In this document: positions 1 through 64,000 of the stretch, piece after piece
Numbering within the stretch: position 1 is the stretch's first letter
How the letters are laid out: each line of letters starts with the position of its first letter
Assembly: GCF_006345805.1 (NCBI RefSeq)
Contig: NC_043014.1
Span: 30,752,001-30,816,000, forward strand
DNA length: 64,000 nucleotides
Direction: 5' to 3'
DNA from: Octopus sinensis
Taxonomy: Eukaryota
The notes under the pieces: generated by a model
What the model saw: the letters and a program-made list of their open reading frames with translations, nothing else
Database searches by the model: none
What the model was told of the DNA's origin: nothing
Program-made: the position numbers and the translations under genes

Positions 1-1471
1 TTTCTGGATCACAATTCTGTTGTGATGGGTAGTTCTTCTTCAAGTACAACAATATGCCACATATCTCAGTCCTCAGTCATCTGCATAAGGTTCAGCATTT
101 TGAGTAATGTAATGTATTAAGAGTGATTTGAGTCTACCCCTCCTGTCAAATTTGAAGCTTTGTGCTAATGTTAGAAATCAACATCATTATTTTTCAGTAA
201 TCTTATTTGTGCTGCACGTTTTCATTGCACTACTGTGCTGTCATGGCTTTGGTTTAGTTTTTTTCTGTTTTATTGAAAATATTTGAAGTAATATGTGTAC
301 AATACCTAGAGTAGTGCTATTTTCTGTTGTTTATATTTATGTCCTGGGAGTTTTAGTTATGTTCTGCATGTTTTTTTAATCAATTCAATGACACCTATTA
401 TTATAGGGATTGTTTCTGTTGTCAAAATCCCTACTTTTTGGTTATCCCTATTTTTAGATGTATCTCTTTATCTTCTTACTTGTTTCAATCATTAGACTGC
501 GACCATGTTGGGGCACTGCCTTGAAGAATTTTTAGTTGAATGAATTGACTCCAATACTTAATGCTTGTTAAGCTTGGTACTTATTCTATTGGTCCCTTTT
601 GCCAAACCTCTAAGTGATGGAGATGTAAACACACCAAAACCAGTCGTTAAGTGGTAGTTGGGGAGAAACACACACACACACACACACATATATATGTATG
701 ATGGGCTTCTTTCAGTTTCCATCTACCAGATCTGCCCACAAGGCTTTGGTCGGCCCGAGGCTATAGCAGAAGACACTTGCCAAAGGTGCCACACTCTAGG
801 ATTGAACCCAGAGCCATGTGGTTGGGAAGCAAGCTTTTTACCTCATAGCCACACCTGTGCCTATTATTTATATTTGATTTATATCTTTGGGCGATACATT
901 TTCATCTGTTGGAACTGCTGTTTTAATTCAGAGGCTTTTCTTTTCCTGTCCTTGATGACAATGCCTGATAGATTAGACTTGATCCTTCTATTTCTTTGGA
1001 TTGGTCACTTGATATTTTTCTGAGCTTTTTTCTAGTGTATGTTTATGTTACCACTCTTTCTTGTTGGTGCATCACAACTGGCATAATTTCCTGTGCCAGG
1101 TGATGAGAGGCTAAAATGTGATAAAGCAACAGAAACAGGTGTGTTGTTGTAGAGGAAATACATGCTTACCCAGTCAAAGAGAGAGAGTGAGTGAAGGATC
1201 AAGAATGGAAGAGAGAGTGGAAGAGAGCGAGAGGATGAGAGTGCAAAAGATGTGTTATACAAAGGGTGATGAGGATTGTCAGTATGTTCTTTCAATAATC
1301 AAACCATTCCACTTTTGCTAGTCTCCAAGCACCCTTTTTCACTCAACTTGAAAACATCAACAATTCACTTTTGCATCTTTGCTTTACCTGGAATATTAGA
1401 TGAAACAGAAGACTCAGTCTTCACCATCATAACATTTTTATTTTATTTTATTTTTTGTTTTCTATTTTCAG

Positions 1472-1661
1472 ATATTACAACAGTATGTTTGATCTTGGAG
1501 AACTAATTGGTGTGGATTATATTCCGGGTGGTGATGTAGAGAACCTTACACTTTCAAAACAAGTCCTCCTCTTGACTAACATATCTACAGTTTTGGCACA
1601 GACACTCTTTGAATTAGGTACTGGTCAAAAGGGATCTCATATAAAAGCAAACAGTTCTATA
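1472..1661 (+). CDS. NCSTN: Nicastrin internal coding exon (first one visible; the gene starts upstream of the window)
   Basis: Acceptor ttttctattttcAG at 1470-1471; donor GTAAGT at 1662. Length 190 nt (phase 2 in, phase 0 out). Peptide (R)YYNSMFDLGELIGVDYIPGGDVENLTLSKQVLLLTNISTVLAQTLFELGTGQKGSHIKANSSI aligns by eye to recalled human nicastrin KYYQSIYDTAENI...LADVATVLGRALYELAGG...ADPQTV. Confidence 0.93.
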
Positions 1662-1881
1662 GTAAGTTATTTGAAATATCACAATTTTTTGAAGTGGTTT
1701 TTTTCTTTTTTAAGTGGGTGGTAGGTACATAGACATTTTATGAGTGAGTAACCTGGGTTTATCAAAGTTTGGCTTGTCATGCAAGCAGGACTAAAGTGGA
1801 TTGATTGATTGACTTTTACTGATCAGGGACCTTTGGTTAATGAGTAAATGTACTCACATTGATCTCATTGTATCAGATCTA

Positions 1882-2095
1882 CAAGAGGGTGCTGAAAAGT
1901 TACTGGCTTTAAGAGTATTGCAAAAGGCCTGGTTGGAAGCCCAATCTTCCCAGTTCCTTTACAGGGCTTAGAAAAACTGAAGGACTGCTGCAATAAGAGT
2001 GTGAGTCTGGGAGGGGAATATATTGAATAAAATCATAATTAACTGATCTTTTATTTCCTTTTACCCAGAGCCAGGAATATCCCAGCACCTCCTTG
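1882..2095 (-). mobile_element. Mariner-type MITE (about 214 bp)
   Basis: Ends TA|CAAGAGGGTGCTGAAAAGTTACTGGCT and AGCCAGGAATATCCCAGCACCTCCTTG|TA form imperfect TIRs with a TA TSD. The internal sequence matches the copy at 35904-36407 in opposite orientation. Confidence 0.8.
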
Positions 2096-2945
2096 TACAT
2101 TATCTTGGAAAGATATTCAGGGGTAACTTGTATTATCTGAGCTCCCACATTAGGATATTTGAGTTAAATGTTTCAAGGTAATGAAATGGTTATAATATAT
2201 CCGGTGGTTTTGTTTAGATTGGTGACTTCTCAATGACATCTGTTTTCAGCTAGGTGAACTGGGCTTTTGGGAGCTGGATATCATTTGTGAGAGAATATTG
2301 CAGCACTAGTGATTGAGTATGAATTTAATCTCCTTACTGCCAGTTGGGTAACACCCTGTTGATGCAACCATCACATTCTTTTACATCTCACTCTGTCACA
2401 TTAGAAATAATAGCCAAATTCACTGTTGAATTGCACTTTACTATCTTAAAAAAAGTTCACATTGAATGATAATGTAGTCCTAGATATTCTGTCTGAATAA
2501 AGAACTGGATGACTATAATAGAAAGGCTTATTACTGGATGGTCTCAATGAGAATGTCTCTGATCATAAGTCTACTTGATCAGGTTGACATGGTACTAAAC
2601 AACATTTCATTTGCAGTAATAAGGTAAAAGAGAGAAAATAAGAAGTTATTGACATCTAAAGGATAAAACAGTTTTTGACAGTATGATGTATTATCCGAAG
2701 GATAATAGTTGCTATTTCTAGCAGATCAATTGACTCTCTTATTAACTTGCAAATCTTAATTCTTTTCTGATTTGGTAGATGCAATGTACTTTGCCTAAAA
2801 AGGACTGAACCCAGATGTAATAGCAGGATTGCTCCTTATATCCAAGGGGCCAGTAGTGTTAAACCTACATTATTTTAATGTTATATATATATCTTTGTCA
2901 ATGGAAGATGAGTTATATAATTTCAATGTCCTTTGTTTGTGACAG

Positions 2946-3033
2946 GTTGCTGAATTATTGTATTGTTACATCCGGAACAGTAGCTGCTCTATATTCCACT
3001 CAGTCATAACAAGTGATTATGTCAAAAGTTTTG
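2946..3033 (+). CDS. NCSTN: Nicastrin internal coding exon
   Basis: Acceptor tttgtttgtgacAG; donor GTAAGT at 3034. Length 88 nt (phase 0 to 1). Peptide VAELLYCYIRNSSCSIFHSVITSDYVKSF corresponds to human [29 protein letters not shown]. Too short to appear in the ORF track. Confidence 0.92.
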
Positions 3034-4239
3034 GTAAGTATCTTGTAAAATTTGTATTTCTTTATTCTCTCCTCCCTACTCTCTGCTGTAAGACCATCTC
3101 CCCAAAACACTAGTCCTTACTTCAAAAGCACAACATTAGATCCTCCTCCTCATCATCTTCCCTACTTCCTATGCCACCCTCCCACTTTCCTTCCATCCCC
3201 TCCCCTCTTCCTCATTGACATCATCATCATCATAATATGTATTTTATGTCCATATTACCATGCTAATATGAGTTGGATGGGTTTTCTCCAGTTCAGTGTT
3301 TTGCTACATGTTGCATCTCCTTGTTATCTCTTCCATGAAATTTAGCAACCCGAGGTCAGTTTTCACCATTTCTTTCCTCATCTGTTCTGCAAGAGGGTTT
3401 CTTTCCGCTTGGATTTCTTGATCCTTCTTCACCCGGCTGTCACCCTTAGTGCACATCTCATGTCTGTTCTCTATCAGCACTGATACAGAACAGTTTCCGA
3501 TCTGCTTCTTGCTGATCCAGACAATCATTGGTTTATCATTTCTAGTAATTAGCCTTGTGGTAAAAAGCTTGCTTCCCAACTACATGGTTTCAAGTTCAGT
3601 CCTACTGCCTGGCACCTTGGGCAAGTGTTTTTTTTTCTGCCAAAACACTGGGCCAACCAGAAACTGAAAGAAGTCTGTTGTATTTATATGTGTATGTGTG
3701 TTATTGTTTCCTTGACTGTGTGCGATAGATGTAAAACAAGTGTGACCATCATGCTAGGAGTGTCCTTTGTTTATAATCTTCTATGAAAATATGTTTGGTC
3801 AAAGGGAAATATTTCCCTAATTGGAAACAGGTTCATGACAGGATGGGCATCCTGCCATAGAAAGCTTGCCTCAACAAGTTCCATATGACTGATGCAAGAA
3901 TGGAACAGTGAACGTTAAAATGATGATGATGATGATGTCCCCTGAAAATTTGTTTATGGGTGATTATAAAGTGCTGGCCAAATTGATGAGGTTTTTTTAA
4001 CACAGTCTTCCAACTAAAAAGTCAGTTATTCATATCCTATTATTGTTACCTTATGCCTGACAACAGCAACATCATGTAGAGAGATATAATTCACTGCTGT
4101 AATAAAAAAATATTGCATAAGTGATGAGTGTTATTGATTAGCTCTAGATCACACTCTGATTGAATATACCTACAATTAAATGCAGTCCTTCCATGACCAT
4201 CTTATCACTTATTTTCAAATATAATGCATCTAGAATTAA

Positions 4240-4433
4240 CCTATTAGCATTCCGATCACTCTGTTGTTTTGAATTAATCATGCGTTATCTTGTAGCTTTG
4301 AGATTTCAATGATATGAGTGTTTATTTTTAGAATGACATTGTAGGACAGGTGTGAGAAGCCAGATCTGGCCAGTTTGAACAGAAAACAAATTGAATATTT
4401 GGGCTGGGTACAGCCGATATAAATACTAAAGGG
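4240..4433 (+). mobile_element. TTAA-flanked (piggyBac-like) MITE, representative copy
   Basis: TTAA|CCTATTAGCATT...AATACTAAAGGG|TTAA. Related copies at about 12498-12722, 27200-27410, 28315-28480, 38016-38222, 40378-40594 and 47434-47560. Confidence 0.75.
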
Positions 4434-6302
4434 TTAAATCATCCAATGTGTCCTTTTTTTAAAGATCATAGTATGTGCTTTGATGGGGATTTTTATGCTG
4501 CTTCCTTCAAGGCAAATGACTATGTTAGCTTGTCTTGTAGAAGGTAAAGGGAGATCATTGCAGTGTATTCTCACTTCAATTATTACAACATAGCTAATGG
4601 TCTTAGGAGATCAGTTTCGAATTCTACAAACTAACTGTAATTAAAATAGAAAAATAAAATGAAGGAAATTATTAAACAGGAATAAAAGTAATTTTCTTAG
4701 CAGGTAAGAAGACAGGATTCAACTACCAGCTGGGAAGGGAATGTGCTCAATACCCAGATAAAAGAGTAGGAAGGAATTTCATTCTATCTATGCAATGTAA
4801 ATTGTGCACAAAAGGTAGAGTAACAGACAAGCCAACAAAGAATATAATAGGTGCACATGAGTAGTTATGGTAAGAACACCTTTGTATCCTAAAGGTTCCT
4901 TAAAAGTACATGGCAGCTTCTATTACCTATGTAGCCTAATCAGAAGTGGAGATGAGCATTCTGAAAGCAAGTAGCTAGAATAATGGTTTATGAAACATTT
5001 TTTTTCAAATAGTTGATATGCTTCAATACAGGCTTAGCTTTGGGAAAATATTATCTTGTTTGGGAATAGGTGGCAACAGAATAAGAATTTAGCCATAGAA
5101 AATCTACCTCAACAAATTTTGTCTAACCCATGGAAGCAAGAAGTGGATGTAAAATGATGATGATAGTCCAAGGAAAATGGAAATTTTTTTATATATACAT
5201 AGGTGCAGGTATGGCTGTGTGGTAAGAAGCTTTCTTCCCAACCTCATGTTTTGGAGTTCAGTACCACTGCTTGACACCTTGGGCAAGTGTCTTCTACTAT
5301 AGCCTTGGGTTGACCAAAACCTTGTGAGTGGATTTGATAGATGGAAACTGAAAGAAATCCCTTGTATATATGTATCTATATGTGTGTGTCTGTTTGACAA
5401 CCAGTGCTGGTATGTTTACCTCCTTGTAACTTAGTGGTTTGGCAAAAGAGAGTGATAGAATAAGTACCAGGCTCTTTTTTGAAAAAAAACATAAGTACTG
5501 GGGTTAATACATTTAACTAAAAATTCTTCAAGGCAGTTCCTCAGTATGGCTGCAGTCTAATGATTGAAACATATAACATAAAAGATTGGTTGTTGCTGAG
5601 AGCCAAGTTCTGTGATCAACAACATTCTATTCTTGCCCATCCTTACTTTCTTTTCTTTTTTTTTTTGTCTGATATAGTTTAATCTAATACATTATCTAAT
5701 GTGCTTCCACTTTTAATAAGATGGTAGAATATAATTTGAGAGGCATTTGGCTGCTATTTCTACCAGATAGAGAATCTGTGTAGAGATTTGTTGGCATAGG
5801 TTAGATAGGAAATATGGACAACTAGAAGACTTATTTATTTTTCAAGGTATTTTTATGTTACTGATCTTCACAGGACATATTTGCTTAGCTACAGGATCAT
5901 CATTATCATCATCTGTTTTCCATGCTGGCATGAATTCGACGTTTTGACAGGAGCTAGCCAACTGGGGAGCTGTCCAGACTCCTAATTGTCTATTGTGGCA
6001 TGGTTTATATGGCTGGATGCCCTTCCTAACACCAATCACTCTACAGAGTATGCTGGGTGCTTTTTTCATGCCACTGGTATATGTGCATTTATGCAGCACT
6101 GGCATGACTGCATTTTTATGTGGTACCAGCACCTGTAAAGTACAAGCTTGTATGTATGGATGCCAGTGATTTTACTTGGCTTGACATGTCTTCTCAAGTA
6201 TAGCAAATTGCCACAACTTCCGATCCCTTGAAAATATCACTGTTTTGCTGAAATTGTGTTGGTATGAAGACATTCGGGAACACACACACACACAATTTAT
6301 TT

Positions 6303-6535
6303 CTTATTTCTTTACTGCCCACAAGGGGCTACACACAGGGGATAAACAAGGACAGACAAATGGATTAAGTCGATTATATCGACTCCAGTGGGTAACTGGT
6401 ACTTATTTAATCAGTCTCGAAAGGATGAAAGGCAAAGTTGACCTTGGTGGAATTTGAACTCAGAACGTAGCGGCAGACGAAATACCGCTAAGTATTTCGC
6501 CCAGCGTGCCAACGTTTCTGCCAGCTCGCCGCCTT
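6303..6535 (-). mobile_element. Abundant SINE family 1 (GGCGGCGAGCTGGCAGAAAC head), well-preserved copy
   Basis: Minus strand reads GGCGGCGAGCTGGCAGAAACGTTGGCACG...GTTCTGAGTTCAAATTCC (A/B-box-like)...CCCCTTGTGGGCAGTAAAGAAATAA. More than 15 diverged copies in the window, e.g. about 19505-19740, 26027-26245, 48390-48600, 49300-49940, 57480-58120. Resembles tRNA-derived Octopus SINEs; family name not verified. Confidence 0.75.
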
Positions 6536-7779
6536 ACACACACACACAATTTATTTCTGTCTACCAGATTTTGCTCTTGAGACATTGCTAAGACTGAGAC
6601 TATAGTAGAATGCAATAATTGTTCATGGTGCCATATAGTAAAATTGAGCCCAAGGTCACATGCTTACGAAGCAAACTTTGTAACCACACAGCAATATCTG
6701 TGCCTATTGCATTACAAAAAATTGTAGTTTTTAAATACAAACTGTAAAAAGGCATATATTCTTCTCTGCAATAGAATTTCAAGTGGTTTTATATAATCCA
6801 CTCTCTTCTAGGCACAAGCCTTGAAGTTTTGGGGGAGATGGCTAGTTGATTACATTGACCCCAACTGATTCTTACCTTATTAACTCTGAAAGGATGCTAG
6901 GCAAAACAAGCAGCTGAGGAATTTGAACTCAGAATATAAAGCTAGGAGAAATGCCACTAAACATTTTTGTCTGGCATGCTAATGATGCTGCCAGTTTATC
7001 ACCTACATGGTTTTATGTAATGCAATATACAGAGCTCTCGTAAAGCAACATCCTTGGGTGTTTGAGTTATCTATCTTCCAGCAAGTGTTATGCTGAAAGT
7101 CGTCCTCCTCTTCATCATCGTTATTGACATTCATCATTGACAAGACCAAAGAAGTTCAAAATTACGTGATCTGGTGGTCTTGCTGCCGGAGATGGTGGAA
7201 ATTTATCTCCCTGCTAGCGATATAAACAAGAGTACATTTTGCACCAAAAGCCAATAAGAAAGTTTCTCTCATGGTATCTACTACAGCATAGTTTGTTCTA
7301 ACAGAACATCCGCATTAAAGTGGAAGTGGGGCTAAATATTAACTGTCGGTATTAATACTGCTTTTGTTGCTAATATATACTGAACAAAGTCTCTCTACTT
7401 GCCAAGCTCTTAATTATCTGCCCTTGGACATAACTTTATCCTCCCCACTTTTCCTTCTTGTGTTTCCCATGAACAGCTTACAGCAATGGCTCTCAATAGG
7501 GTCCATATGATCGTTGGAGTTCATGCTAGCAAAATAGTAAATTGGGGATCTACAGTAGTATTTTAAGGGTCTATGAAAAGTTTTGATTTAAATGTATGTA
7601 TTGCAAGAAACAGCTGGGTCTCTAACATTTTACATTGTTCAATCTATACAAGTGAATGTATGGATAACATAATGGGAATCTTGAAAGAAATATCTATAAA
7701 ATTAGCTTTTAAACATCCACCAGAATAACATAGTAAACAAAGGGGTCCATAGGTAAAAAATGTTTGGGAACCACTGGTT

Positions 7780-8400
7780 TCATCACCATCATCATCATTT
7801 AACATCTGTTTTCTATACTGGCATGGGTTGGACGGTTTGGCTGGGGACTGGCAGGCCAGGAGGCTGCACCAGGCTCCAATCTGATCTGGTAATGTTTGTA
7901 CAGCTAGATGCCCTTCCTAACACCAACCACTGCGAGAGTGTAGTGGGTGCTTTTTATGTGCCATTAGCATGGGTGCCAGTCAGGCAGCACTGGCATCAGC
8001 CACGTTTGGACAGTGTTTGTACAGCTAGATGCCCTTCCTAATACCAACCACTGCGAGAGTGTAGTGGGCGCTTTTTATGTGCCATTAGCATGGGTGCCAG
8101 TCAAGCAGCACTGGCATCAGCCATGTTTAGATAGTGTTTCTACAGCTAGATGCCCTTCCTAACACCAACCACTCCGAGAGTGTTGTGGGTGCTTTTTACA
8201 TGCTACCGGCACAGGGGCCAGTCGGGCTGGGGGTGTGTGGACTAACACGAATGGTGCTTATTGCGTGTCACTGGCATGAGAGCCAGTCAGGTGGCACTGG
8301 CATTGGCCACAACTGCAATTTCCATTTGTAATTTTGATTTTACTTGACTCAATAGGTCTCCTCAAGCATGGTGTGTCACCAGTCTAATGCTTAGGGTGTA
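7780..8400 (-). mobile_element. RTE-LINE 3' tail fragment containing a 121-bp tandem triplication
   Basis: Minus strand carries the RTE tail motif TTAGGAAGGGCATCTAGCTGTA and ends in (ATG)n. The unit GTACAGCTAGATGCCCTTCC recurs at 7898, 8019 and 8140. Confidence 0.75.
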
Positions 8401-9422
8401 GGACTTATGATCATAAAGTTGTGGTTCTCATTCCTGGACAGGTAGTACATTGTATCTTTGAGCAAAGTTCATTATTTCATATCGTCCCAGTCTAATCATC
8501 TGAAATGGAATAACATCCGGATTCTAGTGCAGCTCTCTCTTCCACCAGTTTTAAAATTCTGGATGTCTGCTGAGTTAAAAGGGTGGTAGGGTGTGAGGGC
8601 AAGAGGGTATCAGTGTCTGATTGCAAATACATCTTGTTATCTTTTATCTTGTTTTACTCATTAGACAGTGGCCATGCTGGGGCATTGCCTTGAGGAATTT
8701 TAGCTGAACTTACCAACCAACCCCCCATCACTTATTTCTTTTATTTTTTTAAGCTCAGTACTTATTCTATCAATCTCTTTTGCTGAACTACTATGTTATG
8801 GGGACATAAGCACACTAACACCAGTTGTCAAGCAGTGGTGAGACATATACATATGCATGGCAGGCTCCTTTCAGTTTCCATCTACCAAATCCATTCACAA
8901 AGCTTTGGTTGGCCCAAAGTTATAGTAGAAGACACTTGCCCAATGTGCATGCAGTGAGACTGAACCTGGAACCATGTGGTTGGAAAGCAAACTTCTTCCC
9001 ACACAGCCATGCCTAAGCACCTAAAATAATTAGTGAAAACTTGGCACATGCCACCAAATTAACCTCCTTGTTAGTGATAGCTGGCTTTTTTATTATTATT
9101 CATTTACTAGTTTCAGTCACTGGGACAGTGGCCATGCTGGTGCACTGATACTAATTTCAGTTGCTTTCTAATTTGTGGGGGAAAAAAAAAACAAAAACAA
9201 AATTAAATTTTATTGATCTATGTAAATGGATAAAGCTTTTCACACCCATGCCTCAGCTATCAATTATAATTTCATGGAGAAAATTAATATAGGTTTTGAA
9301 GAAATTAAGAATTTTTGATGTATCACATTGTTCTGATCAAAAATATTACTATTTGCTCTTCTTTTTTTTTTTAATTTGTGTTTTGTTTCTTTCTTTATTT
9401 TTTCTTATGTTGGGTCGAACAG

Positions 9423-9568
9423 AGAAGTTCCCAGAAATGAATTTATACACTGGTGTCAGGGGCAACACCAGTCCACTTACATTGATTACAGAAAAGTTAC
9501 TTGCCTATTTCCTAGGAGACAAGCTCAATGTTACAGACAGGAAATCATGTACAAAACAGTCCAATGGG
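9423..9568 (+). CDS. NCSTN: Nicastrin internal coding exon
   Basis: cAG at 9420-9422 after a long T-rich tract; donor GTAAGT at 9569. Length 146 nt (phase 1 to 0). Peptide (E)KFPEMNLYTGVRGNTSPLTLITEKLLAYFLGDKLNVTDRKSCTKQSNG corresponds to human [37 protein letters not shown]. Confidence 0.9.
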
Positions 9569-10269
9569 GTAAGTTTTAGTGTAAATATATATATGGTTCA
9601 AATGCACCCCCCCCCCAGATAGTTGAAGGTACACAACAAGCAAGGTGTATTAGTTTGATGCTTGGGAAAAATGGAAAAGTCTTTGATGTTTCAAGCCTAT
9701 GCTCTTCAACAGAAAAGGACGAGGAAAAAAAAATGGAGAAAGAGAAAAAAAGACTAAAAAAAAATGTCAAGTTTAATGGTTCCATATATATAAATTACAC
9801 TGTGAAACAAAATTTTTATTTTTTTCATCTATGGTTAATAAGTGTTATTTCCTATTTGCTTCTATCTTCAAATCAAATGACTACCATTCCCTTCAAACTT
9901 TGCTTTTGTGATCAGGACATCAATTTTTGAAACTGACCTATTTTCCATTACATTTCAGACAAATTCAGCACTAAGTTGCTAAAGCAGAAATATCATTACA
10001 GCAAATATTCTGCTCAATATCAGAGATTTGCTTGTCAGTTGCTTGACATTAACCACTTGAGCATGTCCTTTAGTGGCTGACAGTGGCTGACATGAGCAGG
10101 AGTAGTGGGTGGGGGGTAGCATAGCCAAGTGCTGAGAGGGATTCTTTGGGATTTGAATAAATGTAACAAAAGCAAAGTTTGAAGGAAATATTAGCAATTT
10201 GTCATACTTTATAGGGAAATAACAGTTGCTACCCAAGAACAAAAATTGTGTTACATAATGTTGTCATAT

Positions 10270-10830
10270 AGGTATTTACAGCCAAATTCTATTCTGACCA
10301 ACCTTCTGTAAGTCAGTAAGAACATAACTTATAAGATCTAAGCAGATTTGACTTTATTCTTATTTTGGTGTCAGTGTGGTGCTATTTGATATTCCTTATG
10401 AATATGTACTGTACTTTGTCAGAATTCTATTTTATCTTTTTTATACATTATTGTATATAGTTAATATCTTGCAATGTTTTTCTCTGATTTTCAGTGTATG
10501 AATTTTTTAAAGTGACTGAACAGTCCAATTCTTGTTTGAAAATTTTCTTTGTAGTCATTTTGTATTCATTTCTTCAGTCTTGAAAATACTTGAAGCCTTA
10601 GCATGAATTGTTAGTAGATTTAGTGGCACCCATTATTTGTTTCAATCTGTTCTGCCGTCTAGAATTTCAACGATCTCTCCATTTTGTGGATAGATCTTTA
10701 TTGCTTCTTTGTCTTTATCATCAACCAAACTTTTTGCTGCAACATACTCAGACATCTCAAAGACATCATTGTTTTTGAAAAATTTATTTTGAGAAACAAA
10801 ATATTGTTGTTTGATACATTCAGATATTTA
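10270..10830 (-). mobile_element. Possible highly decayed Penelope-like reverse transcriptase fragment
   Basis: Minus-strand open stretch ISECIKQQYFVSQNKFFKNNDVFEMSEYVAAKSLVDD resembles the Penelope RT motif C.KQNYF.FNNKFYKQ.DG..MG. Many stops follow. Confidence 0.35.
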
Positions 10831-12350
10831 ATCTAGTTTTAAGTAAGTATGCTTTGTGCATAATATATTAACAAATTTGAATTACCAGGTAGTGTCTACA
10901 TAAATAGAATGGTATATTGAAGGCTGTCTACTTATTTTTGAGATATCTGTGTACATTATTTCATTACTCTTAGCAATAATAGAAATTGTTGAATGCTATA
11001 ACTGCAGATCGTATGCAATAACATTTACATTTTTTTTATCTTCATGTTGGTTAATTATTTTCATTTCAACTTTTAAATCTATTTCCTCTGTTTCTTACTT
11101 GATGTGTAGCTAGATGGAAAAATCTTGCATTTTCATAATGTCTTTCAGGTGTGGTCAGTCCATAGAAGCTAAGTGAGACACTTGCTATATGACTCAGATC
11201 AGATCAGATCAGATATCGTGGGGCATGCACTGAAGTATAATTGATGCTAAGAGATACTATGCTGCTGCTGCTCAGAGATACTGACTCTTGTACAGCATAC
11301 AGGAATGTATAGATTATTTATTGTAGAGATAATCATACTGTGGGTGGTGATGAGTCACAGAGTATCTGTATATATAACATGGGAAACAAAAATATTTTAC
11401 AGCCAATATTAACCCTTTCATGATGGGCATATTTTTTATTAACATGTGGCTATGTGGTAAGAAGTTTGCTTCCTAACTACATGGTTCTGAATTCAGACCC
11501 ACTGTGTGGCTCCTTGGACAAGTGTTGTCTACTATCACCTTGGGCTGACCAAAGCCTTGTGAGTAGATTTGGTAGATGGAAACTGAAAGAAGCCTGGCAT
11601 ATATACACACAAGTGTGTGTGTGTGTCTTTGTTTGTTCCCCACACCACTTGGCAACCGGTGTTGGTGTGTTTGTGTCCCTGAAACTTAGCAGTTTAGCAA
11701 AAGAGACTTATAGAATAAGTATTGGGCTTTAAAAAAAATGTACTGGGGTTGATTCATTCGACTAAAAAGGTGGTGCCCCATGCCCCAGCATGGCCACAGT
11801 CTCATGACTGAAACAAAAGATAATCAAGAATTTAGAAGAATTTTATAAATTAACCTTTTCACTATTAAGACAGTTTTTGGAACATAGCTAAGCATAAGCT
11901 TCTTACAAGAAAAATATGATGGAAAGTTTTAATTTATGGATGAACATTTTAAAACAATTAGTTACATATCATAGAATTAGAGACTGTCTCAGGTAAAAGT
12001 TCAATGACAAATCTAAATTACTCTGAGTTGATTTGCTGTGAGAAGTGACAAATCTAATGTTTCAATTACTTGATCATTTTCAGAGAGAGGAAGAGAGAAT
12101 GTAGAGACGTTAATACCTGAGTTGCAAAATTATGAATGAGAAATGAAAGGAGTAGATACATGTAGGAAGGGAGAGGGAGAAACGCATCATGTGAGTAGTG
12201 TGGGAGCTGCATAATGTAGGAGAAAATTAAAGCATGAGGATTTGGTGGTCAACGATTGTAGCAGATCAGTTGAGATAGCGGATGTCAGGTGAAGAGAGTT
12301 AAGAGATAATTGGGGAAGCAGGGCAAAGTGAAGTAATGAACAAAAATTAT

Positions 12351-12381
<31 letters not shown>

Positions 12382-13567
12382 AAATAAGATAGCTAACATG
12401 CAAACAAACTGGGTGAGGAGGGGGAAAGTGGAGTGTGCTAGTAGCAAACACTGAAGAACTGAGATATGAAGGAAGTTAAGAGAATTATGAACTATAATCC
12501 TTTAGCATTCAGATTACATGAGCAAATGTAATGCTTATTTATTCACATTGTTTTGAAGCAATCAGGCAACATCTTCTGGCTCTGAGATTTTGATGGTGTG
12601 ATAATTTATTTTTAGAATGACATTGTGGGGTAGGTGTGAGAGGCCAGACCTGGCCAGTTTGAACATAAAACAGGTAGGATAAAACAATATGGCTGGATAT
12701 GGCTGGTTTAAATGTTAAAGGGTTAAGCAGTTGTTAGACTTATAAAGGAGAAGTATGTCTAGAAAAGTGTAGTAGATGATGGAGAGGTTGGAAGGAGGAG
12801 AAAGAAAGAGTTGAGAGATAATGAAAGTAGAAAGGTAAACAAGTACATTAATTGCAAGAGCTACATGCATGCCAGTATATAGTATAGTAATGGGGAAGCC
12901 CATAGGACTTACTGAATGGCATGCCTATGAGAGATTATGTTGAATTTTTCTAGTAGTGCTGCCTACCCGATCAGCCATGTCCCATGTACCCTGCTTCTTA
13001 AAAAAGGTATAGTGTGTACAGTTGCATGTGCAATGAATGTACAAACTGTAGTCAGTAAATGTGGATGTAAAGCCATATACACACATAGATACAAGACAGT
13101 GCAAACAAATATAGGCCAAAGATAATAAAAATAGGGTAAGCAAGTATAGGTGCAAGTGTGGCTGTATGGTAGGAAGCTTGGTTCCCAAGTATATAGTTCT
13201 AGGTTCAGTCCTACTGCATGGCACCTTGGGCAAGTGTCTTCTACTATCGTTGCAGGCCAATGAAAGCCTTGTGAGTGTATTTGGTAGACAGAAACTAAAA
13301 ACCTGTTGTATGTGTGTGTGTCTTTGTCTGTGTTTGTTCCCCACCACTGCTTGACAACTGGTGTTGGTGTGTTTATGTCCCCCGTAACTTTGCAGTTTGG
13401 CAAAAGATATCGATAAAATAAGTACCAAACTTAACAAAAAAGGAAGTACTAGGGTCAAGTCATTCAACTAAAAATTCTTTCAGGCAATGGCCCAGTATGG
13501 TCACAATCTAGTGACTGAAACAAATAAATTGTAAAAAGTACACTTATCTACAAGAACTGCATGTATA

Positions 13568-14792
13568 CAACGGTCAACTTAAGAGTTCATAGGATGATCA
13601 AAATAGTCTCATGGAATGTGACAAAATGAGGTTTATTTTTCGACATAGTCCCCTTTGTGGTCCACACACCTCTTTGGTGTTGCAGTGCTTGGATCCCATT
13701 GGTCAAAAAACTTTATGTTGGTAGAAAAAGTTAATACCGGCAAATATGATGTCATCATCACTGCAATACTCGTTCCCAGTCAAATGGGGTTTTTTTATGT
13801 TGGGGAACAGATTTTAGTCAGATAGGATCAAATCAGGAGAATAAAGAGGGCGATCAACCAGTTCGAAGCAGCCATTGAAAGCAAGGGCTTGTGTCCAGAT
13901 GAAACAAGACCCGTTTTGTCAGTTTTCCTAGGCATTTGATCTTGATGGCCTTTTGTAACTGTCTCAGTAAGTTGACATAGTTCTCTCCATTGATGGTGTA
14001 GCCTTTTTTTGAAGATATTCAATAAACATGGTGTCTCTTGCACCCCAAAAAACAGAGGCCATCACCTTCCCTGCAGTTGAAACAACCTCAGTCATCTTTG
14101 GAGCAGATGAGGAGAGGTGTTTTCACTGCATGGATTGTCTCTTTGTCTCTGGCGCAAAGTGATGAAGCCAACACTCATCCTGGCTTAGGAAATGTTCTTG
14201 GAAACCAGCTAAATCTGCCTCAAACAATGTCAGATTTTCCCTTGATCAGGTGTAAGAAGAATATGATACCCAGAAACCTTTGTCATGCCAAGTTCATTGT
14301 GCAGAATATTCTCAACTCTCATGAGATATGCTAATAACATTACCTATTTGATTTATTGTCAATCACCTGTCATCCATTACCATGTGGTGAACATGATCAA
14401 TGTTTTCCTCAGTGGTGGCAGTTGCAGGTCATCCAGATATTGGATCATCTTGAAAATTCTATCTCCCCTCCTAAATTCAGCTGCTCACTTTTGCACTGTT
14501 GATAAAGCTGGAGCATCATCCTCTAATGTAGCAATGATGTCAGCATGAATGTCCTTGGAAGCTAAACCCTTTTTCTGGGATACTTGATAATGCTATGATG
14601 CCAAATTTTGTCCATTTTCAAGAGAATTTGCTACAAGTTAGTTTTGAAGTCTTCTTTGAACCAGTTGTCAGTTTACCTAGAAAGAAACAATGCAGTTATT
14701 AATAAGAAGAGTTGAAATTAAGGCATGCAAGATTTCATAGATCTAGCATCACTCCTTTGTAATTAGCCTATGAACTTTGCAGCCCACCCTCG
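13568..14792 (-). mobile_element. Near full-length decayed mariner transposon (about 1.2 kb)
   Basis: TA TSDs at 13566-13567 and 14793-14794. TIRs TACGAGGGTGGGCTGCAAAGTTCATAGGCT (minus strand) and TACAACGGTCAACTTAAGAGTTCATAGGAT. The interrupted minus-strand translation MDKIWHHSIIKY.QKKGLASKDIHADIIATLEDDAPALSTVQK*AAEFRRG...DDP.SG*PATATTEENIDHVHHMVMDDR*LTINQI...ILHNELGM is a mariner HTH region. Confidence 0.85.
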
Positions 14793-15171
14793 TACTTTAC
14801 ATGGTGTGTTGTGTATATGAATATCCTATGCACAAACTACACACAATATATATATGACGCAGTTGCTAGATGTCTCCCCATCCCTTAAAACTCTCACTTG
14901 TTACCAAGCAAAGTAATATTTTCCCATGACAAAACATGAATGACACCACTTGTATGACAATGAAACTTATTTACAAATACCATGCTTAGGTCCAGTCTAG
15001 TACACACACACACACACACACAAGACTGGCTTCTTTCAGTTTCTGTGTAATAAAACTATTCACAATAGCTTTGGTTGGCCTGGAGCTATAGTTGAAGACG
15101 TTTACCTAAAGTTCATTGCAATAGGCTTGAACCTCAAACTATGTGATTGGGAAATAGACTTTTTAACCATA

Positions 15172-15835
15172 TGGGTTCGTGGCTGTTTGCCAGCTCTGTC
15201 TGGCCCCCGTGCCGGTGATACGTAAAAGCACCATCCGTTCGTGGCCGTTTGCCAACCCTGTCTGGCCCCCGTGTCGGTGGCATGTAAAAGCACCATCCGT
15301 TTCGTGTCCGTTGCCAGCCTTGCCTAGCCCCCGCGCCGGTGACACGTAAAAGCACCATCCGTTTCGTGGCCATTTGCCAGCTCTGTCTGGCCCCCGTGTT
15401 GGTGGCACGTAAAAGCACCATCCGTTCGTGTCCGTTGCCAGCTCTGTCTGGCCCCTGTGCCGGTGACACGTAAAAGCACCATCCGTTTCGTGGCCGTTTG
15501 CCAGCTCTGTCTGGCCCCCGTGTTGGTGGCACGTAAAAGCACCATCCGTTGTGTCCGTTGCCAGCCTCGCCTGGCCCCCGTGCCGGTGACACGTAAAAGC
15601 ACCATCCGTTCGTGGCAGTTTGCCAGCTCTGTCTGCACCTGTGCGGGTGGCACGTAAAAAGCACCCACTACACTCACGGAGTGGTTGCCGTTAGGAAGGG
15701 CATCCAGCCGTAGAAACACTGCCAGATCTGACTGGGCCTGATGAAGCCTTCCAGCTTCACAGACCCCAGTTGAACCGTCCAACCCATGCTAGCATGGAGA
15801 ACGGACGCTAAATGATGATGATGATGATGATGATG
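15172..15835 (+). repeat. About 62-bp minisatellite (8 units) expanded inside an RTE-LINE 3' tail
   Basis: GTAAAAGCACC recurs at 15222, 15284, 15346, 15409, 15470, 15533, 15593 and 15654. The array runs directly into the RTE tail (GTTAGGAAGGGCATCCAGCCGTAGAAA...GGACGCTAAATGATGATG). Confidence 0.85.
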
Positions 15836-16199
15836 GGCCATAAATCAATAGAAATGGTTTATGAGGATAGGGACAAAATCAAAAGTCAAAGCATGCATTG
15901 AGGCCCTCTGGGTTAGAAGAACCCATGTTAAAAGTAATGCATTGCTCCTTGTATTTGTGGGTTTCATTAGAACCAGAATGTTGGAGAATACCATAGACTG
16001 AGAAGTAATCAAAAGAGTAGCTGGACAAGTTAAAGTTTGGGTTTGTGGATTTCCTGGGGATTGTTATGAACATCTAGGAAGTACCCACAATATCTATCTC
16101 CCAATTAGTAATCTGTTTCATCCATAGTAGTCAATCAGTTTCACACTAAATTTAGTATAGTTTTATAGAAGATATAGTGACAAGCAAAGTCATTAGGTC

Positions 16200-17300
16200 A
16201 GCAACACACAGAAGTGCCTAGTTGAGTGTGCCTAGAAAGTTGCATGGATTTTTATTCTTTTTAGTGGATGAGAGTGGAGGCTCAGGAAAGACAAGCTGTT
16301 GCTGGGTCAGATGTCATGAAAGAGAGGTGAAACTGAAAGCAGAAGTTGTGAACAAGAATGTGCCAAAGCAGTCATGGAATAAAGATGATGATGAGAGGGA
16401 AGGCATTCTTGACTGTATGAGTGAGGGTGATGAATTTAGCTCAGTGGAGAGTAGTATCAAATGTATTTGGGAAAACCACATGAGACACAAAAATTAAGTA
16501 TTTACTTCAATTTTACAACAAAATCAGAATCTTTGCTGCATAGGTTGTGGCAAAGTAAAGTGGAGGTTGGGGGTGAGAATCCCAAAGTTAATAGTAGACC
16601 AATGTAGAAAGGTGGAGGTTGTCAGCAGAGGCAGAGATGTTTAGGAAGTTAATGAGAATATTAGAGATGAATTCCATTGCTGGGTAGAAATTGTTAAGGG
16701 ATTATATAAAGTATGAATTTCTTTCTAGTGATTGAGATGGCATCAATGCATTCATCTTTGTAATAGCCATATAATTCAAGAATTAGTCCTGTAAATTGGA
16801 TAAAAATTTGGGCTGTGATGTGGTCAACAATTAAGTTGGCATAATTAAGACTTGTTGGTTGAAATCATCAGAGAAGGAGATGTAATATAGAGCCTGAATT
16901 CAGCAAAGTGAAAGAGTGTTGAAATGCTTGGGTTCAAGTGGGATGTGATGGACAAAAAAATATTCTGAAAGCTGAATAATGACATACAAAGTGAAAAGAG
17001 CTTAGATGATCTAGAAGGGTAGAAAAAGATTTGGAGAGGTGAAGGACATAGTTGATGTCCTTGATCTAAGATAGAAGAGAAGCAATGAAGGGGAACATAA
17101 GTTGTTTAAGATTGCCAGAGATTAGTTTGGTAGTGGAGATACAAGTGGAATTGCTAAGAATATTGTTGTGGAGGAAGTAGATGGTGAAAATGTGAAATCT
17201 TCTGAGGGTGAAGTCGATGGTAGGAGAAGATGAGCTGATGTATGAGAGTAGAGACTAGCTTTTTGTTTATACCATCGCTAGAATATTTTGGGTAGAACCA
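16200..17300 (-). mobile_element. Decayed Penelope-like element RT region
   Basis: Minus-strand NYANLIVDHITAQIFIQFTGLILELYGYYKDECIDAIS resembles recalled Penelope-like RT PSYANLFVGYVEHQFF.QY.G..PELY.RYIDDCIGATS. Heavily frameshifted. Confidence 0.55.
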
Positions 17301-17389
17301 GTAGTTGCTAAGTTGATTCAGGGTTCCTTAGATCAGTGTGCCAAAGCACTGCCTTTTGTCACTATACTTCACATATCTGTGCTGATGCA

Positions 17390-19140
17390 GTCTTTGTTCT
17401 TGCTCACTACATCTGATTCCTCTCATACCTAGTCTACCTATTAGCTCATTTATGCTCTATCGTTCATGCATACTAACATTACACAGCCAGCAGAACATGC
17501 TTACTTCATTTCTTTCCAACATGCACATATTGTCTGTGTTTTAATGCCCACATCTCACTCCATCTAGCATCATATTTTGTCCACAAACTACATACAAGCT
17601 ACACTTCAATACTCGAAGAGAGAGAATCCTCTTGTTGCCAACAGAATAGCTTTTTGAACTCTTTCCACCTTATCCTTACTCTGGCTGCTAGGCTTTCAGT
17701 GCACCCTCCTCCACCACTCATTAAGTTGTTCAAAAGCTTTTAACTGCTTCTAATAGAGCCTTCCAAAGCATTAGCCAAAAAAAATCTTCCAAGGAATCTA
17801 GTTCACTATTGCATAGGCTAGTAACTATTCATGCAATGTCTTTATTCACCATTGATCTACTCATGATCCCAGTACTACTCCTCTTGTGAACTCATAGTAC
17901 ACATTGTATACACTATACTGAGTTTCTGTCAGCTCCTTTTCTGCACATTATCACCCCTTCCCCACTTACGGCAATAAGAGTCTTGTCTTCTGCTGACTAA
18001 ATCTTTCGTCTTCACCAAGTTTACTCTAAGGTTTTGCTTCTGTGTCTGGAATTTCTTGTCTAAGTCATTCACAGACTCTACTTTAAGGACTTGGTTATCA
18101 GCTTTTAGGAATTCACCAACCTATAACAGAGGAGCTTAAGACTAACTATTTAAGACAGTGCCAAGAACTTAAATAGTTTGGTGGTCAGCTAACTGCATGC
18201 TAAATTCCTCACTGTCGATTTTGACTTTGCTGATTGCATTCCTGTACATGTTTTGTACTGCTTTCACAAGCATTTAGTTTTCTTAAAGATAACAGATTGT
18301 GATATCATGCTAAAAACTTTCTCCAAATCAGCAAATGCTTAGTTCAGATGGTTATTCTTAGCTAAAAAGTTTTCTCTTGCTATTGTCTTACTGTGAAAAG
18401 AGCATTACAGTTTCACACAAATCCAAACTGTATCTTAAGTTGATTCTCTTCCTAATTAATTGTGTTAATATTCTTTCCATTACTTCCATAACCTGGTTCA
18501 TCAGTTTGATGCCTCTCCTTTGCCCTTTCAGCAGTTGACAATTATACTGTTATGCCAGTCAGTCATTGGGTATGGTTGATTATATGAGTGACTAGCTGGA
18601 GCCCTTCTTTGCCGGATATGTCAGTATTTCAGCAACATTACCTGATGAATCTCCCGATTTTTCCATCTTCATATTTTGAATGACCATTTTGACCATATAA
18701 CTGGTCATTTCAATAGCTGGTTGCCTTGATGTAGTTCTCTCTTTGCATACATTTTCCACATTCAGCAACCTCTCATAATAATATTTTCAAGCCGCTTCCT
18801 CCACATCATTAGTGAGGATAAGTATGCCACTGTCATTTTCACTGTACTTTTCACCTACTATGTCTTTATTCACACCAATATACTTTGCTTCCCTTTGAGC
18901 TATGTACATTTATTGCCTGGCTTCTCAGTTACCTCGTGATATAATTCTTTGCTGCCCCTTTCTCTTCTCTTTCTGTTCCTGTCTATTAGCTTTTATTGCT
19001 CTGTCAACAGTGCTATTCAAGTACTATGTTACCTTATAATTGGTTACTATCTTGCTTCACAACAAAACTGGTCTGTAGATTTTTGCAGGTTGCATCTTAG
19101 AACCTCCCACTTGTCCTCTATGACATAGGTTTATTTCTCC
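17390..19140 (-). mobile_element. Decayed RTE-clade LINE
   Basis: Minus-strand remnants such as GGGCTESLAARVRIRWKEFK, homologous to the better-preserved copy at 30960-32390. Confidence 0.7.
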
Positions 19141-20775
19141 ACCAAATTTTCATTATAAATGATGCTTAAAAAAACCCACTTAACATGTATTTAACAGAAA
19201 GATGTTTCAGTTTCCACACCTTCTTTCTTCAGAATGTCTTTTGTCTCTCAGTGTGACTCGCATTTATTTTGAAGTTACTCATCAGTAACCTATTGTTTGA
19301 TGGTACATTCTTCACTGGAGATGAACTCTATAACCATCTGCTTATCTAGCTTGTATGTTCATCTGATTGGAAGGCAATCGAGTAGCTTGTTGGTTTCTTG
19401 AAATTTATGTTGCACATAATTCATTTGCGTCAGTGAACTCCAGAAGCTTTGATCTCTCTGCACTTTAGCACTGTAACCCTAACCACCATATACATTATAA
19501 TTTTACTCAATATATGCCCATTGAAAGGCAGTGAGCTGGCAGAAACATTAGCACGCCGGGTGAAATGCTTAGCAGTATTTCATCTGTCTTTACGTTCTGA
19601 GTTCAAATTCCGTCGAGGTCAGCTTTGCCTTTCATCCTTTTGGGATCAATAAATTAAGTACCAGTTGCATACTGGGGTTGATCTAATCAACTTGCCCCCT
19701 CCTGCCAAAATTTTGGGCCTTGTGACTACAGTAGAAAAGAATATATGTCCCTTGAAGTCACTAGCCAAGAAAATAATGTTGCTTTATTATTGAGGTTGTT
19801 TGAAACATTGTCTCATAAAAACAGTCTTTTTCTTTATCAGACCAGTTCCAATTGTGGTGCATGAGCTACAAGTTGTCTAAGCTCAATTATTCTGATGCAT
19901 ATTTTCAATACTTCAATAATGTTATCTGTTCATTTCTCTGCCAACAGTAAGTGTACACCACTTAACCAAAATTATTATCCAGCTGGAAGAATTTGGACTA
20001 GTGTTCTTTGTTTGTGAAGAATCTGGCTGAAGTTTCTTTTGATTTCACTTCTTGAGTGCTACACACACCTATTCTCAACAGATCTACCTTTTAATATGCT
20101 TTTCATTGAGTTTCTCGTGTTGGATGGGTTTGTCATTAAGGTCTATTTTCCACACCTTAAAGGAAGTGTGCAATCAATTAATGATGTTGAGGCACTGTCA
20201 GACATGGTAAATGTTTACACTTAGCCATCTCACTACTATGCACAGCACCAGCATGGTACATGCTTGTCTTGTGTACTGAGATACATGAGAGTAATAACAA
20301 ATGGAACCTTAAGTACTTAATTTGGTCAAGTGAAATTGATATTGCCAACTGCCAACAGTTTCCTTGTGTGAATGGAATGACTTGCATTTCTTCAGAGAGC
20401 TATGTTGAAATATGGCAGTCTGAAGAATTGCAAGTCTTCCACATGTTGATTTTAGCTGACTAAATTCAACATATTTCTGGTCTAATTAACCATGCAACTT
20501 TTGTTATGCAACATCAACTTAGTTATCTTGTGTCCCCTTGCATCTATAATCATTCTACATTAAAGAGTCAGACATGTATTTTTTTTCTTTTTGTGGCTGA
20601 TACCCTAATAAAAAAGGTTTATTTTGTCATTTCAATCTTGTAACCAATTGCTGAAGCTGATATTGTTGATTGCCAATTTAAATTATTTTTGAGATATTTA
20701 ACAGAATCTTATGATATTGAAATCTGTTTCTTCTTGTGTATTTACAAAACCTTGTTGTTGTTTTTCTTTATACAG

Positions 20776-20878
20776 ATTGTGAAAGCTAATTGGATGCAGG
20801 GTAGAGATCGTCAAGGCCTGTGTGTAATCGCTCCCACGTACCTCACTGATGCCATATCTCCAGCTTTTATCATAGATG
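20776..20878 (+). CDS. NCSTN: Nicastrin internal coding exon
   Basis: Acceptor tttttctttatacAG; donor GTAATA at 20879. Length 103 nt (phase 0 to 1). Peptide IVKANWMQGRDRQGLCVIAPTYLTDAISPAFIID corresponds to human YSWVQG...[20 protein letters not shown]. Confidence 0.93.
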
Positions 20879-23399
20879 GTAATATCTCTTTCATAAATCA
20901 TTGATCTCTCTATGTATAGGGTTAATTGTTATCATGTTACTGTTGCTGTCTTGCTCTATTTTTCATTCTCTAACTGTCAATATTTATCTCTCTTATGCAT
21001 TCACTCAGTCACATACACATTCGTCACCCACATATTCTTGCTCTTCTTTCCTCTTTGTTTCTCTTGCTTCATCCTTTTCTTTCTCTTCTGTATCTCTCTT
21101 TTTCTTTCTTCAATTCTCTTCTGTCTTTGTGACCATTGGTTAGAATGCTTATGGTATTTTTCAGGTTTCTTTGCTCTGGGTTCAACTTACACAGTTCCTT
21201 CTGGGTTGATAAAAAAGCATCACTTCAAAATAGCTAATTGGCAAAAATGTTAAACTTTTGGATAAGATGCCTTGCTTTAGCTGTTCTGGCTGTTTGCATT
21301 TCTGAGTTCAAATTCCACCTCCTATCACCAGTCCCCTTGTAGCAAGAAACAGGTCATCAAAACCTGGGTAATTGTGATAGGACTCCAATGTGGTTAAAAC
21401 AACAGCTCAGTTGCATTGATATGAAAACAAGTATACCCTTAAGTTGAACAGGAAAAAAAATTGTACAGGATTTGTGATGATGGCAGCAGTGACAGTAGTG
21501 CAGTTGCTACTGTTTCTGATTTTGGCACTAGACCAGCTATTTTGATGGGAGGAGGGATAGTTAATATTCTTGTTTCCAGTACATGACTGGTTTATTTTAT
21601 TGACTCCAGTAGGATGAAAAGCAAAATTGTTTGTAGCAGAATTAGCACTCGAAATATAAAGAACCTGAAAAAATATTTCTTATACCATAAGACCAATAAT
21701 TTTGAGGGGAGGGAATTACTTGGTATCATTGACCCCAGTACTTATTGGCACATTATTTTATCAACTTCAAAAGATAGAAGGCAAAATCGACTTCTTTGAA
21801 ATTTGAACTAAGAATGTAAAGAATTGGAACAAACACCAGAAAACATTTTTTTGCAACACTAACAGTTCTGCCAGTCCACCTACTTGTAATCATCATCATC
21901 ATCATCATTTATTTTGTATGCTGGCATGAGTTGGATGGTTTGACAGGGCTGGGAAGCTAGAGGGATGCACCAGGCCCCAGTTGTCTGTTTTGGTATGGTA
22001 TCTACAGCTGGATGCCCTTCCTAACACTAACCACTTTACAGTGTATTGGATGCCTTTTACATGGCACTGGCATGATAGTTTCTTTTACGTGGTGCCAGCA
22101 TGGGTGCTTTCTATGTCTCTGGTATGGATATTTTATTATATGCCACTGGCATCGGTGCTCTTTTATGTGGTGCTGGCACAGGTGCTCTGCACTTGGTGTC
22201 AGCACAAGTGCTTGATTTGACTTACTTTGACATGTCTTCTCAAGCACAGCAAACTGCCAGGAGTTTCAGTCCCTTGTCATCTCCAAATGTTTTTAAAGTA
22301 GGTACAAGGCCATAAAAAGGCAAAGATGACCTCTGCAGGATTTGAACTCAGAACAAAAAGAGCAGGAACAAATACACAAAGGCATTTTGTCTGATAGTCT
22401 AGTGATGCTGCTAATCCACTGTCCTTTTTTAATTTCTAAGTTAGGCAAGGAAAGTAGAGGAGCTAGTTAATTCCATCAGCCCCTAGTACATGATGGGTAA
22501 TATATTTTATTGATTCTGAAAAGATGAATGACATTGTTAACCTTGGTGGAATTTGAACTCAAAATGTAAGGGCTGGAAAAAATACCTCATGACTATTTTG
22601 TCTGATACTCTGTCAATATTGCTAATCCACCATCATCCTCACTTGAAAATTTAAGTACTGGGGTTGATTTGTTTGATTAAAGTTCTTCCACCAACATGGC
22701 TGCAGTAAAAGATTGAATTAAAAGAAGACAATCACACACACACAAAATGGACTTCTTTTAGTTTCCATCTACCAAATCCATCCACGCGGCCTTAGTCAGT
22801 TGGGGTACTTGCTCAAGGTGCCACATGGTTGGGAAACATGCTCCTTAACCATACAGCCACATCTGTTTGATGATGATCGTGGTTTCAGATTTTGGCATAA
22901 GGCCAGCAGTTTTGTGGTAGAGGCCAAGTCAGTTAAATTGACCCCAGTGTTCAACTGGTACTTATTTTATTCCCCCCCTCCCCCATCCCATCCCAAAAGG
23001 GATGAAAGGCAAAGCCAACCTCAGCAGAATTTGGACTCAGAACGTAACGTCAGATGAAATGCCACTAAGTATTTTGCCTGATGTGCGATTCTTCCAGCTC
23101 ACCTTTCTGCCAGTAATGTTGGTGATGATAACAGTCATTTTTTGGTACAAGATCATAAATGTGTTAGCATTGACCTGGGATCTAACTAAATACTGACTCT
23201 GCCATTCACAACCCACTTTTCTAAATATTTCTTCTAATACTAATAATGATAAATCCTCCTTCTAATATGACTGCTACTACTACTACTAATGATAATCATT
23301 TCCACTACAGGCACAAGGCTTGAAATTTTTGAGGGAGGGGCTTAGTCAATTAATCACCTCCAGTGTACAGCTGGTATTTATTTTATCATCCCTGAAAAA

Positions 23400-24090
23400 A
23401 TCCTGGTGAAGAGCTTGCCTGGGATGGGAGAGGAGGGTGATGCCCCTGCGGTTGCTGCAGATGAGTTTGTCAGCTCCTTCATCTACCTGGGCTCCACAGT
23501 CACCAATAATGGAGACCTGCCCCTGGAGATCACCTGCAGATGTGGTCTGGCCACTGGGGCTATCTACTCTTATGGAAGCCCCTCTGGCACCACTGCTCTG
23601 TCTTCCTGAAGACAGAGCTCTGCATCTATGATGCATTGATCCTCTCCATTCTCCTCTATGGAGCAGAAACATGGCTTCTCTTGAAGACCCTGGCAAAGAG
23701 GATTGATGGCTTTGATAGAGCCTTGAGAACCATTGAGAACTGCAGATGGTGCCATCACATTTCCAACAAAGAACACATCAGCTAACAGCCTCCCATCTCA
23801 TAGCTATCTGTTGGAAGCATTAGTATGGACATGACCTCTGTCTCCTGCTAGTCATCCTACCAGAGCTTTTCTCTCATTTGATGCAGTTGTTGTGTGCTGG
23901 AAAAGGCCACATAGAAGGCCCTGCACCAGATGGCTGGACATAATTGGGGAAGACGTAGAGAGATTGGCATGGGGCCACCAGCAGTGGAGAGCACTGGTAG
24001 ACCTGGTTGGCTCTATGCATGATGATGCCTCTGGGACTGACCCTAGAATGACCCTTGGAATGACCCTAGCCCCATCAAGCAAGAGCACAA
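23400..24090 (+). mobile_element. Decayed RTE-clade LINE, RT C-terminal fragment
   Basis: DEFVSSFIYLGSTVTNNGDL and LWKPLWHH...CIYDALILSILLYGAETW...RIDGFD, split across ORFs 23437-23631 and 23540-23785. Confidence 0.75.
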
Positions 24091-24276
24091 CCTACCTGAA
24101 AAGATGAATGGCAAAGTTAACCTTGGTGGAAGAAAAACTGGAAGAAATGTGACTAAGTATTTTGTCGGGCATGCTAACAACACTGCTTTACTACTAATAA
24201 TAATAATGCCTTAATGATTGTTTGTATGTCATTCTCTCTCACATCTTCCTTTTCTCTGTCTTTCTTTTCTCCAAAG

Positions 24277-24380
24277 ATTACGATTGGTTGTCCGGTAAAT
24301 ATTCTACTTGGACTGAGAGTATTTGGGACAATGATGCAATGTCTGTACGTGTTTTTCTGGTTCCCAGTAATAAACTACAG
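24277..24380 (+). CDS. NCSTN: Nicastrin penultimate coding exon (juxtamembrane ectodomain)
   Basis: Acceptor ctttcttttctccaaAG; donor CAG|GTATGG at 24381. Length 104 nt (phase 1 to 0). Peptide (D)YDWLSGKYSTWTESIWDNDAMSVRVFLVPSNKLQ contains the nicastrin hallmark YSTWTES.W (human [26 protein letters not shown]). Confidence 0.96.
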
Positions 24381-24560
24381 GTATGGTTTCACCAGTCTTT
24401 GATTTCTTCAAAAATGTCTTCACATGATTTGATTTTTTTTCACTGTTCTCTTCTTCTTTGTTTAAATTTACAATATTAGTTTATTATTGCTGTTTTAATT
24501 TTACAGGAGTGCTGAATATGTTGTGGATAGAGAAATCATTGTGCTGACTCACACACTGTT

Positions 24561-24599
<39 letters not shown>

Positions 24600-25837
24600 C
24601 ATTTTATATTTATGTCTTTGTTTTTCAAGATTCCTGGTGTGAAATTGTGTGTTGAAACAGATATTATTATATTTCGGGGTGATGGTCATTTTTTTTTTTT
24701 GCCAAATTAACACACGCACTATATATTAGTTCTTCACTTCAGATTTATTTTTTTATTGTTCTTGTTTTATATCCTTTGAGAACAAGAGGTGACCCATGAG
24801 ATGGAGAGAGTTGCTGAAGAGGTTACAGGATGTGTGACAAAAGATTTCCAGAGAAAGGACATAAAATAAGAACAATAATAAAATAAATCTGAAGTGAAGA
24901 GGAATATATAGTATGTATTTATTTGGCAAAAGAAGAGAAAAAAATTACCATCCCAAATATAACAATAATATTAGTATTAACAATTTTATATAAGCATGCT
25001 TGGTCTAGTGGTTTGGGTGTTGCACTCACAATTGCTAAATTGTGGGTTTGATTCCTGGACTGACTGAGTGGTGCATTGTTCTTGAGCAAAACACTTCATT
25101 TCATGTTGCTCTGTGATCATTTCAACATCTGACTTGTGGCACTTGTGCAGCTGTACTTGCAATGTCGATTTGATGGAGAGAGTGAGCTTATGTACTGCAC
25201 ATTCATTTGATCACTATAAACAAATCATTTGTGCAGGTCGTTCAGTCAAGCTAAACCCTCATACATCATCTTTGATGGGAGAGTTCGTCATATAGGCAGA
25301 GATACATTTTGAGTGAGGTATTATCAATAGAATGTGTTTAGTCTTCTACTCTACTTTTGGAATTACCTAAACTTTTTACAATGAAGATGATAGCCATTCT
25401 TAATGAGCTACAGGTCTAAATTTTCCAAGAACAGAACATAACTGATTGAAATGGCTTTATTAACTACAAATTTTTACTCTAAAAATTAACTCTAGCAGGA
25501 TTTGAACTCCAAGTATGAAAGATCATAACTAAATATTGCAAGGCATTTTGTCTGGTACTTTTGTACTGATTCTGGTGTCCGTCATCCTTATTAATAATGT
25601 AAAATAACATTGTTATTTGCATGTATAATATATGCGTGTATGTACTTGCATATATATGTGTTGTGGTTGTTTTTAGTCCCGTATCGTGAAGTGGAGTGGG
25701 TTTAGTTAATATAGTAACAACTAACTTGATTGTTGGTTTCAAACCTGCACTGTAATATCTAGAGAGGCCATGTCTAGTGATGCACAACTAATGTCCCCCT
25801 CCTCTCGGTAAAAAAAAAACCCAATTAAGTACATTGT

Positions 25838-25882
<45 letters not shown>

Positions 25883-28800
25883 CATCATTTAATGTCTGTT
25901 TTCCATGCTGACATGGGCTGTTTTTTTTTCTGTGCTTGCATGAGTTTGGTGAATATTCTCTAGTACAGCTTTTATCCATTTGTCACAATCTTTTGTGATC
26001 TCTGTCTTGAGGTTCAATCTCTTATTTCTTTATTGCCCACAAGGGGCTAAACATAGAGGGGACAAACAAGGACAGACAAAGGGATTAAGTCAATTACATC
26101 TACCCCAGTGCGTAACTGGTGCTTAATTTATCAACCCCGAAAGGATGAAAGGCAAAGTCGACCTCGGTGGAATTTGAACTCAGAACATAACGGCATTGAA
26201 ATACCGATAAGCATTTTGCCCGGTGTGCTAACGTTTCTGCCAGCACGCAACCTCTTGGGAGCAGTATTCACCACTTTGTCCCATGTCTTTCTTGGTCTTA
26301 ATCTTTCATTGGTTCTGTCCATTTGGAATATTTGACATTTCTTTACACAACTTACCTACTCCATATGTATCACTTGTCTTAACAATGGCATCTTATTGCC
26401 ACATTTTTGTTATATGTATTAAGAGATCATATGAATGATGGTATAACTAAATTAAAACATGATTGCCAGATATAGATCTGTTTAAGAGGGAAATCCAGGT
26501 TATTTTTGTAGTTTATTTCACTTGTGCTGTGTCAGTTTGATCTTTTTGTTCTTATTTTGCTATTGATAAAGCTTCTACTGCTAATCTTCTGGCTTTTCTT
26601 TTTTTAGAGATTCTATATAGGCAGTGTTGCTATCCAGTTTTTTTATTTGTGCTGTAATGGCTCCTTGTTAAAGAGTGGTAACTGCTGAGAAAAAGATGTA
26701 ACTATTATGCTAAGAATATTGCTTAGAAAGTTTCTGTTGACCTGCACTTCTGAGGTTCCCTTCGTTCTCTTCTATTGTCCATAAAGTAATATATACATAC
26801 AGAGAATGGAGTGGTCATTATTCTCCAATTGGGCCCATATTTGCAGTTTTCTGCATGGCTAGCATTGATAAAAATTACTTCATTGCATACACCCACTTGT
26901 TGACGTATTTAATGTGACCAGATGGGGAAGAATAGGCAGATTCACTCAAAGATCTTTTTAAATATTTCAAAATATCAAATTTGCCATTCAAAGTAGTTCC
27001 AGCATAAATTTGGACCACAACACCATTCCATTTTCGGTCATAAATCTAGGATTAAGGAACAATTCATGTAGCACTTTAGATGGCAGGAATCAAAATGCTT
27101 GTGTATGTGTGAGGTCAGTGTCTATCTATACATAGATATCCAATGTCTTGTGAAATTCTACTGAGTTGGTCAGTTTACATCTACAGATGAAACTTTAACC
27201 CTTTAGTACTGAAACTGGCCACATCTAGCCCAAATATTCTATGTGTTTTACTGACTAAATTCAGCCTCTCACACCTACCATGTAATGTCATTCTAAAAAT
27301 AAAGTGTCACATCATTGAAATCCCAAAGTTGTGAAATAATGCATGGTTGATTCAAAACAATGTGAATAGATAAGCATTTCTATTGACAGTAATCTGAATG
27401 CTAATGGGATAACTAAGGAAATTGGTTTCAAAATTTGGCCCAAGGACAGTAAATTTCAGGGAGGGTTTAACTCAACTACATCAACCCCAGTGTTCAGCTG
27501 ATATCTGTTTTATCAACCCTGAAAAGATAAAAGGCAAAGTCGACCTTGATGGAATTTGAACTCAAAACATAAAGACAGACGAAATACTGCTAAGCATTTT
27601 GCCCAGCATGGTAACAATTCTGTCAGCTCACTACCTTAAAGAGAATAAGAATATTATAAGTTAATCATTTGACAACATTTGATTACAGATGCTTGAACAT
27701 GAGTAAACCAAGCTGTAGGGCAATAAAAGAACAGATTTAATTCCCCACACATGCAACAGATACAACAGCTAGTAAAAAACTGAGACCATACATACAGTTG
27801 ACTACATGAACCAAATGTATCCTGTTATACAATGGATTAAAAAGTTATAAAATCCTCATAGAACATGTATCTTAGCTAACTATAAAAGAATGCACTATAT
27901 TGCCAAAGACAATTAAAAATGTTATCAATGGGAAGCCACAAAACTGCAAACCACCTGTAATATGAAAATCAATATAATATATTACTTTTTATATGGGCAT
28001 GTCTGTTGTAAACTTCATAATTCAAGCTGTTACAATGGACACACAAGTACACTTTCTTATTGGTTGACTATGTATTTATGTGGAGAAACTATTAAAATAC
28101 TTATTGGTATAGAACATGAAACAAAAACAAAATGAGATAGAAAAATATTAGAAGATAATACTTTCCTCCTATATAGAATTGAATAAGAAAAAAAAAAGAC
28201 AATTTAGATTAGCTATGGAAGCTTTATTAATACCAAAATATAAATTAAAAATCAGCACACACACTCTGTAAAATGTGACAGTCACATTGTGGAGGTCATT
28301 TTTGCCATCTAACCCTTTGGCATTCAGATTACTCTGTCAAATGTAATGGTTATTTTATTCACATTGTTTTTGAAATAATCATGCATTATCTCATAGCTTC
28401 AAGATTTTGATATTCTTTAGAATGACATTGTAGGATAGTTGTAAGATAGTTATACTCTGGCCAGTTTAAATGCTATAGAGTTTAAAAATACACAAGTCTC
28501 TTCTATGCAATTTCTTGTTTATATAATACAGGCTCTTATGAAATGTCAAAAACTTTCATAACACTTTTGAGACTTAATCACATCAGGGACCAATGCCAAA
28601 GAAATAAGTTTTAAAAAAACTGTTCCACTAGGAAACAATCAGAAAGTGAATATGAGCGTGTTCTCAAATGGCTAGCACAACTTTTCCACAATTAATTGTT
28701 TTAGTTTCGACTCAAGGTCTCAGATCAAGTCGCTTGCCAAACAAGTACAGTTCATGCCATTTTGGGTGTCTTCTACTTTAGCCCTGAGCCATCTCAGTGG

Positions 28801-28991
28801 ATTTGGTAACAGAAACTAAGAGAACCCATTCTGTGTGGATTGGGTAAACAGAAACTGAATGAAACCTGTCGTATATATATACATTTATATGTATGTATGT
28901 ATGTGTGTATGTATGTATATATATACTTATGTATGTATGTATATTTGTGTGTGTATATATTTATGTGTGTGTGTGTGTGTGTGTGTGTGTG

Positions 28992-29036
<45 letters not shown>

Positions 29037-29049
29037 TAAATATATACAT

Positions 29050-30960
29050 ATATTTTCTGTGAGACTTGCATATTGCCTGTGTAGCTGGCAAGGGTGGCTA
29101 TCTGGGCAGTTGAGGGCCTATCTGAGAGGGCCACTATGAAAAGCAGTAGTCCTAAGACAGTGCCCTGTGGAACACAACTTGCTATTTGTGTTTTCATTGA
29201 GGTGGTTCCATTGGCCACTATTGCCTGACATATCTTTCAGAAAGTCATGTAACCACTATCCAAGTTTAGCAGCTATGCAGAGATCATGCAGTTTGTGGCA
29301 TATCATACCATGATCCACTTTATCAAAAGCTTTCATAAAATCAAGATACATTACTTCCACTTTTGAGTTGTTGAGTAACTGCCTCAACACCCAGTCATAA
29401 TTTTGTAAGAGCTGGGTTGGGCAGCTCCAACTTGGTTGAAAGCCATGCTGGATATCACTCCACAAGTTATTTTCTTCAAGGAATGTGATTAGTTTCCCTC
29501 TAACTTTCTATTCCATGACTTTGCTAATGTGTGAAGTCAGAAAGGTAGGCCTATAGTTTTTGGCATCTGCTCTGCTTCCCACTTTATGGATGGACATATT
29601 ATTCTCTCTTTCAGCTTCCTTGGCAGTCTGCCATTTGCAAGAAATCTCTGAAAGAGAATCTGGAGGGGTTTTTCCAGGGCATGCTTACACAATTTGATGA
29701 GGATTGCTGGGAAACCATCAGGACCAGTATTTGAGTTTATATCCACCTCATCTATGGCTAGTAGTATATCTTCTTCGCTCATGTCGATGTATTCCATCGT
29801 ACTGCCTCACTGGTTATAGATGAGGCGGCAAAGATGTCCGCTAGTTTGTTCACTTATCTGTGTTCTAGTGGGGTGGTAAAGACACTTTTTTAATTGGTCA
29901 TTTCGTACCTATCTGATCCTTGTTGGACTTTCTGCGAAGGAGCTATCCTTTTTGGAAGAGGGGTCCTATCTTGCAGCGTACTAAGGCTGTTTCTTTCGCA
30001 AAATAAAAGAAGGCCTTTGGGTTTGACTTAATGTTTTTATAACCCAGGCTTCTTTGTCTGCTCTCTCCCTCACGTAGGATTTTTTAGGCAGGACCTTTCA
30101 CTACTTTTGGGATGTTGATTGAGTCGATTTGCAACCTTTGTCCGTCATCTCACGAGGATCTTCCTCTTGCTTGGAATCTTGTTCCTATTTGTTTTGGCCT
30201 TGTGCTCTGGTACACATTTCTGGCATATGTCTTGCATAACAGACATGGAATATTCTAGTTTCATGCCAATGTCTGGTGTGGAGAGACATTTTGGCCAGTA
30301 CTGTATGAGGATCTCTTTTTGGATCGATTTCCAATCTGCTTTGTGGAAGTTCAGATTGGAGAGATTTTGGGTGCTTCCTTTAGACTGTGTGTCTTTGGCT
30401 ACTTTCAGCCAAACATAGACAGCTCTATTATGTTGTAATCCGAGACAATTGTCGGCATCACTTTCACATCATGAATGATGTTCATATTGTTTATGAAGCA
30501 GAGATCCAAAATGTTATTTGCCCTAGATAGTCTGAGTACAACTTGCTCCATGAATAGGGCATTGGTGAGGTTGAGCAGGGACTCCACCTCTGCTTGTTTG
30601 TAATGAGTCATTCCTGAGAGCATGAGGCCTTCAGACCATTTAATGTTGGGGAAGTGTAAATTATTCATAAGAAATACACTCATGTGGTGTTCCTGAGGAT
30701 TTCTGTAATTCCTGTGAAGCAATCTTCAAGCTTGCTTATATATGGTTTTGAGCATCTGGTTGGCAACTTGTATTGCCTATGACTATATTGCATTGTCTTA
30801 TGTATACAATTATAGTGTCACATACTGAATTTGAGTATGACAGCAAAACCTGAGGTATGAGGTCATCTCGGATGTATACAGCAACTCCACCATGGCCCCT
30901 TTTCCTTCTGTCTGTTCACAGTATGATATATTTTGGTACGTGTTCTTCTGCATCCTCTAT
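29050..30960 (-). mobile_element. Decayed CR1-group LINE ORF2 (APE endonuclease plus RT)
   Basis: Collinear fragments: RANNILDLCFINN...SDYNII (endonuclease), GPDGFPAILIKLCKHALEKPLQILF, QHGF...YLDFMKAFDKVDH, VPQGTVLGLLLFI (RT). Confidence 0.88.
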
Positions 30961-32390
30961 ATCAGGGCTGAGGTGAGTTTCCAGGAGTGCTATGCATAGG
31001 GCATGACCAGATGATGCTTTTTATGTGCCAACAGCATGGAAGCCAGTCAAAGCGGCACTGGCATTGGCCAAGTTCGGATGGTGCTTTTTGTGCTTCCGGC
31101 ACAGGGCTCTCAACTACAATTTCCATTTGATTTGATTTTGATATTGCTGATGTTGATGGACTTCACTCAATAGGTTTCCTCAAGCACCGCATGTTGCCCT
31201 ACGATCCAAGGTACTTTTGAGTGGACTGGTTTTGCAACACTAGTGTAGGTTATAGCTCTGGTCTCGCTTTATTTGCTGGGTCTTCTCAGTTGCAGCATAT
31301 CTCCAGAGGTCTTTGTTTTATGTCATTGCCTCTGTGAGACCCAACATTCAAAGGTCATGCTTCATCACCTCATCCCATGTTTTCCTGGGTTGAAGAAGTG
31401 GCACTTCTTCAACCATCTCTCCTCGTCCATCCACAGTTCATGACCATACCAATGCAAACATGTCTCTTGCACACCACATCTGATGCTTCTTATGTCTAAC
31501 ATTTCTCTCAGGGCGCTTACACCCTATCGTATGTGTACACTGACATTACACATCCAGTGGATCATGCTAGCTCCATTTCTTTCAAGCCTTCAGCAGTCAT
31601 GGCCTATGTTTCACTGCTGTGAAGCATGGCAGTTTGCACACATGCATCATACAATCTACCTTTCACTCTGAGCGATAGGCCCTTTGTCACCAGTAGGGGT
31701 AGAAGCTTTCTGAACTTTGCCCAGGCTATTCTTATTCTAGTGGTAACACTCTTTGAGCATCCACCTCCACTACAGACCTGGTCACCTAGGTAGCGGAAGC
31801 TATCAACTACTTCTAGTTTCTCCCCCTGGCATGTGATGTAGTCTGTTTTCTGAGCATCTGTGGTGTTTATTGCCCTGTGCATTTGCTTCACATGAAAGCT
31901 ATCTTCCCGGTTAATCTTCCTTTGATTTTGCTGCACCTCTTTTGTGTCCATAGCTTACACTGGGTACATCATATGGAATTTCTACCTACACCTTTTCTAC
32001 AGATCAAGCAGGGCCACCTACCTGAAGGGATGTGTGATGTGTTTGCTTTCCTACTTACTAGAACTTTGGTCTTTGCAACATTAACTCTAAGGACCTTTGA
32101 TTCTAAACCTTGCTTCCAAACCTGAAATTTCTTCTCTAGTTCTGGTAGTAATTCTGCTATGAAGGCCAGATCACCAGCATAGAGGAGCTCCCAGGGTCAA
32201 CCTGTCTTCAATTCTTCAGTTATTGCCTGGAGGACTATGATGAATAAGAGGGGGCTGAGGGTTGATCGTTTGTGGACCCCTACTTCTACCCGGAATTCTT
32301 CACTATACTCATTTCCAATCCTAAACCTACTGACAGCATCACTGTATAGGGCATGTACAGCCCTTATTAACCATTCGTCAATCCCCAGTT
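30960..32390 (-). mobile_element. 5'-truncated RTE-clade LINE with its 3' tail
   Basis: KLGIDEWLIRAVHALY...FRVEVGVHKRSTLSPLLFIIVLQAITEE and VDSFRYLGDQVCSGGGCSKSVTTRIRIAWAKFRKLLPLL. The 3' UTR contains GTGCCGG..GCAC..AAAAGCACCATCCGAA, the monomer of the minisatellites elsewhere in the window. Confidence 0.88.
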
Positions 32391-32420
32391 TCATGTATGT
32401 ATATATGTATGTGTATATAT

Positions 32421-32474
<54 letters not shown>

Positions 32475-32830
32475 GTATGTATGTATATATCATCATCATC
32501 GTTTAACATCCATTTTCCATGCTGCCATGGTTTGGATGGTTTGACTGAGGACTAGTGAGCCAGAGGCTGCACCATGATCAGTCTGATCTGGCAAAGTTTC
32601 TACAGTTAGATGCCCTTCCTAACGCCAACCACTCCGAGAGTGTAGTGGGTGCTTTTACATAACACCTGCACAAGGGCCAATTAGCTTAACCCACAGCCCG
32701 CCCTTTCTTTCCCCCTCTCGCCTCCCCCCCTCTCTACACCATCACACCACACCACACACCACTACTCCTTACACCACCAAACCACACAACACACCACCAC
32801 ACACATCAGCACTGACCCACATTTTCACAC

Positions 32831-32864
<34 letters not shown>

Positions 32865-33004
32865 AAAGATCACCAGCCCACTTCCACACGCACATACAAA
32901 CTCTCTTATACACATGCACGCATGCGCACTTTTGTTTTGGGATCACCACTACTTTATTATCTCCCCTTCTCCCTGTTTGCTTTTGATTCTGTTAACTACA
33001 CTGT

Positions 33005-33805
33005 ATAGTAGGGTCAGTGGAGCATCATTTGTACAAAAAACAGCACCACGATGCAATTCACTCTGCTTGAAATTTGGAAAGGACAGGCTGTACTGCTTGG
33101 CATTTGTGCCGGATGCTCCAGTACGAACATTCTAGAGTGTTTGGGTGTGAATTTGAGGACAGTAGAATCCGAGGACATGTACCAAGCATAATAAAAATCA
33201 AGCATCTTATCAACATCATGGTGCTTGGTGTGATCACAAGTGATGGTGATATTATGCCGCCATTTGTCTTCCTACACTGCCTCATACTCAACAGAGAGGC
33301 CTACATCAAGTGCCTGGAAGAGGTAGTGCTGCCCTGGGTGAAGTGGACAGCTGCTCGAACATCCTATGTCTGGCAACAGGACTCTGCATCATGCCACACA
33401 AGCAAGAGAACCTAGTCACGGCTATCACACAATTTCTGTGACTACATCACTCCTAATATCTGGTCGCTTAACTCCCCAGACTGCAATCCCCTTGATTATT
33501 ATGTGTGGGGCACAGTTGAGCGAGACACCAACAAAACTCCTTGTAACACACTATAGATGAACTGAAGGCAAGTATTAGGGCAGCATTCACCAACTTAAAC
33601 AAGGAGACCGTCTAAAAGAGTTGCAAGAGATTCCGAAGTTGCCTGGAGGCCGTGGTTGAAGCCAATGACACTTTTATGGAATAAATTTATTCTTTAGAAT
33701 TTCAGGATATTTTTATGTAATTTTGGTAAATATATGTTAAAATGAGATGTCAGTGCTATTTCCATTTTTGTGTAATTTAGATGACAATTTATTCACTACA
33801 CTCTG
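33005..33805 (+). mobile_element. Internally deleted DD37D (maT-type) Tc1/mariner element, copy 1
   Basis: KIKHLINIMVLGVITSDGDIMPPF...WQQDSASCHTSKRT*SRLSHNFCDYITPNIWSLNSPDCNPLDYYVWG. I counted exactly 37 codons between the two Asp. The element ends in CACTCTG|TA. Confidence 0.85.
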
Positions 33806-35490
33806 TATACATATATATCTATATCTATTTATGGGTGTGTGTGTAACATTGTCTGGACATCATGTGATTCTAAATGAGTTTCACTGTCATATAAGCAGTG
33901 ATATGTCTAAAAACAGGTCTGAACTTGGAGCGAAATATCGCCTTGCTTGGAAGACATTTTTTATGACAGGAATGTCATTTGGCCATAGTAAATCTGCCTT
34001 AACAAAGTTCATTCAACTCTTACAAGTATGGAAAAGTGGTCATTAAAATGATGATTATATAAGAAAAACAGATGAATGGATTATGTGGTATTGCTACAGT
34101 TGCTCTGTTAAGAGTCTTTGTTGTGATGTAAGCATAGTACAGGTATGCTGTAAGCACAGCATCCATGCGATTACATGCTACTCAACTCTTAACTCATCAG
34201 GCAAACCAAATAAAGAAGTTGATAGTGTGTTGATTAATCACTGTTACTGCGCTATTTGGTTAGCCTGATGAGTTGAGAGTTGCATAACATATTATGTAAT
34301 CTTATGAAAGTTGTGCATGCTGCATAGCTCACTGTACTATGCTTATGTCATAATAAAGACTCTTAATGAAACAACTGTAGCAATACCAGATAACCCATTT
34401 GTCTGTTTATTATTATTTTATTAAGCCACATCTAAGTTTCCATTCATTGTTGGATTTTTTGGATGCATTCTGTGCTATGATAATGGATTACTGAACTGTC
34501 TGTTTTGCATCATTCTGCCTAACTAATTTGTGGCATGCTTCATTTTTATATGCCTCAACTCTTTATGGATCGCGTGTAATCAAAGCGATATATATTTACA
34601 TATATATATGTTGTTTGTGTGTCTATTTGTCTATGTATATATGCATGTATCATTTTAAGAATACTATGTTTGCTTTAACATTTGCTTTGAAATTATGTTT
34701 TGAAGTTGATTTCATGAAACTGTTTGTATTGTTTACAATTGTGTTACTGCTTAATTGGTTTCATTGTTATTGTTTTTACATTTACTAAAATTGTTTCTAT
34801 TCATGTAACAAATGCTCTCCAAATCAACTTATCTATCTATCTCTATCTCACTATATATATATATATATATTCACAGAATGGTTACAAAATAAAGCACTTG
34901 GTGTTACATTAAATAATATGTTCAAAAATTATATAGAAGTACAAACAAATGGAAAATACACACACAGAATGTCACCAAATTTTCATCAGTCAAAAGTATC
35001 AGTTGTGAAATTTATTATGATCCTTTGGATGATAACTGATGAGAATTTAGTGACATTCTATGTATATATTTTCCATTTCTTCCATTTGTTTGTACTTTTC
35101 GCTAATTGTTGTAGGTCCTCATGTTGTCATAAATAAATGCACATACACATCCTGTCAACTCTCCTGCTGTTAATCTGGCAGAACCTTCAGGATATGGCAG
35201 ATGGAAGGGGAAAGGGCTGCAACAACACTAAATCTTACTTGTTTTTCAGCTCAGTAGATTGAAGCAAGAGTGAGGTCATTGCCAGTACCGCCTGACTGGC
35301 CCCCATGCAGGTGGCATGTAAAAAGCACCCACTACACTCTTGGAGTGGTTGGCGTTAGGAAGGGCATCCAGCTGTAGAAACTCTGCCAGATCAAGACTGG
35401 AGCCTGGTGCAGCCATCTGGTTGCCAGCCCTCAGTCAAAATCGTCCAACCCATGCTAGCATGGAAAACGGACGTTAAATGATGATGATGA

Positions 35491-35526
<36 letters not shown>

Positions 35527-35903
35527 TCACACATGTCTGTGTGTGCATCTCCTTGTCTTGATGGTTCATGGTAGTTGTAAGCAAGTTACATCATCATATA
35601 TAACAATTCTCCTTTGTTTCCACTCTTCAGTGAAGACATGTCTAGTTGCAGGGAACTTTTACCTTGTCTGGAAAGAAGGTGAGGGTTGGCAACAGAGATA
35701 GCATCCAACCATAGAAAATCTGACTTAACAAATTCAATCTGACCCATGAGTCCATGGAAAACTGACCATGGAAGTGATGATGATATAAATATTCTTCGCT
35801 CTAATCACATCCAAATGAAGAATGCTTTGTTTAGCACTTAACATTTGTCCATCTGTATTCATTTGAGTATAGAAACAGGACAAGAAATACTTGAGTATAA
35901 ATA

Positions 35904-36407
35904 CGAGGGGGGTGCTTTTTAGCACCCCCTCGTATTTTATCTTTGGATAAAAGAAAATACAGGCTCAGTTAATTATTTTATTCATCATATTCCCCTAGAA
36001 CAGTGGTTCCCAAACTTTTTTGGGCTGCCATCCCTTTGACATCCAGGCCACATTCCTAGTGCCCTCACCCATCTAACCATCACAAACATAGACCTCTTTC
36101 TGAAGCAAATTCAAAGCAACTGTATTTCACAAATGAAAATTAACCTAATGAGCCCATTATTTTGTTATTTTTACAGGAATCACTCCCCCATTATTGCCCC
36201 ACTTTTCTTCAATGCCCCCTTGGAACTTTCCACTGCCCCCAAGGAGGCAATACCACCCACTTTGGGAACCACTGCCCTAGAAGATTCACATACTTATTGC
36301 AGCAGCCCATCAGTTTTTCTAAGCCCTGTAAAAGAACTTGGAAGGTTAGGCCTCCAACCAGGCTTTTCATGATACCATTAAAGCCAGAACTTTTCAGCAC
36401 TTCTTCA
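35904..36407 (+). mobile_element. Mariner-type MITE carrying a nested hAT-type MITE
   Basis: Starts TA|CGAGGGGGGTGCT and ends AACTTTTCAGCACTTCTTCA|TA. The body is homologous to 1882-2095. Confidence 0.8.
36001..36274. mobile_element. hAT-superfamily MITE (274 bp)
   Basis: TIRs CAGTGGTTCCCAAA / TTTGGGAACCACTG with a perfect 8-bp TSD CCCTAGAA at 35993-36000 and 36275-36282. Related elements at 52644-52941 (flanks ATCTAGAA/ATCAAGAG) and about 7481-7775. Confidence 0.9.
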
Positions 36408-37504
36408 TATGTATATTCATTCCAAGTTGATAATTCCCTTCATTGCTGTTCTGAATTTCCCTCCTTTATACATTGGTTTTGGAGGCTATGAATAAATATG
36501 TTAAGTCTACAGAATATTATCATGATCCTTCTTAGTTTCCATTGGTCAGTTTTGGTTACATGTTATTGATGAGAATACTTTTAGAGCATTTAGTGTTATA
36601 GCTGGTTCTAGCCTGTTTTAATATGGTCAAGCGATTGATCCCTGATAGAAATAGGCAGAGGACATTGTGTAGGGGAAGAAAGATAAAAAAATTGATAAGA
36701 CTATTTATTAAAACAGTGGAGTTTGAAATTACACTGTAATTAGTGAGGCTATTAGATTAAATTAGTAGCCATCATTTTATTTAAACCACCAGTTTATATG
36801 TGTGCAACACACTTGTGTTTGAAGTGTAGAATCTAAGATGCCTTTTTCATATGCAAAGTAAATGGCATTAAATTACATGACACATACACCCTCAAAATGA
36901 ACTGACAAGGGGACTTCTACAGGGTCACTTCATTTGCTAGAAATAGATAAATATCCTTTAAACTACACACCAAAACCCTAATGATTTTGTACACTCTACC
37001 ATAACAAGCATATAAGACATTTTAACCATGAAACTGGGCACCCATAAATATGTTTGTGTGTACATTTGTTTCGACTTCATGTGATTGTTGTAAACAAGCA
37101 TCATCACCATACAAGTGATGTTGCTTATTTCCAATCTGCCATGAAAATCATGTCTGGCCATGAGGAAGTATTACTTTAACTGGAAACAGGTAAAAGTTGG
37201 TGACATCAAGGGTATTTGGTCATAGAAAATCTGCTTCAACAAACTTTGTCTGACTCATGCAAGCATGGAAAAGCGGATGTTAAATGATGATGTGTGTCAT
37301 TTATACAAGTGACATATAAGCTTGAACCACCAAATGCTGTTTTATTTCAGCTTTTCTATTTTTGATTTTATTAAGAAAAAAAAAAGACTTTTTTTTTATA
37401 TTGTCAAAAGAAGTAAAACAATATGCTTGCATTGCCATTATTATTATTGTTATCATTATTGTCAATTTTTTCATTATTTTTGTTGGCTTATGTTTTTCTT
37501 CCAG

Positions 37505-37627
37505 GCAGTAACACTGTTTTTGGGTGTGCTTATCCTGTGCCTGTCAATGGTGATCGTCTATTTCCTAAACAACCGGGCAGAAGTCATCTTCCCTACCACA
37601 TCAGCTTTCCCTGCTCATGATGGCTAA
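37505..37627 (+). CDS. NCSTN: Nicastrin alternative last exon A (proximal): TM helix plus cytosolic tail
   Basis: Acceptor ttatgtttttcttccAG at 37503-37504; phase 0 matches the 24380 donor. Peptide AVTLFLGVLILCLSMVIVYFLNNRAEVIFPTTSAFPAHDG* has 11/29 ungapped identities to recalled human [35 protein letters not shown] at 37979 and 38001. Confidence 0.88.
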   Translation, partial: AVTLFLGVLILCLSMVIVYFLNNRAEVIFPTTSAFPAHDG

Positions 37628-40600
37628 ATAACCTGCAATTTCCCAAATAGGCTTGTTCTCTTCTACTCATATTTGCATAGGCATGTATTCTTCAACTTAC
37701 CTCTGTGCACATCCACCTTAGCATTGTCAGCGATTCTGTTCTTAATGTTGATGTTGATGCTGCTGCTGCTATTGTCGCTGCTGCTGCTTTTATTTGTCTA
37801 ATTTATTGTCAAATGTATGTGGGTGGGATAGATCATACTTTAGGGCTTTCACACAAGTAAATTTATATTAAAAAGAAAAAAAAAACTTTATTATAGGAAA
37901 AGGTAAGAAGTTATTTACATTTTTATTTAAATAAGCTACTGGTTTCAATTGTTTTAAAAAATGATTTAGTCATGCTGAAATAAAAGGAAAATTAAATTGA
38001 AATAAACTAAATTAACCCTTTAGTATTTAAGTCAGCTATATCCAGCCAAAATAGTTTACCTGTTTTAAGCTCAACTGGTCAGATCCAGCCTCTCATGCCA
38101 ACCCTGCAATAAAATTAAGTTACCTCATTGAAATCTCAAAGCTACAAGACGATGCATGATTAATTTGAAACAATGTGAATGAATAAACATTGGTCTTGAC
38201 AGAATAATGTGAATGCTAATGGTTAAATTAATTGTTAGGAAGAGCATCCAGCCATAAAAACTGTGTCAAATTATTCAGTGGAGCTCAATACAGTCTTGCA
38301 GCTATCCTGGATGTTAAATGATGATGGTGATGAAGACGACAAATATCAGTTGTGAAAGTTCACATGATTTTCTTATAAAAGTCACACTGTATTGTATTTT
38401 TTAAATTTTTTATTGTTGCTAGGTAAGTAGACAGCTGTGGTAGTAGCTAACTAGTGTCCAGCAACAGTCAGAAAGAGAAGAAACACCATATGATTTTTAT
38501 AAGAAAAATACATGAATTTCTTCAACTGATAGTGATGAAGATTAATTTAATTTGTTTCAGTTTACTTTCTCTTTTATTTTAGTATGACTAAATCGTCTAT
38601 TTAAAGTAAATGAAACTGGTAGCTTATTTAGATAAAAATATGATTTCTTTCTTTAACTATGATAAAGTTCTCAAAGCATTTTCTTATTTTTGTCTTTATA
38701 TATGTTTGTCTTTGTGTGTATGTATGTGTGTCTATATGAATGTGTGTGTTTATATATGTGTGTGTGTGTATATGCATGTATCCATGTGTGTGTGTGTGTG
38801 TGTGTGTAATGTTACCAGTAGGTGCTTAGTACTACAATGCAAACACTTAACTGTACATGTACACCCAATATAATCCAACAAGAGAGCTTCTACATGGTCA
38901 CTCAGTCTACTAGAAATAGCAGGCAAATATCCTTAAGTCATGCACTATTTCTTAATCATTTTGGAAAAGGAAAGACATTAGACAGTGCAGTCTTATATGC
39001 ACTTGGGCTGAAAAAGAAATGGATGGTTATATCTGGAACACTTTGCTCATTAGTCTACTGGATTAGGATCAAAACAATAATATAACAAGAAGACTTCTTA
39101 TGAGATTTGCTTAACTTGCTAGAAAGAACAACAAAGTATCCTTCAAATCAAAACCCTGCTATCTTAAAAATGTAAGACACATTGGATAATGTAATCCTAG
39201 ATACATTATGTCTGAGAAGCGATTATTTGCTCACAGCTGAATCATCTTTAATCATAGGCCTGCTCAGTCAAAGCAAACCTGGGGTTAAACAATCCCCAAT
39301 ATTTCTATATACTTGTCATCTAAATAATTATCAAACCTGTTCAAACGAGCACAAATCACCATAAGTTTCCTTGAGCCCCAAAGTTTATTAACTTGACTCC
39401 ATGTCTCGTGCTTGAAATTGAGTGTTAGCTGAGAAAGCCACAATGGACTGTTGGTTAACATCATTGTGCTTATGTTGCCTAAGGAGCCTCAAGAAAAGGC
39501 CTGAACATCTCATTTTTTTTTTATCTACATAAAATCTTTGTTGTACTTAGACAAAGAGAAATTTATGTACATTTTGTAAATCAAGTTACTTAAAAGTAGT
39601 CTTTTTTAGAAATGTCTTTTATTCACATATTCAAGAAAATGAAGATTAGTGTGTGTATATGTTGGACATCCTTGCTCTGTATTTCATGTTTCTGTGTATT
39701 TGTTTTGAAAAATTTTCACAATGTATTTATCCTCCTTTTCCACCTCTTACCTCTCCCTCTCTGTGACACCAACAGTATTACTGTAAAAGAAAAAATTAAA
39801 CGAAGTGGAGTAGGTTTGTAATTTAAAGACTGTGTGATGTGAGACTATTGCACGTAGGAATTTAAATTGGGTACATGGATTCAAGCTTGTTCAGACTTGA
39901 CTGTTAACTTCTCAAAATTCACTACCATAAATTCATTGTAACCATTGCAGAAATGAACACTTTTTTTACAGTTGAAAGACACAACTGATACTTTATTTTC
40001 ATTGTTTGAAAAGAGAAAGAAAACATTTCCTTTTTAATGACATTAATTTGAATTTAACCCTTTGTGTACATGATCAAAGAGCTGTTAAATGTAGCTGTAA
40101 AAGAAGGAATGGTTGTGTTCATAGTCATTAACAGATGAGATTGATACAGATGAAGCTCATTTTAAACATTTGTAGATTGATCTCTGTAGGAAAATCATTG
40201 TTGGGGTTTCTAATGGATTTCAATTGGCGTTTTACAGCTGCAGGCCATTGTTGTTGTTTACCATTTGATGTTTAGTCCTTCCTTTATTTATCTTATGTTT
40301 TTTTATGTCCATGCAAGAATAAGATTTTGGATGATCCTACATACCAACTCAAATCACATCGGAGAACCCTCATTTAACCCTTTAACATTCACATTCTGTC
40401 AAAAGTAATTCTTATTTATTCACATTGATTTGAATTAATCATGCATTATCTTGTACCTTTGAGATTTTGACAAGGTAACGGTTAATCTTTAGAATGATAT
40501 TACAGGGTTAGTGTAAAAGGCTAGATCTGGCTAGTCTGAATATAAAACAGGTGAAATATTTTGGCTGGATGTGACTTGTTTAAATGCTAAATGGTTAAGA

Positions 40601-40983
40601 CATTTATGAACAAAAACCTATATTATTCACTTTTCATTTATTTCTTAATAGTATTGTCTATTATGAATTGTTGAAAAGTTTCATCATACGTAGCAGCATG
40701 GCACAATTCAACATAATTTCTATGTATTTGTTCATTCATTCTCAAACAAGTTGATTTAATTTTGATCAATACAGGAAGCAAAACAGATGACATCAGTGAT
40801 GATGGCTTCTTAGAAAAGACATTATGACTGCTCCAATTTCTCAAAAACTAACATTATTTCAGTTGTAATTAATATCCTTTGACATCAGTTATCTTCATAA
40901 GCAATGTTACATGTATTTTTTCATAATCTTTGTTGTTGTTTTTTTTTATTAAACATTTATTGTTTTTCTTCTTTCTATTGCAG

Positions 40984-41094
40984 ACTCTCATTTTGTTACT
41001 GGGTATCATCATCTTTGTGGTCTCTTTCGTTGTGGTCTATGTGTTAGTAGAGAAAGCAGATATTATTTTTCAGACTGCTCACAAACACTACTAA
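40984..41094 (+). CDS. NCSTN: Nicastrin alternative last exon B (distal): TM helix plus cytosolic tail
   Basis: Acceptor ttgtttttcttctttctattgcAG at 40982-40983; phase 0. Peptide TLILLLGIIIFVVSFVVVYVLVEKADIIFQTAHKHY* has 10/29 ungapped identities to the same human segment, including KAD..F. Not in the ORF track. Confidence 0.88.
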   Translation, partial: TLILLLGIIIFVVSFVVVYVLVEKADIIFQTAHKHY

Positions 41095-41619
41095 CTAGCT
41101 TGAACCTGAATCTAAACTAACTTTATCTAATTTAACTTTAAAAAAACTAAACTACACTTCTAGTAAGCCAATATGGCAAAGCTTATGTCAATCTATTTGT
41201 TAGCACAGAATACTTCTTGCTTTCCTTTCAATTTTGTTTTGGTAAGGCAAATGAAGCAAAAGAACAAAGAAGAAATTTCTCACACGAGGGACCAAAGAAC
41301 CATGAACCAGTTTCAACATCAAGAATTGATAATGATTTTTTTCTTCTTTCTACTAAACTATCATCTTTTCATTCCCCTCCTCTCTAAATACACACACATA
41401 CACACATATATTTATATATACATATGCCCCTCACACATACACACATTTATATATACATACGCACCCCCCACACACACACATTCACACGCAGACATTTTGT
41501 GTATATGTTTCCAATAACAAATGTGGATGTTATAATTTCAACTTTTCCATGTAGGTTGTCTACTTAATAATAAGGAGTATATAAAATATTTGTTCATATT
41601 TATGTGCACTGATGTTAGC

Positions 41620-43420
41620 AGTATCACTACCATTCTATATCCAAGCTTGCATGGGTTGGGTGGGTCTTCTCCAGTACACCATCTCACCAGTTATTGCAAT
41701 TGTTTGACATCTTGAGATCAGCTTTCACTGCTTCTGTGTCTTCCTTGGTTTTTCCCCTTCCATTGTCTCCTTCCACTCAGGTTGCTTGCACTTTTTTTTT
41801 TACCTAACTAGCACCCTCCATATGCATCAAATGCCCATAACAAGTGTTTTCTTTCTTGTACACAACATCTGAATCCTCTTATACTCTTGATAGCTCATTT
41901 ATGTTCTTTTCATGCACATAACATTGCACGTCCATACTTGTTTCATTTCATTCCTTTTCACATATTCCACGTTCAGTGTCCATGTTTTGCTACCATGCAA
42001 CATCACACTTTGTCAACTGTTTTCCAGGTTAGTGAATCCCTTTGTTGCAAGCAAAATCAGTAGCTTCCTGAACTGGTTTAACCTCATCCTTATTCTGGTG
42101 TCTATGCTTTTGGAATATCATCCTCTACCATTATGTCACCTACTTAATGGAAGCTATCAACTTGTAGTTCATAGCTATGGAGTCTTTCAAGAATTTAAAG
42201 GAATCCATTTCATAGGTGACCTTAATGTTCACTACTCATGCATCTGCTATATATGGAGTCTTTGCTTCTCTGTCTACCTGTTTGTGATCCCACTGCATTT
42301 GTTGTACTCTGGAAGTTTATATTTGATACACTGTGCAGAGTTACTACTTAACTTCTTTTCTGCATATTGAACAAGGCCGCTTCCCATTAGAGAGGTGACC
42401 ATGCTTGATGTGCCAACTAGAACTTTTGTCTTTGAAAGGTTTATTTTGAAGCCTCTAGATTCTTGCTTCCATGTTTGGAATATTTTTCATAATTTTCATT
42501 TGATCAGCTACGCGAACTAGATCATTCAGAAATTCCCTTGGATAGACAGTCTAAAGTTCTGTGAATTGGCTGGCCAACAATTAGAAACAGTAGTGAGCTA
42601 AGAACCAAATCTTGATGAATGCTTATCTGCAAGATTTTTCACTTAACTCATTACTAACTTTAATTTTGTTGGCAGCATCTCTTTACATCACTCACACCAT
42701 CCACTTGCCTTCACCTAGTTCTTTTAGCGATGACCTGACTACAGAACACGATGCTCCAAACTGCCTCTCATCTAAGCAACTTGTCTTTCTTGTCACTTGT
42801 ACTATAATCCTTTCTGTTACTTTTACTACCAGGTTCATCACCTTGATGACTCTGTAGTTATTTCTTTCTGCGGCATTTCCTTTGCCTTTGTTCTTGTTGA
42901 TGATAGTGCTACACCAGTCTTTAGGCATGACTCATCCTTGTACTACCTGATTGACTACACAAGTGATTAGCACATGTCCAACTTCACTGGATATTTTCAG
43001 TATCTCACTAGCTACCTTTGATGGTATCGCTACTTTCACTGCCTTCGTGTCCTCAATTGCACTTTTGACCATGCTGGTGTCAACTTGAACAGCTGCTTCG
43101 GATTTTCCTGGAGTAGAGCCTCTCTCATTCTGTTCAGTCAGTGATCTCATTGTGCCCCTTTCTTCTTGGTGTCAGTCACAATAAGTGTCATTTTCTTTCC
43201 ATACACACTTTTCCCCAATGACCTCTTGTTTCATACTAAAACACTTCTTTGCAATTCAGAACACCTCTTTCATCTTCTTTCTTTGCTATCTTTAGCTACC
43301 TGATATGATTTCTTGCTTCCCATTTTCTCCGAATCTAGGTCAGTCCTTTAGCTTTTATGGCAGTATCTGAAGTATCTCCATGTTACATTTTTCTCAGGCT
43401 GGAACTCCCACTCACAAATT
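41620..43420 (-). mobile_element. Decayed RTE-clade LINE
   Basis: Minus-strand MPKDWCSTIINKNKGKGNAAERNNYRVIKVMNLVVKVTERII...QFG and SMVKSAIEDTKAVKVAIPS.VASEILK are typical RTE RT N-terminal motifs. Confidence 0.8.
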
Positions 43421-44107
43421 CTGTTTGTGACTTACACAGAAGCTCCCAGTTGTCCTAAGTTACATATCTATCATGTATATATATATATATATATACATAC
43501 ATACACACACACACACACGTATACATCTGTAATATATTATATGTGTGTGTGTCTGTATGTGTATATATATATATTTATATAAACACACACACACCAGGTA
43601 TTGAATTCACATTAATCAGAAGACCAGCTCTACTTGTTTCTTTTTATTAACTCAAATGATAATAAAAACATATTCTCCTCTTCAGCTTCTTTTGTTTTCA
43701 TCCTCTTCCAGTTTTTTCTTCCACAACTGAGATTTTCCTTGCGCGTTATTTTCATCTTCTCACTTCATTTCACTGTCCTTAACAGATCTCTCCCCATGAT
43801 CAGCACCACTGGAATCGTCTAAATTCTTGTTCCTCACCACATTCTGTTTCTGCAACTGCTTTGATTCCTTTCAAACTACTACTAGATTTGGGTCCTGTAT
43901 TGCTTGTTCCTGATGAAAGTGCAGGCTTCTGCAAAACATTAAAAGTGGGGGAGAGTGTTTTGGTGGAGAAGATTAATAACTTGTTGTTTAGCCCTGATAT
44001 GAACACAACTGTTGATCAAATAAAGACATTCCAACCACCATTATTATCCTGTCTTCTTTTTTTCAGACAGGCTACCTACGACTACATTTGTTAAATGTGC
44101 TCTTCCT

Positions 44108-44110
44108 ATA

Positions 44111-44198
<88 letters not shown>
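44108..44198. repeat. Compound (TG)n(TA)n microsatellite, representative
   Basis: Read directly. Similar tracts at about 25840-25878, 28880-29050, 32395-32490, 32830-32862, 35470-35525 and 46560-46630. Confidence 0.95.
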
Positions 44199-44199
<1 letters not shown>

Positions 44200-46565
44200 T
44201 TAAATAGTAGTGCACAGTTGGGAAGATTTGGCTGCTATTTCTATTGGGGGAAGGTTCATATTGATTTGCAAAAAAAAAAATTCAATAATGCCTTGATGAT
44301 TCAGACATTTGGTTATATATTGGTTTCTGAATCTGTTCCTGCTTCAGATTCAGACTAAGGGAGAGACACAGGACTCAGTTTAATATCCCATCCCACACAC
44401 CACCACCACTACCACTGATTGTTCATAAGTTCTCATTTCTGTTCAGCATTGAACTGTTAACTCAACATTGTTATACAAGAATAACTTATGTTAATGAAGT
44501 TATGGGAAGTGTCTTCTGTTCTGCTTTAACCTCAGAATTTGTTAGAACTGTGCAGAAGTCTGTGTGTGTGTATCCATGGGGATAAAGTACTTTTCTTGAA
44601 AACAAGTGAAGGTTTGCAATAATTGGAAGGATATCTAAGTGTAGAATACCGCTGCACCAAGTCTAATCCAGCCTGTTGAAAATGCAGACATAAAGATGAT
44701 GATGAGGTCTTTCTGTGTATACTGGATCATTATCCCTCAGTATGCTGCCAGTAAAAATATTTATTGATCATGCCTGTATCTTCGTCAATTGTTCATAGTG
44801 AAAGTCTGTGTTGTGTTGTCTATATGTTGAAAGACACACAGAAACACACACTCACCCCCCCCCCCCAAAAAAAAACAACTATGTGTATTATATATATAGT
44901 CTTTTTTGAAATTTGTGTTGCATTGTATTGACAGACTCGTGCTTAAAATTCCTGCGTTTTTAATCAAAACTTGTTAGTTAACCATGGTGACAACACTACC
45001 TATTTATGTATCTTTTACACACACACACTCACAATCGCTCGCTTTCAACAACTTTTTCTCCTCCTGTTATTGCAGACAGACAGAAATCAGGTTCGCTTTT
45101 ATAAGATTGATGAAAGATATAAGTATCACTGAGAACAATGATAAACTTGAACATTTAATTGAAAATACTTTGTGGTATTTACTCTACTCAAGTATGCACA
45201 GATATATTCATGTCATCATTGTAAATGCAGGGAATCAATGATTGAACAAATCTGTACTGTCTGTTTTCATCGCTCAGATGTGGGTTGGACAGATTTGTAA
45301 TTTTAGAGGGCTAACTTTCATGGGAGGAAAGGAGGAGTGTAGTATTTTAGTGTGGGTCTGTAGTGGATTAGACAAACTTGTGATAAGATTAAGGAAGGCA
45401 AGTGAGTTGGGAGTGCCTAGGTGGAAGTGGCATGAGATGAACCTGCTTTGAGGTGCAAAGACTACTGTTGTTTGTACATTGTTGATACTGTTTTCTCAAA
45501 AAATAATTATATTTGGATTAAAACAATATTTTTTTTTTGAGATTTAAAATTTTATTTCTGTCAGTAGATAAGAGATAGATTTATTTTCCTTTAGACTCAG
45601 TACATTCTGAAACAATTCTTTCTCACAAAATCTTGTATATAAATAGTTCTGTCTAGTCTATATATGAGTGTGTGTGTATTGAGTCACACAAATATGTACA
45701 TTATACACACACACATCCCTTCCCTAATACTCTCTGTTAATCTCTCTATTTATATATTCTTACTGTAATAACCTTTTTCTCTCAGCACCTCACCTAAATT
45801 CACCACCCTTTCTTCTGCTCTCTCTTTCCCTCTTGTGTGATGGGGATCTTTACTCATTATAAGTCAAATTTACATGTTAAACTTCACCAGATGTGTTGAC
45901 ATGAAAGAAGCATCTAGTACCCCTTATAAAATGGTTGGTGTTAGGAAGGCCATCCAGCTATAGAAACCATGCCAAAACAGAGACAATAGAGCAAGACATG
46001 GTCCTGTGATTTGTTGAACTGTTCAGCCAATACCAGCATAGAGAGCAGACATACAATGGATGATTGTGATGATGATGTTGATGTATGTGTTTCGATGTAC
46101 AAAGAGGAGAAACACTATTCAATATATACAGTAGAATTTATTTGTTTGAATATAGTAATTTGCTTTGTACATTTATTGAAGTGACATGAAGCATTTGCTT
46201 GAAAGGAATACACATATCCTTTCTCTAATTCCATTTTCTATGTCTCTCTCCCCCTTTCTCCGTTTCTCTCTCTCGTTGCTCATATGTGACCATCGTCCAT
46301 CTTTCTTTTCCTCATGTGATCATCTTTCTTTTCTTTAAGGACTAGACATATCCTATCTCTCTCTTCTATCTTTTCTCTTGTCAAAGAAAATATTCCTCCA
46401 GCTTTTGCTATTTTATCCTCATTCTGGTCTAACGACCCTCCATGTTAGTTTTCATTCGTTTTCCTTGTATGTGTTCCCAACTTTGACCCTCCATAAATCC
46501 CAAATTTTATTTTGGTACTTATGGGAGCAACTGTCTTTGAAGACTCATATTGTCATTCAATATAT

Positions 46566-46600
<35 letters not shown>

Positions 46601-48695
46601 GCATATATATATGTGTGTGTGTATATATAAGTACCAGTTACGCACTGAGGTCGATGTAATTGACTTAATCCCTCTGTCCTTCTTTTTCCCCTCTATGTTT
46701 AGCCCCCTATGGAAATAAAGAAATATATATATATATATATATGCAATCACATAGCATATGGTTGTATGATGAAGAAGTCTACCTCCCAGCCCATTTTGTG
46801 GCACCTTAGGCAAGTGTCTTGTACTGTAAGCCCTGGGCCAATTCAAACATTATCAGTGGATTTGATATGTGGAAACTGAAAGAAACCTGGCGCATGTGTT
46901 TGTGTCAGCATCATATAAGAGGTGTTATTTTGTTTCCAGTTTTTGAAAATGTCTGGCCAGGAGGAAATACTATTTTGCTTGGAAATAGGTGAGGTTTGGT
47001 GACAGGAAGTGCATCTGGCTGTAGAAAATCTGCCTCAGTGGATTCATTCTGACCCACTGCAAGCATGGAAAAGTAGATGATAAAACAATTACTCTGACAC
47101 ATGTAGTAACAAGAATATCCAAAAGATTATTTGTTGTGTTGGTGTGAACACCTTTAGTTAATTATAACAAAACTGTTTTGGCATTTCACACCTTGTTTCT
47201 TTTTCTCTTCTCAGGCATTTTTTAACCAGGTAAAAAAAAAAGAGTTATAAATATTTATTAATTAGTGATTTTAGCAGAATCATTAATGCTGGACAAAATA
47301 CCTTTTCAGTATTTAATTTAATTGCTTTACATTTTGATTTCATATCTCACTGAAGTCAGCTTTGCCTTTCATCCTTCCTTCTGGTGGTGGTTGATAAAAT
47401 AAAGTACCTGTCAAGTACTGGGGTCAATTTAACCCTTTATTAATCATACATTATCTTGTAGCTTTGAGATTTTGATGATGTGACTGTTTATTTTTAGAAT
47501 GACATTGTAGGGTAGATGTGAGAGGCCTCATCTGGCTGGTTTGAATATTTGGGCTGGATGATGGACTCTCCCGTCAAAGACGACGCATTAGTGTTCAGCT
47601 TTTGCCAAGTGACCTTCACAATTAATTTATAGTGATCAAATAAATGTATATGTTGTACATTAGCTCACTCTCTCCTTCAAATCAACATTTCCTGTACAGG
47701 TGAATGGTGTTGAAGTGATTGCAGAGCAATGTGAGATGAAGTCAACACAACCTAATCTAGGGACTGAAACCATGTTTCCACAATTATGAGTGCAACACCC
47801 TGACCACTAGGCCATACGTCCTATAGCCAGTATAAATGCAAAAGAGTTAATCCAGGAATCGCGCTCCACTCACGTTTGTGGTCATGTGGATCACCATCAC
47901 CAACCAACTCCCACTTCTCAGATTGAACAAGCTTTTCTGTCCAGATCATCCCATTTTTATTTATATCTAGGACTTCATTGTCCAATATTAGCAAGTTGTG
48001 TGGCCTCAGGGAAGCTCTCTTGCTGTCATGGTGAGTAGTCTGATGTGGCAGAAAGCTTTCACTAAATAGCTTAGTCTTTTTTTTTTTTTCTTTTCCAATC
48101 CCTAGCAGCACTTAATGTGCTTAAGTTGCTGTTACCAACTCTCTTTAACTTTTGAAGACTTCATTCTTAATAAAGAACATTTTTTTAAAACCTCATAATC
48201 AAGTCATCGTCATTTGCCAAGTGAAAGATGTATTTTGTTAAAAATCCAGAAGAAACATGCTAATTTTTACTTGGGGGGTGGGATGGAAATTAAAACTTCT
48301 TTATTTTCTAATCCTGTTGCTGTAAATGTTTCAATGCTGTCTCTGCAGGGTTCACTGTCCTTAAATTTCAACTGAATTATTATTATTTAAGGTGGTGAGC
48401 TGGCAGAATTGTTAGCATGCTGGACAAAATGCTTAGTGGTGTTTTGCCTATTGCTATGTTCTGAGTTCAAATTCCATTGAGATCGATTTTGCCTTTCATC
48501 CTTTCGGGATCGATGAAATAAGTACCAGTGAAACACTGGGGTCAATGTAATTAACTATCCCCCTTATTATTGTTATTATCATCATCATCATCTAGCCTTG
48601 TGCTTACAGTAGAAACATTATTATCTCATCATCTGAGCAATGGGTTGGCAGGATTGATACAGGCAATGGACAAAATATCTTTTAGTAATTACTCC

Positions 48696-49087
48696 GCAGG
48701 AGTGGCTGTGTGGTAAGTAGCTTGTCTACTAACCACATGGTTCCGGGTTCAGTCCCACTGCATGGCACCTTGGGCAAGTGCCTTCTACTATAGCCTCAGG
48801 CTGACCAAAGCCTTGTGAGTGGATTTGGTAGATGGAAACTGAAAAGAAGCCTGTCGTATATATGTATATATATATATATATGCGTTTGTGTGTCTGTGTT
48901 TGTCCCCCTAGTATGGCTTGACAACCGATGCTGGTGTGTTTATGTCCCCGTTACTTAGCGGTTCGGCAAGAGAGACCGATAGAATAAGTACTAGGCTTAC
49001 AAAGAATAAGTCCCGGGGTCGAATTGCTCGATTAAAGGCGGTGCTCCAGCATGGCCGCCGTCAAATGACTGAAACAAGTAAAAGAGA
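48696..49087 (+). mobile_element. Abundant SINE family 2 (GCAGGAGTGGCTGTGTGGTAAG head), well-preserved copy
   Basis: tRNA-like head TGGCTGTGTGG...GGTTCAGTCCC, internal (TA)n/(TG)n and tail ATGGCCGCCGTCAAATGACTGAAACAAGTAAAAGAG. Other copies at about 470-860(-), 5200-5580, 8640-9015(-), 11440-11820, 13150-13530, 54415-54665, 56510-56760(-), 60735-61085(-). Source of many spurious ORFs. Confidence 0.8.
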
Positions 49088-52000
49088 AAAAAAAAAAAAA
49101 TCCCTTTACATTCTGTGTTTGAATTCTGTCATTGTCATCTTAGCCTTTCATTCTTCCTAGATTAATGAAATAAGTGCCAGCCAAGCATGGAGTACATGAG
49201 TGAGTGGAGGGGATATAATTCTGAGTTTCAATTCATTCTCACCCTGTTCTACCCCCAATTGTGGATTTTTTAAAACCTATGTTAGAGATTATTATTACTA
49301 TGTTGACAAGCTGGCAGAATCATTAGCTTGCTAGGAAAAATGCTTAGTGGCATTTCGTTTGTCTTTATGTTCTGAGTTCAAATTCTGTTGAAGTCAACTT
49401 TGCCTTTCATCCTTTCAAGGTTGATAAATTAAGCATTAGTGAAATGCTGGGGTCGATGTAATTGACTAATTCCCTCCCCCAAAATTTCAGGCCTTCTGCC
49501 TTTAGTAGACAGGATTATTATTATTATTATTATTACTAAGGTGGTGAACTGGCAGAATCTTTAGCATGCTGGACAAACTGCTTAGCATTTTGTCTGTCTT
49601 CATGTTCTGAGTTCAAATTCCATTAAGGTTTACTTTATCTTTCATTCATATGGAGTTGATGTTATCAACTTACCCCCTCTCCTGAAATTGCTGGCCTTGT
49701 GCCAAAATTTGAAACCATTATTATTATTACTACTACTAAGGCAGTGAATTGGCAGAATCGTTAGCATGCTGGGCAAAATGCTTAGTGGCATTTTGTCCAT
49801 CTTTACATTCTGAGTTCAAATTCTGCTCAGGTCAATTTTGCCTTTCATTCATTTGGGGTTGATAAAATAAATACCAGTTGAGCAGTGGGGTTGATGTAAT
49901 TGACTAGCCCTCGCTCCCAAATTTTCAAGCTTTGTGCCTATGATTGAAAGAATTAATATTACTAGGGTGGCAGGCTGATAGAATAATGTACCAATCAAAT
50001 ACTGGGAAGAGGTAGGGGGCTTTGATGGTATTGACTAATTGTCCCTTTCCCCTTGAAATGGGTGGCTTTGTGCCTAAATCAAACATTGTTATAGCTGCTG
50101 CTAACCACATTTCACTAAATTTTATTGGGAAAGCTGTAAATGTGTCATTTTTACCTCATTTCACATCCCTTTCAAATTATCAATCTTTATGCAAAAATAA
50201 ATTGTTCTGCCTGAGTAATTAAGATGTTAAAACTCTTGGATAATGAACCAGGAGTTCAAAACCAGCTGCAAGCATTGTCTCACTAAACACATCACATTCC
50301 TTATTTTCCTTTGTTCCTTTTTAAAATATCATGCTTAATTAATAAAAAAATTATTATTATAATCTTTATTATTTTTGTATATAATTTTTTTTTCCTTTTG
50401 TATTATAAAAAAACAAAAACATCTTAGAAATGATTTGCTTAATAAATTGGTTTCATTTATTCTATCACTATTGTAATCTTATTGTTATTCACTTTGGTAT
50501 ACTGTGTCTTTGATTGAGCTGTTTAGTTCACTATTTTGAACCCAGCATGACTTCAATCAACACACACACACACACATATATATATTGCTTCATCTTTGGG
50601 CATAATTCCTTGGGAGGCACTTGGTCAGATAATTTTGCATTGTGTCATTATAGATAAACTATCAATCATATTTCATTGATTAATTGCGCTGTACTTAGCT
50701 GGGAGGATTCTTTCTTGGGTAACCAACCACATCATCATAAGTTCAAATTTTACTACATCCATTGAATTGTATTCTGAGGCACGTCAGCTCTCTCTCTCTC
50801 TCTCTCTCATTGACAAAAATACAAATGGTCACACTCCTTCTGTGTAACTGAGTGATTAGCAGCATAACAAAAACTGATCCATGTTTTTCCTTTAAAAAAA
50901 ATTCTCTGAATCAGCGGCTATCTACAACATAACCAGTTCTCAAAAAAGCAAAAACAAAAAAAAAAAGGTGAGGGATGAGGTGGTGAAGTATGATCTTCTA
51001 ATGTTGAGCCTCACTGAGGTGATGACAAGTGACCGAGACCAGGACGATATGTTGTGCTTGAGAAGACTCGTCAAGCCAAGCGAAACTGTAGTCATAACTG
51101 TTGTGAGTGTCTTGTAAATGGCACCCATGAAATTTTAGTCATGGCCATTACTAGTGTCATGTAAGAAGCACTTGTTACATTGTCGGAGTGGTTGGCATTA
51201 GGAAGGGCATCTAGCTGTAGAAACCATGCCACATCAGACTGGAAATTGGTGCAACTCTCTGGCTACCAGTTCCAGTCAAACCGTCTAACCCATGCCAGCA
51301 TGGAAAGCGGATGTTAAATGATGATGGTTAATGAGTTGTCCAATACTTCAACTCCTGCAAGGATTAAATGTAGTCAAGTATTCATAGGAGATACCTAATT
51401 ACATTTGATCTTGGCTTATTTCTTTTTCTATGAAATATTAACCCTTTTAATACCAACCCACCTGGGACAGCCCCTGGTTCTATGATACAAGCTTTTTGTT
51501 TGTAAATAATCAAAATTTCGTGTGAATTTATGTTCCAAATACTAGTTGAATAATGACAGTTATTTTAGTGAATTGTTCAATATTTTTTTTAATTAATTAA
51601 AACAAAGGTGGTGCATTTCAACAGAAATTTGGTAACAAAGGAGTTAATCTTCAAGCACTTTCAATAAGATACTTTTCTCAATCACACTCATCCTTCCACT
51701 TTGGAAGATTATGCAGGCTATGGACACAACTTGTCCATACTGTGAAACTACTTTCAGGCCTATGCTTTTCTATTCAAGTATTATTAAAACTGCAACTTAA
51801 ATATATTACTGTCCTTTCTGTTTCAGTAACTCTGAAATTATTCTTTCTTGCGTGAAACTCGTTTCTTCTTTGTCAAATTATATGTTAATTTAATTTAACT
51901 TGCACAAAATTAATTTTTGTGAAGTAGAGAGTTATTTACCTATAGCACAAGCAACAACACCTACTTTCACTTTCTTCTTCACTCTGAGACAAAGAGCAAA

Positions 52001-52089
52001 GCTGGAAATGGAGGACTCTTTATTCTTCTTACCAAACTTACTGAAATCTCCAATAAGTATTTCAGTGTGTATTACTGGTACTAATGAAT

Positions 52090-52480
52090 GAAAAACAAAG
52101 TTGAGCTCTACTCATACTGATAGTAAAACATTGCACCAGATACTGCTGGGTTTGGTTTTCTTTTGCCCAGGTGGTCCTGTCTTCACACATCAACCCAAGT
52201 TATGTCTTTCAGTTCATAAAACGGATTATACTATATATAAAGCACAACCCTTGAGTTGTGGAACTCCTTGTCAAAGAAACTATTTACATTCAGCCAATGC
52301 TACACTCATTCTTCAATAGCTTTAACAGAGATGTAGGACTCAGCACTTTGTGATATACCAACTTTACTATGTTCAATTAACACTAATGCCAAACCAACTC
52401 TTAAGCCCTACATAGGCTAAAGGGTAGAGCTCTTCATCTGTGGAACCTGTGTTTGTTTCATAACCAACTGTATTATCCTT
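52090..52480 (+). mobile_element. Possible Penelope-like GIY-YIG endonuclease C-terminal remnant
   Basis: ELLVKETIYIQ...FNRDVGL resembles the recalled Penelope motif ELLVKEALHIQ...FNRD.GL. Frameshifts and stops present. Confidence 0.4.
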
Positions 52481-54668
52481 CTACCCATGTGGAACCTATA
52501 TGGTTTATGGGTACAATAATTCCTCTCTTCCTCATAAGGTTAATTTGGGGATTAGTGGAAATTGGTAGTGTCAGGAGACTGTTTACAACGACCCAGTAAG
52601 AGATTTAGCTGCTATTTTCACATGGTCAGGCAACTATCTAGAACAGTGGTTCTCAAATGATGCACTAATTTGTCTTAATGTATATTTAAGTATGCCACAG
52701 ATTTCCAAAAATTAAATTTAAGGCTTTAGAAAATCCATCTTAATGCTTGAGTGTCTTGTAGTAAAAGGAGTTATTGATAATTTTCTTATACAAAAGTATG
52801 ATTAATAATACAAAAGAGTTTACTTCTCTTTTTCTAAATTTTAAACTAATTTAAAAAAAAATTTTCAATGCACAGTGTACCAATAATTTTTTATTTGATC
52901 TCTAGTGTGCCATAAAGAGAAATAAGATTTGAGAACCACTGATCAAGAGTTACTGTTACTGACTCATATTTCTGTATTCCTCTCCCCAATTACTTTGTTT
53001 TTTTAATGAATAAACCATATCAAAGTATACTGAAAAAGAGAGAGTGAGAGAAACAAATTTTTAAGAAAATGTAGTCAAGTCAGGAAAAATACTTCTGTAT
53101 CTACATACTGTATAATTTAAATTTAAAGCAACAATAAAAATACAGTTGTCCTGTTTCTCTGTTTCAATCTCATTAGTTTTCTCAATTTTATTCTATATCA
53201 ACGCCCCCCCCCCTTTTAAATTTTTTTTACCTCTCTCTCTACTTGTGCTAAGTAGAACAAAATTTCCCCACGCTTTCACTAATGTATATATCTCTGTTTC
53301 TTTTTTACCTCCCGGCATTTAGTGAACACATGCACAATAAATTTTATATGATTTGGGATAGGGTAGGAATTACTTTGATATATATGTACATAAGTTGTCA
53401 ATTAGATATATATATATATATACATATATATTGTATGGCAATTCTAAAACATTTAAATTTAGATTTTTTTTTCATTACCATTACTTATACTTTGTTTTTC
53501 TCCCTTAAAAGAAAAAAACTAAAACATTGAGGTTTTTTTCATACAAATTTGAAACAAAACAATTTTAATTTTATCCAGTTATTTCATGAAAATTCACTTT
53601 TCTTTTTAACCCCTACAAATATACATAGTTTTTGTTTTCTTTTACTGTTTTTTTTCTCTTTCATATGAAGCTGAATTGGGTAGTGGTATATTAAAACACG
53701 TCTATATATTAATTAACATATACTTGTACATACATGTTTTAATTGCAAATGTACAGACATTGAGACATGCTTTTGTAGCATGAACATTTTGCCAGTTGGC
53801 AGAAACTGACCCAATCTTAAAGTAGGGTGATGGGAAATATAACCCTTGATTTCACATTTTTTAACTTTTGATTTCATGTAATATTTCATGCTTTCCAATG
53901 ATTTTATTTTATTATTATGTTTGATTTTTTTTGTTTGTTTTTTTGCATAAAACTTCATGAATGCTTAAAGGCTCTTAATGAATCCGATGAAAGTTGTACA
54001 GTATGTGTATGTTAGAGAGTGAATGAACTCATGTGTATGTGTATCTTTGGCTATGTGTATACGTGCATGCTGAGTGATTTTAACTGTGATGTTTTACTAC
54101 TTCAGTTGAGGTGTGCAAATGATTTTTTAATTTATTTCTTTCCTGATGTTTAAATTTTTGATGATGATTGAATAAACAAATTCTGATAATTTTTGCAAGG
54201 AAAAATAAAATTTTAAAAATGTGTACCATATGACTTTGAGTTGAATCAATTTAATTTTTTTTCTTGAAATTTCATTAACCTTTTGGTATCAGGGGTGTAG
54301 TCACACACTTTGACTGTCATTTGATACATGATAGATGTACAGGCAATACCAATGCGGTTTGTGAGTATGCATGTATATATATATATATATATACATACAT
54401 ACATACAATAGTGCAAGCATGGCTGTGTGGTAAGAAGCTTACTCTCCAACCATATTATTCCAGGCTCAATCCAACTGTGTGAAACCTTAGGCAAGTATCT
54501 TTTACTATAGCCTCGGATTTGGTAGACAGAAGCTGAAAGATATATATATATATATATCTGTATGTGTGTTATTGTGTCTGTTTGGCAACCAGCGTTAGTG
54601 TGTTTACATACCTATAACTGAGCAGTTTGGCAAAAGAGACTAAGTACCGGGCTTAAAAAAAGAAAGTA

Positions 54669-55530
54669 GTGGGTTGTCTGGAAAGTTTGTGTCGATTTTT
54701 AAAGGAAAGAAAAAGGTCAATAAATACTTGCCATTACATTTTTAATCAACCAAATATAAACCATTTTGTTGCACAATGTGTCTCCATCTTTCTTTTAACT
54801 TGAAAATACCCTCTTCCCAGAATTGAGGTGGTTTCATGGCAAAGAATTCATCAAGGTATCTTTTTACGGCATCAAAGGAATTAAAATTTTTACCATTAAG
54901 ACTATTCTGCAGAGACCTGAATAAGTGGAAATCCCAAGGAGCAATATCTGGTGAATATGGAGGGTGGGGTAACACATCCCAACTGAGCTGCAGCAATTTT
55001 TGTCTGGTTCCCAAAGAAATGTGCTGTCTTGCATTATCATGTTCGAAAACAATACCCTTCCTGTTGGCCAATTCTGTACGTTCCTCTTGAATTGCTGCTT
55101 TTAACTCGTCCAGTTGTGTGCAGTATTATCTCAGAATTAATTGTGTGTTTACTTAGGAGAAGCTCATAGTACAGAATTCCTTTCCAATCCCACCAGACAC
55201 AAAGCAAGACATTTTTAGGGTGAAGACCCGCTTTTGGGGTGGCTCATGTTGCTTACTCCAGGATCGCTTTCTCTGAACATTTCGGTAGTTATTCAAATCT
55301 CATCACCTGTCACAATTTGCTTTAAAAAAGGCGCGTTTTCATTCCGTTTATAAAGCGAATCACAAATGGAAATGCGATCCAAAAAGTTCTTCTCACTCAA
55401 CTCATGTGGTACCCAAACATTGTAGTGATTTGTGTACCCAAGCTTTACCAGGTGCTCTTGAACGACGGATTTTGATAGGTTGAGGCTTTCTGCCAATTCT
55501 TGGGTTGTGCAATGTGGGTTATTCTCATAC
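54669..55530 (-). mobile_element. 5'-truncated mariner transposon (Hsmar1/SETMAR-like DD34D transposase pseudogene)
   Basis: WVPHEL, IVTGDE, HDNARQH and HPPYSPDIAPWDFHLF motifs in ORFs 55293-55496 and 54742-55071, with frameshifted linking sequence (VLLCVWWDWKGILYYELL). TIR-like end TA|GTGGGTTGTCTGGAAAGTTTGTGTCGATTT at 54667. Confidence 0.92.
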
Positions 55531-57284
55531 CTCTAAAGCAGAATTTTTTCAGGGGCCCTTAAAATACTATTGTGGATCCCATATCTTGAGAACCACTGAT
55601 CTAAAGTAAGGGAGATAACTCTAATTTAATCAACTAACTGAAAATTTTGAAAAACAAAAACTGCAGGTGGGAGTGGTTTTTAAAATGAATAATATTTCTG
55701 AATGATTAACAATAAGTCTTTTATCTGTTAAATCTTTTATCTTCTACTTCTTTCAGTCATTGAACTGTGACCAAGCTGGGGTACCACCATGAAGGGATTT
55801 AGCTGAATGAATCAAGTCCAGTGCTTACTCTATTGATCTCTAAACCTGAGTCACTGTTACAGGGATGTAAACGAACCAACACTGGTTGTCAAGGGGTGGT
55901 GGGGGATAACTACAAACCCAAAGACACATATATGCACAATAAGACTACTTTGAGTTGTTGTCTACTCACAAAATTTTGTACACTCTGTGGCTATGGTAGA
56001 TGACACTTTCCCAATGCTACATGCAGTGGGACTGATCCTGGAACCATGTGGTTGGAAGCAAACTCCTTACAACACAGGCACCTATAATGATAGAATATTT
56101 TAAAAAATAAATATGGGGCTCTCCAGTTTATAAGCATTTTTAATTGGTTAATTTTTAATATTATGATATATCAGAGCCAATCTGTTCCTTTTTATTCTAC
56201 ATCCTCTTCTTTTTTCCCCTTAGGGGTAATCCACAGCATAAGACATATTGTGCACTCAAGACTGGAAAATCTTTCATCATTAATCCTTATATATGGCAAG
56301 GACAACAGCTTCCTTAAATTTAATATTGCTTCACACTAGAATCCTCATACATAGATTAAAACTGGTACACAATCTTGATCCACAAGCTCACAAGGCAATC
56401 TCTGTATGATTGACTTGCTAGAATTAGCAACCAAGTTACCCTCAAATCAAACCTCTCTTAAAACAGGAAGTGTATGTTAGAAAATGTCCTCGATATCTCA
56501 TATCTGTTTCAGTCAACAGACTGTGGCCATGCTGGGGCACTGTCTTGAAGAATTTTTAGTCAAATGAATTGACCCCAGTACTTAATTTTTTAAAGCCTGG
56601 TACTTATTCTATCAGTCTCCTTTTGCTGAACCACTAAATTATGGGGACATAAACAAACCAACATCAGTTGTCAAGTGGTGGTGGGGACAAACACAGACAC
56701 AAAAACACATATATATGATGGGCTTCCTTCAGTTTCCATCTACCAATCTACTCAGGTGCCACACTGAGTTCAAATTCTTTTATTTAAGACAGCATTAGGG
56801 GTGTGATTTGAGGGAGATTAGGCTACTATTTCCATAGGTTGAGCAACCGTATAGAGGTTCTTTTATTGGTTTGTGTGTGTAGTTTGGTGGTTTCTTACAG
56901 TGCCAAGATTAATGAATTTATCTTCTCAGCAATGCATATCTATAATGAACAGATATGTAAATAGAACCTGAGCAACAGTTCCACAATATCAATACCAGCA
57001 ACCCCATTCCACAAATGCAGAAATGTGAAAACATTTCCTAGCTCATACACACACTGGTTACCAAACCTGCCTGCATGTCTGCCTTGCTCTGCCCTAGTCA
57101 AATAGGATGTGCTCCATTTCATTTATGGGGTGAATTAACTTCGTATCTGCCTTCACACTGTAACATACATGACAACTATTACACAATGGATATGTGCCAA
57201 CTGATGGTATTGCTATTTTTGTCTTGCAAGTTGTTTACTGGTAGCTTTCTGTTTGCCAAGAAAGCATGTACATGTATGTGTGTG

Positions 57285-57315
<31 letters not shown>

Positions 57316-58290
57316 GGATACACAAACACTTATATATTAGCTTCTTTGTGTATCATTGCACAGATCATATAAGATTGTTTCTATTTGTTTTCAGTTATCT
57401 AAAAGTTATTGCACAATTGCAGACTGAAGCTAAAGCATCTGTTCTTTTGTTTAATAGATAAAGACTTAAGTGGCTCTTGTTGAAGTATTTAGCAACAGCC
57501 CTTTACATTCAGAGTTCAAGTAATACTAAGGCTGACTGTCCCTTTCATCCTTCTATGGTTGATGAAATAAAGTACCAGTCAAGTACTGGGGTTGATGGTG
57601 TGAAAACCCCATTGCTCAAAACTGTTGGCCTTGTGCCTAAATCAGAAACCATTATTATTATTAGTAGTATTATGGCAGTGAGCTGGCAGAAACATTAGCA
57701 CACCAGGCAAAATGTTTGTCCTTATGTTCTGAGGTCAAATTCCACCATGGTTGACTTTGCCTTACATCCTTCTGGGGTCATTGAAATGAGTACCAGTTGA
57801 ATGCTGGGGCTGATGTAATTGACTTACCTCCTCCTCTGAAACTGCTGGTCTTGTGCCAAAATTTGAAACTACTACTACTACTACTACTGCTGCTGCTGCT
57901 ACAACAAAGGTGATGAACTGACAGAATCATTACTGTGTCAGGCAAAATGCTTAGCGGCATTTCATCTGTCTTTACATTCTGAGTTCAAATTCCAATGTGG
58001 TTGACTTCGCTTTTCATCCTTTCAGGGTGGACAAACTAAGTACCAGTTGAGTACAGGGGTTGACGTAACTATCAATAACCTTCCCCACCAAATTTCAGGC
58101 CTTGTGCCAGTAGTAGAAAACATTATTATTTTTACATGTGAGTAAAAGTGTTGGTATTAGAAAGGGTACCCAGTGGTAAAAATATTACCTCAGAAAGTCC
58201 CATCCAACCTATGCCAGCATAAAAATTTGAACATCATCATGATTATTATCATCATTTAATGTCTGTTTTCTATGCTGGCATGGGTTGCAG

Positions 58291-59905
58291 TATAGAGGGG
58301 TGAGTTGGGCATCATCTTTGAGAAAAACAGCACCATGACACAATTCCCTTTGCCAGAAATTAGGAAACGACATGCAATACTGCTTGGCATTTGCACCGGA
58401 TGCTCCAATATGAACATTTCAGAGTGTTTGAGTGTCAATTTGAGAACAACGCATGTACCAAGAGGAATAAAAATCAAACATCCTGTCAACATCATAGTGT
58501 TTGGAGTGATCCCTAGTGATGGTGATGTTATGCCTCCATTCATCTTCCCATGCAGCCTCAGACTCAATATGGAGGCCTACTTCAAATGCCTGGGGGAGGT
58601 AATGCTGCCTTGGGTCAAGAGAGCAGCTGGCAACAGGATTGCCACATGCCGCACAAGCAGGAGAACCCAGTCGTGGCTATCAGACAATTTCTGCGACCAC
58701 ATCACCTCTAACATCAGGCCACCTAACTCCCCAGACTGCAGTCCCCTTGATTATTGTGTGGGGCACAGTTGAGCGAGAGACCAACAAAACTCCTTGGAAC
58801 ATCAAAGATGAACTGAAGGCAAAGATTACGGTATCATTCACCAACTTTAACAAAGAGACTGTCCAGAAGAGTTGCAGGAGATTCCAAAGTCATCTGGAAC
58901 CTGTGGTTGAAGCCAATGGCGATTTTATTGAATAAATTTACTTTTTAGTATTTCAAGATATTTTTATGCAATTTTGGTGAGAAGACCAGGCAGGACAAGT
59001 GAGCCCAGCCCACTTATGAATGCCTTTCCTCCCTTGGACACAAAGACCGGTTGAGGCAAGCGAAGTCGATATAGAACCTCATCCGACGACAGACACCCAT
59101 GCCAACCCCCCATGCTTGTGAAGACATGTTGGGGCAAGCGAAATCGAAATCGAAATCGAAACCGAATTGAACCAGCCAGGATCCCTGGCCTGGTGGTACG
59201 TAAAAAGCACTATCCGACTCGTGGCCATGGCACGTAAAATACTCCAATGCGACCGTACGACAGGCACCCATGCCAACCCCATTTGCTTGTGAAGACATGT
59301 TGGGGCAAGCGAAATCGAAATCGAATTGAACCAGCCAGGATCCCTGGTCTGGTGGTACGTAAAAAGCACTATCCGACTCGTGGCCGTGGCACGTAAAATA
59401 CTCCAATGCGACCGTACGACAGGCACCCTTGCCAACCCCCTTTGCTTGTGAAGACATGTTGGGGCAAGCGAAATCGAAATCGAATTGAACCAGCCAGGAT
59501 CCCTGGTCTGGTGGTACGTAAAAAGCACTATCCGACTCGTGGCCGATGCCAGCACCGCCTCGACTGGCTTCCGTGCCGGTGGCACATAAAATACACCAAT
59601 CTGACCGTGGCCGTTGCCAGCCCCGCCTGGCACCTGTGCAGGTGGCACGTAAAAAGCACCCACTACACTCACGGAGTGGTTGGCGTTAGGAAGGGCATCC
59701 AGCTGTAGAAACATTGCCAAATTAGACTGGAGCCTGGTGCAGCCTTCTGGCTTCCCAGAACCCCGGTCGAACCGTCCAACCCATGCTAGCATGGAGAACG
59801 GACGTTAAACGACGATGATGACGATGATGATATCTGTTAAAATGAGATGTCAGTGTTATTTTCATTTTTGTGTAATTTAGATGACAATATATTCATTGCA
59901 CTCTG
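58291..59905 (+). mobile_element. Internally deleted DD37D element, copy 2, interrupted by an RTE-tail insertion at about 58981-59830
   Basis: ORFs 58305-58772 and 58639-58935 match copy 1. The terminal segment TATCTGTTAAAATGAGATGTCAG...CACTCTG|TA resumes at 59831 after the insert. Confidence 0.85.
58981..59830 (+). repeat. RTE-LINE 3' tail containing three tandem units of about 159-171 bp
   Basis: GCCAACCCC recurs at 59101, 59272 and 59431; the length difference is due to extra (ATCGAA)-type hexamers. Ends in the RTE tail and (GAT/GAC)n. Confidence 0.85.
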
Positions 59906-62900
59906 TATATATATATGTAACAGGTTCCATACAGTTTCTGTCTACAAGATTCATTCATAGAGCCAAATAACCTATCAGCGTCTACCTGGTTAGGGAAAGT
60001 GCAGGCAGTAAAATTAACAACTAAAGTACATGCACTGACCAGCTAATGAGAGAGCTTCTGCATGGTTTATCAAATTGCTAGAACAAACAATCAAATTACA
60101 CTCTGTTTTATTGAAAAAAAAAAAATAGTGGTCAGAATTTCTGGCTTTCATCCGAACAGCTTGAATTCAATTTCAGGCATGGTTGTGTGGTAAGAAGTTA
60201 GTTTCCCAACCACATAGTTCCAGTTTCAGTCCCACTGCATGGCACCTTGGGCAAGTGTCTTTGCTTATAACCTCAGACCAACTAAAGCCTTGTGAGTAGA
60301 TTTGGTAGGGAAAATTGAAAGAAGCCTGTCTTATATATATATACATGAGCACTCAGCACAATCTGTAAAGTGGTTAGTGTCAGGAAGGGCATCCAGCTGT
60401 AGAAACCAGCCAAATTGAACTGGAACCTGGTGCAGCACTGGTCAAATCATCCAACCCATGGCAGTACGGAAAACAGACGTTAAAGGATGATGATGATGAT
60501 GTGTCTATGTGTGTTTTCCACCTCCACTGCTTGATAACCAGTGTTGGTTTGTTTACATCCCTGTAACTTAGCAGTTTGGCAAAAAACACTAACAGGATAA
60601 GTACCAGATTAAAAAAAAAATACACTAATAAAACCCTTGAAGGTAGTACCCCAGCATGGCCACAGTCCATTAACTGAACTAAGTAAAAGGTACAAAAATT
60701 TTGCATATATTTAATCCTAGATATACTACCTTTTTTATTTTTTACTTGTTTCAGTCATCAGACTGCAGCCATGCTGGGGCACCGCCTTGAAAAATTTTTA
60801 GTCAAATGAAGTGACCCCTTATTTTTTTGTCAAGCCTGGTACTTATTTTGTCAGAGTCTTTTGTTGAACTGCTAAGTTACAGGGATGTAAACACACTTGT
60901 CGTTAAGCAGTGGTCGGGGACAAACACACATATACACAGCCGGCTTCTTTCTGTTTCCATCTACCAAATTGACTCACAAGCCTTGGTTGACTTGAACAGT
61001 TGTCCAAGATGCCACGAAGTGGGACTGAACCCAAAACGATGTTGTTTGGATGCAAGCTTCATATCACACAGTCACACCTGCGCCTATATCAGCAAAAAAA
61101 TTTTTTAATGATAGGATATTTACATCTGGGTAAAACAACAGACACATGTTACAATGAAAATGGCTGGTTGTTCAGTTACTATTAGCCCTAGATTCACCTA
61201 TGCCACATTACCATTGAAAATATTTGTTAATTCCTTTCTGTTGGACCTTCCCTTAACAGTAAAAATGGGTAGTGTGTCTCAAACAGTACATTGCAATGTG
61301 TACATAGGCGTACTGTGGATTTTTTAAACATAGTTTTGGTCCCTGAAAAATCCTTATTAATGATGTTTGAGCATCTTGCGTAATTCATAAGCCCAACATA
61401 TGTGTGAGTGTGTGTGTGTTTGTGTCTGTCCTCACCACTGCTTGACAGCCAGTGTTGGTTTGTTTATGTCCTCATAACTTAGTGATTTGGTAAAAGAGAT
61501 CAATAGAAGTACCAGACTTTACAGAAATAAGTGCTGGCGTCTGTTTGTTTGACTAAACCCCTCAAGGCAGTGCACCAGAATGGCCACAGTCCACTGACTG
61601 AAATACATAAAAGATATCAGACAAACAGTATTAATAAAACAAGATAAGCAATAGTTTTCTTCCTTTTTTTTTTGGTTTTCTCTAAATTTCTTACTTTAAA
61701 AGTTTTAAAAACTTTCCATGCAAGGACGTCACTAATGTTTTATTCAGATAACTGTGTCAATATAAAACAGGTTGACTATTTGGGCCCTGATATGGCTGGT
61801 TTAAACATCAAAAGGTTAATATGCCATGAACTACAAAACAAAAAAGATTGAGAATAAACCAATTTAGGATTTCATTGGGTAAAAAACAGATTAAAAAAAA
61901 ATATTTTACACCAGAATGTGAAGATGTGGTAAGTCTCAATTAGGCAAACATTGGTTATTAGATAATGATAATCAATTTCAGGGAGTAGGTTACTCACAAA
62001 TGCAACCATACGAAAATAATGAAATCTCTCTTACTTATTCCAGCATCATTTTTATTGATCAAGGTGAGTTGAAAGGTTAAGTTGACCTCCGCTTGAGTTA
62101 AATATAGAAAGTAAGCTATCAGACAGTTCTACAATTACAGTTCTAGACCAGTTCTGTTTCTATCACTGGTCTATTGTTCTTCTGCATTGTCCTGGATGTT
62201 TTTGACAAACATCACTGTTCAGCAAACTGGTCTGCATTGACTATGTTATTGCTAAAGTTAGGTCTTAAAAATTGTGTAGTCTTAGTAATTTACACAGAAA
62301 GGAGTTGACTTATGTACATAGAAGCTACTTCTCTGATTGGACTGCAACTCAAAAAAGTATGTGGGAAGAATGAGTTCAAATCATAAAATCCAGATGGCTT
62401 ATCTCGATCTTAATGTAAATGTATTAGAGGAAGACAGACAAAAAGCAATCAGTCACAGAAAGCTTTGATGTGTATGAAGAACATTGTCATGGCAACATGG
62501 TGTTACAATATCTTAGTTAATTTACAAAACAGAAAATGAGATAAGAATCAGTTGCAAAGAAGGAATTTTATGCATTATCCTGTATCAAGTATAAAGTCTG
62601 TCAGATAGAAAAAACTGAATATATATTTGAGGAAAGAAAGAAGCTATACTTAATGTTAAAGAGTTTTGCAAAGTTGAAAGTATAATCATATACTAAACTT
62701 GCTAAAGTGATAGCAACTGATGAAATAAATATACATAACTGTATATTTGTAGGTGTATATACATATATATAGAGAGAGGTTTATATTGGAAACTGTTATT
62801 CTCATGAGACATGAACATTTACAAAAAGAAGGTGTTAGAGTGTTATATTTCAAGTAACTGGAAACCAGTAAGTCCAGCCTGAACTGTTAGATGTGAGACA

Positions 62901-63138
62901 AAAATGCTGAGTAAACTGCTAAATTGAAGGAAACCAAAGGTAGTAATGTGGGACTATAGCAATGAATCACTTGTTGAATTGCAGCACAAACACCAAATAA
63001 GATTATCCCTTTCTGTTTCATTACATAATTACAATAATTATTTTACTTAAGCAGTTAATAAATGCAGGAAAATTTTCTCAACTTTCAGGGTTGTGGTTGT
63101 ACAGTAAGAAATTCGCTTCCCAGCCACATGGTTCTCTA

Positions 63139-63176
<38 letters not shown>

Positions 63177-63177
63177 C

Positions 63178-63535
63178 ATGGTGGCACTCCATCGGTTACA
63201 ATGATGAGGGTTCAAGTTCAATGGAACAGCCTGCTCGTGAAATTAACATACAAGTGGCTGAGCACTCCACAGACATGTGTACCCTTAATGTAGTTCTCGG
63301 GGAGATTCAGCGTGACAAGGCTGGCCCTTTGAAATACAGGTACAGCAGAAAGAGAAAGAAAGAGTGAGAGAAAGTTGTCGTGAAAGAGTACAGCAGGGTT
63401 GCCCCCCCCCACTGCCGGAGCCTCGTGGAGCTTTAGGTGTTTTTGCTCAATAGACACAACACCTGGTCTAGGAATCGAAACTGCAATCCTACAACCACAA
63501 GTCCGCTGCCCTAACCACTGGGCCATTGCGCCTCC
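63178..63535 (-). mobile_element. tRNA-derived SINE, family 3
   Basis: Head GGAGGCGCAATGGCCCAGTGGTTAGGGCAGCGGAC, with A box TGGCCCAGTGG (63515-63525) and B box GTTTCGATTCC (63471-63481). It is followed by GTTGTGTCTATTGAGCAAAAACAC and about 270 nt of non-tRNA body. Confidence 0.8.
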
Positions 63536-63551
63536 ATTGTTTATATATATA

Positions 63552-63928
63552 CACTTGCGTCAGAAATTAATTAGCACTTCTCAAATTTCTACATTAAATA
63601 GGTTAAATCAATTAACCTATGAGCTGTTCAAAACGTCTTACGCAATGAGAAAACTTAGTATGGTCTGATTTCGGTCCTTGCGAGGCGCTACCTATATCTA
63701 TTAAACAAAGGAAGATTTGTCTGCATCCGCACTCCAATTTGTTGCACTGCTATGTCAACATCATAAGGCTGTAGACTCTCAAACTGCTCTGCAAACAAAG
63801 TTACATCATCGTTCTGCGCAACAGTGAACTCGAAACAAAGCAATAGTTCGAGATATGGCCACTAGGTGACAGCACATACCTTGAGTGAAGAGCAAATCAA
63901 GGGTGCTAATTAATTTCTGACAGTAGTG
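63552..63928. mobile_element. Tc1-type MITE (377 bp)
   Basis: TA|CACTTGCGTCAGAAATTAATTAGCAC ... GTGCTAATTAATTTCTGACAGTAGTG|TA: about 26-bp TIRs and a TA TSD within (TA)n tracts. Confidence 0.88.
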
Positions 63929-64000
63929 TATATATATATATAAACACACCCACACCAACATCAGTTGTCAAGCAGTAGTGGGGACAAATACATACATACA

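Follow-up and report, generated by a model that had tools for sequence, protein, structure and literature searches.

Gamma-secretase contains nicastrin as its single-pass subunit. The mammalian enzyme is diversified through the C-terminal splice forms APH-1aS and APH-1aL, the APH-1a and APH-1b paralogues, and the PS1 and PS2 paralogues, while nicastrin, the one subunit present in a single form, is regarded as invariant. For Drosophila nct, two products have been reported, whose C-terminal transmembrane and cytosolic portions are distinct owing to alternative 3' exons. The nicastrin gene of Octopus resembles the fly gene as reported in that alternative 3' exons alter the transmembrane and cytosolic part, and it may resemble the mammalian system in that alternative versions of one subunit would give rise to distinct complexes. 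Nevertheless, the subunits that vary in mammals are not nicastrin, and the two anchors of molluscan nicastrin stand in contrast to the mammalian condition.

The stretch of DNA analysed here (the window, 64,000 nucleotides) comes from Octopus vulgaris/sinensis and covers the 3' part of nicastrin, with five shared coding exons and two alternative terminal ones; the gene starts upstream of the window. The spliced exon chain recovered from the window translates exactly to both isoforms (P0001/P0005). Both isoforms carry the small and large lobes of nicastrin (Pfam PF18266 and PF05450; the E values of 3.5e-57 and 7e-46 clear the curated cut-offs by a wide margin), as well as the conserved DYIGS motif of the ectodomain, which is encoded outside the window. 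The two Pfam domains are likewise encoded mostly upstream, as the window codes for residue 462 to the end of the protein.

The last exon shared by the two isoforms, exon N-1, ends with AAA CTA CAG and is directly followed by GTATGG, and this phase-0 donor serves both terminal exons. Each terminal exon is directly preceded by an AG acceptor with a pyrimidine tract, namely ...tttttcttccAG before exon A and ...ctttctattgcAG before exon B, and the peptides read up to the stop codons are AVTLFLGVLILCLSMVIVYFLNNRAEVIFPTTSAFPAHDG and TLILLLGIIIFVVSFVVVYVLVEKADIIFQTAHKHY, respectively. The sequence thus provides for a donor at 24381 that can join either the proximal exon A or the distal exon B, giving two predicted nicastrin isoforms, which are identical through the ectodomain and differ solely in the transmembrane helix and the cytosolic tail. 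A preliminary description of this DNA had joined the same donor in frame to the same two acceptors, and its reading is correct to the base. The features of the locus are listed in Table 1.

Table 1. Coordinates of nicastrin features in the window (all on the forward strand; the UTRs and their ends are presumed).
Feature	Position	Strand	Remarks
Nicastrin coding exon	1472..1661	+	Residues ~462-525, ...YYNSMFDLGELIGVDY...ANSSI; first nicastrin exon within the window; AG/GT borders
Nicastrin coding exon	2946..3033	+	VAELLYCYIRNSSCSIFHSVITSDYVKSF; tblastn with full-length protein, spliced translation
Nicastrin coding exon	9423..9568	+	EKFPEMNLY...TKQSNG; tblastn with full-length protein, spliced translation
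Nicastrin coding exon	20776..20878	+	IVKANWMQGRDRQGLCV...SPAFIID; tblastn with full-length protein, spliced translation
Last shared exon (N-1)	24277..24380	+	DYDWLSGKYSTWTESIWDNDAMSVRVFLVPSNKLQ; aligns to human nicastrin 639-669
Intron, shared donor to exon A	24381..37504	+	13.1 kb; many transposon-like ORF fragments (by eye)
Terminal exon A, coding part	37505..37627	+	Proximal, 'V-class' exon; 40 codons + TAA; transmembrane helix and Pro-rich tail; isoform X1, 711 aa
Presumed 3' UTR of exon A	37628..38190	+	AATAAA at 37979, 38001, 38108 and 38182
Terminal exon B, coding part	40984..41094	+	Distal, 'T-class' exon; 36 codons + TAA; transmembrane helix and short tail, final Tyr; isoform X2, 707 aa
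Presumed long 3' UTR of exon B	41095..44025	+	AATAAA at 43661, ATTAAA at 43938, AATAAA at 44019

Both terminal exons match the same segment of human nicastrin. Exon N-1 joined to A or to B hits residues 639-699 of the human protein (PDB) with E = 8e-11 and 1.4e-9, respectively; each tail aligns to residues 670-698, and the juxtamembrane segment YSTWTES precedes the helix. The best 19-residue stretches of the two tails have mean hydropathies of 2.7 and 3.2. When 27 animal nicastrin tails were searched against both strands of the entire window by tblastn, only two places were found at E < 0.01, the sites of exons A and B, which were matched by 21 and 17 of the queries, respectively. The same search on control loci yielded one true exon only below E = 1e-3. 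A gapless alignment of the two octopus peptides spans 29 residues, 12 of which are identical (0.41), including G7, S14, Y19, A25 and F29; this count, given already in the preliminary description, held when it was repeated. Exons A and B are in the same phase and similar in length, are homologous, and cover one and the same part of the protein, as expected of tandem exon duplicates. Their DNA identity of only ~50% points to an old duplication, and A and B are likely old tandem duplicates.

Because each exon ends the reading frame, the predicted event is alternative-last-exon use, in which the choice of splice site would be coupled to that of the poly(A) site. Mutually exclusive internal exons were considered and rejected, as (i) each exon contains a stop codon, (ii) neither has an in-frame donor, and (iii) the isoform pairs share no common suffix. 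The arrangement is thus predicted to work like a duplicated-exon switch, but falls outside the strict definition of mutually exclusive exons.

Both forms are already present in the public annotation. The exons of the window spliced to A are an exact match to residues 462-711 (the last 250) of XP_029647323.1 and CAI9737672.1, and those spliced to B to residues 462-707 (the last 246) of XP_029647324.1 and CAI9737671.1. The XP models, X1 and X2 of O. sinensis, show no sequence-level difference from the window, the CAI models of O. vulgaris are identical to its exons, and O. bimaculoides has the same isoform pair (XP_014778216.1, X1; XP_014778224.1, X2). These RefSeq/ENA records are automatic annotations, and a third O. 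vulgaris model (CAI9737670.1), probably aberrant, loses the helix. The two duplicated last exons, each with its own helix and tail, were therefore read correctly from the DNA in the preliminary description, but what was presented there as a diversity not known to have been described rediscovers the X1/X2 models of the three Octopus species. Our full-text literature search, which had the Drosophila papers of 2001-2002 outside its scope, found no paper describing alternative transmembrane exons or two anchors of nicastrin.

The arrangement is not confined to Octopus, either. X1/X2 pairs are annotated in 13 further molluscs of three other classes (chiton, gastropods and bivalves), namely Patella, Haliotis rufescens, H. 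asinina, Gigantopelta, Littorina, Physella, Mizuhopecten, Mercenaria, Ruditapes, Ostrea, Crassostrea gigas, C. angulata and the chiton Liolophura. In these pairs, as in the octopus, the common prefix ends exactly before the helix at a phase-0 junction, and no common suffix follows, although the sequences are strongly diverged, with 38-45% identity within an exon class between mollusc classes. For the oyster, transcript-assembled sequences carry the distal type and a UniRef model carries the proximal type. The annelids Paralvinella and Owenia each possess a second intact, unannotated transmembrane exon. What had been proposed as a feature of 'this lineage' is consequently much wider: because both forms are annotated and the arrangement is common to molluscs in general, the two-tail gene is real and old rather than a novelty specific to the octopus.

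Only a single transmembrane exon was found in the control loci, which were those of a nemertean, a scorpion, a sea spider and amphioxus; the last is of limited value as a negative control because its gene is almost intronless. In two chelicerate loci the single transmembrane exon is fused to the preceding coding sequence, so the fly pair, if real, may be independent in origin. Nicastrin pairs annotated in other animals are of another kind, as the X1/X2 pair of a frog differs by one internal residue, and those of echinoderms and corals vary at the N-terminus or at internal sites, in no case in the helix.

The proximal-to-distal order of the chiton Liolophura is that of the octopods, and it is probably kept in the annelids as well. 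On a tree of the 29 helix columns, class labels cluster more than shuffled labels do; the maximum-likelihood tree, for which the columns are too few, does not resolve the exon classes, and places the cephalopod A exons beside an ancestral-like group. The equation of A with the proximal class across mollusc classes is thus based chiefly on gene order and on features of the tails. One-to-one orthology of the exons among mollusc classes is likely. It is also likely that the distal exon resembles the ancestral form, the only one present in amphioxus, a hemichordate and nemerteans, and that the proximal exon is the derived copy.

Within the octopods, both exons are strongly conserved. Exon A is identical to that of O. 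bimaculoides at 123 of 123 nucleotides and exon B at 110 of 111, whereas the flanks differ by ~4.5-5.5%. An unannotated intact A-type exon, orthologous to A, is present in Argonauta (L001:26128-26250), together with an orthologue of exon B (L001:28392-28502). In comparison with Argonauta, dN/dS is 0.30 for A and 0.33 for B, at dS of 0.8-1.1, and not near 1 for either exon. These values support purifying selection on both octopus exons, which had been suggested beforehand from their intact reading frames.

If both exons are used, how would the isoforms differ? L4, G7, S14, Y19 and F29 (L673, G676, S683, Y688 and F698 of human nicastrin) are alike in both helices, while positions 1, 5 and 9 (human L670, T674 and G678), which lie on one face of the helix in its lumenal third, are never the same in both exons of any one species. 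A helical-moment test of conservation gave weak periodicity (P = 0.04-0.08). The distal class is marked by T1/S5 and by Tyr-containing tails across mollusc classes; most distal tails contain Tyr, and proximal tails are Pro-rich and mostly without Tyr, in a set of species that are not independent of one another. Our preferred explanation is that the donor is spliced to A or to B, each with its own stop codon and downstream poly(A) hexamers; the shared residues would keep the core contact within the complex, and the isoforms would assemble into gamma-secretase complexes with differing subunit fit and/or trafficking, because positions 1, 5 and 9 and the tails differ. The two gamma-secretase populations of the octopus are a hypothesis drawn from sequence. 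Taken as a whole, this explanation is in our judgement very probably right, the old duplicate origin being its likely part and the differing complexes its most tentative one.

Among the alternatives, the one that best withstands the data holds that both exons are used but that selection maintains a choice of 3' UTR, affecting mRNA stability, localisation or translation, with the two helices being interchangeable. A short UTR would follow A, and one of probably at least ~2.6 kb would follow B, since in the AT-rich DNA downstream the AATAAA hexamers lie 352-555 nt beyond the stop codon of A, and the first one beyond that of B lies at 2.57 kb, a very different distance. In addition, exon A and the initial 200 nt of the 3' UTR behind it are 96-100% identical to those of O. 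bimaculoides, as compared with 95-96% for the constitutive coding exons of nicastrin between the two species, which suggests constraint at the RNA level. Nevertheless, the class-specific amino-acid features (T1/S5 and the Tyr tails) persist across mollusc classes, and dN/dS is ~0.3 for both peptides; both observations point to selection on the proteins as well, and we regard a pure choice of UTR as rather unlikely.

Still less probable is that one exon is a little-used relic, or splicing noise in the annotation, and that a single isoform matters. When short transcript-derived fragments were searched with a 104-residue query (the last two shared exons plus B), none from Octopus with either junction was found, so the use of both junctions rests on public gene models. 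The only fragment matched was a cuttlefish-like contig (P0215), which reads from exon N-1 into the intron and has no transmembrane exon in the 1.1 kb that follow. Among 17 transcript-derived or annotated sequences of decapodiform cephalopods, from two clusters, the tails read out were all of the A type or a broken A type, and the remaining sequences have lengths compatible with the A form. When 1.84 billion representatives were searched with a profile of the cephalopod B exons, the only hits besides Argonauta were a spurious repeat protein and a 55-residue ORF (P0217), the last of which carries a B-type exon. These A-only decapodiform sequences, the lack of junction fragments and the probably aberrant O. 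vulgaris model without a helix would all fit a relic. On the other hand, the acceptor, frame and stop of both A and B are retained in Octopus, O. bimaculoides and Argonauta, both exons show the dN/dS of ~0.3, and two-tail pairs occur in the 13 further molluscs, with oyster sequences of both types; exons intact over such distances are not expected of a relic.

A third reading, for which nothing was found and which is refuted for practical purposes, takes exon B from a second nicastrin copy or an assembly artefact, as the preliminary description had allowed for: each upstream nicastrin exon occurs once only in the window (tblastn with the full-length protein), so exon B does not belong to a second gene copy, the ~50% DNA identity of A and B excludes a collapsed or duplicated assembly, and independent assemblies have the two exons in the same order (O. 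bimaculoides and Argonauta). The spacing from A to B is 3.4 kb here and ~3.3 kb in O. bimaculoides, while the chiton has 3.2 kb and Argonauta 2.1 kb.

Returning to alternative terminal exons with differing anchors, it is attractive to speculate on their age and meaning. The two-exon module may be older than the divergence of the mollusc classes, and probably older than that of molluscs from annelids, and its order may have been kept for more than 500 million years because two biochemically different gamma-secretase complexes are made, one with the ancestral-type anchor and a Tyr tail and the other with the derived anchor and a Pro-rich tail. We put this forward tentatively, as a possibility short of an even chance. 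If it is true, the complex with the derived anchor would differ in partner fit or trafficking, a phenomenon without a describing paper in the literature we searched. That a whole phylum, and probably the annelids too, kept two anchors since before its classes diverged suggests that the anchor and tail can tune the complex, and exons A and B offer a natural variant pair for asking about the roles of helix and tail in assembly and sorting.

Some minor observations concern the introns and the annotation of these genomes. The O. bimaculoides orthologue of the 13.1-kb intron before exon A is ~27 kb long; no transposon-like ORF in the introns of the window was recognised by a Pfam scan. The transmembrane exons found in Argonauta, Paralvinella and Owenia add three unannotated exons to the genome annotation of these animals.

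Spliced to the proximal exon A, the five shared nicastrin exons in the window reproduce exactly residues 462-711 of the 711-residue nicastrin isoform X1 (XP_029647323.1 of Octopus sinensis; CAI9737672.1 of O. vulgaris), and spliced to the distal exon B they reproduce exactly residues 462-707 of isoform X2 (XP_029647324.1 and CAI9737671.1). Two nicastrin Pfam domains were found in both isoforms. As the spliced exons are the annotated C-termini of X1 and X2, the window covers the 3' portion of the nicastrin gene of O. vulgaris/sinensis, with both alternative ends already annotated. The same pair appears in O. bimaculoides (XP_014778216.1 with tail A, XP_014778224.1 with tail B). The preliminary description had presented the two ends as a source of diversity not known to have been described; both are in the public annotation of all three species, and the finding as stated is a rediscovery. 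Nevertheless, no paper describing alternative nicastrin anchors was found within the literature searchable here, and comparison of the sequences adds to the existing annotation the pan-molluscan conservation of the pair, its probable occurrence in annelids, the constant order of its exons, residues specific to each class, and three exons missing from the gene models.

Nicastrin exons and other features. Bare coordinates refer to the window; those with an L prefix refer to comparison loci.
Feature	Position	Remarks
Shared nicastrin exons (n=5)	1472-1661, 2946-3033, 9423-9568, 20776-20878, 24277-24380	found by tblastn with nicastrin proteins; AG/GT borders in all
Exon N-1 (last shared exon)	24277-24380	encodes DYDWLSGKYSTWTESIWDNDAMSVRVFLVPSNKLQ; phase-0 donor CAG/GTATGG at 24381
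Exon A	start 37505	preceded by pyrimidine tract and AG; encodes AVTLFLGVLILCLSMVIVYFLNNRAEVIFPTTSAFPAHDG-stop
Exon B	40984-41094 (stop included)	preceded by pyrimidine tract and AG; encodes TLILLLGIIIFVVSFVVVYVLVEKADIIFQTAHKHY-stop
Argonauta hians A-type exon	L001:26128-26250	GCA_054771915.1; intact; reads AVTLSVGLLLLVFSLVIVYLINKRAELIFPNTTPLPVNDG-stop; acceptor tgtAG
Argonauta hians B-type exon	L001:28392-28502	last exon of the deposited gene model
Paralvinella palmiformis second exon	L004:30635-30769	AG acceptor, phase 0, 44-codon frame, stop
Owenia fusiformis second exon	L006:25732-25830	AG acceptor, phase 0, 32 codons and own stop
Branchiostoma floridae nicastrin	L007:10001-12623	two coding exons only (residues 1-68 and 69-716)
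Intron, shared donor to exon A	24381-37504	13.1 kb
Same intron, O. bimaculoides	L002:59546-86818	about 27 kb
Transposon-like ORF fragments, intron (examples)	29537-29797, 31604-31951, 32197-32499, 33074-33415	resemble reverse transcriptase or mariner-type transposase by eye
Similar ORF fragments, downstream of gene	54742-55071, 58305-58772	

The single phase-0 donor and the two terminal exons proposed earlier were borne out, with acceptors, frames and stops as described, and we obtained the same count of identical positions between the A and B peptides (12/29, without gaps). The proposal that each exon encodes a different transmembrane helix and tail is likewise supported: in solved structures of gamma-secretase, human nicastrin aligns over residues 639-699 with exon N-1 joined to either tail (E = 8e-11 with A, 1.4e-9 with B). 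When 27 nicastrin tails from many animals were searched by tblastn against both strands of the whole window, the exon A and B sites were the sole matches at E < 0.01. With one donor, two terminal exons, and an acceptor and a stop in each, the arrangement reads as alternative-last-exon use and not as a mutually exclusive internal pair. Placement of exon B in a second nicastrin copy was ruled out because every upstream exon was found only once in the window, as was an assembly artefact, because the DNA of the two exons, flanks included, is only about half identical, which also indicates that the duplication is old.

O. vulgaris has a third model, CAI9737670.1 (698 aa), which keeps to exon A up to AVTLFLG and then reads LFSSTHICIDSHFVTGVHCP (window ~37525-37680); a portion of this sequence maps to 37653, inside the presumed 3' UTR of exon A. 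Its product would be without the membrane helix, and the model probably represents an aberrant or minor transcript. A search of short transcript-derived fragments gave no Octopus match.

The two anchors had been regarded as a feature of this lineage, albeit they proved not to be specific to cephalopods. We searched with full-length nicastrin and inspected those clusters in which X1/X2 pairs are named. For another 13 molluscs (Patella, two Haliotis, Gigantopelta, Littorina, Physella, Mizuhopecten, Mercenaria, Ruditapes, Ostrea, two Crassostrea and the chiton Liolophura), X1 and X2 are identical through the residue preceding the helix and have nothing in common thereafter. No helix difference was present in the X1/X2 pairs of starfish, sea urchin, coral and frog, which differ N-terminally or internally. 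Two C-terminal forms are reported for Drosophila nicastrin. No B-type tail was seen in decapodiforms: among 17 annotated or transcript-assembled sequences in the clusters represented by P0003 and P0002 (Logan transcript assemblies and Sepia pharaonis CAE1237894.1), the tails read were all A-type or broken A-type, and the remaining members, of 702 or 679 residues, match the A form in length.

At the genomic level, the A-type exon of Argonauta is absent from the deposited gene model and lies 2.1 kb upstream of the annotated B-type exon. The A-to-B distance is 3.3 kb in O. bimaculoides, and the chiton locus carries two exons in the octopus order, 3.2 kb apart. Unannotated transmembrane exons were also found in two annelids. 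In Paralvinella the extra exon follows the annotated last one at a distance of 0.7 kb (matched by 16 panel queries, best E = 8e-6), and in Owenia it comes after exon N-1 but upstream of the last exon as annotated (E = 4e-4). The two-anchor arrangement is probably present in annelids. No second transmembrane exon was found in Lineus (nemertean), Pycnogonum (sea spider), Centruroides (scorpion) or amphioxus, 10 kb downstream included. The amphioxus gene is almost intronless, whereas those of molluscs, annelids and nemerteans are multi-exon. Separately, P0217, a 55-residue ORF, ends in TLTLLLGIVVLLVSLLIIYIVAEKADILFSSVSYAYY-stop, a B-type nicastrin exon with the terminus ...SYAYY. It comes from a third genome, probably that of a cephalopod. 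Since the residues preceding the B-type part are not those of exon N-1, the ORF was likely called on genomic sequence.

Two classes of exon can be distinguished. The distal class (Octopus B, the second chiton exon and the 'T...' forms of oyster, scallop and abalone) mostly has Thr first and Ser at position 5 of the 29 aligned helix positions, with Tyr in 10/14 tails, while the proximal class is more diverged, often with Cys at position 5, and has Pro-rich tails, two of 15 containing Tyr. The distal class resembles the tails of animals with one form only, namely amphioxus, a hemichordate and nemerteans (mean identity 0.51-0.53, versus 0.42-0.43 for the proximal class). The two exons within a species are no more alike (identity 0.40) than the classes are across species (0.38), so that neither a recent duplication nor gene conversion is indicated. 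The 29-column tree was largely unresolved, with the A exons of cephalopods falling close to the ancestral-like group; class labels on it nevertheless clustered beyond shuffled labels (7 changes versus 11.6; 6 versus 10.9). A single old duplication likely preceded the divergence of the mollusc classes and possibly the mollusc-annelid split, albeit one-to-one orthology of the A and B classes across mollusc classes is at most likely.

Selection on both exons, as first suggested, is supported by the Nei-Gojobori dN/dS against Argonauta (exon A, 0.30 at dS 0.84; exon B, 0.33 at dS 1.12) and by near-identity to O. bimaculoides (123/123 and 110/111 nt, respectively), where well-aligned flanks differ by 4.4-5.5%. 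At a 5% rate, the probability of no change in exon A is about 0.002 by our own arithmetic, and the binomial probability for exon B is 0.03. Exon A together with 50 nt before it and 200 nt past its stop (37455-37830) is 96-100% identical between these species, compared with 95-96% for the constitutive exons N-1 and 20776-20878 and about 92-96% for typical intron. Conservation above that of constitutive exons, flanks included, is usual for regulated alternative exons. This excess, extending 200 nt past stop A, would also suit a rival explanation, in which the selected trait is the choice of 3' UTR, as would the position of the AATAAA hexamers, which occur 0.35-0.55 kb past stop A and only from 2.6 kb past stop B.

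If it is the anchors themselves that matter, the residues suggest how. L4, G7, S14, Y19 and F29 are almost invariant across both classes. At positions 1, 5 and 9, by contrast, the two exons of a species always differ; these positions are spaced by four and share one helix face in the lumenal third. The tails differ class by class as well. The likely consequence would be two nicastrin forms sharing an ectodomain and differing in partner-helix fit, sorting or both. Mammalian gamma-secretase complexes are diversified by APH-1a C-terminal splice forms and by APH-1/presenilin paralogues (PMC2647162), and the mollusc anchors would diversify the complexes in a like manner. As a natural experiment, the A/B pair is useful for studying how nicastrin is anchored.

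The transposon-like ORF fragments of the intron and downstream region gave no Pfam match, and the intron before exon A is about half as long as its O. bimaculoides counterpart.
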